Part shown: piece by piece, positions 1-47,668 of the stretch
How the letters are laid out: every line of letters begins with the position of its first letter
How positions within the stretch are numbered: the stretch's first letter is position 1
DNA from: Candidatus Nomurabacteria bacterium RIFOXYB1_FULL_39_16
GTDB taxonomy: Bacteria; Patescibacteriota; Minisyncoccia; Phycocordibacterales; UBA9973
Direction: 5' to 3'
DNA length: 47,668 nt
Assembly (NCBI GenBank): GCA_001787205.1
Contig: MFWB01000011.1
Coordinates: 1-47,668, forward strand
The notes under the pieces: model-generated
Seen by the model: the letters and a program-made list of their open reading frames with translations, nothing else
Database searches by the model: none
Told to the model about the DNA's origin: nothing
Position numbers and translations under genes: made by a program

Positions 1-914
<914 letters not shown>

Positions 915-1249
915 AAGAAATTTAGAAATCACAACCCGCCTTTCGGCGGGACGCTCCTCCGTTTTTACGGAGTAAGCAAAGCCAAAATTTTAACAGAAAT
1001 ATTCTTTCACGACCGCTCGCTACTAAAATATTTTTTTGGCTTTTTTCTGTCTGCGACCGAAAAGACCCTAATTGTGCACCTTGCACCAAGGATAATTATC
1101 GCGACAGAGTTTCAATTTTCAAAGTGTCATTCCGTCCTGATTTTTCAAACAAAAAACCGCCTTTTGGGCGGGCCTTACAGACAAAAAGAAAGTCTGCTCT
1201 AACGCCGCCTTCTTAAACTGTTTCTTGTAATTATCATACTGATTAAAGG

Positions 1250-1278
1250 AGTATAATCTATAACAAAAAAGATGTCAA
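1250..1278 (-). promoter_or_regulatory. Sigma70 promoter upstream of the 23S rRNA
   Basis: Minus strand reads TTGACA-17 nt-TATACT, near-consensus, about 335 nt upstream of the 23S 5' end. Confidence 0.85.
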
Positions 1279-1294
1279 TGGGGACATCTTTTTT
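1265..1294 (-). terminator. Hairpin terminator of the upstream surface-protein gene, overlapping the rRNA -35 box
   Basis: AAAAAAGATGTC-AATGGG-GACATCTTTTTT inverted repeat about 30 nt after the stop at 1322. Confidence 0.6.
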
Positions 1295-1321
1295 GGGTTA
1301 TAACTGATATTTTGTCTTTAA

Positions 1322-3040
1322 TTAATTAGCAACTTCCAGAGCTGAAATGGATTTGGGCCCTACTACCCCATCAGCCTTTAATCCAGCATTGGCTTGAAAA
1401 GCCTTAACAGCAATAAGAGTTCTCGGACCAAATTTACCATCAGAAATTAAACCTATGCGAGATTGTAGACAGGACACATCTGCACCGGATGAACCTAGTC
1501 TCAATGTACTAGTTATAGTACAGGTAGTTATTGGAGTGATTGTTGTTTTTCCATTACAAAGTTCACCAGTTGTCGAGCTATATCCATAAACTGATGTACA
1601 ACCTGAAGGAAGAGTTTCTAACCGACAAGATTTTCCATCATAAGCGCTGTATCCTTGCGTTGAAGTACAACCACAACGGAAACCAGTTGTTGAATCAAAT
1701 CCGTTTTTGCAAACTGGAGTAGGTGTTGTGGTCGGAGCACAAGAGTTTCCATCATAAGAACTGTAGCCTGAGGTTGACGTACATCCACAACGAAAACCAG
1801 TGTTTACATCATAACCATTTTTACAATCAAAAGTAGGAGGTGTGATGGTTGGTGTTCCAGAAATAATACTAAATGCTGCGTTGCTTGAATCACAATTAGC
1901 TGTACCTGTCTGGCAAACTTTAATCTTATACTTACCTGCAGGAACTTCAAAAGCTGAAGAATCTTGGCTATTTCCAGACCAATTTGGAATTGTCCAATTA
2001 TATGAAGAACCTGATACATTTTTAGCGATTGTACGTGGTTGAAAATAAGGATACGTAGGACAACTATTAGTAGTACAAGGTGGTTGATATAGATTAAGAG
2101 TAACATCATAAGTCCTTGGAGCTGGTGAAACACAATATGCCCCAGGTGGACATGTTGGAAAGTCTATCTTGTCTTTCCATTTAATTATCTGAGTTGTTCC
2201 CTTTACCCAAGCTTCTCCCCCATTTGGAGAAAGAACGGTAACGTTTGAAGTAACAGAATCGGAAATATTTACTGTAACAGTGTTAGATTTATGTGTTTTG
2301 CCATTTTGATATATTTCAACATAAAAGTAACTGGAACCACTAGTATTTGCAGGACCACAAGTCATTGTCCACACTGAATCGCTTGTGGAATTATTACTAC
2401 AAGAGTTTGCATTACCAAAATTCTGATCAAAGAAAAAGGCTCTACTGTATCCACGTCCTAAATTCTTGGGTTCACCAGATATCAAAAATGTACTTCCTGG
2501 ATTAACTGTAATATATTGTCCTGAAACCCCCTCGCTGGACGCAGTCAACATAATAGAGGGTTGAAGTGTTGTCACTTTCCCCACTTGCACATTCAGACTT
2601 GTTGAGGCGCTTTGCCCGTTATCATTTGTAACTATAAATGTTGGTGTATAGTCCCCAGCTTGTGAATAACTGTGAGTGAACGTCGCGGACTGTTGCATAA
2701 TTGGACGTTTTCCTGAACTTGAATCTAACAAAAGAGACGCGTATATTTCATCTCCCCAAACCACACCATATGATAGACTTCCTCCATTTCTATCATAAGC
2801 TTTTACTGTCCAAGTTCCTGTTCCGTTGACATCTAAATATTGTGGTCCAGAAACTCCAGAAATAACCGGAGACTGGTAGTCTGGTGGCATTGTTGTTGTG
2901 CCACAAGGCTCACCCGTTGTTGCACTGTAATTAGTAGTAGAGCTACAACCAGCCACAATTGCCTCCACAGAATCAGTGTTAAAAATAAACAAACCAAGAA
3001 CAAACAGAAGAGCAAACAGACCAAATTTGTATTTTTTCAT
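1322..3040 (-). CDS. Secreted cell-surface protein: PKD/Ig-like domains, Cys-rich GCTSxxGYSxxxG repeats, C-terminal peptidoglycan-binding domain
   Basis: Signal peptide MKKYKFGLFALL (start moved to ATG 3040); PKD-like FTHSYSQAGDYTPTFIVT; PG-binding motif LRLGSSGADVSCLQ...DGKFGPRT..AVKAFQ...GLKADGVVGPKS. Confidence 0.85.
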   Translation of the reverse strand: MKKYKFGLFALLFVLGLFIFNTDSVEAIVAGCSSTTNYSATTGEPCGTTTMPPDYQSPVISGVSGPQYLDVNGTGTWTVKAYDRNGGSLSYGVVWGDEIYASLLLDSSSGKRPIMQQSATFTHSYSQAGDYTPTFIVTNDNGQSASTSLNVQVGKVTTLQPSIMLTASSEGVSGQYITVNPGSTFLISGEPKNLGRGYSRAFFFDQNFGNANSCSNNSTSDSVWTMTCGPANTSGSSYFYVEIYQNGKTHKSNTVTVNISDSVTSNVTVLSPNGGEAWVKGTTQIIKWKDKIDFPTCPPGAYCVSPAPRTYDVTLNLYQPPCTTNSCPTYPYFQPRTIAKNVSGSSYNWTIPNWSGNSQDSSAFEVPAGKYKIKVCQTGTANCDSSNAAFSIISGTPTITPPTFDCKNGYDVNTGFRCGCTSTSGYSSYDGNSCAPTTTPTPVCKNGFDSTTGFRCGCTSTQGYSAYDGKSCRLETLPSGCTSVYGYSSTTGELCNGKTTITPITTCTITSTLRLGSSGADVSCLQSRIGLISDGKFGPRTLIAVKAFQANAGLKADGVVGPKSISALEVAN

Positions 3041-3102
3041 AATATTTAAAATATACCACTTTTTTAAAATATGTAAATACCACAAAACCATACTTTTTTA
3101 AG

Positions 3103-4005
3103 CTAGCTTTGCGCCCAACCGACGAACTTGAAAGTCTTTAGCATTTCTTCAATTTTCGCTGCATTCGGTCCGCTAAATTGATAACCCACATTCCCCTGTC
3201 TAAACCAGTAAAAAGTAACTCCGCTATAAGTGTATACATTAAATGTGGTCTCGCCAATTTTTATACTTTTTATATATGTGTAATTTGGAAGATCATATTT
3301 TACCCACCAAGAAACATCTTTCACATAAGACAGCCCACCGGACGGTAAGGAGATACTAATGTAAGGTCCGCCTTCTGACTCTTCTTCGTGAGGAATATAT
3401 CCTGCGGGTAACTCAATCGTAAATCCGTGATTTTTGTAAGTATAAGTATTTTTGGTTGGTGGTGTTACAAAATAATCTTTCACAAAAACATTCTCCGGAA
3501 CTTTAGTTAATTCTTGGAAGCTGACTATCTCGTTATTTCTCATAAGGCTGACTGTATATGTGCTAATAGAATAAGATGCATCTCCATATTTCTTTACTAA
3601 ATTTTGCCAATCAACAAGGGGGAATTCTCCTTGATTTTTAAAAGTTTCTAAAATTTTAAATTGACCGTTGGTAAAATTCAGTACAGCCATACCCACGCTA
3701 TAACCATCTTCAAAACTTACAAACAAATTGTTATTTCCGATAAATTGAACACTGTAAGGGCTCAACCAAGCTGTCGTTCCTGGATGGGTTGGTCTAAAAG
3801 AAATAGAAGTTTGAATTATTTGCCAATTAGTTTTTAAGCTTGCTAAGATTTCTGTTTCAGTAATTACATTGTTTTGTGTCCCCGCATCAACCACATCAGG
3901 AGCTTCGGCTTTTTGATTTTTATAAATATACACACCGCCACCCACTAATAATAAAATTATTATTCCTAATAGTATGGGCACCACAAAACCATTATTTGTT
4001 TTCAT
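3103..4005 (-). CDS. Membrane-anchored hypothetical protein with a pilin-like N-terminus
   Basis: 300-aa ORF. N-terminus MKTNNGF followed by a hydrophobic helix resembles a class III signal peptide but lacks E5. Confidence 0.75.
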   Translation of the reverse strand: MKTNNGFVVPILLGIIILLLVGGGVYIYKNQKAEAPDVVDAGTQNNVITETEILASLKTNWQIIQTSISFRPTHPGTTAWLSPYSVQFIGNNNLFVSFEDGYSVGMAVLNFTNGQFKILETFKNQGEFPLVDWQNLVKKYGDASYSISTYTVSLMRNNEIVSFQELTKVPENVFVKDYFVTPPTKNTYTYKNHGFTIELPAGYIPHEEESEGGPYISISLPSGGLSYVKDVSWWVKYDLPNYTYIKSIKIGETTFNVYTYSGVTFYWFRQGNVGYQFSGPNAAKIEEMLKTFKFVGWAQS

Positions 4006-4042
4006 ATATCAAGCATACTACTTTTAAATCAGTTCGTTAAAT

Positions 4043-4075
4043 CAAAAAGCCCCCGACTAGGTCGGGGGCTTTTTG
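4043..4075. terminator. Rho-independent terminator (symmetric A/T tails)
   Basis: CAAAAAGCCCCCGAC-TAG-GTCGGGGGCTTTTTG. A second hairpin (TGAGCGAGG/CCTCGCTCA) lies at 4081-4103. Confidence 0.85.
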
Positions 4076-4107
4076 TATTCTGAGCGAGGACTACCCTCGC
4101 TCACTTG

Positions 4108-4800
4108 TTATCTTTGTGAAACTTCTTCACTCAATTTGGAGATAAATCGGGAAGCGTGGTCTTTACCACCCAAGCCGAAAGCCAAAGCGCCACCTAGGGC
4201 AACCATAGCGATGATTCCAGAGAAAAGAATACTCATATAATCACCGAGTCCGAGTTTACCGAGCGCGATGATGATAGCGAATACCCAGACAGCGTATTTA
4301 GCGATAGTGGAGAGCAGGTTTGCCGCTTTTAAATCTACTGCCTTTGCAGCAGCCAGCACAGTCTTGGATAAACCTTCAGAAACCACAGCAGCAATAATCA
4401 AAACAAAAGCAGCAATGATAACTTGAGGCAAGAATCCGAGAACGCTTTCTTCCAAGAAAGAGGAAACATCGGTTAAGCCAACCAAATTTAGAGAAGGAAG
4501 CAGGAAGACGATTATAACAAACCACCTTACTACCTGCCCTACAAAATATCCCGTGTTAAGATTTACTCCGGCTTTTCTGAAGAAGCCTTCCGCGCCGATA
4601 GACTTAAAAAGGTTGTCTATTTTTAAGCTGGAAAATACTTGTTCAATCGCTCTAGCGACCACAGAACCGAGCAACCAACCGATAAAAAAGAAAACGACTG
4701 CCATGAGAAGTCTCGGAGTAAACTGAACGAAACCCCACCATAAACTCTGCAATGATGAATTGAAAACATCACCCCAGGTAAGCCAAATGTTATTTACCAT
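4108..4800 (-). CDS. TM-helix repeat / MscS (CmpX)-like membrane protein
   Basis: Several TM helices; motifs FTPRLLMAVVFFFIGW, FLPQVIIAAFVL and ALAFGLGGKD are typical of this family. Confidence 0.8.
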   Translation of the reverse strand: MVNNIWLTWGDVFNSSLQSLWWGFVQFTPRLLMAVVFFFIGWLLGSVVARAIEQVFSSLKIDNLFKSIGAEGFFRKAGVNLNTGYFVGQVVRWFVIIVFLLPSLNLVGLTDVSSFLEESVLGFLPQVIIAAFVLIIAAVVSEGLSKTVLAAAKAVDLKAANLLSTIAKYAVWVFAIIIALGKLGLGDYMSILFSGIIAMVALGGALAFGLGGKDHASRFISKLSEEVSQR

Positions 4801-4879
4801 AATAATTAATTATTAATACCAATAAAATACTTTGCTAAGTTTCGACCTTATTAAAGTTATGCTTATATTGTATCAGTTT

Positions 4880-5461
4880 TTAGGCTTTCTGTAAGACTTG
4901 TGTGGATAACTCTTTCGCCTGCAAGACTACCTCGTGCGGATAATCTAAAATATCTCGAACGAGTTTGTCGTACATATTTAATCTATATAGAAATTCTTTT
5001 GTTTCAAAAACAGCATAGACGAGCTCCATACCTATTTCAGCTTCTATTCTTTTTATCCCTTCTTCTATTTTTCCTCTTTTCATCTTATCACCCACAATCA
5101 AGAGATCCACCCTAGAATCATGATTCTTTATAAAAATACCGGAAGTTACAACGAGCTTCATACGCCCAACCTTTTTGAAATTATTTAAAATAGCTTGATT
5201 GCTAAGTGTATCCGAGCCCAGAAGCAAACCCTCAAATTCTTCACCATATTTGAATGCTGAATTATAAGACCAGTCCACCGTTCGTTTTTTAACAAAACCA
5301 ATAGAAGATAGTAAGCGAAGCTCCCGACGAGCAAGGTCAGGATTCACCCGACTTCTCTTTACTACATCTTTTGTCGTAAAACCTTTGCCACGGTTAAGCA
5401 GAAAAAGTCGCATGATTTTTACCCGAGCAGAACTACCTAAAATTTTTCCAAGAATTTCCAT
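4880..5461 (-). CDS. Hypothetical protein: N-terminal winged HTH plus nucleotidyltransferase-like domain
   Basis: LGSSARVKIMRLFLLN...ARRELRLLSSIGFV (wHTH-like); DSRVDLLIVGD (NTase-fold-like). Confidence 0.7.
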   Translation of the reverse strand: MEILGKILGSSARVKIMRLFLLNRGKGFTTKDVVKRSRVNPDLARRELRLLSSIGFVKKRTVDWSYNSAFKYGEEFEGLLLGSDTLSNQAILNNFKKVGRMKLVVTSGIFIKNHDSRVDLLIVGDKMKRGKIEEGIKRIEAEIGMELVYAVFETKEFLYRLNMYDKLVRDILDYPHEVVLQAKELSTQVLQKA

Positions 5462-5510
5462 ATCATCCAGTATACTGCGTTTTTTATAAAAAACAACGTT
5501 TACCTAAACG

Positions 5511-5538
5511 AAAAACACCCCTTTTAGGGGGTGTTTTT
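5511..5538 (-). terminator. Terminator of the rplJL operon
   Basis: AAAAACACCCC-TTTTAG-GGGGTGTTTTT. Confidence 0.85.
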
Positions 5539-5543
5539 AAAGG

Positions 5544-5659
5544 TTATTTTAATTCAACGTTGGCCACACATAAATTCTTGCTAGAATTTTGCGCAGCCCC
5601 CGCCTCAGCGCCGACGCGCTTCCGGCCGAAAAGTTGAACCTATTTTAGTTCAACTTTTC
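5544..5659 (-). repeat. Duplicated rplL 3' end (VELK-stop twice, 96 nt apart, in frame) with internal hairpins
   Basis: Minus strand has GTTGAACTAAAATAG (5640-5654) and GTTGAATTAAAATAA (5544-5558). Hairpin AAAAGTTGAAC-TAAAATAG-GTTCAACTTTT. Confidence 0.8.
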
Positions 5660-6008
5660 CACCAGCCTCTTCTATCTTCTTTTTAAGATCATCAGCTTCC
5701 GCCTTCTTCATTCCCTCTTTAAGGGTTGAAGGGGCAGCATCCACTAAGTCTTTTGCGTCTTTTAAGCCGAGGCCTAGAGCTTCTTTAACGACTTTCATCA
5801 CTGCGATTTTCTGTTCACCCGCAGAAGCTAGGACTACAGTAAATGCATCCTTCTCTTCAGCTGCTTCAGCTCCCGCTGCTGCGCCCGCTCCTACTGATGC
5901 GACTGCCGCTGCAGATACTCCGAACTTTTCCTCAATAGCCTTCACCAAGTCATTCAATTCCAAGACTGATGCGCTCTCGAGATCTTTCATAAATGAATCA
6001 AATTTCAT
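5640..6008 (-). CDS. rplL: 50S ribosomal protein L7/L12
   Basis: [22 protein letters not shown]...[22 protein letters not shown]. Confidence 0.98.
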
Positions 6009-6034
6009 AATTTTATTTTAATTAATTATTAATA

Positions 6035-6514
6035 TTATTTTTTCTTCGACACTTCGTTTACTGCAATAGCCAGACGCTGGATAGGACTCTTGAGCAAGAA
6101 CGCAATCTTGGAAAGCAATACTTCCCTGCTTGGTATCGTTGCCAGCTCCATCATATAAGCGCTGTCTACAAATTTCCCATCAAAAATTCCACCGAGGATG
6201 TTCAACATTCCTTTATGGGTCTTTTGAAAGTTATATACTTCACGTGGTGAAGAAATAGCGTCCGCAGAATACGCAATGGCAACTTCTCCTCCAAGCTCTG
6301 GGACAACTCCTTCCGCTTTTCCTTCAAGGGCTCGCTTCAGAAGAGTCTTCCTTCCTACTTTATAGCTCACTCCTTGTTCTCTCAAGCTACTTCGAAGTTT
6401 TGTCTCATCACTCACTTTTAATCCATGGAAATTCACAAAGACTAAAGATTCGGAGTTTTTTATTGCTCCTTCCAGGTCCTTGATCATTTCTTCTTTTCTT
6501 GATTTTTGTAACAT
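6035..6514 (-). CDS. rplJ: 50S ribosomal protein L10
   Basis: FVNFHGLKV...KLRSSLR...YKVGRKTLLKRAL...LATIPSREVLL; directly upstream of rplL. Confidence 0.96.
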   Translation of the reverse strand: MLQKSRKEEMIKDLEGAIKNSESLVFVNFHGLKVSDETKLRSSLREQGVSYKVGRKTLLKRALEGKAEGVVPELGGEVAIAYSADAISSPREVYNFQKTHKGMLNILGGIFDGKFVDSAYMMELATIPSREVLLSKIAFLLKSPIQRLAIAVNEVSKKK

Positions 6515-6539
6515 ATATTTTTGTTTTTTATCTTAAACG

Positions 6540-6634
6540 ACAAAAACGGCTTTCGCCGCAAGTTTTCCTCCGTCAAATGACAGAATATCGACCCACTAAA
6601 TAGGACTTAATGTTTGCCTACTTTCTCTGCGGTA
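6540..6634 (-). promoter_or_regulatory. Putative L10 leader (autoregulatory RNA)
   Basis: 5' UTR of rplJ reads CCGCAGAGAAAGTAGG...TTAA..CCTA, resembling the L10-leader core. Extended -10 TGCTATATT at 6640-6648. Confidence 0.55.
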
Positions 6635-6656
6635 AATACAATATAGCACAAATGCC

Positions 6657-6800
6657 CTATTTTGCAAATCCTATCTTATTGTTCAGTGTTTCCATAAACT
6701 CCCCTCCGCCGTCAAAATACATCACCAAATAAACCCCCACCAGCCCGAAAATCACTATTATTGTAAATATAAACAAAGTCTTAAAAAAATGTTTGACCAT
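6657..6800 (-). CDS. Small single-TM hypothetical protein (47 aa)
   Basis: MVKHFFKTLFIFTIIVIFGLVGVYLV; TGATATACT lies 7 nt before ATG 6800. The longer ORF version overlaps the upstream gene. Confidence 0.6.
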   Translation of the reverse strand: MVKHFFKTLFIFTIIVIFGLVGVYLVMYFDGGGEFMETLNNKIGFAK

Positions 6801-6813
6801 TGTCTTTAGTATA

Positions 6814-9800
6814 TCAGACTTCCCCGACACCTGGTGTCGGGGTGGGGATAACAACTTCTTCAAGAGGGTCTGGGACAGGCGGAGGAATCTCCTCTGGAAT
6901 CTCCTCCGGAGTATCTGGAGTTTCAGGAGTTTCTTCCCCGACACCTGGTGTCGGGGTGGGGATAACTTCTGGCACTTCTTCTATCATGATCTCTTCTGGG
7001 ACATCTTCTATAATTTCTACCGTAATAGCGTACGGAGAAAGATAATCATTAAATTCACCACCAGCTAAATTTTTGAGATGCAATTTAATTTTATAAATAC
7101 CTTCTTGCAGGGTCGTCCCTTCGCCCGACAAGTTTCCATCCCAATTTTCGGAACAAGTGGTTTTGTTGTCGCAATCATCTCCGGGGTAAAAATATTTGTA
7201 GAGAGTTTCATCGTCTTCCTTTTCAATTTTAAGAGATACCCAATCCACTTCCTCGTCCGCGATGAAATTAATAGAAACAGGTTCAGTCAACGGATTGGTC
7301 GTAATGTCGCCCACTACTCCATTAAATGTATATTCCGTAATTGTCGGCGCAGTGCCGAGTTCGGGCTCTGGATCAACGACGACTGATTCATCTACAATAT
7401 ACACCGTTCCTGCTTCACTTACTCCTCCGTACCCACTCCAACCATTAGCGGTACTTTGCCCAGAAAAAGAAGAAGTTTTAGAATAGAGAGCTATTCTTCC
7501 TCCGCCACCAGGGCCATAACACACGTCAGGACAATACGACCCCCCTCCATCCACTTTGAATTTTCCTACGCCTTCTAAAGTTTCAGTTGTTATAAATATA
7601 CTCCCACCACTTGAAGTATTGTCGCCAATGGCGGAAATTATTCCATCATTTACCAGGGTGTCTTCAACAATCATTCTAATAGCCCCTCCGCCAAAAGGAT
7701 GGTACCCTCCTCCTCCACTTCCGAATTGGGTAGGTTCTGTCTTGGAACCATATATTGATGATGCCACATTGCCACTACCCAATCCTCCGTGACTTGCTCC
7801 AGAATAATTGGCGGTCGGTGCTCCAGGTCCGGCGTTTAAACTGTAACCCTTGCCGTCCGCTAAAATAGACGAGCTTGAGTCAACAGTAATGTTTGGAATC
7901 TCCAAGAAAAGCGTTTTTTCTGGAATAATCGTAATTAGCGAGTTTTCAGTCAATTCGAGAGATTCGGCGTTAATTGTTTCTTCTCCAGAGAGAGTGAGGG
8001 TGGATTTTTCATCAATGATAATTTGCGCAATGTCTAAAACTTGGTCCTTAGCTAAAGCTAAAGAGGAATTGTCCTTGATGAGAATTTTATCTGCCGTGAC
8101 AGAAACGCCTTCTTCCGAAATTACTTTTGCGCCGTTTGAAATAAAAATATTATTAAAGGAAAATGGACCATCATCATTTCTGAATTGCCACGAAGAGTCT
8201 ACATAAAAATCATTCTCCGATTCATCAAATATACCGACGGTGCCATCTTGAGCACAAACTTGAGTCCAACCATCGTAACTTCCACATCCACCTTTTGCTT
8301 CTATCATTCCTTCAAAAGAAGAAGTTTCATAATATAGAGCAATCCTTCCTCCACCACCAGGACTCTTGAAAAAGCCGGTGAAAAAAAGCGCTCCACCGTT
8401 TGCATGCAGTGTGCCATTTCCCGCTATTTTTTTAGTTGATACATAAATACTTCCTCCGCTACTTGCGTTCCCTCCGGAAGCGGAAACTGTTCCGTTGTTG
8501 GTAAAGGTATCCGATACGATCAGCTGGATAGCCCCTCCTCCCCGATGCAACCAAGCTCCTCCACCACTACCCAAGTCAATTGGTCTTATTGCCGAACCAT
8601 AAGTAACTGCAGACAAAGGGTTACCAGTATGGTCACCATGGCTAGCACCAACGGTAGGGTCACTTGAAGTTCCGGGTCCTAAATTTTCTGGACCGTAACC
8701 CTTTTGATCTGCAGAAATAGATGCTCCTTCTGTAATGGTTAAATTAACAGCATTTATTTTTACTCCCTTGAAAGCATTAGTGGATTCCTGGTCTCCTTCT
8801 AGAGTTAAAATTGCGTTATTGGTTATCACTAAATTTTCATAATTATATTCGCCGGGAGCTAGAGTGGTATTCTCATCAATCGTAAAAGTATCCAATTGAA
8901 CAGGATCTTCTGGAACAGGTTCCTCGGGGTCTGATTCTTCTGGATCTGGCTCCTCTGGGTCTGGTTCCGCTGGATCGGGTTCCTCCGGGTCCGGATTTGA
9001 CACGACGGGGTCTTCTTCAGGGTCTTCTGTTTCTGGTTCCGGCTCTGGTTCCACTGGCTCCGGTTCTTCTACTTCTACTTCTGGTTCTGAAGTTGACGAC
9101 CCTCCTCCGCCACCACCGCCACTACTACGACGACGAGGCTTTTCACCAGAATCAGCTATTTCTTTGGTCTTCTCTTCTGTTGGCGCGTCTTCATCTAGAT
9201 TTTCATCCGAAACTGGCATTGGCACTGGTTTTATATTTTTAGGAACTTGTTCCTTAGGAATTTGTTCTTGTGGAGGAGCTACGTCATCCGATTCAGTATC
9301 ATCCGCTGAATTATTTTCATCTGTCGGCGGTAAATCTATGGCCAAGTCACCGCCCTCCGGCAAACTTTCTATGACATTGCCCATCAAAGCATTCCCTATC
9401 GCCATGCCCACGTTGTATGCGCCGACTATTATATCTCTTGCTAAAATTGCCGTCGGGTCTGCCACTGCTAACATTATTTTTAGTATTTTATGTCCCAAAG
9501 TAAGTTCTGGTGGAGAAATACAAGGTCCACTCTCTTCTTGTTCGTCATTTTCTTTGAGGTTGTTGAGCGCGGATTTAATATCTCTGACGATTCTGTCTCC
9601 TTCATATTTCAGGTAAACATTTGAAAAGCTGTGCCCGTTGCCATCAATATCTTGTGAAACTGGTATGTGAACATTCGGCGATAAAATTTTTATAAAACGA
9701 GCTACGCTGGTTGCGATGACGCTATCTGTGTCGGAAGTTAAATATTTTCCTCCGCCCGCAACCCTATTCGCGGGGGTAGCCACACCATACACGCCGATTG

Positions 9801-10239
9801 ATTCTTCTGGCACTCCGCCCTGCTGTGAAGCCGTCTTATCGTAAAAGTTATTAGCATAAAAGTTCCCTTGAGAGTGCGCAACCAATAGAAGCTTTTGCGT
9901 TTCTACATTCTCGCTTGCGTCATTCAACATTTCCGTTAGGTCGTAATCAGACTTTTGTTCAAAAATTCCTTGGGCCACAGCGTCCACAAAATCCCCCACA
10001 CCAGCAAGATGGGTAGGGTTGTAGAGATAATCTATGTTTATCTTTCGCTTTTTGTGTGGTTCACGAAGTTTAAATTTTAAAGCATCTTTATTATATATAG
10101 CACCATCCAAATCAGTAAATATCCCATTAATAGTTAAAATAGTATAACCATTTGGAGAACACGATTCACTTGCAGAAACTTTTGAAAAAAAAGAACAAAA
10201 CAAAACCATAACAAGAATAATATATATTCTGTACTTCAT
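6814..10239 (-). CDS. Large secreted protein: alpha/beta-hydrolase-like domain, acidic Pro/Glu linker, duplicated Gly-rich domain, Ig/FlgD-like C-terminus
   Basis: Signal peptide; nucleophile-elbow-like LLLVAHSQGNFYAN; two GASHG...YGS...P...GSGGG...GGGAI...GGGGRIA repeats; WDGNLSGEGTTLQEGIYKIKL. Confidence 0.8.
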   Translation of the reverse strand: MKYRIYIILVMVLFCSFFSKVSASESCSPNGYTILTINGIFTDLDGAIYNKDALKFKLREPHKKRKINIDYLYNPTHLAGVGDFVDAVAQGIFEQKSDYDLTEMLNDASENVETQKLLLVAHSQGNFYANNFYDKTASQQGGVPEESIGVYGVATPANRVAGGGKYLTSDTDSVIATSVARFIKILSPNVHIPVSQDIDGNGHSFSNVYLKYEGDRIVRDIKSALNNLKENDEQEESGPCISPPELTLGHKILKIMLAVADPTAILARDIIVGAYNVGMAIGNALMGNVIESLPEGGDLAIDLPPTDENNSADDTESDDVAPPQEQIPKEQVPKNIKPVPMPVSDENLDEDAPTEEKTKEIADSGEKPRRRSSGGGGGGGSSTSEPEVEVEEPEPVEPEPEPETEDPEEDPVVSNPDPEEPDPAEPDPEEPDPEESDPEEPVPEDPVQLDTFTIDENTTLAPGEYNYENLVITNNAILTLEGDQESTNAFKGVKINAVNLTITEGASISADQKGYGPENLGPGTSSDPTVGASHGDHTGNPLSAVTYGSAIRPIDLGSGGGAWLHRGGGAIQLIVSDTFTNNGTVSASGGNASSGGSIYVSTKKIAGNGTLHANGGALFFTGFFKSPGGGGRIALYYETSSFEGMIEAKGGCGSYDGWTQVCAQDGTVGIFDESENDFYVDSSWQFRNDDGPFSFNNIFISNGAKVISEEGVSVTADKILIKDNSSLALAKDQVLDIAQIIIDEKSTLTLSGEETINAESLELTENSLITIIPEKTLFLEIPNITVDSSSSILADGKGYSLNAGPGAPTANYSGASHGGLGSGNVASSIYGSKTEPTQFGSGGGGYHPFGGGAIRMIVEDTLVNDGIISAIGDNTSSGGSIFITTETLEGVGKFKVDGGGSYCPDVCYGPGGGGRIALYSKTSSFSGQSTANGWSGYGGVSEAGTVYIVDESVVVDPEPELGTAPTITEYTFNGVVGDITTNPLTEPVSINFIADEEVDWVSLKIEKEDDETLYKYFYPGDDCDNKTTCSENWDGNLSGEGTTLQEGIYKIKLHLKNLAGGEFNDYLSPYAITVEIIEDVPEEIMIEEVPEVIPTPTPGVGEETPETPDTPEEIPEEIPPPVPDPLEEVVIPTPTPGVGEV
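6819..6966. repeat. Two identical 34-bp copies (6819-6852, 6933-6966) with a palindromic core, inside a CDS
   Basis: CTTCCCCGACACCTGGTGTCGGGGTGGGGATAAC twice; core CCCCGACACC-T-GGTGTCGGGG; encodes IPTPTPGVGE. Confidence 0.9.
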
Positions 10240-10260
10240 ATAAAAAAAATTATTAAGCTT

Positions 10261-10887
10261 TTAATTTGTTAATTTTGAAATATCTATATCACACTCACTA
10301 TCTAAATCTGAATAACTTCTAACTTTTTCTAAAAAGATATTTCTTGCATTTTTTCTTTCTTCAGTATTAAATTCCTTATCTTTTATAGACTTGATTAATG
10401 ATTCGAGTTTTTCAAAAGACTCTTGAGCTTCTTCATTTGAGAAAATATTACCCACACATTGAAACCCCCTACTTTGTTCTCGTACCACCTCCGTCGCTAT
10501 TGTCGTATTTATAAACGGCTGCACTACCTCCATCTGCAAAGCTAGCGCATACTGCAAAAGCACCGCCCTGGTTTTAGCAGAATTTGGATATTCTTTGAAA
10601 ACAGCTAGTTCTACATCGTCGCGGATGCCGTTTTCGTTAGCATCTATGCCTTCTATTGTCTTATCGGCTTCTATCCCCGGGTCTGGTGGTAAGTTATCTC
10701 CCATCACATCGCTCATAGAGAGCTTCGTCGCGTGGATTTTCGCCACTTGCGCTTCTGTTTTATCTAAATTAAAAAAGTGAAATACCCGGACGACTACCAA
10801 GAGCAGATAAGCGGCAATTAAAATCAAAAGAACCCATTTAAAATATTTAAAAAACTTTCCGGAGAACATCATTTTTATTTTTTCCAT
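10261..10887 (-). CDS. Membrane-anchored protein with a Ca-binding-like loop (GIDANENGIRDDVE)
   Basis: N-terminal TM helix; LPPDPG...GIDANENGIRDDVE; 21 nt upstream of the hydrolase gene, so likely co-transcribed. Confidence 0.75.
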   Translation of the reverse strand: MEKIKMMFSGKFFKYFKWVLLILIAAYLLLVVVRVFHFFNLDKTEAQVAKIHATKLSMSDVMGDNLPPDPGIEADKTIEGIDANENGIRDDVELAVFKEYPNSAKTRAVLLQYALALQMEVVQPFINTTIATEVVREQSRGFQCVGNIFSNEEAQESFEKLESLIKSIKDKEFNTEERKNARNIFLEKVRSYSDLDSECDIDISKLTN

Positions 10888-10940
10888 TTGTAAATTATAT
10901 AATTAAAATAAATTAATCCAAAAATAAAAAGTGCATAACC

Positions 10941-11609
10941 TTACAGGTATCGGATACCTGGGAAAATAGTTTCCCCTCTTTGCTCTCTAATGATAGGAAT
11001 TATCTTTAAACATTCATTCTCAAAATTTTTATTACCCCCGTAAAAATCCAATAAATTATTAGCTTCATTTTTTGAAACTAAGTTAAAATTCATTTTTTCA
11101 TATTCTTTATCGCTAGCCATAATTAAACTATTTTTCTCCTTTGGAATATCGTGAATTAAATAATTTACATTCACATATGGAAATATCTTCAAAAAATATT
11201 GATCATTATCAATTAAATGCGATTTAAATTTGCCTTGAAATAAAGCTCCGCTTCTGTTGTAGACCTTATTAAAGTATCGCGCGTACCCGCCCGACAATCT
11301 TCTTAAAAATTCTGATATACCGCCGTCCACCTTTTGTCTTAAAATGAAATGAAAGTGATTTGGATTAAAACAATAGCATATAATAGAAACCAGCGGGCCT
11401 TCCCCTTTTTCTCTTCTTCTACAATGCCCACAATATAATTTATCTCTCAACGTGTCCCTCAGATTGCCTACAGGTAAAATAGTATTAAATTCTTTTACAC
11501 TTTGAATAAAACGATTGAGATCTTTTTTGCTCATAAAAATATCTCTTTTATCAACACCTCTGTTATATATATGATAGTACTCATCACTCACAAATGGATT
11601 TTTTCTCAT
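10941..11609 (-). CDS. REP-associated tyrosine transposase (RAYT, Y1 HUH family)
   Basis: YYHIYNRGVDKRDIF; HUH motif NPNHFHFIL; YARYFNKVYNRSGALFQGKFKS; probable catalytic Tyr in PYVNVN; flanked by REP hairpins. Confidence 0.9.
   Translation of the reverse strand: MRKNPFVSDEYYHIYNRGVDKRDIFMSKKDLNRFIQSVKEFNTILPVGNLRDTLRDKLYCGHCRRREKGEGPLVSIICYCFNPNHFHFILRQKVDGGISEFLRRLSGGYARYFNKVYNRSGALFQGKFKSHLIDNDQYFLKIFPYVNVNYLIHDIPKEKNSLIMASDKEYEKMNFNLVSKNEANNLLDFYGGNKNFENECLKIIPIIREQRGETIFPGIRYL
10944..10960. repeat. REP palindrome copy 1 (forms the RAYT 3' end)
   Basis: CAGGTATC-G-GATACCTG. Confidence 0.9.
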
Positions 11610-11627
11610 AAAAATAAAAAAAATTAC

Positions 11628-11650
11628 TTACAGGTATCGGATACCTGTAA
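11628..11650. repeat. REP palindrome copy 2
   Basis: TTACAGGTATC-G-GATACCTGTAA. Confidence 0.9.
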
Positions 11651-11730
11651 CTTTGAATTATATTTTTTTAAAAACAGTTATATTATCTCATACGTATAGG
11701 AAAAAATAAATTTTTTATTCCTGTGGAAAA

Positions 11731-11757
11731 CCTTCCAGGTATCGGATACCTGGAAGG
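11731..11757. repeat. REP palindrome copy 3
   Basis: CCTTCCAGGTATC-G-GATACCTGGAAGG. Confidence 0.9.
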
Positions 11758-11761
11758 AATA

Positions 11762-11950
11762 TTAGTAGCCGTATTGGAGGAAGAGGACGATGATTAGAAT
11801 GAGGACTAAGATAGCGAGGAGGGCGTAGGCCCAATCAATTTCGTAACCGCGCTTGTGCATAAACTTTTTCAGCATTTCATAACCCTCGGTTATTATAATA
11901 ACCGGCAGGAGGTATATCATATACCAAATTTTAGTAATGAATTCAAACAT
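11762..11950 (-). CDS. Small membrane protein
   Basis: Two hydrophobic segments; likely start MFEFITK, with TGGAATAAT 6 nt upstream. Confidence 0.6.
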   Translation of the reverse strand: MFEFITKIWYMIYLLPVIIITEGYEMLKKFMHKRGYEIDWAYALLAILVLILIIVLFLQYGY

Positions 11951-11957
11951 ACTTCTA

Positions 11958-12296
11958 TTATTCCATAGCAAGATTCAATCCGACTTTTTCTGCAATTTGC
12001 TTTATCCAGCGTTCGTGACGAGTTAATTGAGTAGAAATAGCTGCATATTCTAAACGCAAATCAGAAATCACTTTTGCTAAGTTATCCACAGCAACCATCA
12101 TCCCTTGTATTGATTCTCGTAGGCCTTCTACATCTTTTTTAACATCTTCAATATCAGATTTTAATACAAGAAAGTTGGACTCCAAATCCTGTCTGACCTC
12201 TTGTATGTCAGCTTTAAATTCTTTTCTGATTTCTTGCATATCAGCTTTAGTGGCAAGGATAGAGCTTAATTTTTGAATATCTTTATCATCCAACAT
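11958..12296 (-). CDS. Coiled-coil hypothetical protein
   Basis: Likely start MLDDKDIQK (TGGTATAAT 6 nt upstream); ATKAD heptad pattern; ends RHERWIKQIAEKVGLNL. Confidence 0.75.
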   Translation of the reverse strand: MLDDKDIQKLSSILATKADMQEIRKEFKADIQEVRQDLESNFLVLKSDIEDVKKDVEGLRESIQGMMVAVDNLAKVISDLRLEYAAISTQLTRHERWIKQIAEKVGLNLAME

Positions 12297-12354
12297 ACAG
12301 CAATTATACCAAGTGTCATCTTTTATGCAACTTAATAAAATAATCAATTAACAT

Positions 12355-12389
12355 AACCAAAAAACCCGCATAATGCGGGTTTTTTGGTT
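12355..12389. terminator. Rho-independent terminator
   Basis: AACCAAAAAACCCGCA-TAA-TGCGGGTTTTTTGGTT. Confidence 0.85.
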
Positions 12390-12395
12390 AATTAT

Positions 12396-12476
12396 TCCCC
12401 TCTTGAGGGGTAGCCAAAGGCCGGGGTGGAAAAACTCATCCACCTCCCCCTAAAGGGTACTCCTCAAAGAGGAGAA
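12396..12476. repeat. BoxC-like double palindromic element, intergenic
   Basis: CCCCTCTTGAGGGG...CGGGGTGG and CCACCTCCCCCTAAAGGGTACTCCTCAAAGAGGAG; same layout as the ftsK and metG inserts. Confidence 0.75.
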
Positions 12477-12478
12477 TT

Positions 12479-13474
12479 TTATTGAGTTTCTGCCTTAGCT
12501 CGGGACATTGCGCCTAGAAAGCCGTCTGCTGTGAGCCCTACAGATACTTGCCAAGCTTTCGCGGCAAGCATAGTCTTCGGTCCACAGTTTCCATCAGCTA
12601 CCAAGCCTGCGCTTGCCTTGTCATTCAAGAACATTTGCCAAGCCTTGCAAGCTTCACTCTTGGTTCCCTCTTTCACCAAGAGCGTTCCGAAAGCATAACC
12701 TTGCGCGTTTGGAGTCGCCGGAGTAGCGGGAGTGACTCCTGGGACAGCAGGTGTCGCCGGAGTAGCGCCACAACGAACGGCGGCTATACCGTTTATCTTT
12801 GCTTTAGTCATCGGTCCGATGAGGCCATCAACTACCAAGCCATTCGTGTTCTGCCATTGCATCATCACGGCAATAGTCTTCGGGCCTAGCGCTCCATCAA
12901 CTACCAAGCCTAGGTTCATCGTCGCATTCAAGAATTTTTGCAATTCCATAACCGCTTCACCTCTACTGCCATTTTTCAAAGTTCCCAATCCGAGATTGTA
13001 AGAACATACTTGTCCAGCACCGATTGCTGGAGGAGTAACTACTACCGGAGGAGTTACCGGCTTTGGTTTTGAGGAACCCCCACTGCTTCCGCTAGTACTA
13101 CTACTAGCAACAACACATTGAGCATCCCCAGGAGTTATGGTGATAGTTTCTGCGTTACCATTAATGACAACAGTTGATACTCCATTTAAACAAGTATTTG
13201 TAACCTCCGAACTAGTGTTGCCTGTAACCGTCAGAGCCCTAACATCGGAAGTTACTGAAAAACTGTTCCCATTAGCAACTACAACCACAATACTTCCCGT
13301 ATTAACGACCAAACTGGTAGCTTCTGAACCAGACAAGATTGTTAAATCAATATCTGGAGATGATAAGTCAATAGTTTGACTCACGCTCCAGTTGAGCGCA
13401 GCAGCGCTTGCAAAACCTACTACGCCAAAAAACGCAAACATTATTATCGCAAACAATTTTAATTTATTTTTCAT
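12479..13474 (-). CDS. Secreted protein with two peptidoglycan-binding domains
   Basis: Signal peptide; LKNGSRGEAVMELQKFLN...DGALGPKT...WQ...GLVVDGLIGP; second PG-binding-like domain at the C-terminus. Confidence 0.88.
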   Translation of the reverse strand: MKNKLKLFAIIMFAFFGVVGFASAAALNWSVSQTIDLSSPDIDLTILSGSEATSLVVNTGSIVVVVANGNSFSVTSDVRALTVTGNTSSEVTNTCLNGVSTVVINGNAETITITPGDAQCVVASSSTSGSSGGSSKPKPVTPPVVVTPPAIGAGQVCSYNLGLGTLKNGSRGEAVMELQKFLNATMNLGLVVDGALGPKTIAVMMQWQNTNGLVVDGLIGPMTKAKINGIAAVRCGATPATPAVPGVTPATPATPNAQGYAFGTLLVKEGTKSEACKAWQMFLNDKASAGLVADGNCGPKTMLAAKAWQVSVGLTADGFLGAMSRAKAETQ

Positions 13475-13533
13475 AATTCTTCTACATTAAGTATGGAAAC
13501 TATTAATACCTATATTATAGACTCAACCACAAC

Positions 13534-13561
13534 AAAAAACCACCCGTTAGGGTGGTTTTTT
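13534..13561. terminator. Rho-independent terminator
   Basis: AAAAAACCACCC-GTTA-GGGTGGTTTTTT. Confidence 0.85.
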
Positions 13562-13579
13562 GGATTTTAGCCTAAGTAT

Positions 13580-15553
13580 TTATTGCGCTAGGGCTTTTGC
13601 GCGAGACACTGGTCCGAGAAGACCGTCTGCCGTCAAACCCTTGGATACTTGCCATGCTTTTGCAGCAGCGATGGAAAGTTTTCCACACCATCCGTCTGTG
13701 ACGAGGCCTGCATTTGCCTTGTCATTCAAGAACATCTGCCAAGCCTTGCAAGCTTCGCCCTTGGTTCCCAATTTAACTGTATATTGTCCAAATGCATAAG
13801 CATTTCCATTTGGTGTGTTTGAAGAAGTAAATTTTGTACACTTCTTTCCTGTTACAGTGTGATATGCACTTCCCGTAGGACATGTGACCTCCGTCGTAGC
13901 AGAAGTTGTTTCTTCTTCATCCTCGTCATCACTCGAAGAAGATGAGCTTGAAGATGAGGAAGAGGAACTTGAAGACGGGTCTGTTGTTACTGTTACTGTA
14001 CTGGTGCCACTATGAGCAACATCAATACTTCCTGTTGCCCCCACTAAGAAGTAGGTATTATTTGTATGCGCAGCTGGGAGAGTGGAACCAGTTGAACCCC
14101 AGGTACCTGAGGTCTTTGTAGAACCTGCAAGTTTTAGTTTGTTTGCAGTGTTGGCATTTCCTACTAAAGTAGCTGTAGCTGTGCCGGTTGGAGCAATAGA
14201 CAAAGTTTGACCAATGATCGTAGCAGCGGTGAGAGTTTTTGTGCCGCTTCCGGAAAGTGTCAAGTTGCTGTAAGTGCTGGTAGTTCCATCCCGCACTGTT
14301 TGTGCTCCAGCCAAGTTATACACCACCGTATTTCCAGCTGCTGTAGCGGTAAACACAGTAATATCTACAACATCATCACCAATAGTCAAAGTACCAGTCG
14401 CCCCATTTATTATTCCTCCAGTACCTGTCAAAGACGCGGTGGCTGTAATTGCGCCGTTGTTGGTAAGAGTAATTCCAGCTCCAGTGACGGTCAAAGCTGT
14501 AGCTACTGTCAGTGTGCTACTAGCATCAACAGAATGGTTTCCAGTAACAATTGTAACGCTAGGGATTATAGTTGCTGTAGTACCACCGATGGTCTTGGTG
14601 GTAGCTCCATTGAATGTGTGAAGCCCTGTGCTTGCAGTAAAGGTCGTAGCATTGTTTGTCCAATCACCACCAATGGTATAAGTACCAGCACCTATTGATC
14701 CATCCCATACAGCGCCACTATTTAAAGTAACGTTGCCGGTGAAAGTTTTTACGCCTGTACTGAAAGTTATCGTTCCGGTAATAGAAGATGCACCAGTTAC
14801 TGTGAATGTTTGTGTATTAGTAGCGATAGTTCCCGCAGTTAAGGTAAGAGTACCTCCGAAAGTCGTAGCACCGAGCAAAGTTGCCGTACCAGCTCCAGAT
14901 TTAGTCACATTGTTATATGTGGTGTAAGCGCCGATATTTTGTGCATCAGCTGAATTGAAAGTGATTCTTCCTCCAGTACCATCTAAAGTTGCACCAGAAG
15001 GAAAATGACCACCGAAATTCATATCACTGTCTCCAGTAGAAGTAAACTGAACTTGTGCGGCATCAGTCCAAGTACCGCTCACATCTCCGGTAACGGTAAT
15101 TGTTCCTGTGCTAACACTAAGAACCATATTACCAGCCGCAGCTCCGTCGCTAATAACAAGAGTATCGGTGGAAAATGTTCCAGTACCTACTGCGATACTT
15201 GAACCTGCTGCGCCTGTAGTAGCAGTGTATGTAGTAGCTCCAGAAACAGTGAGGGTGTTGCCGGTTAACGCAAGACTGTTTGCCGCAGCCACAGCATCAT
15301 TAAATGTAAGAGCAGTTATAGTAGAACTTCCGCTCATGGTAACCACGGACCCAGTAGGAATAACTACGCTATCAGCCGCTTGTGGAAGAATTCCTCCGCA
15401 ACCAGACCAATTGCCAATAGTATGCCAATCGCCATCTCCTACGAATGTACATGTGTTAGCATATGCACTGTCAGGCGAAGAGCCGAGAACCACGACCGCT
15501 AAAACAAGAACAGAGAAAAAAGAAACTAAACGAAACATTTTTTTATTTAACAT
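13580..15553 (-). CDS. Secreted Thr/Gly-rich beta-solenoid adhesin-like protein with C-terminal PG-binding domain
   Basis: Signal peptide; GDWHTIGNWSGC; repeated TYSNLTLSGSGTKTL / KSGAGTATL strands; poly-Ser linker; C-terminus paralogous to 12479..13474. Confidence 0.82.
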   Translation of the reverse strand: MLNKKMFRLVSFFSVLVLAVVVLGSSPDSAYANTCTFVGDGDWHTIGNWSGCGGILPQAADSVVIPTGSVVTMSGSSTITALTFNDAVAAANSLALTGNTLTVSGATTYTATTGAAGSSIAVGTGTFSTDTLVISDGAAAGNMVLSVSTGTITVTGDVSGTWTDAAQVQFTSTGDSDMNFGGHFPSGATLDGTGGRITFNSADAQNIGAYTTYNNVTKSGAGTATLLGATTFGGTLTLTAGTIATNTQTFTVTGASSITGTITFSTGVKTFTGNVTLNSGAVWDGSIGAGTYTIGGDWTNNATTFTASTGLHTFNGATTKTIGGTTATIIPSVTIVTGNHSVDASSTLTVATALTVTGAGITLTNNGAITATASLTGTGGIINGATGTLTIGDDVVDITVFTATAAGNTVVYNLAGAQTVRDGTTSTYSNLTLSGSGTKTLTAATIIGQTLSIAPTGTATATLVGNANTANKLKLAGSTKTSGTWGSTGSTLPAAHTNNTYFLVGATGSIDVAHSGTSTVTVTTDPSSSSSSSSSSSSSSSDDEDEEETTSATTEVTCPTGSAYHTVTGKKCTKFTSSNTPNGNAYAFGQYTVKLGTKGEACKAWQMFLNDKANAGLVTDGWCGKLSIAAAKAWQVSKGLTADGLLGPVSRAKALAQ

Positions 15554-15697
15554 ATAATTTATATTACTAATAATTGCTAATAATAATCTACAACAAAAAG
15601 ACTTGAGTTGATATAATCAACATTACAATTATACAATTAAATACAAGCAATAACACTATTACACACTGTGGATAACTTATTTTTATAAATAAAATAC

Positions 15698-15733
15698 AAA
15701 AAACCCCGGACTCTCGTAAGAGTCGGGGGTTTG
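15698..15733 (-). terminator. Terminator of the S-layer-like gene
   Basis: AAAAAACCCCGGACTCT-CGTA-AGAGTCGGGGGTTT. Confidence 0.75.
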
Positions 15734-15778
15734 TTTGTAATACTTTTTAAGGTGTATTAACCAGAGCTGTCTAAACTA

Positions 15779-17806
15779 CTAGCTAGTTATAAACTTATAA
15801 CCAGTCTGGAAGTCTTCAACAGGAGTCAATGATTGAATCAACTCGTCAACACCGTCAGCCAAGGCTGCAGCTAGATAAGTCTGTACCCCTTCCACATGCA
15901 CGCGCATTGAGGTGGCTAGGTTTTCTGGTACAGTAAGAATCACTTGAAGCGTACAGGTTACTGCATCACCCTCGTCTAGACGATAAGCGGTAGTAGCTTC
16001 AATATCCGCACTACATGTGAATGTTGAAGAGCTAGTACCAGCCATCAAGTCTGTAGAAGGAGCTGCTGTATCTTGGAAGGCATATGAGAATGCCTGGCTG
16101 GCAGAGATAGAAGCAACGGCTGCTTCTTTGTCAGCTGAAAGTCCCAAGTAGCGAGTGTCACCAAACGCAGTTACAGTCAACGGAATGTTGTATGTAACTT
16201 GAGTAGTATCAGCGCCATCAGTAACTGTCTCGTAAGTAACTGTACCCATGTCTACTATCACACCAGAACTGAAGAATGTCTGAATTTCACCGATAGCGGA
16301 ACCGGTAAGGTCGGCAGCGCCGACTGCATCACCGTTCGCATCTTCTACATCAGTGTCAGCATCTTCTAGGTCTGCTGTAGGGAAGCTTACTACGAAAGTA
16401 TCACCTTGTTCAAAGGTATCATCACCAGCTTCGGCAGCAATAGCTCGAATCTTTGCAACAACCTTGAAGTTTACCGTGTCTCCCTCATCAATCAACAAGT
16501 CAAGATTGGTGAAATGAAGATCACCAGTAAGGTCGTCAACGGCGTCAGCATAGGCAGAAATTGAGTCAACCTCATCGCCTTCCATTTCCAGAGAGAGAGA
16601 GGAAACCATATCAGCCCAAGTATCATCAACGCCTACGACAGTACCTGTCATTTCAATAGCGTCAACAGTCATGTCTGAACCTTCCGCTTTCAAAGTAAAC
16701 TCAAGCATAGTTACATCAGTGGTAGCAGTAGTATCAACCTCAACGTTTGCAGCGTCAGGGTTGGCAGAAGCTGCAGTGAGTTTCAATTCAAGGTCACCTG
16801 AAGTTGCAAGGTCATCGAAATCGAAATCTCTTTCGAATGCACCTGCTTCGTCAGCGCTAGCCGCACTACCTGCTTCTGTTGTTGTAACTCCATCCGCATC
16901 CTCAAAGCGTACGCTTATAAGGTCAGCGCCCCAGACGTCAGTGTCAATATCACCTGAGTCAAGATTGCTTGATGCTGTAACAGCTACATAAAAGACTTCT
17001 GTCTCACCAGCATCGATAACCGCGCCGTCAAGAGCAATAGTTTTTGAGTAGTAATTGCTAGTTTCAGAAAAATCATCTGCATCAGCTTCACCAACTTTTT
17101 CACCGCCCATAAAGATAGACACTGAATCAGCATAATCTTCTAGTCGGCGTGAACTTGCTGTGTTTGAATTGAAAAATTCAACTTTTGCAGAAGTGATTTC
17201 TACGTCTGATTCATCATCAGCTTCAACCTCGAAACCAAGAACAGCTACATCTTCATCACCAGCTACAACTTCCTCGTTAGAGTAAGTTGACTTGGCAGTA
17301 AGAGTGATTGATCCTGCTCCACCCTCTAATGAACCATCAGAAGATGAACCAGTTGAACTATCGCATTTTGTTCCTGTCAGAGGAGAGTATCCTGCTGTTG
17401 AAGAACATCCTGCTGGAAGTCCTGCTGAAGTACCAGTATTACATGCTACTCCAGTTGTTGCACTGAATCCGGAAGCTGAAGTACATCCTGCTGGAAAGTT
17501 TCCTGTAGGTGCACCCATCAAAGCTGCACGAGACATAGCGCCGACAACTCCGTCAGCAACTAGACCATGACCTGCTTGCCAAGCCATAACAGCAGCCTTG
17601 GTCATAGGACCAAATTTGCCATCAGCTGTAGCACCGATTATTGTCTGTAGGCAAGAAACTTCTGCGCCTACTGAACCTGCTCTTAAAGTAGTTGTGATTG
17701 TACAATCAGCTGAAGCTGAGTTCACAGACACTGCTGCGAATCCAACAACCATTATTGCTACAACCATAACTCCTAGAAGAAATTTTGATTTTAATAATTT
17801 ACTCAT
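15779..17806 (-). CDS. Acidic secreted surface (S-layer-like) protein with N-terminal PG-binding domain and Cys repeats
   Basis: Signal peptide; TLRAGSVGAEVSCLQ...DGKFGPMTKAAVMAWQ; two AGCxSxxGxSxxTG repeats; long Asp/Ala/Thr-rich beta region. Confidence 0.8.
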   Translation of the reverse strand: MSKLLKSKFLLGVMVVAIMVVGFAAVSVNSASADCTITTTLRAGSVGAEVSCLQTIIGATADGKFGPMTKAAVMAWQAGHGLVADGVVGAMSRAALMGAPTGNFPAGCTSASGFSATTGVACNTGTSAGLPAGCSSTAGYSPLTGTKCDSSTGSSSDGSLEGGAGSITLTAKSTYSNEEVVAGDEDVAVLGFEVEADDESDVEITSAKVEFFNSNTASSRRLEDYADSVSIFMGGEKVGEADADDFSETSNYYSKTIALDGAVIDAGETEVFYVAVTASSNLDSGDIDTDVWGADLISVRFEDADGVTTTEAGSAASADEAGAFERDFDFDDLATSGDLELKLTAASANPDAANVEVDTTATTDVTMLEFTLKAEGSDMTVDAIEMTGTVVGVDDTWADMVSSLSLEMEGDEVDSISAYADAVDDLTGDLHFTNLDLLIDEGDTVNFKVVAKIRAIAAEAGDDTFEQGDTFVVSFPTADLEDADTDVEDANGDAVGAADLTGSAIGEIQTFFSSGVIVDMGTVTYETVTDGADTTQVTYNIPLTVTAFGDTRYLGLSADKEAAVASISASQAFSYAFQDTAAPSTDLMAGTSSSTFTCSADIEATTAYRLDEGDAVTCTLQVILTVPENLATSMRVHVEGVQTYLAAALADGVDELIQSLTPVEDFQTGYKFITS

Positions 17807-18218
17807 AAATTTTTTCTAATTTCTACGCCATTAATAAGTTTCGACAAAACTAAAGGCGTATTTTTTCTTATCGTTATTCCCCTTCCGCTTCTAACTAATA
17901 AATTTTAATAATGTAGCGGATTACGAAATAACGAACAGAGATAAACTACATTGAAAACATAGCTATTAAGTTTTCAATGATCCTTCCTTATTTTCACTCC
18001 TTTCGCTAAAGATTTTTTCGACGAAATCTGAAGAGAAGATGAAGAGAAAATAAATACAATTTGTGAATGCAGAATACACTTTCGTGCACTCCATAATCAC
18101 ATTCATATTATAATACAGCTCCTAAATAGAGCAATGTATTATGTGGATAACTAGCTTTTTACACCAATATCCATAGACACATCTTATCATAATTTAATGC
18201 AAAATGCAAAGAAGATAA

Positions 18219-18288
18219 AACCCCTCCAACCTCCCCTTATCAGGGGAGGCGAATGGTTTCCCCCTGACAAGGGGGAATAAGGGGGGTT
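18219..18288. repeat. BoxC-like inverted doublet, intergenic
   Basis: CCCCTCCAACCTCCCCTTATCAGGGGAGG...TTCCCCCTGACAAGGGGGAATAAGGGGGG; shares 21 identical nt (CCTCCCCTGATAAGGGGAGGT, opposite strand) with the ftsK insert at 20838-20858. Confidence 0.85.
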
Positions 18289-18291
18289 AAT

Positions 18292-19161
18292 CTATTTAAT
18301 GAAATATCTGCTCCAACGCTTGGAACCCTCCTTCTTAAGAACACCATCAGAGACCATAGATACGAGCTCTCTTTGGAGTGTCTTTTCGCTATGAGAGTCC
18401 AGGGACCCCACCTGACCAGGCAAGGTGTGCACTTTGTCCTTTATGTCCTTTATAGTGGCGTTCCCGCCTAGAATCTTTATTATATTTAATATATCTTCGC
18501 GTCTTTGTTTCTTTAACAAATCAAAATTGTGCGCTCCGGATATCCCCTTGATGGCCTTCATAAGCGTCCCCGCCTTTTGGACACCTAGACTAGAATGATG
18601 TCCTTTAGAAACTCCTCTCCTCCTTGTGGAGGAGGAGTGCCCGAAGGGCGAGGTGGTGATTAAAGAATTACCACCCCCTGCCCCCTCCTCATTAAGGAGG
18701 GGAGGAATCCCATCTTCAAACAACTCCGCTATATCAATTTTTTTATTTAAAATTTCAACCTTTGGGATAGAGTCTGTAATGCTTTGTTTTAATTTAAAAA
18801 ATTCCTTCCTCAGAATATCACAATTCATTCCAGAGACTATATTCATAGTGCCTGCGATGTCCAGAAAGGACACGATGTCCCCTACTTTTCCAAGTATAAC
18901 GGACGCCATATGTCCAGCCCTACTTTCTTCTAAAGAGCGCATGTCCGATATGATTTCTGTGCCCAATGTCCTTAATTTATTTCTAAGAGGCTCGTCTTTA
19001 TCAATAATGTCCGTGACCATATAGAGAGCGGTAATGAGCTTGTCGGTCTTGGGATAAAGCCCACCCCCTCCTGGCTCCTCCCCCTTAATAAGGGGGAGGT
19101 TGGGTAGGGGTGAGTTTGTGTCCTTTTGGAGGTTCTTGAGATTTTTTTCTTCTCCCAACAT
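18292..19161 (-). CDS. Hypothetical protein: helical N-domain and C-terminal winged HTH; contains two repeat inserts
   Basis: KTDKLITALYMVTD...EPLRNKLR; C-terminal ATIKDI...SEKTLQRELVSMVSDGVLKKEGSKRWSRY. Confidence 0.78.
   Translation of the reverse strand: MLGEEKNLKNLQKDTNSPLPNLPLIKGEEPGGGGLYPKTDKLITALYMVTDIIDKDEPLRNKLRTLGTEIISDMRSLEESRAGHMASVILGKVGDIVSFLDIAGTMNIVSGMNCDILRKEFFKLKQSITDSIPKVEILNKKIDIAELFEDGIPPLLNEEGAGGGNSLITTSPFGHSSSTRRRGVSKGHHSSLGVQKAGTLMKAIKGISGAHNFDLLKKQRREDILNIIKILGGNATIKDIKDKVHTLPGQVGSLDSHSEKTLQRELVSMVSDGVLKKEGSKRWSRYFIK
18612..18705. repeat. BoxC-like doublet inserted in frame in the wHTH gene
   Basis: Encodes PPLLNEEGAGGGNSLITTSPFGHSSSTRRRG; one half is nearly identical to ftsK 19902-19942. 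Confidence 0.88.
19061..19114. repeat. BoxC-like element in the 5' end of the wHTH gene
   Basis: CCTCCCCCTTA-A-TAAGGGGGAGG with C-rich and G-rich tails; encodes SPLPNLPLIKGEEPGGGG. Confidence 0.85.
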
Positions 19162-19207
19162 TTGTCCATTATATATAAGACACTAGAAAATGCAAGAGCA
19201 TTTTCTC

Positions 19208-19300
19208 AGGCCCTAGGCTTTAGGCACTAGGCTCTAGCAAAATACAATACAAAAAAAATAAAAAGCTAAAGCCTAATGCCTAGCGCCTAGTGCCTAGCGC
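19208..19300. repeat. Two inverted arrays of 7-bp tandem repeats in the divergent promoter region
   Basis: AGGCCCT AGGCTTT AGGCACT AGGCTCT ... AAAGCCT AATGCCT AGCGCCT AGTGCCT. Confidence 0.85.
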
Positions 19301-19318
19301 GTGGTAAAATAGTTTTAT

Positions 19319-21568
19319 ATGGCAAAAAATGGAAATGGAAGGAAGGGTGATAAATACGAAAAAAAATTTACGAGTGGATTAAAAACGCAAACTAAACACG
19401 GAATCATCGCAGTTGTATTTTTTGTTCTAGCAGTATTCTTCCTGATGACCTACTTTGATATCGCTGGAGTGGCGGGTCTTTTTATTTTTGAAAAACTGGA
19501 ATACTTGCTCGGCGTCGGATATATCCTATTACCTACTCTCCTCGTCTTGCTCGGAAGTTCATTTATAAAATCAGAAGTGCCAGACATCGGATGGACTCGC
19601 GTCATCTCCGGTATTTTGTTTCTGCTCTCGGGTTTGGGGATGATAGACATCGCTTCGGGGAACCATTCCGGCGGATTTTTCGGAGAAATTTTATCTACAC
19701 CATTCGTCTCTCTGTTTGATGTATATGCCAGTCTCGTTTTCCTCGGAGCAATTTTAATAATTTCAGTTCTGATAATGTTTGACGCCAAGCTTTCCTTCGG
19801 TTCGCTTTTCACGAGAATCAAGGCATTGTTTACGAAGAAAGAAAAAGAGTTCACCTCTGATTTAAATGAAGATGAAATGGAAGAAGTGGAAAAAGTTTCT
19901 ACTCCCCTCCTCAATGAGGAGGGGGATGGGGGTGGTAATTCTAAAAAGAACCACCCCGCTCTAAAGAGCACCCCTCCTCAACAAGGAGGGGAAGAAGAAT
20001 TTGAACTCCCCAAGCTAAAAGCAAAAAGCTACAAGCTAAATACTAATTACGTTCCTCCCCCGCTTGATTTGCTTGAGGAAGATAAAGGTAAACCGAACAC
20101 CGGCGACATCAAGGCTAACGCGAATATCATAAAGCGTACTCTCGCGAACTTCGGCATTGAAGTGGAAATGGATGAGATAACTATCGGACCGACAGTCACC
20201 CGCTACGCGCTTAAGCCAGCCGAAGGAGTGAAGCTCTCCCGCATCGTGGGACTACAGAACGACCTCGCACTCTCCCTCGCGGCGCATCCTATCCGCATAG
20301 AAGCTCCCATCCCAGGCAAGTCTCTCGTCGGTATTGAAATTCCGAATAAATCCAAATCAATAGTCGGGCTCGCCACTCTCCTCTCCGATGATAAGTTCCA
20401 GAATTCTCCGAAGCCACTCACCATCGCGCTCGGACGCAATATTTCCGGCAAAGCGGTCTTCGGTAATTTGGCGAAGATGCCACACGCGCTCGTGGCCGGC
20501 ACGACTGGCTCAGGAAAATCGGTAACCATTCATTCTATGATTACTTCCCTTCTATATAGGAATGGCCCGGAAGATTTGAAGCTCATATTGATAGACCCGA
20601 AACGCGTGGAATTAACTCTTTATAAAAACATCCCTCACCTGCTCACGCCCGTAATTACTGAAGCAAAAAAGACTATTCTAGCCTTAAAATGGGCAGCCAA
20701 AGAGATGGACCGCCGTTACGATATATTAGAGGCGGAATCCGTACGAGACATAGAGTCTTATCATAGTAATGTTTGGGGCAAAAATAAGCAAAAGACCCCC
20801 TCCAGCTCCCCCTTGGCAGGGGGAGAGAATGAGGATACCTCCCCTGATAAGGGGAGGTCAGGTGGGGTTGATCGCCTGCCTTATATTGTCATCATCATAG
20901 ACGAACTGGCGGATATTATGAGCACTTACCCGAGAGAATTGGAAGCGGCCATCGTGCGTCTGGCACAGATGTCACGAGCAGTGGGCATACACTTGATACT
21001 CTCCACACAACGCCCAGAGGTGAATGTCATCACGGGACTCATCAAGGCGAACATCCCCGCCCGTATCGCGCTGAAAGTTTCTTCTCAGATAGACTCCCGC
21101 ACGATATTGGATACAGGCGGAGCGGAAAAGCTCTTGGGCGCCGGTGATATGCTCTACTCTTCGGGTGAAGCTCAGCCAGAACGTCTGCAGAGTGCTTTCA
21201 TCTCCGAAGTAGAGGTGAAAAAAGTAGTGAAATATTTGGCGGATGCCTATGCGGACGAGGTGACAGAAGAGATAACCCTAACCGCGGGCTCTATCTCTGC
21301 CGATAAAAGCATTTTTGAGGCTTCGCTTGATGACGATGATATGGATGACGATGATGAAATGTATGAAGAGGCCCGAGCCTGCGTGATGGAGGCGGGAAAA
21401 GCTTCCACTTCTTATTTGCAAAGAAAATTGAAATTGGGATATGCGCGCGCGGCTAGACTGATGGATAAACTGGAAGAACGCGGAGTGATTGGTCCAGGAG
21501 ACGGCGCAAAGCCGAGAGAGGTGTTGGAAAAAGTAGAAAGAACAGAAGATGGGGAAAATGTGATCTAA
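19319..21568 (+). CDS. ftsK: DNA translocase FtsK/SpoIIIE
   Basis: N-terminal TM domain; Walker A AGTTGSGKS; IDPKRVEL; Walker B IVIIIDELAD; gamma domain LQRKLKLGYARAARLMD. Confidence 0.97.
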   Translation: MAKNGNGRKGDKYEKKFTSGLKTQTKHGIIAVVFFVLAVFFLMTYFDIAGVAGLFIFEKLEYLLGVGYILLPTLLVLLGSSFIKSEVPDIGWTRVISGILFLLSGLGMIDIASGNHSGGFFGEILSTPFVSLFDVYASLVFLGAILIISVLIMFDAKLSFGSLFTRIKALFTKKEKEFTSDLNEDEMEEVEKVSTPLLNEEGDGGGNSKKNHPALKSTPPQQGGEEEFELPKLKAKSYKLNTNYVPPPLDLLEEDKGKPNTGDIKANANIIKRTLANFGIEVEMDEITIGPTVTRYALKPAEGVKLSRIVGLQNDLALSLAAHPIRIEAPIPGKSLVGIEIPNKSKSIVGLATLLSDDKFQNSPKPLTIALGRNISGKAVFGNLAKMPHALVAGTTGSGKSVTIHSMITSLLYRNGPEDLKLILIDPKRVELTLYKNIPHLLTPVITEAKKTILALKWAAKEMDRRYDILEAESVRDIESYHSNVWGKNKQKTPSSSPLAGGENEDTSPDKGRSGGVDRLPYIVIIIDELADIMSTYPRELEAAIVRLAQMSRAVGIHLILSTQRPEVNVITGLIKANIPARIALKVSSQIDSRTILDTGGAEKLLGAGDMLYSSGEAQPERLQSAFISEVEVKKVVKYLADAYADEVTEEITLTAGSISADKSIFEASLDDDDMDDDDEMYEEARACVMEAGKASTSYLQRKLKLGYARAARLMDKLEERGVIGPGDGAKPREVLEKVERTEDGENVI
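19902..19992. repeat. BoxC-like doublet in frame in the ftsK linker
   Basis: CTCCCCTCCTCAATGAGGAGGGGG...CCACCCCGCTCTAAAGAGCACCCCTCCTCAACAAGGAGGGG; encodes PLLNEEGDGGGNSKKNHPALKSTPPQQGG. Confidence 0.88.
20795..20869. repeat. BoxC-like doublet in frame in the ftsK motor domain
   Basis: CTCCCCCTTGGCAGGGGGAG...CCTCCCCTGATAAGGGGAGG; encodes TPSSSPLAGGENEDTSPDKGRSGG just before LPYIVIIIDE. Confidence 0.88.
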
Positions 21569-21641
21569 GTTCCGGTCATTGTTTTTACTCAGGTCCTCGG
21601 AAAAAATCCCCAGACCATTCGTAAAAGCAATGACCGGAACT
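21568..21641. repeat. 74-bp stem-loop element filling the ftsK downstream spacer
   Basis: 21-bp arms AGTTCCGGTCATTGTTTTTAC / GTAAAAGCAATGACCGGAACT (one G-U pair), plus inner GGTC/GACC pairing. Confidence 0.8.
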
Positions 21642-21648
21642 AAAAACA

Positions 21649-22017
21649 ATGAATCAAGACATTAAAAAAATAATCAAAATAGCGGGTTTTTCTGTTTTTT
21701 TTATTTTAATTATTATTTACGCCATTTTTATTTCTAAAGATTTAATTTTTGGGATAAAGATTACGGAAGTGAACTTGTCGGACGGAGCAGTCTTCACGGA
21801 TAACATAGTAAAACTGACGGGAAACGCGAGAAATGCCATAAAATTAACCTTAAATGGACGGGAAATTTCAATAGACCAAGAAGGAAATTTCAACGAGACA
21901 ATAGCCCTCCTGCCAGGGTATAATATAGTCACCATCAAAGCCCAAGATAAATTCGGCTACATGGACGAAAAAAATTTCCGCCTCATCGGCGGATCAGCCG
22001 AAGAGGCTGAATTATAA
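21649..22017 (+). CDS. Membrane-anchored Ig-like domain protein
   Basis: N-terminal TM helix; LTGNARNAIKLTLNG...GNFNETIALLPGYNIVTIKAQDKFG. Confidence 0.8.
   Translation: MNQDIKKIIKIAGFSVFFILIIIYAIFISKDLIFGIKITEVNLSDGAVFTDNIVKLTGNARNAIKLTLNGREISIDQEGNFNETIALLPGYNIVTIKAQDKFGYMDEKNFRLIGGSAEEAEL
21977..22010. repeat. Twin mini-palindrome forming the 3' end of the CDS
   Basis: TCCGCC-TCATC-GGCGGA followed by TCAGCC-GAAGA-GGCTGA. Confidence 0.65.
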
Positions 22018-22033
22018 GTAATCTTTAAAAACA

Positions 22034-23110
22034 ATGAATAAAACAAAAAAAGAGAAAAAGGAAGAAAAAACCATGAACGGATCAGTGCTTAGCGATACCC
22101 TGAAGGCCATTCAGACAAAATTCGGAGAAGGTTCCATAATGAAATTAGGTGACACCCCGAAGGTCAACATCAACACCATCCCGACCGGCTCTATCGGCTT
22201 GGATATGGCGCTCGGTGTAGGCGGAATTCCTCGCGGAAGAATTATTGAAATATTCGGTCCGGAATCTTCCGGTAAGACTACCCTATCGCTCCACATCGTG
22301 GCGGAAGCGCAAAAGTTGGGCGGAGTATGCGCCTACATAGACGCGGAGCACGCAATGGACCCGGAATACACAAAGAAACTCGGAGTAAATATAAATGATT
22401 TGCTCATCTCTCAGCCAGACAACGGCGAACAGGCGCTAGAAATAGTGGAAAGTCTCGTGCGCACGGGGAAAATTGACGTAGTGGTGGTGGATTCTGTCGC
22501 CGCTCTCACCCCGAAAGACGAGATAGAAGGAGATATGGGAGCTTATCATGTGGGCAAACAGGCCCGATTGATGTCGCAAGCGCTCCGCAAACTGACCGCC
22601 ATCGTCGCCAGGTCTAAAACTTGTGTCATTTTCATCAACCAAATCCGTATGCAGATAGGAGTGATGTTCGGCAACCCAGAAACGACTCCGGGAGGCAAGG
22701 CTCTCAAGTTCTATACTTCAGTACGCCTTGATATCCGTAAAATTGCTCAAATTAAAAAGGGAGAAGAAATCGTGGGCTCACGCACTCGTGTGAAGGTGGT
22801 AAAAAACAAAGTCGCGGCTCCATTTAAGCAGACGGAATTTGATATCATTTACAACGAAGGCATCTCTAAAGAGGGCGAGATAATGGCCCTCGGAGAAAAA
22901 TTTAAAATTATAGAAAAAAGCGGAAATTCGTACTTCTATACTCCCAGTGGAGAAAAAGAACCCGCCTCCGCCAAAGGCTCCGGCGAGGCAAGGGAAAAAG
23001 TAAAATTGGGCGTGGGTTATGACTCTACTCGCACTTTCCTAAAAGAAAACGAAAAAATCTCCAAGGAAATCTTGAAGGAAATTAAAAAGAAGTTTGCCGA
23101 GGAAGCCTAA
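22034..23110 (+). CDS. recA: Recombinase RecA
   Basis: GPESSGKTT; DAEHAMDP; [29 protein letters not shown]. Confidence 0.99.
22961..22993. repeat. 33-bp palindromic insert in recA
   Basis: CCCGCCTCCGCCAAAGGCTCCGGCGAGGCAAGG = [11 protein letters not shown], between GNSYFY and KLGVG. Confidence 0.8.
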
Positions 23111-23721
23111 ACTCGCTCGACGTAGTCGCCGGTCTCGGTATTTACACGAATCACATCTCCTTCACTTACGAACATTGGAGCGTTTAAAGTAGTGCCGTTT
23201 TCAAGCGTGATTATTTTATTTCCGCCTTTAGAGGTGTCCCCTCTCACCGCCGGAGGAGCTTCTTTGACTTTGAACTCCATCTTGATAGGCAGAGAAACCT
23301 TTATCACCACCTCCTCGTCGTCATTGTCCCACACCAAAGTGGTGACATTTTCATTTTGTTTTAAAAATTTAGCCGCGTTCCCGATAAGCGCTTCATCTAG
23401 TTTGAATCTCTTACTCTTGTCTTCTGGATCGCAGAACCAATACTCTCCCCCGCCTGCATCGCTATGCGAAGCATTGCGGGCAGGTTTGTTGTGATACAAG
23501 AAAGTGGTATCGCGTTTTACGATATCCGCTTCATCGGCTGAGTCAGCTACGTGATAAGTGGCAGGGAAAACTTTCCCGGAAATCAGACTTCGCAATTTTA
23601 CCTGATTTTGAGGTTTCCTTTGCTGAGTGCGGGCAACGTGAGACTCCACCACCTCGCAAGGCTCATCATCATGAATGATTATTTTTTTCTCGCGAATTTC
23701 GTTGTATTGAAGTTGTGACAT
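23107..23721 (-). CDS. efp: Elongation factor P
   Basis: [10 protein letters not shown]; [19 protein letters not shown]....[22 protein letters not shown]; likely start MSQLQY. Confidence 0.93.
23449..23484. repeat. 36-bp palindromic insert in efp
   Basis: Minus strand CCTGCCCGCAATGCTTCGCATAGCGATGCAGGCGGG = [12 protein letters not shown], inside FLYHNK|GEYWF. Confidence 0.85.
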
Positions 23722-23735
23722 AAAAAATATGCAGA

Positions 23736-23779
23736 CCATACTCCCGGGATATGGGAATTCCCATATCCCGGGAGTATGG
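23736..23779. repeat. Perfect 44-bp palindrome between rpsR and efp
   Basis: CCATACTCCCGGGATATGGGAA|TTCCCATATCCCGGGAGTATGG. Confidence 0.9.
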
Positions 23780-23794
23780 GTGTGGATAACTACT

Positions 23795-23995
23795 TTACTT
23801 AACTACGAAAGGAAGCAGGCCCATAAACCTCGCATGCTTGATGGCGGAAGTGAGAGCGCGCTGATTCTTGGAAGTGACGCCGGACCTCTTGTGGCTTACA
23901 ATCTTGCCGTTTGGATTTAAAAATTTCTTTAAGATTTCAATATCCTTGTAGTCTATGTATTTTATGTTGTTGGCTGAAAAATAATCTTGTTTCAT
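23795..23995 (-). CDS. rpsR: 30S ribosomal protein S18
   Basis: IDYKDIEILKKFL...GKI...SGVTSKNQRALTSAIKHARFMGLLPF; Zn-ligand Cys residues absent. Confidence 0.96.
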   Translation of the reverse strand: MKQDYFSANNIKYIDYKDIEILKKFLNPNGKIVSHKRSGVTSKNQRALTSAIKHARFMGLLPFVVK

Positions 23996-24008
23996 AATTT
24001 TTTATTGA

Positions 24009-24461
24009 TTAAAATGGTATGTCCTCTGAATTAATGTCTTCTTCCGGGTATTCTATAGCGTCAACTTCTCCCTCACTGACAGGGGCTTTGGAGCCTACGC
24101 TGTTTGTGCCTCCATTTCCTCCGGTATTTCCTCCTTTGGGACCAAACTGAGTGCGGTCAGCGACGACTTCGGTACGGTATTTCTTTTCTCCACTGGTTTT
24201 ATCATCCCAACTCCTGGTTTGCATTCTGCCCTCAACTAAGATGGAGCTTCCTTTCTTCATATATTGCGCCACCGTCTCAGCTTGGCGTCCGAAAACCACG
24301 ACATTGTGATAATCAGTAGCTTCTTGGCGAGCGCCACTCTTGTCTTTCCAGACACGATTGGTAGCCAAAGAAAAGGTGCAGACTTTTATACCCGAAGGAA
24401 GAGAGCGAAGTTCCGGATCGCGAGTAAGATTTCCTATTAAAATTGCTTTGTTTAAATACAT
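24009..24461 (-). CDS. ssb: Single-stranded DNA-binding protein
   Basis: NKAILIGNLTRDPELR; C-terminal EDIPF. Confidence 0.98.
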   Translation of the reverse strand: MYLNKAILIGNLTRDPELRSLPSGIKVCTFSLATNRVWKDKSGARQEATDYHNVVVFGRQAETVAQYMKKGSSILVEGRMQTRSWDDKTSGEKKYRTEVVADRTQFGPKGGNTGGNGGTNSVGSKAPVSEGEVDAIEYPEEDINSEDIPF

Positions 24462-24496
24462 GATTCGTAATTTAAAATTTATAATTTGTAATTATC

Positions 24497-25015
24497 TTAC
24501 ACCGCAATCATCGCGTCTATTTCTTTATCAATCTCTTCTTTGTTTATAGGAACAGCTTCTTCTCCTTCTACGGTTTTATGTGTATTGGGCACTCTCTTAT
24601 GTCCTGCATCCCTTCCCACGAACCTTTTGGCCGCGATGGTGTTTTCTTTTACTGTCTTTAATATCAAAAATCTTACAAAGTTAGGGTCAAGGTCAAGCTT
24701 CTTCTTTAATTCCAAGACCTTATCTGAATCCATAACGAATTTGGTCCAGCCGAAATATGCAGTGTTAAATTTGTTGCGGACATTGGAGATGACTTTGACC
24801 ATAGAGTAAGCAAGTGGAATAATTTTCGGCATTTCGTCGGAAATAATTTCTCCCTTGAAAGAAGATACGAGTTCTTTGACGTTGCCGTACATAACCGGTA
24901 AATTTTCTTCGGTAATTGAAGGCACTAAAAGATATCCGAGTTCGTATACCCTCTCGTTTACTCCCGTGTCCGCATCGTTTGATGCGATTTCGTCTTTAAT
25001 TTCGTTATCCTGCAT
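24497..25015 (-). CDS. rpsF: 30S ribosomal protein S6
   Basis: VYELGYLLVP...LAYSM...AYFGW...VRFLILK; rpsF-ssb-rpsR order; start probably MQDNE (TGCTACTAT 7 nt upstream). Confidence 0.9.
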   Translation of the reverse strand: MQDNEIKDEIASNDADTGVNERVYELGYLLVPSITEENLPVMYGNVKELVSSFKGEIISDEMPKIIPLAYSMVKVISNVRNKFNTAYFGWTKFVMDSDKVLELKKKLDLDPNFVRFLILKTVKENTIAAKRFVGRDAGHKRVPNTHKTVEGEEAVPINKEEIDKEIDAMIAV

Positions 25016-25054
25016 AGGTTTCATAGTAGCAAAAACTTTTTAAAAAAGCAATTC

Positions 25055-25091
25055 ACCTCACCCCAGCCCTCTCCTTAATAAGGAGAGGGGG
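25055..25091. repeat. BoxC-like element downstream of tatD
   Basis: ACCTCACCCCAGCCCTCTCCTTA-A-TAAGGAGAGGGGG. Confidence 0.9.
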
Positions 25092-25092
25092 C

Positions 25093-25977
25093 CTAGATTC
25101 CGAAAAGTCGTTTGGCATTCGCCACAATAGCCTTCGCCACCTCCTCCTCGGGAAGTTTCTTGATTTCGGCGATTCTTTTAACTATTTCTGCCACATAAAC
25201 AGGTTCGTTGCGTTTGCCTCTATACGGCACAGGCGCCATATATGGAGAATCCGTGTCTGTTAGTATCATATCAAGTGGAAGATCTTTAATTATCCCCTCG
25301 TAGTCGCAACTTCTGCCACTTTTCTTGGGAGGATAGGTAATGGCGCCGGTAAAAGAAATCATAAACCCAAAGGCTATAAAATTTTTCGCATCTTCCAGGT
25401 CGCCCTCAAAAAAATGAACCACTCCTTTGACTTTCGCGTGTTGTTTCAAAATTTCCAAAATGTCGGCGTATGCATTTTTATTTTTTTCTCCTGCCTCGCC
25501 CACAGGCGGGTCATAATTATTCCTCACGTGAATCATTAATGGTCTTTCTGTCTCGTTTGCCAATTCCACCTGCGCGATAAAATTTTCTTTTTGTTTTTTT
25601 ATAGACTCTTCATCCATATGATAATAATCCAGTCCACATTCCCCTATCGCCACCACCTTAGGGTCTTTCAAAAGCTCCCTATAAGCTTCTTTGTCAAAAG
25701 TTTCTCCACGAGAAGTAAATTCTTTTCCTCCTTCTCCTAATTCTTTTTCGTCATGAAATGAGGCTCCGGTGTGGATAGGATGAAGTCCGACAATAGCGTA
25801 CACGCCTTCTTTGTATTTATTTGCCAACTCAACTGCCCTCCTCGAAGTATCTATCTGTGTACCCACATTCATAAACCAAGTGTCGTTGTCTAGAGCACGC
25901 TTAATAACCTCGTCTCTGTCGGCGTCAAAAGCGGTAAAATTCACGTGGCTATGGATGTCTATGTATTTGGGGATCAT
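25093..25977 (-). CDS. tatD: TatD family deoxyribonuclease
   Basis: IDIHSH; GLHP; AIGECGLDY; IHVR; DTDSPYMAPVPYRGKRNEP. Confidence 0.95.
   Translation of the reverse strand: MIPKYIDIHSHVNFTAFDADRDEVIKRALDNDTWFMNVGTQIDTSRRAVELANKYKEGVYAIVGLHPIHTGASFHDEKELGEGGKEFTSRGETFDKEAYRELLKDPKVVAIGECGLDYYHMDEESIKKQKENFIAQVELANETERPLMIHVRNNYDPPVGEAGEKNKNAYADILEILKQHAKVKGVVHFFEGDLEDAKNFIAFGFMISFTGAITYPPKKSGRSCDYEGIIKDLPLDMILTDTDSPYMAPVPYRGKRNEPVYVAEIVKRIAEIKKLPEEEVAKAIVANAKRLFGI
25490..25510. repeat. 21-bp palindromic insert in tatD
   Basis: CCTGCCTCGCCCACAGGCGGG, encoding PPVGEAG in the loop after IHVRNNYD. Confidence 0.75.
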
Positions 25978-26017
25978 GGATTAATTCAATTAAGAACCTC
26001 ACCCTGCCCTCTCCTTA

Positions 26018-26377
26018 TTAAGGAGAGGGTGAATTTAATTCATTGATAATTTTCTTTAATACACTATCTATATTAACATTTACTTCATTATTCCAAAAAC
26101 GAATTACTTTTATACCAAATACAGATAAATAATCGGATCTTTCAATGTCATATTCTTTATTTTCAATATGCTGTGAACCATCAATCTCAATCGCCAACTT
26201 TTTTAACGGACAATAAAAATCCAAAACATACGGACCCACGGAATACTGTCTTTTTATTTTTAAACCTAACTGATTATTTCTTAATTTACCCCAAAGAATT
26301 TCTTCTTCCTTGGTTTGAGATCGCCTTAATAAAACACGCTTGGTTAAATTTTTTGTCTTATTATAGAAAACCGTCAT
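26018..26377 (-). CDS. DUF559 (Vsr-like) endonuclease domain protein
   Basis: LRRSQTKEEEILWGKLR...KRQYSVGPYVLDFYCP..KLAIEIDGSQH...RSDYL..FGIKVIRFWNNEV. Confidence 0.92.
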   Translation of the reverse strand: MTVFYNKTKNLTKRVLLRRSQTKEEEILWGKLRNNQLGLKIKRQYSVGPYVLDFYCPLKKLAIEIDGSQHIENKEYDIERSDYLSVFGIKVIRFWNNEVNVNIDSVLKKIINELNSPSP

Positions 26378-26391
26378 ATGATGAATAAGCT

Positions 26392-26757
26392 CTACTGACT
26401 TTTAGTTGCAACCTCTAAAATATATCCATCTGGGTCTTTAAAATCTACAGTATAAGCGGTTTTGTTTTTGTAAATATAATCAACTGGACCCCTAATAATA
26501 TTTCCATTATTACTTATCAAGAATTCCGCCACTTTATCTACGACACTCCTAGATTCAGCAAGAAAACAAATATGACGTGGTCCTGCACTTTTGATAAACC
26601 CAAAAGGTTGTTCTATAAAATAAATTTTTGTTTCTCCATTACTAAACCCATTTTCATTTATCTTTTGCCAATCAATGACTTGAAATAGGTTTTCATAAAA
26701 ATTTAAAGAAACAGCAAGCTTCGAAACCCAGAATTCTATATGTTTTATTGTTGTCAT
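26392..26757 (-). CDS. VOC/glyoxalase family protein
   Basis: IKHIEFWVSKLAVSLNFY...HICFLAESRSVVD...YTVDFKDPDGYILEV. Start MTTIK; the ORF's upstream extension is translated repeat. Confidence 0.9.
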   Translation of the reverse strand: MTTIKHIEFWVSKLAVSLNFYENLFQVIDWQKINENGFSNGETKIYFIEQPFGFIKSAGPRHICFLAESRSVVDKVAEFLISNNGNIIRGPVDYIYKNKTAYTVDFKDPDGYILEVATKSQ

Positions 26758-26807
26758 GTAATTTATTCCCCTCTCCTTAATAAGGAGAGGGGTTGGGGGT
26801 GAGGTTC

Positions 26808-28295
26808 TCAATCTTTTCTTAAAAACAAAGGTTTCTCGGGTTTTTTGTTGGCTTTAATTAACTCTTGGATTGTTTGAGAAGTTTCAGGCAATATTAGTTC
26901 TAACATCTTTACTATTTTATACAAACGAATAACCATATCGGAAATTAATTCTTTCCCTTTTTTCTCATCTATTTTTACAACTTTAAACGGTTCTGTTTCT
27001 TGGATAGATTTATCCAGTTCGCCAATTTTATCCCAGACAAAGTCCGTCGCTTGTTTGATGTCAAATTTTTCAAAAAAACTAAAATATTCTGTGAAATCTG
27101 TCTCCTCTCCAATCTCTGGACACTTTTCTAAATATTTTTCTGATAATGTAAGTATTCGTGAAGTTAAATTCCCCAACCCATTTGCCAATCCAGAATTATA
27201 AGCATCTTTAAAGCGTTCCATTGTGAAGGGACTATCTTCAAAGGAAGAAACTTCTCGCAAAAGGAAATAGCGGAGCGCGTCGGTGCCGTATTCCGCGACC
27301 AATCCCGTCGGATCTGCGACATTGCCCAAAGTTTTAGACATTTTTACTCCTCCATCCGCTGTAATAAATCCATTCACTACTATTTGATGTGTATTTTTTA
27401 CACCGGCAGCCATCAGCATCGCTTGCCACATTGCAGATTGAAAACGAGTATTATCTTTCCCACAATATTGCGTCGGGTTTCCATTCACCCAATATTTTTC
27501 AAACAAATCCTCCCCTCCTGCCTGAGGAGGGGTGCCCTTTAGGGCGGGGTGGTGGGAGTCTGGCCAACCTAGGGTAGAAATATAATTCGTAAGTGCATCA
27601 AACCACACATACATCACGTGCTCTTCATCCCCCGGCACCGGTATGCCCCAAGACATCTTTGATTTCAAGCGTGAAATAGAGAAATCTTGTAGCCCGCGAG
27701 AGACAAAAGCCTTCATTTCATTAAAGCGAAAATCGGGCACGACAAAATTCGGATTTTCTTCGTAAAATTTCAAAAGTTTTTCACCAAATTCACTATACTT
27801 GAAAAAGTAATTTTCTTCTTCAATAATTTCAAGCGGACGGCCAGGGTGCACGGGGCATTCATCATTTACGAGTTCGGAATCACTCTTCGTTTCTTCGCAA
27901 CCGACACAATATTTCGCTTCATAATTTTTCTTATAGATATATCCATTGTCATTCACCCTCTTCCAGAATTCTTGCGCGGACTTTATGTGATGTTTATCTG
28001 TCGTGCGGACAAAATGCAAAATTTCTTCATCCATCCCGAAAATTTTCACTGATTCTTTGAATTTTAAAAAGTTCTCGTCTACGAATTCTTGTGGCTGTTT
28101 GCCCTGTGAGAGAGCTTTCTCGTAAATCTTCATTCCGTGCTCGTCCGTGCCAGTGTTAAAAAAAACATCAAAACCTTGCAGTTTTTTGTATCTGGCGATG
28201 ACATCCGTCCGCACAAATTCCAGCGCATGCCCCATATGGAGGTCCGCGTTTACGTACGGAAGAGTCGTTGTAATGTAGAAACTAGTTTTTTTCAT
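26808..28295 (-). CDS. metG: Methionine--tRNA ligase (short form)
   Basis: FYITTTLPYVNADLHMGH; GTDEHG; YCVGCE; YVWFDALTNY; KMSKT. Confidence 0.97.
   Translation of the reverse strand: MKKTSFYITTTLPYVNADLHMGHALEFVRTDVIARYKKLQGFDVFFNTGTDEHGMKIYEKALSQGKQPQEFVDENFLKFKESVKIFGMDEEILHFVRTTDKHHIKSAQEFWKRVNDNGYIYKKNYEAKYCVGCEETKSDSELVNDECPVHPGRPLEIIEEENYFFKYSEFGEKLLKFYEENPNFVVPDFRFNEMKAFVSRGLQDFSISRLKSKMSWGIPVPGDEEHVMYVWFDALTNYISTLGWPDSHHPALKGTPPQAGGEDLFEKYWVNGNPTQYCGKDNTRFQSAMWQAMLMAAGVKNTHQIVVNGFITADGGVKMSKTLGNVADPTGLVAEYGTDALRYFLLREVSSFEDSPFTMERFKDAYNSGLANGLGNLTSRILTLSEKYLEKCPEIGEETDFTEYFSFFEKFDIKQATDFVWDKIGELDKSIQETEPFKVVKIDEKKGKELISDMVIRLYKIVKMLELILPETSQTIQELIKANKKPEKPLFLRKD
27509..27556. repeat. 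BoxC-like element in frame in metG
   Basis: Minus strand CCCACCACCCCGCCCTAAAGGGCACCCCTCCTCAGGCAGGAGGGGAGG = HHPALKGTPPQAGGE; compare ftsK NHPALKSTPPQQGGE. Confidence 0.88.
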
Positions 28296-29361
28296 CGCTT
28301 GTTTTTAATAGAGTCTTGTCTTTCTCAATATCATTCAAAAATTCCATCAAAATCACAGACATCGGGATAGAGAGAATGGCTCCCCAAACTCCGCCCAATT
28401 CAAAGCCTATCACCACCGCCAAGATAATGACAATAGGCGAAAGACCCACTATCTTCTTGATAATAAGTGGAGCAAAAAGGAAAACTTCAAATTGGTGAAC
28501 AATGATATAGGCTCCGGTAACCATTACGGCGCTTCCCAGTCCGTCGGAAATGTACGAGAAGAAAAAAGTCGGAACCAAAGCGACTAAAATACCGTAAGGC
28601 ACCATCTCCATTATTCCCGCGATGATGGCAAGCAAGAGCGCGTACTGTATTCCGACAAGCGAGAGTATTAGATAGATCAAAATACCCACCACAACACCGA
28701 GAAGCATCTGCCCCTTTACCCAGAGGCCTATCTTGCGGCTTGAGCGCGCCCACAGGTCAACCACGTAATTTTCATAGGAAATAGGAATAATGATACGAAG
28801 GAAATTCTCTATCCCCTTTTCTTGGATTGAAAGATAAAAAGAAAGAACGATAATCAGGAAAAAGTTGAAGATGCTTCCGAAAGCCACAGAGATGGTGGTA
28901 AAGAATCCTCCAGACAAATTCAAAATGAAAGTCTTGGACACAGACAGAAGCGACGAGACAGAAAAGTCTCCTCCCAGACTGCTCACCACATCTTTCGCCC
29001 CGGAAAACGCTTCGTTTTTGAAAAAATTCAATATGGAAACATCGGGAGCATAAGAGGCTAAGAAAGTGGAGAAGTTATAAATTTCTGTTATTAAAAGCGG
29101 AGCAAAGAGATAAAACATTCCCGACAAAATGGACAACGACACGGCATACGTTATTACAATACCCAAGATTCTGCCAATTCCTATCTTTTGGAAATGGGGC
29201 ACGGATGATTCCATAAAAGAAGCAATCACGATAGCGGTCAAAACCACTAAAACCAAATCTCGCAAGAACCAAAACAGGAACACAGAGATAAGAATCAGAA
29301 CAGCTCGGACTATGCTGCCGGTAGACACTGAAACAGAAGTAATATTTCCTTTCTCAGACAT
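28282..29361 (-). CDS. AI-2E family (PerM-like) transporter
   Basis: Polytopic; WVKGQMLLG; PLIIKKIVGLSPIVIILAVVIGFELGGVWGAILSIP; start MSEKG. Confidence 0.9.
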   Translation of the reverse strand: MSEKGNITSVSVSTGSIVRAVLILISVFLFWFLRDLVLVVLTAIVIASFMESSVPHFQKIGIGRILGIVITYAVSLSILSGMFYLFAPLLITEIYNFSTFLASYAPDVSILNFFKNEAFSGAKDVVSSLGGDFSVSSLLSVSKTFILNLSGGFFTTISVAFGSIFNFFLIIVLSFYLSIQEKGIENFLRIIIPISYENYVVDLWARSSRKIGLWVKGQMLLGVVVGILIYLILSLVGIQYALLLAIIAGIMEMVPYGILVALVPTFFFSYISDGLGSAVMVTGAYIIVHQFEVFLFAPLIIKKIVGLSPIVIILAVVIGFELGGVWGAILSIPMSVILMEFLNDIEKDKTLLKTSDEKN

Positions 29362-29382
29362 AAAAATATAATAGCACAAAAA

Positions 29383-30651
29383 CTAGAATTTAAGAATCTT
29401 CAAGAATGGAACCTTTTCCTTAAACGGCCCAATGAGCGCCAAATTCAGCTTTTTGTTTTGAAAGATTTCTCCGGCCAGATTTTGAATTTGTGCTGCTGTA
29501 ACCTTACGTATTTCTAGAGCTTTTTCTTCCATATTGCGGGATTTCCGCTTCAGAAGCTCTTGTCCACCGTAGAAATTGGCGATGTCATCGCTTGATTCCA
29601 GGGAAAGCTTCATATTGCCTATTAGGCATTCTTTCACTTTATTTAATTCCTCTTCCCCCACCTTTTCATTTTTTAATTTTTTACATTCTTCCAAGACTGC
29701 CGAGAGAACTTCATTTATTCTTTTATTGTCCACCCCGGCGGAAATCTGGAAAAATCCGTGGTCGGTATAAGTGTCGTTGTAAGCCCGCACATAATACCCG
29801 ACGCCCATTTCTTCTCTGAGCTTTTGGAAAAGTCTAGAACTCATTCCTCCGCCCAAGACTCCCCCCAGGACCGAGAGCACGGCATTGTTTTTACTAAACA
29901 GGTCATAAGTGCGCACACCCAAGACGAAATGTGTCTGGTCCGTCTGCTTGAAACTTATCAACGCTTCAGGCTTGCTTTGAGCTTCTTTCACTTTTACTTT
30001 GCTCATTTTCTTGCCTCGTTTCACAGAACCGAAAATTTTATTCGCCTCACGCAATACTTCTTTTTCTGTCACCGCTCCTGCTACTATGAGCACAGTGGCT
30101 TCAGGTAAATAATGAGCTTTTTTGTAATTAACAAAATCGTCGCGTTTCATATTCAAAATATTTTTCTTGGAACCGGCTATGTTCCATCCAGCCGGGGCGT
30201 CTCCATAGAGCAACTCCATCATCAAATCCTGCACGTGCCTGTTCGGCAAATCTTCGTACATATTTATTTCTTCTATAATCACACCCTTTTCCTTTTGCAT
30301 TTCAGCCTCCGGAAAAGTGGAATTCAAATAAATATCTGACACCACATCAAAAATTTTACTGAAGTGTTTTGCATCAGATTTTGCATAGTATCCTGTATAT
30401 TCTTGTCCGGTAAAAGCGTTGTACTGACTGCCCAATGCATCTAACTCTTTTGAAATATCAATAGCCTTAGGCCTCTTCACCGTGCCCTTGAAGCACATAT
30501 GCTCCAAAAAGTGAGAAATTCCGTTATTTCTTTTCTCTTCATATTTGGACCCGGCTTCTACCAAGACAAGCACTGTTGCCGTAGGATTCTCCTTCATCGG
30601 AATAGTAACAACCCGCAGTCCATTTTTTAAAACTTTTTTTGAGAATTTCAT
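29383..30651 (-). CDS. M16 family Zn-dependent peptidase
   Basis: HFLEH (HxxEH); NAFTGQEYT; GGGMSSRLFQKLREEMG; start MKFSKK. Confidence 0.95.
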   Translation of the reverse strand: MKFSKKVLKNGLRVVTIPMKENPTATVLVLVEAGSKYEEKRNNGISHFLEHMCFKGTVKRPKAIDISKELDALGSQYNAFTGQEYTGYYAKSDAKHFSKIFDVVSDIYLNSTFPEAEMQKEKGVIIEEINMYEDLPNRHVQDLMMELLYGDAPAGWNIAGSKKNILNMKRDDFVNYKKAHYLPEATVLIVAGAVTEKEVLREANKIFGSVKRGKKMSKVKVKEAQSKPEALISFKQTDQTHFVLGVRTYDLFSKNNAVLSVLGGVLGGGMSSRLFQKLREEMGVGYYVRAYNDTYTDHGFFQISAGVDNKRINEVLSAVLEECKKLKNEKVGEEELNKVKECLIGNMKLSLESSDDIANFYGGQELLKRKSRNMEEKALEIRKVTAAQIQNLAGEIFQNKKLNLALIGPFKEKVPFLKILKF

Positions 30652-30672
30652 ATGAATCATATTACCACAGAT

Positions 30673-31107
30673 AGCACCCCACCCCAACCCTCCCCTTGGC
30701 TAATGGGAGGGCGAACTCAACCTACTAACAATTTCTTGTAAAACTCCACTTATGTTATTAGTTATCTCACTATTCCAAAAGCGAACTGTCTTTATATCTA
30801 AGGTCAAGAGATAATTATCTCTTTCTTGATCGTATTCTTTGTTATCAAGATGCTGTGCTCCATCCAATTCAATTGCTAGTTTTTTATCAGGACAATAAAA
30901 ATCCAAAATATAGGGTCCTATAGAATGTTGGCGTTTGAATTTAAAACCCAATTGAGCGCCACGCAAATATGCCCACAAAATAACTTCTTGCTGAGTTTGA
31001 TTTTTTCGTAACTCAACTCTCCGAGGTTTTAAAACTGGATGATTGTGGAGTATGGGCATTTGCATTTTCCTCCCCCTTCGCCAAGGGGGAGGCTAGGAGG
31101 GGGTGCT
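30673..31107. mobile_element. DUF559 cassette 2: inverted BoxC-like ends enclosing a single DUF559 gene
   Basis: Left AGCACCCCACCCCAACCCTCCCCTTGGCTAATGGGAGGG; right CCTCCCCCTTCGCCAAGGGGGAGGCTAGGAGGGGGTGCT; both outer ends read AGCACCCC. Confidence 0.7.
30700..31065 (-). CDS. DUF559 (Vsr-like) endonuclease domain protein
   Basis: LRKNQTQQEVILWAYLR...FKRQHSIGPYILDFYCPDKKLAIELDGAQH...RFWNSEI. Confidence 0.92.
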   Translation of the reverse strand: MQMPILHNHPVLKPRRVELRKNQTQQEVILWAYLRGAQLGFKFKRQHSIGPYILDFYCPDKKLAIELDGAQHLDNKEYDQERDNYLLTLDIKTVRFWNSEITNNISGVLQEIVSRLSSPSH

Positions 31108-31115
31108 GGTGGTGA

Positions 31116-32453
31116 CTAATTTATCTTGTTTTTTATATATTTAACAAGCTCAGCTACCTTTATTCTCTCCTGTTCCCCTGTATCGCGATCACGCACAGTC
31201 ACCGCATCATCCGAGAGCGTATCAAAGTCCACCACGATGCAAAATGGTGTGCCTATTTCATCTTGGCGACGATAACGCTTGCCAATGTTGCCATTGTCGT
31301 CCCAAGCCACCCAGCCAAATTCTTTTTTTAATTCTGTAAATACGTTTTTTGCGTAAGAAACAAGCTCTGGTTTATTTTTTAATAACGGAGAAACAGCTGC
31401 CTTATACGGAGCGACTGATGGGGGTAATTTTAGATAAACCCTTGTACTGTCTCCCTCCCCATCTTCTCTATAAGCAGAACAAAGGAGCGCTAGAATAGCT
31501 CTATCTATACTAACAGTCGGTTCTATAACATGTGGAACAAATTTCTCTCCCGTTGTTTCATCCAGTACCTCCATTTTTTCACCGGAAAATTCTTGATGTC
31601 TCTTTAAGTCATAATCTCCCCTGTGTGATAAGCCTGTCAGTTCTTTGATTCCAAACGGATATTCAAATTCTAAATCTATCGTTTTTATACTATAGTGTGC
31701 TCGTCCCTCTTTGGGGTGCTCAAATGGATGAAGTTTTTTTACATCAACACCAATTCTGGAAAGCCATTCCTTTTGTTCAAGTAAAAAGTTATCAAAGTAA
31801 GATTCCCATGGAGCATTCGGATGGATAAAATATTCAAATTCCATTATTTCAAATTCACGCAATCTGTAAGTAAAATCCCTGGGGGTTATTTCGTTTCTGA
31901 AAGCTTTTCCTATTTGCGCTATGCCAAAAGGTATTTTGGGCGACAAGGATTGTAAAACATTTTTAAAATTAACAAACATACTTTGAGCCTCTTCCGGCCT
32001 CAAGTAAGTCTTGATCGCTGTTTCTTCCGACGCGCCCATTCTAGTTTCAAGCATCAAGTTAAAATTATTTGGCACACTTAATTTTCCACCGCAGTCTGGA
32101 CAGGCTTCTTTGTTTTCTATTTGGTCCGTACGAAAGCTATGTCCGCAAGACTTACATTTTGAAACAGGATCCACGAAGTTTTCTACGTGACCTGAAGCTT
32201 CCCACACCCTTGGATGCATCAAGATGGGCGTGTCTATCAGATAAATATTTTCTCTGCTACGCACGAAATAATCTACCCAAGAATCTTCAATATTCTTTTT
32301 TAATATTGAGCCAAGCGGACCATAATCGTAAGTTCCCGCCAGTCCTCCATATATCTCCGAGCCTTGGAAAATAAATCCGCGTCTTTTGCAGAGGGAAACT
32401 ATTTTTTCCATTAACTCATTATCTTTATCTTCTTTTTTATTTTCTTTTGTCAT
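31116..32453 (-). CDS. glyQS: Glycine--tRNA ligase (homodimeric alpha2 type)
   Basis: LCKRRGFIFQGSEIYGG; GKAFRNEITPR; PHVIEP; IGKRYRRQDEIGTP. Confidence 0.96.
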   Translation of the reverse strand: MTKENKKEDKDNELMEKIVSLCKRRGFIFQGSEIYGGLAGTYDYGPLGSILKKNIEDSWVDYFVRSRENIYLIDTPILMHPRVWEASGHVENFVDPVSKCKSCGHSFRTDQIENKEACPDCGGKLSVPNNFNLMLETRMGASEETAIKTYLRPEEAQSMFVNFKNVLQSLSPKIPFGIAQIGKAFRNEITPRDFTYRLREFEIMEFEYFIHPNAPWESYFDNFLLEQKEWLSRIGVDVKKLHPFEHPKEGRAHYSIKTIDLEFEYPFGIKELTGLSHRGDYDLKRHQEFSGEKMEVLDETTGEKFVPHVIEPTVSIDRAILALLCSAYREDGEGDSTRVYLKLPPSVAPYKAAVSPLLKNKPELVSYAKNVFTELKKEFGWVAWDDNGNIGKRYRRQDEIGTPFCIVVDFDTLSDDAVTVRDRDTGEQERIKVAELVKYIKNKIN

Positions 32454-32466
32454 TTTACTTTATAAC

Positions 32467-34398
32467 TTATGGAACCACGACACCTCCGTTCTGGGGAAAC
32501 GCTTCGTCACTATCAAGCTTGGTAGAAAGTCCGGCTTTGTTTACTCTCACATCTACATTAGCAAAATCGTCATGCCCAGTCAAAATCGCGTCATTGATAA
32601 TAGTCGGGCTCGTGCCAATCTGAGAAACCGAGGGCTTGAAAGCCAACTGAAAGGCGACAGAACGAGCTACTCCATTTATCCCCGCGCCTCTAGAAACTCT
32701 GTCCGCATTCCAAACTATCTCCCTAGTGGAAGAATTGTAAGTCAGATCTTCGTCTGCCGGTGAAATCGTCCCCATAAAGGTCATCCACGGCGGAATAGTG
32801 GAATTAACGCGCACCTTGGAAATGCTGTTGGATGTATTGGATAGGCTCCAAACGACGGTGTACGTCGTCGGCTTTTCAACTTGGGGTGGGATGGAACCGG
32901 TGTTGGTAAAAGGTCCGGAATAATAGAGCGCTTTGCTGGAAAACCCGACATCGGAAATAATTCTCACGGTAGCGGAAGAAGAATTTTGGAGTTCGCTCGT
33001 AGAGAAACCTTCCACTGATTGCTTACCCGAAACATCCACCTCTATATTGATGGAGGGATTGGTGAGTATGCCTCCCGCCGCAGAAAACAATGACAACGGA
33101 GAAAAGAAAAAAGTAACCGAACCGGATTCTCCCGGATCAACTTCTCTCAATTGATTCTGTGAACTTCTGTTCCACGTTATGGTGTCTTTGGATGAATCAT
33201 AAAATCCTCCCTGCGCTATTATCGTTTTTCGATTGAAAGCATTTCCGGAAATTTTAGCCCTTACTTCCATATCATTTATTTTGGTGTCAGAATTATTTAC
33301 AAAACGTATTTCGGCGTTTATTGATGTCTTCGCATCGGTGGCATATTCTCTCTCTGAGACGCCATTGATATAAAGATTGGCTTCAATGAAGGGCTTTTTG
33401 ACTATAAGTGTATTCTTTACAGAGTTGAACACAACACCGATGATTGATTTATCCGTGGCGGATTGTGAACCGCTGGAAACAGTAAAGGTCTTCTCTTCCC
33501 CGTCAAAAACATCAACCATCTTGCCCAAGACTATAATCTCATTTTCTCCGCCTGGAGCCAGGTCTCCCAGATTCCAAACATTATTGCCGAACGAAGGCGC
33601 CGGAGTGGACTTTATAAAAGAAAATCCAACCGGGTAATCAAGCCGTACGAGTATCTTGGGAGCGGGAGTGGTGGCATTAAGCGAAGCTTTTATTTTTAAA
33701 ATGATATCTTGATTGGGGCTGATGGTGGCGGGAGCGTCAACGGTAAGATTTATCGGGGTGGAATTTATATTTACTTCATAAAGTTTCTCCTTCACGAAAA
33801 TGGCGTTAGAACCCGAAACTCTGTACTCCAGAGTTATTTTTATCGGACGAACACTGCCCTGTTCGCCGAAGAGCGTCAGTTTTAGATTTTCATTACGCAC
33901 CGCTCCGGCTGGAATCGTGCCCAAGGATTCCCGGAAGCGTTCCGTGTCTAAAGACAAATCCGAGGCTGAACCCTTCGGATATTCCACCACGAGGTCAACC
34001 AGGTCTAAAGGAGAACTGTTTTTGTTGGTAATGCCAATGATAAGCGGAAGCTCTTCTCCGCCGGCGGTGAAATTGTTGCCGATGATGGATATCTCTATAT
34101 TGTCGTTGGAGACAGTGTTGCTCCCGGCGAAGAAAACATATGCCGCATATCCCAGAGTCAAAACAAAGAAGCTGATAGAGAAAATAAAAAATTTCTTGAA
34201 CAAAGAAGTCTTCATAAAGAACTTCTCCGTGGCGTCGGGCCCGGTCTTTTCTTTGGTCTTCCAAGAATCCAGTACCTCTTTCCTATTCAAATGAGAAAAG
34301 CTGTCGCGGTGTTCTATTTTGGTTTGGTAGCTTTTACTGAAGAGCTTACCCTTCAATTCTTCAAGCCTATTGAGCTTATTTCTATCATTCGTGGACAT
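32467..34398 (-). CDS. Membrane-anchored protein with tandem Ig-like (DUF11-like) domains
   Basis: One TM helix near residues 70-90 followed by beta-rich repeats (WNLGDLAPG; TTYTVVWSLSN). Confidence 0.75.
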   Translation of the reverse strand: MSTNDRNKLNRLEELKGKLFSKSYQTKIEHRDSFSHLNRKEVLDSWKTKEKTGPDATEKFFMKTSLFKKFFIFSISFFVLTLGYAAYVFFAGSNTVSNDNIEISIIGNNFTAGGEELPLIIGITNKNSSPLDLVDLVVEYPKGSASDLSLDTERFRESLGTIPAGAVRNENLKLTLFGEQGSVRPIKITLEYRVSGSNAIFVKEKLYEVNINSTPINLTVDAPATISPNQDIILKIKASLNATTPAPKILVRLDYPVGFSFIKSTPAPSFGNNVWNLGDLAPGGENEIIVLGKMVDVFDGEEKTFTVSSGSQSATDKSIIGVVFNSVKNTLIVKKPFIEANLYINGVSEREYATDAKTSINAEIRFVNNSDTKINDMEVRAKISGNAFNRKTIIAQGGFYDSSKDTITWNRSSQNQLREVDPGESGSVTFFFSPLSLFSAAGGILTNPSINIEVDVSGKQSVEGFSTSELQNSSSATVRIISDVGFSSKALYYSGPFTNTGSIPPQVEKPTTYTVVWSLSNTSNSISKVRVNSTIPPWMTFMGTISPADEDLTYNSSTREIVWNADRVSRGAGINGVARSVAFQLAFKPSVSQIGTSPTIINDAILTGHDDFANVDVRVNKAGLSTKLDSDEAFPQNGGVVVP

Positions 34399-34413
34399 AT
34401 AGAGAATTGTAAC

Positions 34414-34451
34414 ACCCCGAACGAAATTTGGAAAATTTCTGACGGGGCAGG
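34414..34451. repeat. Intergenic palindromic element with a CCTGCC end
   Basis: ACCCCGAACGAAATTTGGAAAATTTCTGACGGGGCAGG. Confidence 0.6.
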
Positions 34452-34455
34452 TATT

Positions 34456-35034
34456 TTATAAATGTGTCTCCTTGAGGGCCTTGTTGATTTGGTTCAATAC
34501 TTGGGACTTTGACTTGGAAACTTCAAATATCAGATTTTCTTCAAACGGAGACTTGATGAGGTTCTGCAACACTGCATTGTCGCCTATGTACCCCAAGTTG
34601 TTGAGAATTCGTAAAACTAGGATAATTTCTATATTCTGCAGTTCTTCTTTCCCTGATTTTTCCAAAACAGAAAAACCGTTTATCAAATCGGAAAACAAGG
34701 CTTGGTTCGGCTCAACTCCCGCCAATAATCTTTTTAATAATTTTGCAATATTAGAAACAACTTCAAAAGTTCCGGAATTCTTGGAAAGTTGTTCAAGCTT
34801 GTTGGTTTTAGAAGCGCTGGTTATCCTCCAAAAATCTTTCCCCTGTACTAAATCAATTTTCACATAAGCGAAATCTTGCAAAATGAAACGCAATTTGGAA
34901 GACATTTTGCGCACACCCTGCGCGGATGCATAAATCATCCCCAAGTCACGGGTAAAAATGGGGTAATACCTTCCCGCTTCTCCGTAATTTTTATTTCCCA
35001 ATATTATCCCCTCTGTGTGATAAATGTGATGCAT
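34456..35034 (-). CDS. recO: DNA repair protein RecO (short form)
   Basis: HTEGIILGNKNYGEAGR...FTRDLGMIYASAQGVRKMSSKLR; C-terminal LRILNNLGY. Confidence 0.88.
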   Translation of the reverse strand: MHHIYHTEGIILGNKNYGEAGRYYPIFTRDLGMIYASAQGVRKMSSKLRFILQDFAYVKIDLVQGKDFWRITSASKTNKLEQLSKNSGTFEVVSNIAKLLKRLLAGVEPNQALFSDLINGFSVLEKSGKEELQNIEIILVLRILNNLGYIGDNAVLQNLIKSPFEENLIFEVSKSKSQVLNQINKALKETHL

Positions 35035-35675
35035 TAGAATTCTTCTTCTTTGCCCAATTCTGGTTTTTTAAATATTATTCCTGATTCTTGTAGAATTGTT
35101 TCTGGAGTAAACCAAACAGATTTCGCAAAATCTTGTGCAATCGCATCGTGGACCGGAAAACAAATACGTGGATTTATATTTTTCGCATAATCTATGGCTT
35201 CCCTTGTTTTCATCCATGGCCCAATAATGGGAAGCGCTAGTACGTCTACACTGCTGTCGGGATAATTAAACGAATCACCTGGATAACACAAGGCATCAAT
35301 GGTATATCCTGTGTTTTGAACAAGCTTAAAATCTTTATAGATTTCAGCATGAGTATTCCCGAATCCTGTGATATCCACTCCGTTTAAATTATATTTTTGA
35401 CCTTCTTCTATTTTTATATATTTAATTCCAGCCTCATCAAGTAATTTACCAACAGAAGTATTGGTAATAACAATACAGTCTGGGTTGTTTTCTAAAACTT
35501 TTTTTAATGAATCAATATGTAAATGATCATAATGTTCGTGAGTTATTAAAACAGCAGAAATGCTTGTTTCTTCGTTTTGCGTTATAGAAAAGGTACCCGG
35601 GTCGGTCATGATTCTAACCCCCTCCTTGGGTTCAGTAATAAAACAACAATGTCCTAGTTTTTTGATTTTCATCAT
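35034..35675 (-). CDS. MBL-fold metallo-hydrolase (UlaG-like)
   Basis: LGHCCF; TDPG; THEHYDH; PGDS; PVHD. Confidence 0.9.
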   Translation of the reverse strand: MMKIKKLGHCCFITEPKEGVRIMTDPGTFSITQNEETSISAVLITHEHYDHLHIDSLKKVLENNPDCIVITNTSVGKLLDEAGIKYIKIEEGQKYNLNGVDITGFGNTHAEIYKDFKLVQNTGYTIDALCYPGDSFNYPDSSVDVLALPIIGPWMKTREAIDYAKNINPRICFPVHDAIAQDFAKSVWFTPETILQESGIIFKKPELGKEEEF

Positions 35676-35700
35676 TTTATTTTATCACAAAATAAGAAAT

Positions 35701-35724
35701 GCCGGCGACTCTCGAGTCGCCGGC
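35701..35724 (-). terminator. GC-rich hairpin after the small ORF
   Basis: GCCGGCGACT-CTCG-AGTCGCCGGC, followed on the minus strand by ATTTCTTATTTT. Confidence 0.65.
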
Positions 35725-35742
35725 TGAACTTTCTTGGATAGA

Positions 35743-35946
35743 TTAGGGCGCCAATGGCACCCTGTGGCTGAGTGGACAGAAGTCAAAGGTTTTGATCCTC
35801 GACTTCGTCAACCTGACCGTCTTGATGGTGTGCTTCCGCTCCCTTCGCTCAGGGGTCCCATCAGAACGAAATCCCCAGTGGTGAAGGAAACGATTCGCCG
35901 CCCTGACAAGTACCTGTTCGGGGGTTAGATCTCGAGAACTCTTCAC
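35743..35946 (-). CDS. Small basic hypothetical protein (67 aa)
   Basis: GTG start preceded by AGGAGGT Shine-Dalgarno and TGATAAAGT; followed by a terminator hairpin. Confidence 0.6.
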   Translation of the reverse strand: MKSSRDLTPEQVLVRAANRFLHHWGFRSDGTPERRERKHTIKTVRLTKSRIKTFDFCPLSHRVPLAP

Positions 35947-35998
35947 TTTTAGACACCTCCTACTTTATCATCACACTGATTTCATAAAATAGCAAGTA

Positions 35999-38900
35999 TT
36001 ATTTCTCAATTTTTATTTTGAATACTAGCTCGTCTATTTTGACTTCCCCGCCTGCTCCCTCATCGTGAGGGCGGGCAGGTTCCCCATCAGTATTTTTGAA
36101 TTCTATTTTAGATACCAATACAGTCTTTTTGAGATCATTTTCAAATTTTTGAATTAATTTTTTACCAGCATCATCTGTTTCAATGAGAAGCGTGATGACA
36201 TCACTCGGAGTAAGCCCCATCTTTTTTCTCATATCTTGCAGGGCACGAGCAAGCTCTCTATAGTCCCCTTCTTCTTTTAACTCTGGAGTTATTTGTATAT
36301 CTAACTCCACCTCATTTTCAATATTTTTATTTTCTACTACTTCTTTTACGTTAATTTCATCTTTGATGAGTTCCGTGTATTCTTCTCCCAGGGCAAAATT
36401 CTTGATTTCTAATTTACTAAGTGGTTGCCTGACTTTTAGTCCGGCTTTTTGTCTCGCTTCAAGACCCAAAGTGACGATATTTCTGGTCTTTTCCATTTTT
36501 TCTATTATTTTTGACTTATCGTCATAAGAAAAAATCTTAAAAAGACTAACAGCGCTACCATTAAGAGCAAGCCATTCGGTCAAATGAACACTTTCCACTT
36601 CGTCAGTGTTACGCAACCTCAGCCAGATATCTTCCGCGGCAAAAGGTGCAAATGGGGCTAATATTTTAGCCAGGGTTTTCAATATATAATATAAGGATTG
36701 TTTCGCATTAATATCTCCTTCTTTGATTCTGTCCCGAGAACGACGTAAATACCAAGTAGAAAGGTCATCTATAAATAAATCTATTGGCCTAGTCGCCTCT
36801 GCCATATCATAATTCTCCATACCTTTCGTAATCTCATCTATCGTTTGAAGTAACCGTGATAAAATCCACTGATCCAACACGGCCTTACTCTCTTCCACAT
36901 TATTAAATTCACATTTTTTATCTCTATAAAGTTCATAAAAGGCGAGAACATTGAAAAGTCTACCAATTATTTTACTTGAAATATCTTGTACTGCTTTCTC
37001 TGAGAAATTTGCATCTTCGCCTTTCATTAAAGTAGAAGACATCAGATAAATGCGCAGCGCATCCGCGCCATATTTGTCTATGAAGCTCCACGGGTCGGGA
37101 TAATTATTCTTTGACTTGGACATCTTCTCTCCATCTCCAGCTCTTATGGTACCAGTCGTGACGACATTTTCAAATGGTGCTTGATTAAAAAGTATAGTGG
37201 ACACAACGTGCGTATAATAAAACCAAGTTCTAACTTGCCCTATATATTCAGCCACAAAGCCTGCCGGAAAATTATTCTTCTGCCAATCTTTGTTTTCAAA
37301 TGGATAGTGGTCCTGCGCGAAAGGCATAGAGCCGGACTCAAACCAACAGTCCAAAACTTCAGGGATACGTACTAAATCATTTCCACATCCACAAACAAGA
37401 TTAACTTCATCAATATACGGTCGATGTAAATCTAATTGCCCGTTAGCATTTCTCGGTAATGATAAAAAATCACATTGAAAAACTTCTGCATTTTGAATTG
37501 CAGGATATTTTATATTTAAATTATCAAATTCCTCTTTTTCACTCAATGATTCGTAACTAGACAACAATACACGAATTGGGTATTCATGAGAAATTATTAA
37601 AATATTCTTTCCTGAGTATTTTTTTTCTAAATCACTTAAAATACCAATCATTCTCTTTCTGATATCTTCACTATTTTCATCTGGTGATTTTTCTGCGCCG
37701 GCTTCTCTTAATTCTTCATTAATAATGATTTGGTCTTTTTGAATATCAAAAAATTCTGCTACAATTTCTGCTGTTTGTTTAGTTCTAGTAAAACTAGAAG
37801 AAATGATTATATCTGGTTTTTTTTCTAAACTTTCTGCTTTTGTTTTGACTTGCTTTATACCTTCTTCTGTTAAAGCGTCATTCGCTTCCCCAGCTTTCAA
37901 GCTTTCTGCATTTTTTGCATTTGCGATAGAAACACCATGTCGCATGACAAAATATTTATTTCCGGATTTTTTGGTTTTATTTTTCAAATCTTCTAAAGAA
38001 CTTACAAAGGTCTGCTCTTTGCATTTCTCGCATTTCCAAATCGGAAGCGGACTTGCCCAATAACGGTTCCTAGAGATATTCCAGTCCGGGGCATTTTCCA
38101 TTATGTTTTTAAATCTCCCTTCTTTTAAGTGAGCAGGAATCCAATTCATATTCTCCGCCCGCTTTATGACATTTTCTTTTACTTTTTTGATATTTATAAA
38201 CCACGAAGGCAGAGCGTAATAAATGATGGGAGTGTCGCAACGATAACAATGCGGATAAGAGTGGATTATTTTTTCCTTAGCAAAAAGAACATTGCTCTTT
38301 GCTAAATATTTTATTACTTCAACATCCGCTTTTTGATGTCCATCCTTGTCTTCGGATTTTGGTTTTACTTGCATACCCGCAAAGTCAGTGACTTCTGGCT
38401 TAAATCGTCCTGTCTCATCCACGTGGATAATCCAAGGAATGTCGTTCTGTTTAGCCAAATTCATGTCGTCCTCTCCGAAGGCCGGAGCCTCGTGCGCCAT
38501 ACCTGTACCCTTATCCAGAGTTACGAAATCCGCATGCCAAACTTTCCAAATATTTTTATTTTTTGCGGCTTCGGAATCTTTATAATATGGGAAAATTGGT
38601 TTATACTTTTTGCCAACTAAATCTCCACCACTGATTTCTCCTAAAACAGAATATTCTTTGTCTTTAAGAACATTTTGTAGTGTTTCTTTTGCAAGTATAA
38701 AAATTTCATCACCCACTTTTGCTTTAACGTAAGTGAAATTTTTATTTATAGCAATAGCCGTATTGCCTGGAAGTGTCCATGGAGTCGTAGTCCAAGCAAG
38801 AAGATAAGTTTTTGGCTCACCTGCCTGCGCAGGCAGGTCTTCTAGTTCAAACTTTACATATACAGAAATATCAGAAATATCTTTATAACTGTTATCCATC

Positions 38901-39487
38901 GCAATTTCAGAATTTGCTATTGGTGTCTCACATCTAGAACAATAAGCGAGTACTCGCACTCCTTCATAAATTAAATTCTTTTTATTTAATTCAGATAACG
39001 CCCACCAGACAGATTCAATGAAAGTGTTGTCCATAGTTTTATAACTCCCGCGGAAATCCACCCAACGCCCGATGCGTTCTATCCCCTTTTCCCAATCTTT
39101 ATCATATTGCAGGACTTTACTTCGCGCGTATTCAACGAATTTATCAATGCCGTATTCTTCAATTTCTTGATGCCCAGCAATCTTTAACTCTTTTTCAACG
39201 ATATTCTCAATCGGCAATCCGTGGCAATCCCAACCCCACTTACGAGGCACGTGATACCCCTGCATCGTCTGATACCTACCTATGACGTCTTTTGCTGTAC
39301 TCCCCAGTATGTGCCCATAATGTATCTGCCCCGTAGCAAAAGGTGGACCATCATAAAAAACATAGTGCCCCTTGGGCGCCTTCTTCTTTAGCGACTTTTC
39401 AAAAGTTTTACTCTCCCGCCAAAATTCTAAAATGCGCTCTTCACGAAGCGCCGCCTCGGATTTTTTATTTATATTTTTTTCTTCCAT
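35999..39487 (-). CDS. ileS: Isoleucine--tRNA ligase (type 2) with an inserted histidine-phosphatase domain
   Basis: FYDGPPFATGQIHYGH; GWDCHGLP; WTTTPWTLP; DWNISRNRYW; KMSKS; insert YFVMRHG...SSSFTRTKQTA...IISH. Confidence 0.97.
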   Translation of the reverse strand: MEEKNINKKSEAALREERILEFWRESKTFEKSLKKKAPKGHYVFYDGPPFATGQIHYGHILGSTAKDVIGRYQTMQGYHVPRKWGWDCHGLPIENIVEKELKIAGHQEIEEYGIDKFVEYARSKVLQYDKDWEKGIERIGRWVDFRGSYKTMDNTFIESVWWALSELNKKNLIYEGVRVLAYCSRCETPIANSEIAMDNSYKDISDISVYVKFELEDLPAQAGEPKTYLLAWTTTPWTLPGNTAIAINKNFTYVKAKVGDEIFILAKETLQNVLKDKEYSVLGEISGGDLVGKKYKPIFPYYKDSEAAKNKNIWKVWHADFVTLDKGTGMAHEAPAFGEDDMNLAKQNDIPWIIHVDETGRFKPEVTDFAGMQVKPKSEDKDGHQKADVEVIKYLAKSNVLFAKEKIIHSYPHCYRCDTPIIYYALPSWFINIKKVKENVIKRAENMNWIPAHLKEGRFKNIMENAPDWNISRNRYWASPLPIWKCEKCKEQTFVSSLEDLKNKTKKSGNKYFVMRHGVSIANAKNAESLKAGEANDALTEEGIKQVKTKAESLEKKPDIIISSSFTRTKQTAEIVAEFFDIQKDQIIINEELREAGAEKSPDENSEDIRKRMIGILSDLEKKYSGKNILIISHEYPIRVLLSSYESLSEKEEFDNLNIKYPAIQNAEVFQCDFLSLPRNANGQLDLHRPYIDEVNLVCGCGNDLVRIPEVLDCWFESGSMPFAQDHYPFENKDWQKNNFPAGFVAEYIGQVRTWFYYTHVVSTILFNQAPFENVVTTGTIRAGDGEKMSKSKNNYPDPWSFIDKYGADALRIYLMSSTLMKGEDANFSEKAVQDISSKIIGRLFNVLAFYELYRDKKCEFNNVEESKAVLDQWILSRLLQTIDEITKGMENYDMAEATRPIDLFIDDLSTWYLRRSRDRIKEGDINAKQSLYYILKTLAKILAPFAPFAAEDIWLRLRNTDEVESVHLTEWLALNGSAVSLFKIFSYDDKSKIIEKMEKTRNIVTLGLEARQKAGLKVRQPLSKLEIKNFALGEEYTELIKDEINVKEVVENKNIENEVELDIQITPELKEEGDYRELARALQDMRKKMGLTPSDVITLLIETDDAGKKLIQKFENDLKKTVLVSKIEFKNTDGEPARPHDEGAGGEVKIDELVFKIKIEK
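36047..36079. repeat. 33-bp palindromic insert near the ileS 3' end
   Basis: Minus strand CCTGCCCGCCCTCACGATGAGGGAGCAGGCGGG = PARPHDEGAGG; same ends as the efp insert. Confidence 0.85.
38820..38837. repeat. 18-bp perfect palindrome insert in ileS
   Basis: CCTGCCTGC|GCAGGCAGG, encoding LPAQAG in VKFELED|EPKTYLLAW. Confidence 0.8.
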
Positions 39488-39499
39488 AAAATTATTTTT

Positions 39500-39672
39500 T
39501 AATAAAAAAACTCGTCCACGTACAACAATTTTAATAATTGCTATACAAGGACGAGTTTCTCGCTCGTGGTACCACCTTGGTTGCTTCTCATTTCCTGCTA
39601 TAACGGGCTTACCCGTCGGGTTCTACTTTGTTTCTTCCCGAAGCTCCAGGGCGATACCCCTTTCAACGCTTA
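39500..39672 (-). ncRNA. T-box riboswitch (Ile) upstream of ileS
   Basis: T-box AACCAAGGTGGTACCACG (39565-39582); antiterminator CTCGTCCTT; terminator CTCGTCC...GGACGAG-T7; stem II AGTAGAA; stem IIA CGGGTAAGCCCG with CCGTTA; ATC specifier at 39653-39655. Confidence 0.92.
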
Positions 39673-39770
39673 TGAATGAATAATAACACAAAATAATACA
39701 AAAACACAATCTCATTTTTTATATTTCATAATACAAAACCTATTTACACCATGGTTGAAATGTGTAAAAA

Positions 39771-41336
39771 TCAGTTTCTCAACCCAAGTTTTTCAAGCCT
39801 AGCAGTTATTGCCCCTCTTTTTCTGCCGAAACTTTTCATTAAATCAGACACTCCAATGCCAGATATAAATAATCTTTTCAGCTCTTCATCTTGCTCTTTA
39901 CTCCATGGACGATAAGCATTTGTATGTTTTTCTCGAATTTCAGAAAATCCATCTTTCTTTTTTTCTTTTTTTATCTTTCCCCCACAAGCAACAACAAAAT
40001 TATCATGCATCTTTTTGAGCTCGTCTTTTGAAATATTTCCAAAAATTTTTCCGGCATCTTGTGATTTATTTTTAAAATCAATATCTTTCTTTAAAATCTC
40101 CGGATGCACCTTGAGCGCATGTTCGTTGATACCGAGAAGATAAAGCCCAGAGAGCCTACGTACGCGCGAAAGAGCCACATAACCCTGCCCAAACTCAAAA
40201 ACCTGTGACAAATCCATCACCGCTGCATCCATACTCATCCCTTGGCTCTTGTGTACAGTAATAGCCCAAGCAAGGCGAAGTGGAACTTGCGTTATCTGTG
40301 CGCGAATCTTGCCGTTTTCTTCAACACTCCAATCCATGGGTGCGATAGTAATGTTGTATCCTCTTCTAGTCTTGATAATCGGATATCCACTAAATTCTTC
40401 AAAGCCAACCACAACACCCAAGGTGCCGTTCACAAACCTTTCTTTTTGATTATTTTTTGTACACATCACTACCGCCCCCGTTTTTAATTCCAAAACTTCC
40501 GGGGACAAGCATCCCTTTTTGAGGGTTTCTACAATTTTATCATTCCCATCTGAAAGCATTTTAAAAGATTTTATTTCTTCCTCTATCTTTGCAAGCTCTC
40601 CATTATTTACCCTATCTACATCAAAATTATGCGAGAAAAGTTTCGTCACGTTTTCGGGCATATCTTCAAAATCTATTTGTCTTGAAGATATAAGCTCGTG
40701 ATGATTTTCTTTAAAATTATTTGTGCGAATACCAGAAAGCACCGAGAGAAAATCTGCATCATCTTGACGATGTTGCTCCGCTAAATAACATATGACCAAC
40801 CGTGCCCTCTCCCAAGCCCCGGAATCATAGGCGAAAATTCCTAAATTTTTCGTTTCCTTGGCGAATAAATTTTGTTTCGTTTTTGTTTCTTCTTTTTTTA
40901 CGATTGGTGGTAATTGAAAAAAGTCTCCCACCAAAACAGTTTGTATTCCGCCAAAAGTTTCATCATTTTGTTTTATTTCCCGACAAACCATATCTACCAT
41001 ATCAAGCATGTCGGGAGAAAGCATAGAAACTTCATCAATAATTAACACTTTCGTGCGACTTACTCGCCTTACGATATATTCACTGCTCGCTATTTTATCC
41101 AAATCATATTTGTCTAGTTTTGTTTTAATGCCTATACCGCTCCAAGAATGGATGGTCATCCCACCTATGTGCGTCGCGGCGATGCCCGTGGAGGCGGTAA
41201 TGGCCGGCTCTATGTCATGCATACGCAAATAATCCACAAAAGTATTTATGGTATGCGTTTTCCCGGCCCCGGGTTCTCCTGTAAGAAATACATTTGCGCC
41301 AGTTTTTAAAATATCTAAAGCTCGCTCTTGGGTCAC
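39771..41336 (-). CDS. PIF1-family SF1B DNA helicase with C-terminal HTH-like domain
   Basis: TGEPGAGKT; IIDEVSM; GDFFQLPP; QVPLRLAWAITVHKSQGMS; GQGYVALSR. Confidence 0.93.
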   Translation of the reverse strand: MTQERALDILKTGANVFLTGEPGAGKTHTINTFVDYLRMHDIEPAITASTGIAATHIGGMTIHSWSGIGIKTKLDKYDLDKIASSEYIVRRVSRTKVLIIDEVSMLSPDMLDMVDMVCREIKQNDETFGGIQTVLVGDFFQLPPIVKKEETKTKQNLFAKETKNLGIFAYDSGAWERARLVICYLAEQHRQDDADFLSVLSGIRTNNFKENHHELISSRQIDFEDMPENVTKLFSHNFDVDRVNNGELAKIEEEIKSFKMLSDGNDKIVETLKKGCLSPEVLELKTGAVVMCTKNNQKERFVNGTLGVVVGFEEFSGYPIIKTRRGYNITIAPMDWSVEENGKIRAQITQVPLRLAWAITVHKSQGMSMDAAVMDLSQVFEFGQGYVALSRVRRLSGLYLLGINEHALKVHPEILKKDIDFKNKSQDAGKIFGNISKDELKKMHDNFVVACGGKIKKEKKKDGFSEIREKHTNAYRPWSKEQDEELKRLFISGIGVSDLMKSFGRKRGAITARLEKLGLRN

Positions 41337-41347
41337 GTTTTATTTTA

Positions 41348-43063
41348 CTACATTTTTTTCGGAGCGGCGATACCCAAGAGGTGGAGACCTGTTTTCATCA
41401 CGAAAGAAAAGGCATAAGTGAGAGCCACTTTATAGGAAGAAGTTTTGTCTTCTTTGTTTACTATGACCATATTTCCATAAAAGCTGTTGTAGGCGCGAGC
41501 AACTTCAATCAAATAATTTGCAATATAATGCGGTTCGTATTCTCGGGCTGACTTCAGCACTATTTCAGGGAATTGATATAATAATTTTTCCACTTCAAAG
41601 GTTTCTTCCGGCGCTACTTCAAAATCCGGCAAGATATTTTCTTTTTGTGCTTTTTCCAAGACTGAATTTGCCCGAGCATAAGAATATTGCAGATACGGCC
41701 CCGAGTCCCCTTCAAAAGAAATTGATTTTTCAAAATCAAAGATGATGTCTCCGCCCGTGGATTGTTTTAGGATTGAATACTTTATCGCGGAGACTCCAAC
41801 GTCGGAGGCAACCTTTTCTCTTTCTTCATTCCCAAAATCGCGGTTCGTCATCCTCTCCAATATCGCGTCACGAACATCATTCAAGAGCGCTTCCCCGGTC
41901 ACCACGTTACCCTTCCTTGAACCCATCTTGCCGGAAGCGAGACGCATCATACCGTGAGAAATATGCAACATTCTATTTTCATAATCCGGATGGAGGAGAG
42001 ACAGGGCTTTCGCCACGACACGCATATAATCCATCTGTTCGTTGGCGGTTATGACGATAGACAAATCCATTTGAGGCATTGTTTTAAACTTTTCTTCTGT
42101 CAGGCCAAGTTCTTTTGCTTCATAAGTAGGTAAGCCTTGGGAAGTGATGAAAACTCTGGTATGAAGCTTCGGGTCGTATTTTTCGGCTTTAAACACAACG
42201 GCGCCGTCCGATTCTTCAAAAACATTTCCCATATTCGCGCGGACGATATCCACGCCGATAGACATCATTTGGCTTTCCAAGAAGTAGAGGTCAAATTTTG
42301 TACCAAGCGTTTTGTATAAATCTTCAAAGGCTTCCATTGTCACTTTGAAACCCCAAGCATATATTTCATTTATTTTCGGATCGCTTTTCGCATAAACTTT
42401 TTTATTAATCTCATCAATTTCCTTTTTTGCTTCTTCGTTGTTTTCATATTCCCCGGCGCCGAACACATACGCCATACCTATATTAGTCGCCTGAAAATTG
42501 TGTGAGCCAACTTTACTTTGTAATTTTTCATTATTAAACAAGCCGTATATGGCCTTCGCAATGTGAAGCCCCACGTCGCCCTGATAATTCGCCCGCGTTG
42601 TTTCTGCTCCAGAGAATTCCACTAGACGAGAAATGGATTCACCAATGGCATTATTCATCAAGTGCCCAATATGGAGAGGTTTGAAGGGGTTCGGCTGAGT
42701 ATATTCCACCATCATTTTCTTTCCTTTTAATAAATCATTTTTGCCGAAATTTTCCGCTTTGTTTAAAATTTCTTCAATGCTATTGGTAAAAAATTTCCTG
42801 GATAGGTAAAAATTTATAAAACCAACACCGGCAATCTCAACTTTTTCTATATTTTTATCCACATTCAATCTATTTATTTCAAACACTATCTCTTCTGCCA
42901 AAACTTTCGGATTTTTATTTAAAAGTTTAGAAATTGCTAAAGCAACGTTCGTAGAATAGTCTCCATTCTTTAAATCTTCCGGATGTTCCAGCGCAATATC
43001 ACTTACTTCTATGGCAAGATTCTTTAACGCGTCTTTAATTAAATTTTTAATTTTTTGTTCCAT
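41348..43063 (-). CDS. argS: Arginine--tRNA ligase
   Basis: GDYSTNVAL; VEYTQPNPFKPLHIGH; KMGSRKG; FEGDSGPYLQYSYAR. Confidence 0.97.
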   Translation of the reverse strand: MEQKIKNLIKDALKNLAIEVSDIALEHPEDLKNGDYSTNVALAISKLLNKNPKVLAEEIVFEINRLNVDKNIEKVEIAGVGFINFYLSRKFFTNSIEEILNKAENFGKNDLLKGKKMMVEYTQPNPFKPLHIGHLMNNAIGESISRLVEFSGAETTRANYQGDVGLHIAKAIYGLFNNEKLQSKVGSHNFQATNIGMAYVFGAGEYENNEEAKKEIDEINKKVYAKSDPKINEIYAWGFKVTMEAFEDLYKTLGTKFDLYFLESQMMSIGVDIVRANMGNVFEESDGAVVFKAEKYDPKLHTRVFITSQGLPTYEAKELGLTEEKFKTMPQMDLSIVITANEQMDYMRVVAKALSLLHPDYENRMLHISHGMMRLASGKMGSRKGNVVTGEALLNDVRDAILERMTNRDFGNEEREKVASDVGVSAIKYSILKQSTGGDIIFDFEKSISFEGDSGPYLQYSYARANSVLEKAQKENILPDFEVAPEETFEVEKLLYQFPEIVLKSAREYEPHYIANYLIEVARAYNSFYGNMVIVNKEDKTSSYKVALTYAFSFVMKTGLHLLGIAAPKKM

Positions 43064-43065
43064 AA

Positions 43066-43491
43066 TTATTTTAGCCCAGTACTCCCCTCACGTCCATCTC
43101 CCCGAATAGTTTCAGAAAGCTCATCAGCTTCTAAAATATCACAATGCTCAAATCTCTGAATTACCATTTGTGCTATTTTATGACCTTTTTCTATTATAAC
43201 CTCTTTGTCAGAAGTATTTAATAGACTCATTATAAGTTCGCCTCTATATACAGAATCTATAACACCCCCCATAACCTTTAAACCTAGGTTAAAAGAAATA
43301 CTGGATTTGTCCCAAATAAGTCCAACATATCCCTCTGGAATTTCAACTGCAACACCAGTACCTATTTTCATTTGTTTGCCTGGTGGAAATATAACGTTTT
43401 CTGTAGCATAAAAATCCATACCCGCGTCACCAGGATGCCCGTGTGTTGGCAATTTTGCATTTTCCTTTAATTTTTTAACTTTAATTTGCAT
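43066..43491 (-). CDS. dut: dUTP diphosphatase
   Basis: GDAGMDF; GGVIDSVYRGE; IAQMVI; RGDGREGSTG. Confidence 0.95.
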   Translation of the reverse strand: MQIKVKKLKENAKLPTHGHPGDAGMDFYATENVIFPPGKQMKIGTGVAVEIPEGYVGLIWDKSSISFNLGLKVMGGVIDSVYRGELIMSLLNTSDKEVIIEKGHKIAQMVIQRFEHCDILEADELSETIRGDGREGSTGLK

Positions 43492-44184
43492 TTAAATTAT
43501 TTTTTTAACTTTTCCATAAACTATCTCGTGAATTTGCTCCCGAGATAAAATCTCCTTCTTGGGCGCGCAATCTATTTTTATAAAATTTGGAATTTCTTTT
43601 ACGAGCCACAAGGCGCTTTTTCTGGAGTTTATTAGATGATTAACATCCGCTTCGTGCACATCTTTTTTCTTTTTTAAATATTCCCTCTTCATTTTACTAC
43701 TGTCACGTTCTTTCAAAAGCTGTAAAACAATATTTATCGGCAGACTCAAATACAAGGTAATGTCGGGGCGAGGAATACCGAAAACTTCGTACTCCATCTC
43801 GTCCAACCATTTTATAAAATCATTTCTCTTTTTTGCGTTTTTTATTTTACCCCCTTGGTGAATCTGATTTGCTGAAACATATCGATTCGCTACGACAATG
43901 TATCCCTTTTTCAACCAATTTTGTATTTCTTTACTTGATTCAAAACGGTCTGCCGCATACAAAACAGAAGCAATCTTCGGATGCACGTTTAAGAAATTGT
44001 AATATTGTTCAGAAAGGCAGTGTCCAATAAAAGCTCCGAAGAAATTTTTATAGTATTCTGGAAAATCCACCACCTTTACAGTCTTTCCTTCTTTTTTTAA
44101 TCTTTTTACCAAGAGAGCAACCTGTGTCGCCTTTCCACTTCCATCCGTACCGTCTATTACTATGAGTTTACCTTTCTTAGTCAT
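43492..44184 (-). CDS. tmk: Thymidylate kinase
   Basis: IVIDGTDGSGKATQ; LYAADR; NRYVSAN; PRPDITLYL. Confidence 0.93.
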   Translation of the reverse strand: MTKKGKLIVIDGTDGSGKATQVALLVKRLKKEGKTVKVVDFPEYYKNFFGAFIGHCLSEQYYNFLNVHPKIASVLYAADRFESSKEIQNWLKKGYIVVANRYVSANQIHQGGKIKNAKKRNDFIKWLDEMEYEVFGIPRPDITLYLSLPINIVLQLLKERDSSKMKREYLKKKKDVHEADVNHLINSRKSALWLVKEIPNFIKIDCAPKKEILSREQIHEIVYGKVKKII

Positions 44185-44575
44185 TTAAAGATAATAACAC
44201 TTCTTTGAAATATCTGTCCATCGGTTCAAGATTCTTTACTTCTTCCAGAGAAAGCCATTTGTATTCAGAGTGTTCATCACTCAATTTCACTTCACCATCA
44301 GCAAAACCAGTATACGTCAGACGAACGATATGTTTATGTGGTCTTATTATATCTTGTGCTGTTATTAGTTTTGGTTCACCGATTATTTCAAGTCTTGTTT
44401 CTTCCATTACTTCTCTTTTTAAATTTTCAAATAAAATTGAACCAGGATTTATTCTTCCACCTGCAAATTCCCAATGAGATTCTACTTCTGAATATTTTTC
44501 TGGTGAACGACGAAGAGTCAAATACTTTCCATCTTTATTCTTTAGTAAAATTTTTACGCCGACTTGTAGTTCCAT
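44177..44575 (-). CDS. NUDIX hydrolase
   Basis: Nudix box WEFAGGRINPGSILFENLKREVMEET; start MELQVG. Confidence 0.9.
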   Translation of the reverse strand: MELQVGVKILLKNKDGKYLTLRRSPEKYSEVESHWEFAGGRINPGSILFENLKREVMEETRLEIIGEPKLITAQDIIRPHKHIVRLTYTGFADGEVKLSDEHSEYKWLSLEEVKNLEPMDRYFKEVLLSLND

Positions 44576-44576
44576 A

Positions 44577-45317
44577 TTATTTTCCTGAAATTGAATATCC
44601 ACCATCGACTAAAATAGTTTGACCAGTAATAAAACTAGCCTTATCACTCGCTAAAAATAAAATCGCTTCTGCTATTTCTTCTGGTCGTGCTACTCTTCCC
44701 AATAAACAACTTTCTGCCTTTTCTAAAAACTTTTTATCAGTTCTAGTTTTAGACATTGGCGTATCAGTAAATCCAGGAGCTATTGCATTAATTGCAATAT
44801 TTGGAGCAAATTGTTTAGCCAATGATGCTGTAAGATTTATAATGGCGCTCTTAGAAACAGAATAAGCTGGGTTGCCACAAGTTCCCGTATATCCCCTAAT
44901 TGAGGCAATATTAATTATTCGGCCATATTTATTTTTTTGCATTTGTGGAATGATAGCTTGGCAAAAATGTGTAGTTCCCAATACATTGGTTTTAAACATA
45001 TCAATCCAAAATTCATCCGTTGATTCTAAAAATTCCTGAATAGGAGATATCCCTGCTGAATTGACTAAAATATCAATTTTTCCAACTTTTTCTAAAATTC
45101 TTTGCACTTCAGATTGTACTGCTTTCTGGTCTCTAACATCACAAAAAATATATTCACAGCTTAATTCTTTTGCTAAATTTTTTAATTCTTCTTTTTCTCT
45201 TCTTCCGTGAACGACAGGTATCGCTCCATATTTTTTAGCCAATCTCGCTGTTGCCATTCCTATACCAGATGACGAACCTGTAATCAAAATAATTTTATCT
45301 TTTAAATCCATAAACAA
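44577..45317 (-). CDS. Short-chain dehydrogenase/reductase (FabG-like)
   Basis: TGSSSGIG; NSAG; YSVSK (YxxxK); ITGQTILVDGG. Confidence 0.93.
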   Translation of the reverse strand: MFMDLKDKIILITGSSSGIGMATARLAKKYGAIPVVHGRREKEELKNLAKELSCEYIFCDVRDQKAVQSEVQRILEKVGKIDILVNSAGISPIQEFLESTDEFWIDMFKTNVLGTTHFCQAIIPQMQKNKYGRIINIASIRGYTGTCGNPAYSVSKSAIINLTASLAKQFAPNIAINAIAPGFTDTPMSKTRTDKKFLEKAESCLLGRVARPEEIAEAILFLASDKASFITGQTILVDGGYSISGK

Positions 45318-45337
45318 TGATTAATTAACTTATAATT

Positions 45338-46582
45338 TTATACAAACCTCTTTGGTATTGGAAATTTTTTAGCTAATTTTTTAATTTCTTTATGCACAGT
45401 TTCTTTTATTTTTTTATTATCTTTATTTTTTAGCACTTCAATCATCAACTCTGCAACCTTTTTACATTCTTTCTCTTTAAATCCTCTAGTAGTGATGGCT
45501 GGAGTACCAAATCTAATACCGGATGGGTCAAGCGGTTTCCTGGTGTCCCCTGCAATAGAGTTCATATTGAGAGTTATGCCCACTTCGTCCAATACCGTCT
45601 GTGCTTCTTTACCTGTGACCCCCAGAGAGCCGAAGACATCAGCGAGAATGAGGTGATTATCTGTGCCGCCTCCAATCATTCTGATTTTATTCTTACGGAA
45701 AACTTCTTCCATCGCTTTCGCATTTTTCAAAATTTGCTTGGCGTACTTTTTATAAGCCGGCTTCATCGCCTCTCCGAAAGCTACAGCCTTCGCAGCGATG
45801 GTATGCATATGCGGACCGCCTTGGATTCCAGGGAAAATTGATTTATCAATCTTTTTAGCTATCTCTTCATCTTCACGAGTCAAAATAATCCCCCCACGAG
45901 GCCCGCGGAGAGTCTTGTGAGTCGTGGAAGTGATAATATCAAAACCATCATCAAAAGGATTACGCAAAACACCCGCAGCAATAAGCCCGGCAATATGCGC
46001 CATATCCGCCATCGTCACCGCCCCGACTTCATGAGCAATCTCCACAAACTTTTTATAATTCAAAGTACGTGAATAAGCAGAAAATCCAGCAAGAATTATT
46101 TTCGGTTTATGTTCCAATGCCACCTTACGTAAATCTTCATAATCAATTTCTCCCGTATCCGGATCTTTCATCTTATAAGTGACAAATTTATAAATCTTTG
46201 CAGGAAGAGTCATCGGATGCCCGTGCGTCAGGTGTCCCCCGTGCGACAAATCCATCCCGAGCACTGTGTCTCCTGGTTGAAGTAATGCTGCATAGACGGC
46301 GAGGTTCGCTGGAGCTCCGGAATGAGGCTGAACATTGGCAAATTTACATTTAAAAAGCTTACAAACGCGTTCTATGGCGAGTCTCTCAACAGCATCAGTA
46401 AAATCCTGCCCGCCGTAATATCTGCGTCCCGGATACCCTTCGGAATATTTATTAGTAAAAACAGAACCATTGGCTTTTAACACATCTTCTGAAACATAGT
46501 TTTCGGAAGGGATTAATTCAAGCCCTTCTCTCTGCCTTTTCTCTTCACTTTTAATGAGTTTTTCTATTAGTTTATCTCGCAT
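45338..46582 (-). CDS. glyA: Serine hydroxymethyltransferase
   Basis: LIPSENY; NKYSEGYPGRRYYGG; TTHKTLRGPRGG. Confidence 0.98.
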   Translation of the reverse strand: MRDKLIEKLIKSEEKRQREGLELIPSENYVSEDVLKANGSVFTNKYSEGYPGRRYYGGQDFTDAVERLAIERVCKLFKCKFANVQPHSGAPANLAVYAALLQPGDTVLGMDLSHGGHLTHGHPMTLPAKIYKFVTYKMKDPDTGEIDYEDLRKVALEHKPKIILAGFSAYSRTLNYKKFVEIAHEVGAVTMADMAHIAGLIAAGVLRNPFDDGFDIITSTTHKTLRGPRGGIILTREDEEIAKKIDKSIFPGIQGGPHMHTIAAKAVAFGEAMKPAYKKYAKQILKNAKAMEEVFRKNKIRMIGGGTDNHLILADVFGSLGVTGKEAQTVLDEVGITLNMNSIAGDTRKPLDPSGIRFGTPAITTRGFKEKECKKVAELMIEVLKNKDNKKIKETVHKEIKKLAKKFPIPKRFV

Positions 46583-47418
46583 ACGCCCATTCTAGCACAT
46601 TTTATAATTATTGTTCCAAGTAAATCGGTACGTAGAATTTTAGCTCCAGATTGTGCCAGAGTGGCAAGAGTGTCAGCGTGTGGGTGACCATATTTATTGT
46701 CCTTACCAACAGAAATCAAAGCATATTCGGGTGAGACCACTTTTACAAACGAAGAAGATGTAGAGGTGCGTGAACCGTGGTGCCCAACTTTTAGAAATGT
46801 GCTCTTTAGTTGCTCTTTTGAATTTTCTGAAAGAATTATTTTCTCGGTTTTTGTTGTGCTGTCACCCGAGAGCATTATAGAAGTGTCCCCATAAGTTAAA
46901 CGAGCGATGATAGACCCATCATTCGTCGTCCACGCAGAAACATCGCGGTCAGGGAACAAAATATCAATCACTGCTCCGCCGCCCAGGTGAAGCTTCATAC
47001 CCTTTTTAACTAAAATATCCGGAATTTTTTGATTTTTAATTTCTGTTTTTAAATTTTGAAAAGTTTTAGAATCGTTTAAGGTGCCAGATTCAAAAACCGC
47101 TCCAACTTTGTAACTTTTAAAAATGTCCGAAAATCCGCCAATGTGGTCTGCATCCGGATTCGTAATGACAACCGCATCTATCGTCCTGTCAAAGGAAGAC
47201 ATCAACTTGGAAAGTGGTCCTAAAACTTTACGCGCCCCTCCAACATCAAACATAATCTGCGTACCGGTCGAAGATTCTATAAAAAGCGCGTCACCCTGCC
47301 CCACATCCAACATCGCAAAAGTAAGAACCCGATGAGAATTCTTCCAGTCTAAACAAAAAAGAAAAACATTTGCCATTAAAAGCAAAAAGGCGAATATCAA
47401 TGAGTAATATTTCTTCAT
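46567..47418 (-). CDS. ComEC/Rec2-like MBL-fold competence protein (stand-alone C-terminal domain)
   Basis: LDVGQGDA; TNPDADHIGG (first His replaced by Asn); LKVGHHGS; NKYGHPH. Confidence 0.88.
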   Translation of the reverse strand: MKKYYSLIFAFLLLMANVFLFCLDWKNSHRVLTFAMLDVGQGDALFIESSTGTQIMFDVGGARKVLGPLSKLMSSFDRTIDAVVITNPDADHIGGFSDIFKSYKVGAVFESGTLNDSKTFQNLKTEIKNQKIPDILVKKGMKLHLGGGAVIDILFPDRDVSAWTTNDGSIIARLTYGDTSIMLSGDSTTKTEKIILSENSKEQLKSTFLKVGHHGSRTSTSSSFVKVVSPEYALISVGKDNKYGHPHADTLATLAQSGAKILRTDLLGTIIIKCARMGVCEIN

Positions 47419-47454
47419 AATGTCTTCGTCTGACGGATATAGTATAATATGGGT

Positions 47455-47668
47455 ATGAAAAAATATGAAGAAATAAAATTCAATATCGGGGAATTGAAGG
47501 GAATTTCAAAAAAGAATATTGAAGAGCATCTGAAGCTCTATGCGGGTTATGTAAAAAACACTAATTCTATTTTAGAAAAAATTCCAGAGTATGAAGGCTA
47601 TGTCAAAGAAGACACCTTTGCCCCCTATGTCGTGAGTGAGCTTCATCGTAGATTTAGTTTTGAATTCA
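47455..47668 (+). CDS. sod: Fe/Mn superoxide dismutase, N-terminal part (truncated by the window edge)
   Basis: Hand translation MKKYEEIKFNIGELKGISKKNIEEHLKLYAGYVKNTN...ELHRRFSFEF matches the SOD N-terminal helical domain; TATAAT 6 nt upstream. Confidence 0.8.
   Translation, partial: MKKYEEIKFNIGELKGISKKNIEEHLKLYAGYVKNTNSILEKIPEYEGYVKEDTFAPYVVSELHRRFSFEF

Follow-up and report, generated by a model that had tools for sequence, protein, structure and literature searches.

Selfish DNA inside proteins has its textbook example in the Rickettsia palindromic elements (RPEs), and the case for in-frame selfish repeats has, in the passages of PMC10969869 that treat them, rested largely on Rickettsia. 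The repeats reported here, from a window of 47,668 nucleotides (the whole stretch of DNA that was analysed) in a genome of Candidatus Nomurabacteria, resemble RPEs in being dispersed and palindromic and in lying in frame within unrelated housekeeping genes, where they add a conserved peptide and leave the reading frame open. They differ in size, RPEs being described as about 150 bp long whereas the units here measure 35–45 nt and their composites 80–105 nt; in host, RPEs being described from Rickettsia whereas these repeats inhabit a Patescibacteria-type genome and their exact pattern is also found across many phyla; and in company, the repeats here being paired with DUF559 nuclease genes whereas RPEs are named without a partner gene in the same passages (PMC10969869).

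Other short mobile repeats offer partial parallels. MITEs are likewise gene-less, bounded by the inverted ends of a gene-carrying parent and more numerous than that parent; the candidate parent here, however, encodes a Vsr-like PD-(D/E)XK nuclease of about 120 aa and no known transposase, and no target-site duplication is evident between empty and filled states of the metG-tatD junction and of the metG loop, whose exact boundaries are uncertain. REP and REPIN sequences with their RAYT genes, as generally outlined, share with the present repeats the short hairpins, a conserved head, the inverted doublets and a cognate gene that lies between repeats of its own, but the flanked gene here is DUF559, the head is another one, the Y1 genes of the genome have other hairpins and many copies are intragenic.

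The nuclease itself leads to homing enzymes. VSR, DUF559 and DUF2726 are grouped with the structure of a homing enzyme in the account of PMC3424549, a DUF559 gene is called a member of the EDxHD family (PMC9403480), and I-Bth0305I, the characterised homing endonuclease of DUF559's family, is described as a dimer with pseudo-palindromic targets (PMC3239194). The nuclease superfamily, a selfish lifestyle within genes of the host and a setting of pseudo-palindromic DNA are common to I-Bth0305I, the EDxHD family and the genes described here. I-Bth0305I is distinguished by its group I intron and by extra DNA-binding domains (PMC3239194), whereas the genes here either stand alone or are nested in frame, with neither intron nor intein domain, and their hairpin ends also exist without the gene. 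In the literature covered (abstracts plus selected passages) we found no link of DUF559 to flanking hairpin repeats and no palindromic in-frame repeats in Patescibacteria.

Repeat units in the window and across the genome

Each unit consists of a head of 8 nt (ACCACCCC or AACCCCNCC), a mini hairpin that may be missing and a main hairpin of 8 bp whose pyrimidine arm comes first (CYCCTCCT-loop-AGGAGGRG). One arm contains only C and T and the other only G and A, so that neither can hold a stop codon; in translation the first gives Pro, Leu or Ser and the second Gly, Glu or Arg. The 0.76 Mb genome, which originates from groundwater metagenomes, has 85 loci with pyrimidine-arm-first hairpins whose stem is perfect over 6 bp or more, a number well above chance; loci of the opposite polarity number 6, and three shuffles gave 1–2. 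Like MITEs, the gene-less elements are small, non-coding and multi-copy and have terminal inverted repeats: tail-to-tail composites have ACCACC...GGTGGT ends, and occur without a gene at C6, C8 and C15 of this genome (G000). The label 'BoxC-like', given to the repeats in the earlier note, is unsupported; a search of positions 17800–28400 against Rfam with E up to 1 matched no family and returned sub-threshold chance matches alone.

Inside ORFs lie 38 of the 85 loci, spread over 23 ORFs, and all of them are open and stop-free, as had been claimed for the ORFs of FtsK, MetRS and a wHTH-like protein. The internal copies use all three host frames (8/20/10), and copies are found on both strands and also between genes. 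The hosts are mostly housekeeping genes and include RecJ, KsgA, LepA, LigA, RNase R, UvrA, Fmt, a Mur ligase, FtsK and MetRS. ORFs are depleted in hairpins (53% against a coding fraction of 91.3%, p = 2e-20, with genes called by a crude longest-ORF scheme), which is consistent with a survival filter and fits the earlier proposal that only frame-preserving events survive.

Repeat-derived peptides shared by unrelated proteins, the starting observation of the earlier note, were confirmed in FtsK (19319–21568, plus strand; PLLNEEGDGGGNS and HPALKSTPPQQGGE), in the wHTH-like ORF (18292–19161, minus strand; PLLNEEGAGGGNS) and in MetRS (26808–28295, minus strand; HPALKGTPPQAGGE), and the three underlying DNA matches are present. 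The PLLNEEG(D/A)GGGNS pair (18664–18704 and 19902–19942) is 93% complementary over 41 nt with exactly the 3 mismatches reported, and the HPALK(S/G)TPPQ(Q/A)GGE pair of FtsK and MetRS (19950–20005 and 27498–27553) is 82% complementary over 56 nt. The second ftsK insert likewise matches the intergenic copy (18214–18249 against 20838–20873, 83% complementary over 36 nt), the inverted 20-nt hairpin being identical.

This intergenic copy, just downstream of ORF 18292–19161, is a two-hairpin composite of a second repeat family at 18214–18290 (unstranded), built of head AACCCCNCC plus hairpin with the tails facing each other (RNA fold −41.8 kcal/mol, z −4.3). Pfam returned no family for the adjacent ORF, which leaves 'wHTH' a tentative designation. 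A head-to-head two-unit composite lies in frame in its variable middle linker (18610–18710, minus strand; fold −57.6 kcal/mol, z −5.2) and codes for PPLLNEEGAGGGNSLITTSPFGHSSSTRRRG, and a third element with a hairpin at 19078–19098 lies close to the N-terminus (19059–19115, minus strand) and codes for SPLPNLPLIKGEEPGGGG; the PLLNEEG peptide described before stands, but the ORF carries the whole composite and, in addition, this third element. In ftsK, site 1 (19898–20000, plus strand; fold −61.3 kcal/mol, z −8.9) consists of two units, joined head to head, which lie in frame within the acidic linker that connects the membrane domain to the alpha domain and code for TPLLNEEGDGGGNSKKNHPALKSTPPQQGGE. 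Site 2 (20795–20875, plus strand) belongs to the second family; its two hairpins form a composite that occupies, in frame, a variable loop ahead of the Walker B strand (LPYIVIIIDEL) and codes for PSSSPLAGGENEDTSPDKGRSGGV. The metG insert (27498–27553, minus strand) is a single long unit of head ACCACCCC, mini hairpin GCCC-TAAA-GGGC and main hairpin, coding for HHPALKGTPPQAGGE in the loop after the helix that ends NYISTLGWP. Judging from sequence alignments to solved chains, the inserts probably occupy exposed surface loops: the loop of ftsK site 2 is also long in 2iut_A, and the metG insert corresponds to a 19-residue gap in the alignment to 2csx_A.

A solo intergenic hairpin of the CCTCTCC type stands between tatD and the next gene (25061–25090, unstranded; hairpin scan and DNA matches). 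EF-P contains, likewise in frame, a GC-rich palindromic repeat of another type (23449–23485, minus strand; translation and Pfam) that codes for 12 residues and whose type is also present in the MetRS loop of genome G015; many contigs with other flanks end at its edges (23448/9 and 23484–7) in all four runs. Insert junctions are present in contigs from four studies, ftsK site 1 being spanned by a contig of run X11 and site 2 by contigs from runs X1, X3 and X5, and the assembly artefact that the earlier note had named as a possible refutation is thereby rejected. Contig joints such as 27431 to 27559 have sides shorter than 30 nt and were attributed to other organisms or repeats rather than to insert-free alleles.

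The repeats form a family whose members reside in frame, are absent from close orthologues and have used the same sites repeatedly. The nearest MetRS (G001, 79% identity) has WPDNTENFEKYW in place of the longer loop of the window, the short state being found in 20 of 30 orthologues. About 7–8 relatives hold other GC-rich palindromes, of at least five repeat types, at the same point, and within the trio G000/G001/G011 (support 100/98) the loop is found in three different states. The insert at each ftsK site is found in only 3 of 30 orthologues, and three of the four insert sites are naturally variable linkers or loops. The expectation of clean indels was borne out in part: the elements are absent from close orthologues and lie in variable loops or linkers, but variable sequence has been replaced by the element in the two linkers and at ftsK site 2. 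An RPE-like, selfish reading of the repeats is supported by their dispersal, their use of three frames, the intergenic copies and their absence from close orthologues.

The pattern has 35 matches in G000 and 0–20 in its genus mates, being present in 15 of 24 of the latter and in none of 16 further genera from the order. Pro/Gly-rich stretches resembling HPALKGTPPQxGGE occur in proteins of several phyla. Putative in-frame units were also seen in AcrB of a Bacteroides (L098) and in TsaD of a Prevotella (L103).

DUF559 cassettes bounded by the repeat unit

What the earlier note missed is that the repeats are terminal modules of DUF559 cassettes, two of which lie in the window, and that the unit occurs in many phyla. 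Cassette 1 (25994–26807, minus strand, 814 nt; Pfam and flank comparison) has inverted terminal modules at 26768–26807 and 25994–26029 and contains a glyoxalase-family gene (26392–26757) together with a gene for a DUF559 (Vsr-like PD-(D/E)XK) nuclease (26018–26377, minus strand; Pfam PF04480, E 2.3e-33; PDB 3hrl, E 1.2e-18), whose last codons and stop codon fall within the right-end hairpin. It follows the stop codon of metG immediately and lies 16 nt ahead of the tatD start. Cassette 2 (30675–31115, minus strand, 441 nt; flank comparison) has its DUF559 gene (about 30700–31065) between inverted head-plus-hairpin modules and starts immediately behind the stop of the gene upstream. A further DUF559 copy, G000:C10, is bracketed by the same unit as makes up the ftsK, metG and wHTH inserts, and all three cassettes share their ends with gene-less repeats.

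In the whole genome a hairpin is found at an end of 5/5 DUF559 genes against 59/788 ORFs (p = 2e-6), and at both ends of 3/5 against 4/788, while the 85 hairpin loci outnumber the 5 DUF559 genes. Masking of the DUF559 ribosome-binding site by the hairpin was considered and set aside as weak: only 13 of 26 genes have the purine arm 0–17 nt ahead of their start codon, and its position is too variable for such a claim.

Physical pairing with DUF559, and a match between repeat families and DUF559 clades, are also seen beyond this genome. Among 25 DUF559 loci from relatives, read by eye, modules stand on both sides in about 17, on one side in 7 and on neither in 1, and the clade with 100/99 support corresponds to the ACCACC/CCCCTCCT family. 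The metG-tatD spacer measures at most 29 nt in 16 of 23 loci of relatives and is filled by a DUF559 cassette in 6 of the 23, drawn from 3 clades. The same architecture recurs at 6–7 of 8 DUF559 loci in five distant genomes (Bacteroides, Mesonia, Pyrinomonadaceae, Coraliomargarita and Chlamydiota). Elsewhere, LeuRS, Tgt and SpoIID contain whole in-frame DUF559 domains with 15–25 repeat-derived flanking residues, and in these fusions Pfam identified DUF559 and host domains alone, with no intein (Hint/splicing) domain.

At genus level, the presence of the pattern showed no significant link to the presence of DUF559 (13/3 versus 5/4, p = 0.20), and DUF559 was not matched in the pattern carriers G018 (7 hits, 99% complete), G024 (8 hits) and G015 (1 hit). 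Unit loci across phyla had DUF559 in 8 of 80 cases against 5 of 91 controls, which is no enrichment, in a comparison whose controls include many metG loci, a residence of DUF559, and are biased for that reason. Where DUF559 is present among the 80 loci, it abuts the unit in 7 of 8.

Probable mobility of the repeats and a proposed role of the nuclease

On balance, we think it probable that the shared peptides derive from mobile palindromic repeats, that inverted units of these repeats bracket DUF559 cassettes and that the gene-less forms are miniatures. Two inverted units would bracket a small cassette coding for the DUF559 (Vsr-like) nuclease, and gene-less pairs or single units would be its miniature derivatives, much like MITEs. 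A break or nick made by the nuclease may allow cassettes and miniatures to copy themselves; the filling of the metG-tatD junction in 6 of 23 loci by cassettes of 3 clades would be indirect evidence of homing-like copying into an empty allele. In a genome that is 91% coding, copies would persist only where spacers, though tiny, offer room, immediately behind stop codons, or within proteins as in-frame parts of variable surface loops and linkers, and insertion sites may be shared because few positions tolerate an insert rather than through sequence-specific targeting. DUF559 is a candidate driver of this mobility; a 120-aa nuclease on its own would be an unusual transposase. In Caulobacter, repair is the function described for a DUF559 protein, a Vsr-like nuclease (PMC12907096), so that a housekeeping role of DUF559 is possible.

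Alternatively, the repeats could be the targets of DUF559, a homing-type gene that would split pre-existing palindromic composites while the repeats spread by other means, a reading that we regard as unlikely. Gene-less composites do occur in both arrangements seen around genes, head-to-head at ftsK site 1 and in the wHTH-like ORF (matched by L267–L269) and tail-to-tail at C6, C8 and C15 (matched by G000:C10 and L266), but the metG-tatD junction, gene-bearing in 6 of 23 loci, carries a gene-less composite of those families in none. The characterised relative is described as a dimer that cuts a pseudo-palindromic site beside its own insertion point (PMC3239194), and the match of clades to repeat families is compatible with this reading too. 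A passenger glyoxalase gene between the ends of the window's cassette is, however, transposon-like, and no other mobilising enzyme is linked to the repeats, the Y1 genes having been checked.

REPs are extragenic by definition, whereas 38 of the 85 loci here lie inside ORFs, and a REP/REPIN-type nature, with mobilisation in trans by the genome's IS200-like Y1 (RAYT-like) transposases, appears improbable for these repeats. Short hairpins in inverted doublets are REPIN-like, as described in PMC3116915, but the head ACCACC is not the GTAG or CGTC tag given for REPs in PMC3733652. G000 has six Y1_Tnp (PF01797) matches, one of them in the window at 10941–11627; none of the six is flanked by the CCCCTCC families, and a RAYT partner was rejected as each has a distinct, perfect hairpin private to it. 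Y1 genes are moreover found without a pattern match in G002, G010 and G017.

In T4 gene 60 and, with GC-rich inserts, in some yeast mitochondria translational bypassing has been reported, and the composites would make very stable mRNA hairpins (−57 to −61 kcal/mol). That the elements escape translation by ribosome skipping or RNA removal is nevertheless very improbable: a bypassed element needs no open frame, yet all 38 internal copies lie in an open, stop-free host frame, and the DUF559 domains that LeuRS, Tgt and SpoIID contain are in frame as well. Ordinary low-complexity Pro/Gly linkers under protein-level selection, or assembly chimeras, with no mobile DNA at all, are scarcely credible even for the three of four sites that are naturally variable, since the similarity is palindromic and at the DNA level, extends over three frames, both strands and the spaces between genes, and belongs to a unit that the closest orthologues lack and whose junctions recur in the contigs of four studies.

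Possible consequences for DUF559 and for in-frame selfish DNA

New here is that the head-plus-hairpin unit also forms the inverted ends of DUF559 cassettes. After Rickettsia, this is a second and denser case of in-frame selfish repeats, in a minimal genome and in loops of proteins such as RecJ, LigA, UvrA, LepA, MetRS and FtsK, and it comes with a candidate partner gene, DUF559, where the passages on RPEs in PMC10969869 name none. For annotation, the repeats lengthen ORFs, give spurious N-termini and break metagenome contigs at hairpins.

If the link to DUF559 is true, a very common domain of unknown function would gain a role, and the nuclease and its DNA module would be a pair open to bench testing. 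DUF559 genes score as predicted-inversion targets in a survey (PMC9881135, as described there), which the link would explain, and the same holds for Pro/Gly-rich stretches such as HPALKGTPPQxGGE in several phyla. We propose only tentatively, and with rather more doubt than confidence, that DUF559 genes with inverted head-plus-hairpin modules may constitute an unrecognised, cross-phylum class of selfish elements, driven by a Vsr-like nuclease and shedding hairpin miniatures, both forms of which reside in frame in essential proteins without intron or intein. Should this hold, DUF559 would be the nuclease of a mobile element, and bacterial proteins in general would owe Pro/Gly loop insertions and nested domains to it.

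Architecture and placement of the hairpin repeats

The repeats in the genome under study (762,513 bases in 18 contigs, G+C about 39%) are built from units made of a head and a main hairpin, to which a mini hairpin may be added. In the first family head, mini hairpin and main hairpin read AAT(Y)ACCACC(Y)C, GCCC-TTCG/TAAA-GGGC and CYCCTCCT, a 4–5 nt loop, AGGAGGRG. A second family joins the head AACCCCNCC to the hairpin CYYCCCCT-loop-AGGGGRRG, and accounts for the insert at ftsK site 2 as well as for the copy between genes at 18214-18290. The insert in metG is one long unit, while head-to-head pairs occupy ftsK site 1, ORF 18292-19161 (−) and positions on contigs C3 and C17; tail-to-tail pairs, with inverted ends ACCACC...GGTGGT, occur on C6, C8, C15 and C16. 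In ORF 18292-19161 the composite of two inverted units is complete, and its second half is read in a different frame from that in FtsK (TTSPFGHSSSTRRRG versus NHPALKSTPPQQGGE in FtsK). Composites are predicted to fold very stably (−61.3 kcal/mol, z −8.9; −57.6 kcal/mol, z −5.2). The earlier note had named these repeats BoxC-like, a label that is not supported; no Rfam family matches them. The sequence sharing it described was present in three complementary pairs, 19950-20005 against 27498-27553 (82% over 56 nt), 18664-18704 against 19902-19942 (93% over 41 nt) and 18214-18249 against 20838-20873 (83% over 36 nt), and the repeat-derived peptides read as it gave them in FtsK (19319-21568, +), MetRS (26808-28295, −) and ORF 18292-19161. 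Pfam confirmed the FtsK and MetRS domains; no Pfam family matched the third frame, for which "wHTH" is that note's name.

Scanning for perfect stems of at least 6 bp with a 3–9 nt loop and a 5′ arm of C and T only gave 85 loci genome-wide, against 6 of opposite polarity and 1–2 in three shuffles; with 7-bp stems the pyrimidine arm came first in 141 of 141 matches. Contig C11, which supplies the window (C11:1-47668), has 16 loci, and 13 of them cluster at 18230-27532. By a crude longest-ORF scheme (788 ORFs, 91.3% coding), 38 loci are at least 30 codons inside ORFs (23 ORFs), 7 are near ORF ends and 40 are outside, so that ORFs contain 53% of loci compared with 91.3% of the genome (p=2e-20). 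Internal loci use all three frames (8/20/10). The hosts include FtsK, MetRS, RecJ, KsgA, LepA, LigA, RNase R, a ComM-like ATPase, CCA/poly(A) polymerase, a VirD4-like ATPase, an FAD oxidase, UvrA, a Mur ligase, a racemase, an R3H protein, Fmt and a pseudouridine synthase.

Other repeats are also found in the window. EF-P (23107-23739) carries a different GC-rich palindromic repeat in frame at 23449-23485 (−), encoding 12 residues, at whose borders many contigs with other flanks end in four metagenome runs. A long inverted repeat, rich in A/T and built of CTAGGC/GCCTAG words, lies in the gap separating the wHTH-like ORF from ftsK (19206-19295); it gave several sub-threshold Rfam hairpin matches. 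The tandem 15-nt Ser/Gly-coding repeats (7 copies) and the 89–96-nt segments repeated inside neighbouring genes at 8915-9068 and 12478-13777 are not related to the hairpin family.

Insertion sites in relatives, metagenomes and distant phyla

Forty relatives were searched, 24 of the same genus and 16 from other genera of the order. The short MetRS loop (GWPDN-TENFEKYW) was found in 20 of 30 aligned orthologues, including the closest, G001 (79% identity), and the other ten have extra residues at the exact insert point; no other position has an insertion common to several rows. GC-rich palindromes of at least five types underlie the extra residues in eight of these ten. The loop of G007 is the full composite known from the window's ftsK, that of G006 its left half, and that of G015 the repeat type seen in the window's EF-P, a similar one being located in the G015 FtsK linker. 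In a MetRS tree computed without the insert columns, the genome under study groups with the insert-free G001 and with G011, which carries a different repeat (support 100/98); therefore the loop has repeatedly been gained, lost or overwritten. In an alignment with the solved chain 2csx_A, the insert shows as a gap of 19 residues that follows the helix ending in NYISAL.

The site 1 insert of ftsK is in an acidic linker, and its first half is common only to G006 and G014 (3 of 30 rows). Site 2 is in a variable loop before the Walker B strand, where the window exceeds most rows by about 12 residues, G008 and G007 have other repeat peptides and the solved chain 2iut_A is likewise long. The wHTH-like ORF has its composite in a variable middle linker; in G009 a near-identical composite is found upstream of the gene instead. 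From these comparisons the inserts are absent from close orthologues. The expectation that they would appear as clean indels was borne out for metG, and for metG only.

That the inserts are assembly artefacts is contradicted by public metagenomes. The stretch was found in twenty runs from 11 studies, and contigs from four runs of four studies, used to check the junctions, carry the inserts with their flanks. A single contig of run X11 crosses 19281-20892, ftsK site 2 is spanned by contigs of X1, X3 and X5, and the metG unit is where contigs of X1 and X3 join, within it at 27525-27552, each side continuing into unique sequence. Metagenome contigs tend to end at the hairpins, as expected because these are repeats.

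The pattern CYCCYCCT-N3-6-AGGRGGRG has 35 sites in the genome under study and 0–20 in its genus mates, being present in 15 of 24 (reversed control about 0) and in 0 of 16 from other genera of the order. A collection with one genome per species contains at least 119 stretches with the exact long unit, among them some from Bacteroides, Prevotella, Rikenellaceae, Mesonia, Pyrinomonadaceae, Rhodothermales, Coraliomargarita, Chlamydiota, a Competibacter and several Patescibacteria. Of 86 units in the retrieved loci, 29 have an open frame of 60 codons or more to either side. Ten of these 29 frames were scanned against Pfam; seven are recognisable as host genes, namely AcrB (Bacteroides), TsaD (Prevotella) and Patescibacteria UvrB, UvrA (twice), PolA and TopA, one matches a YhgA-like transposase family and two have no family.

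DUF559 genes and their repeat brackets

The repeats are associated with DUF559 (PF04480) genes. At each of the five such genes in the genome, at least one end carries one of the 85 hairpins, compared with 59 of 788 ORFs (p=2e-6); at a strict distance both ends are occupied in three of them, an arrangement found in only four ORFs genome-wide. The copy on contig C10, at 25057-25371, is bracketed by the long unit of the ftsK, metG and wHTH inserts. Two cassettes, in which such modules bracket a DUF559 gene, lie in the window, both on the minus strand: one at 25994-26807, directly 3′ of the metG stop codon, with inverted ends GAACCTCACCC... and ...GGGTGAGGTTC, and one at 30675-31115, directly 3′ of the stop codon of the upstream gene. 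In both, the DUF559 ORF, at 26018-26377 in the first and about 30700-31065 in the second, stops within the right-hand hairpin loop. The first also holds a glyoxalase/bleomycin-resistance-family gene (26392-26757, −) between metG and tatD, for which the five relatives that likewise have a cassette at that junction gave no match. Among the 23 loci where both metG and tatD were found, the spacer is at most 29 nt in 16, 83 nt in one and a DUF559 cassette, from three clades, in six.

In 25 loci of relatives, read by eye, head-plus-hairpin modules flank DUF559 on both sides in about 17, on one side in seven and on neither in one. The repeat family follows the DUF559 clade: that of G016, G022, G021, the C10 copy, G009 and contig C13 of G001 (support 100/99) goes with the ACCACC/CCCCTCCT family, while different heads and hairpins accompany the remaining clades. 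The cross-phylum loci led to five distant genomes, where 6–7 of 8 DUF559 loci have the same inverted modules, oriented either way. Whole DUF559 domains are also nested in frame, with repeat-derived flanks, in LeuRS (G010), Tgt (G039) and SpoIID (a Bacteroides), none of the three with an intein domain; the LeuRS under study has a 12-residue loop at the G010 position. This same LeuRS (C6, about 28.8-31.6 kb, 952 aa) has an insertion of about 190 residues relative to that of G010, containing a Nudix-box-like stretch, GGVEEGEDVIEAARREVYEETGY, and the open frame ranges from 792 to 1173 aa across relatives. In Coraliomargarita (G044:C56:17362-17685) a DUF559 domain with hairpin flanks opens a frame whose remainder matches an N6 DNA methylase from position 118 of the profile, a gene that may have been split or invaded.

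Origin of the inserts

Published work places DUF559 with Vsr in the PD-(D/E)XK superfamily, where a homing endonuclease of known structure from a group I intron is also grouped (PMC3424549). That endonuclease, I-Bth0305I, is a dimer cutting a pseudo-palindromic site (PMC3239194). Nuclease activity is reported for a DUF559 protein of Caulobacter, which the authors interpret as a repair enzyme like Vsr (PMC12907096). Among the annotations that a survey found enriched in targets of predicted inversions is "DUF559 domain-containing protein" (odds ratio 14.3; PMC9881135), which fits flanking inverted repeats. In passages of a MITE review, Rickettsia palindromic elements (RPEs) stand out as the prime example of insertion in frame, and no partner nuclease is named for them (PMC10969869), whereas the repeats described here accompany DUF559. 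In the texts, partly excerpts, returned by a literature search, no paper connects hairpin modules with DUF559, and none reports repeats of this kind from Patescibacteria.

The main rival to a role of DUF559 in spreading the repeats is that DUF559 homes into repeats already in place. A simple model with DUF559 as driver is countered by the within-genus association with hairpins, which is not significant, by three genomes with hairpins and no DUF559 match, by the lack of DUF559 enrichment at locus level near cross-phylum units, and by empty and filled MetRS-loop and metG-tatD sequences, in which no target-site duplication was seen. A Y1 transposase as partner was rejected, none of the six PF01797 genes of the genome being flanked by these repeat families. 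These IS200-like genes, one at 10941-11627 (−) and five elsewhere in the 0.76 Mb, each have their own distinct perfect hairpin on both sides (for the window copy 10944-10960, 11628-11650 and 11731-11757; example CAGGTATCGGATACCTG), and resemble small units of REPtron or IS200 type that differ from the CCCCTCC repeats.

On the best reading, DUF559 cassettes gave rise to the inserts as miniature derivatives, and the DUF559 nuclease would make the break that lets them be copied; the association itself is observed, and the catalytic role we infer. The core idea of the earlier note stands, that selfish palindromic repeats survive where the reading frame is kept.

What the first reader, a model, noticed from the sequence alone, without database searches (positions are those of the whole stretch)
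25993..31107. Candidate mobile system: DUF559 endonuclease cassettes bounded by inverted BoxC-like hairpin repeats
Seen: two separate DUF559 genes share one architecture. Each is bracketed by inverted repeats made of a C-rich tail plus a hairpin, tails pointing outward. Each cassette has its own matched outer ends (AGAACCTCACCC for 25993-26808; AGCACCCC for 30673-31107), and in both the nuclease stop codon falls in or at the loop of the downstream hairpin (SPSP*, SPSH*). Eight further copies without a nuclease occur in the window (12396, 18219, 18612, 19061, 19902, 20795, 25055, 27509). Recalled, to be verified: E. coli BoxC has a similar CCCTCACCC..CCCTCTCC..GGAGAGGG form and occurs near ycjD, a DUF559 gene. 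Inference: DUF559 is the trans-acting enzyme of a repeat-spreading system analogous to RAYT/REPIN but using a Vsr-like nuclease instead of an HUH transposase. I know of no mechanistic description of such a system.
Basis: partly seen in the sequence, partly recalled or inferred. Interest (0 to 1): 0.9.

Follow-up and report, generated by a model that had tools for sequence, protein, structure and literature searches.

The report
Nuclease gene framed by triplex repeats
Two small nuclease genes of unknown function (DUF559) each sit between a matched pair of hairpin-plus-tail DNA repeats of the old, unexplained "BoxC/triplex" kind, and the same pairing recurs from this tiny groundwater bacterium to E. 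coli, which makes this nuclease a first testable candidate for the enzyme behind those repeats.

Summary
All 5 DUF559 genes of this 762-kb genome are bracketed by C/T-rich hairpins with a C-rich or G-rich tail. Of 813 crude ORFs, only 6 have such hairpins at both ends, and 4 of those are DUF559.

The repeats are a known class: BoxC / PIT / "intrastrand triplex motifs" (PMC4666352). The tail is a mirror copy of the purine arm.

In 101 genomes of the genus:
- 71 of 76 stand-alone DUF559 genes have a hairpin at an end.
- Nuclease clades match repeat subtypes.
- Repeat counts co-vary with DUF559 presence, with many exceptions.
- The metG-tatD and glyS-M16 junctions occur empty, with a solo repeat, or occupied, and different lineages occupy the same site.

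The pairing also holds in 66 of 71 stand-alone genes from about 14 phylum-level groups, in E. coli ycjD and in a cyanobacterial plasmid.

No paper I found links DUF559 to these repeats. That the nuclease mobilises the repeats is inferred, not shown: I found no target duplication, no recent copies, and no known chemistry for it. High interest.

The parts
25993..26029 (.). Cassette 1, tatD-side end: C-rich tail (AGAACCTCACCC) plus hairpin CCCTCTCC-TTATTAA-GGAGAGGG. The DUF559 stop codon lies in the loop.
   Evidence: ssDNA fold z -3.96
26018..26377 (-). DUF559 nuclease gene 1 (119 aa), repeat subtype A
   Evidence: Pfam PF04480 E 2.3e-33. AF2 pLDDT 84.9; best PDB fold 3hrl, then the I-Bth0305I catalytic domain
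26392..26811 (-). Passenger gene of the Glyoxalase/VOC family. The ORF as listed runs into the repeat; the likely start is the ATG at 26757.
   Evidence: Pfam PF00903 E 7.3e-11; sequence
26769..26808 (.). Cassette 1, metG-side end: hairpin plus G-rich tail (GGGTGAGGTTCT). It abuts the metG stop codon.
30661..30711 (.). Cassette 2, M16-side end: outer tail ATTACCAC, inner tail AGCACCCC, then the hairpin. The DUF559 stop codon lies in the loop.
30700..31065 (-). DUF559 nuclease gene 2 (121 aa), repeat subtype B
   Evidence: Pfam PF04480 E 9.1e-33; clade B in the tree
31069..31115 (.). Cassette 2, glyS-side end: hairpin, tail GGGGTGCT, outer tail GGTGGTGA. It abuts the glyS stop codon.
25052..25091 (.). 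Gene-less subtype-A half unit (tail plus hairpin), just past the tatD stop codon
27509..27560 (.). Single unit (hairpin, small hairpin, G tail) in frame inside metG. It adds 14 aa that baseline orthologues lack.
19902..19995 (.). Paired unit with tails pointing inward, in frame inside ftsK
   Evidence: ssDNA fold z -8.16
20795..20870 (.). Paired unit with tails pointing outward and a 12-nt spacer, in frame inside ftsK. Same layout as a cassette without its gene.
18613..18704 (.). Paired unit with tails pointing inward, in frame inside a 289-aa ORF (18292-19161, no Pfam match)
19061..19115 (.). Single hairpin with both tails, in frame in the same 289-aa ORF
18219..18290 (.). Gene-less paired unit with tails outward (subtype E layout), just past the stop of the 289-aa ORF
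12395..12476 (.). Gene-less paired unit of subtype G (CCCCTC-TT-GAGGGG plus GGGGTGG tail; second hairpin CTCCTC..GAGGAG)
   Evidence: The same subtype lies 3' of divergent DUF559 genes in relatives.

Best explanation
Each locus is a copy of a compact, self-contained module. It consists of a stand-alone DUF559 nuclease gene (Vsr-like PD-(D/E)XK fold, catalytic residues intact), framed by two repeat units that are inverted copies of each other. One of the two also carries a passenger gene.

Each unit is a pyrimidine/purine hairpin plus a tail that mirrors the purine arm. That is an intrastrand-triplex motif of the BoxC/PIT/TM class. The gene uses the units for expression: a purine run sits at Shine-Dalgarno distance before the ATG, and the stop codon lies in or next to the downstream hairpin. 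The same units occur dozens of times without a gene, singly or in pairs, between genes and in frame within genes.

Shown here:
- The module and the units are insertions that come and go at orthologous junctions.
- Nuclease lineages and repeat subtypes diversify together.
- One genome keeps several old, diverged lineages side by side.
- The gene-repeat pairing spans many phyla.

Inferred:
- The nuclease recognises its own subtype of folded repeat (hairpin, cruciform or triplex extruded during replication or under supercoiling) and nicks it.
- Host repair or replication then copies the repeat, and at times the whole module, to new sites.
- In logic this works like RAYT/REPIN. The chemistry is different and unknown.
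For: This genome:
- 5 of 5 DUF559 genes are bracketed by the repeats.
- 4 of the 6 ORFs (of 813) with hairpins at both ends are DUF559.

Genus sample:
- Of 76 stand-alone DUF559 ORFs, a hairpin lies within 60 bp upstream in 55, at the stop in 60, at both in 44 and at either in 71. Background is 0.386 per kb.
- Both tails are of the same subtype in 26 of 26 cassettes where both could be classed.
- The two ends are closer as inverted than as direct repeats in 27 of 38 (direct 8, tie 3).
- Tree of 67 proteins: subtype labels need 18 changes against 35.6 when shuffled (0 of 200 shuffles as low). Clade support: B 93, C 100, D 98, E 99, F 99.
- Hairpin count against DUF559 count in 101 genomes: Spearman 0.54; median 9 hairpins with DUF559, 1 without.
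- Subtype-specific: A hairpins median 6 against 1 (p 8e-4); D hairpins 3 against 1 (p 2e-3). Cross control of A hairpins against the D clade gives p 0.79.

Insertion states:
- metG-tatD, 28 junctions: 11 empty, 4 with a solo unit, 1 gene-less pair, 6 with DUF559.
- glyS-M16, 26 junctions: 14 empty, 1 solo, 4 with DUF559.
- Subtypes A, B, C and D occupy metG-tatD in different genomes; B and D occupy glyS-M16.

Repeat structure and protein:
- Tails mirror their own purine arm. Of 111 tails, 57 are perfect mirrors against 12 perfect direct matches. Mean score is 0.918 against 0.816 +/- 0.008 for shuffled pairs.
- Catalytic-type residues are invariant in 28 of 28 sequences.
- Fold matches: 3hrl TM 0.69/0.87; homing endonuclease I-Bth0305I 0.64/0.77.

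Across phyla:
- 66 of 71 stand-alone genes have a hairpin at an end.
- E. coli ycjD and a Picosynechococcus plasmid show the same pairing.
Against: - No biochemical or genetic test exists.
- Co-variation is loose. 11 of 46 genomes without DUF559 have 5 or more hairpins (G116 has 47; G064 has 27). 17 of 55 genomes with DUF559 have fewer than 5. 9 of 30 genomes with an A-clade gene have 2 or fewer A hairpins. 7 genomes have 7 or more D hairpins without a D-clade gene. These are incomplete draft genomes and relatives are not independent, so the p-values overstate.
- I could not define a target-site duplication.
- There are no near-identical copies. Paralogues within one genome are at most 77% identical, and otherwise 62% or less. 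Nothing shows ongoing movement.
- Physical linkage alone would make gene and flanking repeat co-diversify.
- Ends are direct, not inverted, in subtype F and closer as direct repeats in 8 of 38 cassettes. Tails point outward in this genus but inward in many other phyla, so there is no single fixed end structure.
- A lone PD-(D/E)XK nickase has no known strand-transfer activity (established knowledge).
- The only in vivo data on a DUF559-domain protein (Caulobacter VsrA) tie it to cytosine methylation and the SOS response (PMC12907096, passages read).
Confidence: 0.45

Rival explanations
1. Landing-pad, or homing, reading. The repeat units spread or arise by some other means. DUF559 is a free-standing, homing-endonuclease-like selfish gene that cuts paired units and is copied by repair into the spacer between their two hairpins. 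It parasitises the repeats rather than moving them.
For: - Gene-less pairs with the same layout as cassettes exist: tail-hairpin-spacer(8-21 nt)-hairpin-tail, for example at window 18219-18290 and 20795-20870 and at several other sites in the genome.
- The closest characterised fold is a Vsr-like homing endonuclease (PMC3239194, abstract read).
- The same junctions are occupied again and again by different lineages.
- Degenerate gene copies occur, as in a homing cycle: L040, fragments in four genomes, and a second partial copy beside E. coli ycjD.
- Many genomes keep their repeats without any DUF559.
Against: - In about half of the genes the ORF runs into the downstream hairpin (34 of 67), and the purine arm or tail serves as the ribosome-binding region. 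Gene and units are therefore fused, not merely adjacent.
- The ...SPSP* ending on the pyrimidine arm is shared by this genus and E. coli.
- Spacers of gene-less pairs are not conserved.
- The protein is a single 115-135 aa domain, whereas I-Bth0305I is multidomain (PMC3239194, abstract).
- This reading does not explain why solo-unit counts follow the cognate clade.
Confidence: 0.2
2. Cellular-function reading. DUF559 is a host repair or defence nuclease, Vsr-like and tied to cytosine methylation. The repeats are passive structural or expression elements (ribosome-binding region, transcript ends, recombination hot spots). Small accessory genes, DUF559 among them, are shuffled in and out of hot spots by recombination between repeats or between the conserved flanking genes.
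For: - Caulobacter VsrA, which contains a DUF559 domain, causes an SOS response when ScmA methylation is missing (PMC12907096, passages read).
- This genome has two C5 cytosine methyltransferase genes.
- Cassettes can carry unrelated passengers: VOC, NUDIX, an AAA_18 kinase-like protein.
- The glyS-M16 junction also holds unrelated inserts in 6 of 26 genomes.
- Holder et al. link these motifs to rearrangement in E. coli (PMC4666352, abstract and sections 15 and 18 read).
- In E. coli, ycjD sits where the eefRABCD operon is missing (PMC12817139, passages read).
Against: - Specificity. In this genome no gene family other than DUF559 is regularly bracketed.
- 71 of 76 genes in the genus and 66 of 71 across phyla carry the repeats.
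- Nuclease clade and repeat subtype match even when the insertion site differs.
- Neither methyltransferase gene lies near a DUF559 gene.
- There are 5 DUF559 genes but 2 methyltransferases.
Confidence: 0.2
3. Chance, low-complexity or assembly artefact. C-rich palindromes happen to lie near small ORFs in draft genomes.
For: - The genomes are fragmented drafts.
- Contigs of public runs break at the repeats.
Against: - 77 hairpins against 0-1 in shuffles.
- The same architecture appears in E. coli K-12 and in a finished cyanobacterial plasmid.
- Contigs from other samples with 0 differences bridge tatD to cassette 1 and M16-cassette 2-glyS.
Confidence: 0.01

Closest known systems
BoxC / PIT elements / intrastrand triplex motifs (TMECO) of E. 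coli, Synechocystis, H. influenzae and others (Holder et al. 2015, PMC4666352; earlier papers cited there were not read)
   Same: - Three-block unit: pyrimidine arm, purine arm, and a third block that mirrors the purine arm.
- Loops are less conserved than stems.
- Many copies per genome, often as inverted pairs of two types.
- Linked to genome variability.
   Different: - Described as always intergenic in E. coli K-12, and with no mobility gene nearby ('never found ... transposases or integrases'). The terms DUF, ycjD and endonuclease have 0 hits in that text.
- Here, units also sit in frame inside genes.
- Here, a nuclease gene is regularly framed by them.
REPIN / RAYT systems (PMC3116915, PMC2817692, bioRxiv 10.1101/2022.05.22.493013; search listings and abstract beginnings only)
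   Same: - A short palindromic repeat family, with doublets in inverted orientation.
- A single-copy gene flanked by its own repeat type.
- Several diverged systems per genome, with long-term persistence rather than bursts.
   Different: - The enzyme is a PD-(D/E)XK Vsr-like nuclease, not an HUH Y1 transposase.
- The repeat has a triplex-type mirror tail.
- The window holds a separate Y1_Tnp gene with its own, different palindromes.
I-Bth0305I and the 'EDxHD' Vsr-like homing endonucleases (PMC3239194, abstract read)
   Same: - Vsr-like nuclease fold (Foldseek TM 0.64/0.77).
- A selfish gene with presence/absence at fixed sites.
- A pseudopalindromic target.
   Different: - That enzyme is intron-borne in a phage, multidomain, and a homodimer footprinting about 60 bp.
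- Here the gene is free-standing, single-domain, chromosomal and framed by repeats.
- DUF559 is rare in phage records: 3 of 50,697.
Vsr of E. coli and VsrA of Caulobacter (PMC12907096, passages read; PMC1189080, passages read)
   Same: - Same superfamily. YcjD-like proteins detect Vsr by profile (PMC1189080).
- VsrA contains a DUF559 domain.
   Different: - There is no adjacent cytosine methyltransferase here.
- Vsr is only a weak fold match (TM 0.49/0.44).
- Nothing in the Vsr model explains framing by repeats.
Rickettsia palindromic elements and other MITEs that insert in frame into genes (recalled; no call)
   Same: Short palindromic units are tolerated in frame inside essential genes (here metG and ftsK).
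   Different: - Different sequence class.
- No associated gene is known to me for those elements (recalled).

Membership tests
DUF559 (Pfam PF04480) | Match to the family model above the curated cut-off | tested here: met
   114.7 and 112.8 bits against a cut-off of 20.6. 5 matches in the genome.
DUF559 (Pfam PF04480) | Vsr-like PD-(D/E)XK fold, as in the solved member 3HRL | tested here: met
   Profile hit to 3hrl_A at 5e-31. AF2 model pLDDT 84.9; Foldseek 3hrl E 9.4e-8, TM 0.69/0.87.
DUF559 (Pfam PF04480) | Conserved acidic and histidine residues of the active site | tested here: met
   D53, E64, D66 and H70 are invariant in 28 of 28 aligned genus members. That these are the catalytic residues rests on knowledge of the superfamily, not on a test.
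BoxC / PIT / intrastrand triplex motif | Three consecutive blocks: pyrimidine arm, complementary purine arm, third block mirroring the purine arm (G on G, T or A on A) | tested here: met
   57 of 111 tails are perfect 9/9 mirrors against 12 direct. Mean 0.918 against 0.816 for shuffled pairs.
BoxC / PIT / intrastrand triplex motif | Over-represented, multi-copy, with stems more conserved than loops | tested here: met
   77 against 0-1 in shuffles; listings.
BoxC / PIT / intrastrand triplex motif | Strictly intergenic location (as reported for E. coli K-12) | tested here: not met
   Five in-frame copies in metG, ftsK and a 289-aa ORF.
BoxC / PIT / intrastrand triplex motif | Forms a triplex in vitro | not testable with these tools
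   Only hairpin folding could be computed.
REPIN / RAYT | Associated enzyme is an HUH Y1 (IS200-like) transposase | tested here: not met
   The framed gene is PF04480, not PF01797. The window's PF01797 gene (10941-11609) has other palindromes.
REPIN / RAYT | Gene flanked by its cognate repeats; one copy per repeat family; repeat abundance tied to the gene | tested here: met
   The tie to abundance is loose.
Homing endonuclease gene | Presence/absence at a fixed site, with the empty site being the enzyme's target | tested here: inconclusive
   Presence/absence is shown. Truly empty sites carry no repeat, and gene-less paired units exist elsewhere. Cleavage is untested.
IS / MITE (cut-and-paste transposon) | Terminal inverted repeats | tested here: met
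   Ends are closer as inverted repeats in 27 of 38 cassettes. Tails match in 26 of 26.
IS / MITE (cut-and-paste transposon) | Target-site duplication and a transposase of a known class | tested here: not met
   No duplication is recognisable at the metG-tatD or glyS-M16 junctions. The only gene present is a PD-(D/E)XK nuclease.
Vsr very-short-patch repair | Genetic linkage to a C5 cytosine methyltransferase | tested here: not met
   The two PF00145 genes (C10:1516-2436 and C8:154255-155328) are not next to any of the five DUF559 genes.

The most novel reading that the evidence does not exclude
DUF559 nucleases are the long-missing enzymes of the BoxC/PIT/triplex-motif repeats throughout bacteria. 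On this reading they are structure-specific nickases that recognise their own subtype of folded hairpin-plus-triplex unit and seed its copying by host replication or repair. That would be a class of mobile or self-maintaining DNA built on a PD-(D/E)XK nickase and a non-B DNA structure. It would have no transposase, recombinase or intron. It would be able to plant short in-frame peptides into essential genes and to carry small passenger genes.
Probability: 0.35. Interest if true: 0.9.

Novelty: new variant of a known kind. Interest (0 to 1): 0.8.

Why it matters
BoxC/PIT/triplex repeats have been catalogued since the 1990s. According to PMC4666352 they occur in more than 260 genomes and are linked to genome instability, yet no gene has been tied to them. 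DUF559 is a very large family with no assigned role.

A specific, cross-phylum pairing of the two makes both questions testable in E. coli K-12, which has one ycjD gene and 23 such motifs (PMC4666352).

If the nuclease acts on the repeats, this would be a repeat-spreading system with new chemistry. It would also be a source of in-frame insertions in essential proteins of reduced genomes, and a natural enzyme specific for a non-B DNA structure.

Tried and rejected
- Rfam, gathering thresholds, on the whole window: only LSU rRNA at 1-914(-). No family covers the repeats.
- Terminator reading, by eye: the units lack T runs and sit inside coding sequences. Rejected.
- Target-site duplication: I compared empty, solo and occupied metG-tatD and glyS-M16 junctions and could define none. 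Insertions begin at or within the upstream gene's stop codon.
- Public runs: 20 rows, all kept as assembled contigs from groundwater or soil metagenomes. No RNA holder was listed, so nothing can be said on expression.
- Read laying on X11-X14 at 88% likeness: contigs break at the repeats. The listed joints have sides of 40 letters or fewer and may come from other organisms, so I draw no conclusion on excision. One contig of X11 replaces 27503-27564 with 18 other letters, which is in line with the metG insert being variable but may come from another species.
- Complex prediction, two copies of DUF559: no answer. It is not evidence either way.
- Phages and plasmids: DUF559 relatives in 3 of 50,697 phage records and 41 of 72,556 plasmid records, 34 of them non-mobilizable. 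These are not the obvious vehicles.
- My first ORF script left an internal stop in 5 of 67 ORFs (found). Counts were redone with a corrected script. The tree and the tables still use the first set.
- The regex for one cross-phylum module type was too strict and found 6 loci. By eye, the type 'CCCCCTCTTAAG..AAGAGGGGG hairpin, GGGGGAG tail, ATG' is present in L113, L116, L125, L131, L133, L140, L145 and L150.
- Rows dropped. Fused or long DUF559 proteins (frames over 200 aa, about 12 places) and fragments were left out of all flank counts. Loci from other genera (L001, L014, L021-L023) were left out. L014 was, however, included in the tree and, and in the protein set.
- Papers. Searches for DUF559 (25 papers), ycjD (21), 'potential intrastrand triplex' (6), 'intrastrand triplex'+bacteria+repeat (20), Vsr-like+palindromic+repeat+mobile (7), BoxC+REP+E. 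coli+RAYT, BoxC+BIME+IRU+RSA and Patescibacteria+palindromic+repeat+in-frame+insertion gave no paper that links DUF559 or YcjD to these repeats. I judged this from listings and from the passages I read. Subscription journals are not searched, and supplementary tables (for example Table S2 of PMC4666352, which lists genes next to each motif) were closed and may name ycjD.

Full report
WHAT IS THERE. The window is contig C11:1-47668 of a 762,513-bp, 18-contig genome with GC near 0.39. The nearest named relatives of its DUF559 genes are titled Candidatus Nomurabacteria or Patescibacteria. A CPR organism is therefore likely, though this is an inference. Pfam names 26018-26377(-) and 30700-31065(-) as DUF559 (E 2.3e-33 and 9.1e-33). 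The neighbours are tatD, a VOC/glyoxalase gene, metG, an AI-2E transporter, an M16 peptidase and a class II glycyl-tRNA synthetase-like gene.

There is a C-rich tail plus a C/T-G/A hairpin on one side and the inverted arrangement on the other. The stop codon lies in the loop of the downstream hairpin. Cassette 1 also holds the VOC gene. Cassette 2 has a second, outer pair of tails that abut the glyS stop codon.

BEYOND CHANCE, AND SPECIFIC. The genome holds 77 exact 7-bp C/T-rich hairpins, against 0-1 in each of five Markov shuffles. It has five DUF559 genes (tblastn; PF04480), and all five are bracketed. Four have tails pointing outward. One, on C17, has both ends in direct orientation. Of 813 crudely called ORFs, only six have a hairpin within 80 bp of both ends. 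Four are DUF559; the others are tatD, which neighbours cassette 1, and a 289-aa ORF that carries repeats.

WHAT THE REPEATS ARE. They belong to a described class: BoxC, later 'potential intrastrand triplex' (PIT) elements and 'triplex motifs' (TMECO). Holder et al. 2015 (PMC4666352; I read the abstract, sections 15 and 18, and passages) report 23 copies in E. coli K-12, always intergenic, with five inverted pairs of two types. They report occurrence in more than 260 genomes and triplex formation in vitro. [quoted passage not shown] The terms DUF, ycjD and endonuclease do not occur in that text.

The tail here is not merely C- or G-rich. It is a mirror copy of the unit's own purine arm, with A answered by T or A. 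Of 111 hairpin sides with a G-rich tail, 57 are perfect 9/9 mirrors against 12 perfect direct matches. The mean score is 0.918, against 0.816 +/- 0.008 when arms and tails are paired at random. This is the purine-motif triplex rule, and it explains why each stem subtype has its own tail. Paired units also fold strongly as single strands (z -8.2 and -5.9). Rfam has no family for them.

Unlike in E. coli, five units lie in frame within genes: in metG, twice in ftsK, and twice in a 289-aa ORF. In metG the unit adds 14 residues that baseline orthologues lack. Other orthologues carry different or decayed inserts at the same spot.

THE GENUS. In a sample of 101 genomes (100 plus this one; one, G075, is unpublished), 55 have DUF559 and 81 have the hairpin pattern. 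I fetched the DUF559 loci. Among 76 distinct stand-alone ORFs, a hairpin lies within 60 bp upstream of the start in 55, at or over the stop in 60, at both in 44 and at either in 71. The density more than 400 bp away is 0.386 per kb. By eye, four of the five 'none' cases have degenerate or long-loop hairpins.

The usual layout, in gene orientation, is: tail, hairpin, 7-46 nt, ATG, gene, stop in or beside a hairpin, tail. In 34 of 67 genes the last codons are encoded by the repeat, giving endings such as ...SPSP* (three of the 34 are ORFs whose end my first script mis-set).

Seven subtypes (A-G) differ in stem and tail. Where both tails could be classed they agree in 26 of 26 cassettes. The two ends are closer as inverted than as direct repeats in 27 of 38 (direct 8, tie 3). 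Conserved stem mismatches appear reciprocally at the two ends of subtype C, as expected of true inverted copies.

Nine or so cassettes hold a second gene between the upstream unit and DUF559. Examples are VOC here, NUDIX (3.7e-22), an AAA_18 kinase-like protein (8.5e-9), and two weak nucleotidyltransferase-like ORFs below cut-off.

CO-DIVERSIFICATION AND CO-VARIATION. In a tree of 67 DUF559 proteins the repeat subtype is strongly clustered. It needs 18 changes against 35.6 when shuffled (0 of 200 shuffles as low). Clades B, C, D, E and F have support of 93-100 (quick method, 120 columns, many open forks; the set includes one locus, L014, from another genus). The five genes of this genome fall in five different clades. 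Paralogues within one genome are at most 77% identical, and otherwise 62% or less (42 pairs). Orthologues between genomes reach 89%. The genes are therefore old, co-resident lineages and not recent duplicates.

Hairpin count and DUF559 count correlate: Spearman 0.54, with a median of 9 hairpins with the gene and 1 without. By subtype, A hairpins (minus two for the cassette) have a median of 6 in 30 genomes with an A-clade gene, against 1 in 71 others (p 8e-4). D hairpins have a median of 3 in 8 genomes, against 1 in 93 (p 2e-3). The cross controls give p 0.79 and 0.017.

The exceptions are many. G116 has 47 hairpins and no DUF559. Eleven of 46 DUF559-less genomes have five or more hairpins. 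Seventeen of 55 DUF559 genomes have fewer than five. These are draft genomes and relatives are not independent, so the p-values overstate.

INSERTIONS, NOT FIXTURES. Of 28 orthologous metG-tatD junctions:
- 11 are empty (gap -5 to +5 nt; one of them is L047, from G075).
- 5 have 10-40 nt without a repeat.
- 4 hold a single unit.
- 1 holds a gene-less pair (L050: hairpin, 16 nt, partial hairpin). This looks like a cassette that lost its gene.
- 6 hold DUF559; in L040 only a fragment remains.
- 1 holds 1,355 nt of other DNA.

Of 26 glyS-M16 junctions:
- 14 are empty.
- 1 has 40 nt without a repeat.
- 1 holds a solo unit.
- 4 hold DUF559.
- 6 hold unrelated inserts.

The insert always starts at or within the stop codon of the upstream gene and has the orientation of its neighbours. 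The same junction is used by different lineages. metG-tatD is occupied by subtypes A, B, C and D in different genomes, and glyS-M16 by B and D. Lineages B and D each occur at two or more sites. This excludes simple vertical inheritance of one insertion. It shows either movement between sites or replacement at hot spots. I could not define a target duplication.

BEYOND THE GENUS. Of these, 71 encode stand-alone proteins, and 66 of the 71 have a C/T hairpin within 60 bp of an end, against a background of 0.34 per kb. In many Nitrospirae, Deltaproteobacteria, Chloroflexi and some CPR loci the tails point inward: hairpin, G tail, ATG ... TAA, C tail, hairpin. Nearly the same unit type recurs across these phyla, which suggests that gene and repeats travel together.

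In E. coli K-12, ycjD ends ...RRSPSP* with its stop in the loop of a BoxC-like hairpin. A degenerate second copy of the gene's 3' end follows, and then a canonical BoxC about 170 nt downstream. In Picosynechococcus PCC 7002 plasmid pAQ6, a DUF559 gene has two hairpin-plus-G-tail units upstream and a C tail plus hairpin over its stop.

THE PROTEIN. Twenty-eight genus members share invariant D53, E64, D66 and H70 (numbering of the first window ORF) and several arginines. The profile hits one solved structure, 3HRL (5e-31). The AlphaFold model (pLDDT 84.9) matches 3HRL best (TM 0.69/0.87). Next comes the catalytic domain of the Vsr-like homing endonuclease I-Bth0305I (0.64/0.77), and Vsr only weakly (0.49/0.44).

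The only in vivo work on a DUF559-domain protein that I found is on Caulobacter VsrA. It triggers an SOS response in cells lacking the ScmA cytosine methyltransferase (PMC12907096, passages read). This genome has two C5 methyltransferase genes, neither near a DUF559 gene.

HOW IT MOST LIKELY WORKS. Shown:
- A gene-plus-repeats module that is an insertion.
- Subtype-matched inverted ends.
- Gene-less derivatives of the same layout.
- Co-diversifying nuclease and repeat.
- Several old lineages per genome.
- A pairing conserved across phyla.

Inferred (0.45): the nuclease binds and nicks its own subtype of folded unit, and host repair or replication copies units, and sometimes the module. This is RAYT/REPIN-like in logic.

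Rivals:
- The gene homes into pre-existing paired units (0.2).
- It is a cellular repair or defence nuclease whose framing reflects expression signals and recombination hot spots (0.2).
- Artefact (0.01).

Against the favoured reading stand the loose co-variation, the lack of target duplications and of recent copies, the variable end geometry, and the absence of any known strand-transfer chemistry for such an enzyme.

KNOWN OR NEW. The repeats and the protein family are each known. Their pairing is not reported in any paper reached by eight full-text searches. I file the finding as a new variant of a known kind, namely a repeat family with a dedicated flanked gene. There is a 0.35 chance that it is a truly new kind of nuclease-driven, DNA-structure-specific mobile system.

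Noticed in passing
window 10941-11609 (-), with palindromes at 10944-10960, 11631-11647 and 11736-11752: A 222-aa ORF matches Y1_Tnp (IS200-like, RAYT-type; E 3.6e-6, 27.5 bits against a cut-off of 23). It is flanked by three copies of the palindrome CAGGTATCGGATACCTG, which occurs 5 times in the whole genome. This is a small REP/RAYT-like system of the classical kind, in the same window.
   Followed up: partly
window 27509-27560 and orthologous metG loci L032-L060: The same position of MetRS (after ...STLGWP) carries inserts of different length and sequence in many relatives. L034 encodes ...PRLVEEGVGGG..., which looks like another repeat unit. The site is either a hot spot for in-frame repeat insertion or holds an old insert that is decaying.
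   Followed up: partly
L101 (E. coli K-12 NC_000913) about 5240-5420, minus strand: Between ycjD and the downstream BoxC lies a degenerate second copy of the last 25 or so codons of ycjD. PMC12817139 reports that ycjD occupies the sapF-fabI site exactly in those E. coli lineages that lack the eefRABCD operon.
   Followed up: partly
L099, L080, L096, L013, L098 (relatives) and window 26392-26811: Some cassettes carry a passenger gene between the upstream repeat and DUF559: NUDIX, an AAA_18 kinase-like protein, weak nucleotidyltransferase-like ORFs, an unknown 154-aa ORF, and VOC in the window.
   Followed up: partly
window 18664-18704 and 19902-19942: Two 41-nt units, 93% complementary, lie in inverted orientation in two divergent genes (the 289-aa ORF and ftsK). 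They enclose both 5' ends and the shared promoter region, 1,197 nt in all. This geometry could allow inversion. I did not test it.
   Followed up: no
window 12479-13474, 13580-15553 and 15779-17806 (all -): Three large, low-complexity, apparently secreted proteins (Thr/Ser/Gly/Ala-rich). All three share ...GLVADG..GP.T... repeats; the first two also share an ...AWQ... motif at the C terminus. Not examined further.
   Followed up: no
window 6822-6842 and 6936-6956; also 23736-23779: Other exact palindromes: CCCCGACACCTGGTGTCGGGG occurs twice 93 nt apart, and there is a 44-nt perfect palindrome around CCCGGG. Both are unexplained.
   Followed up: no
window 1-914 (-): The 5' part of a bacterial 23S rRNA gene, cut off by the window edge (Rfam RF02541, 691 bits).
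   Followed up: no
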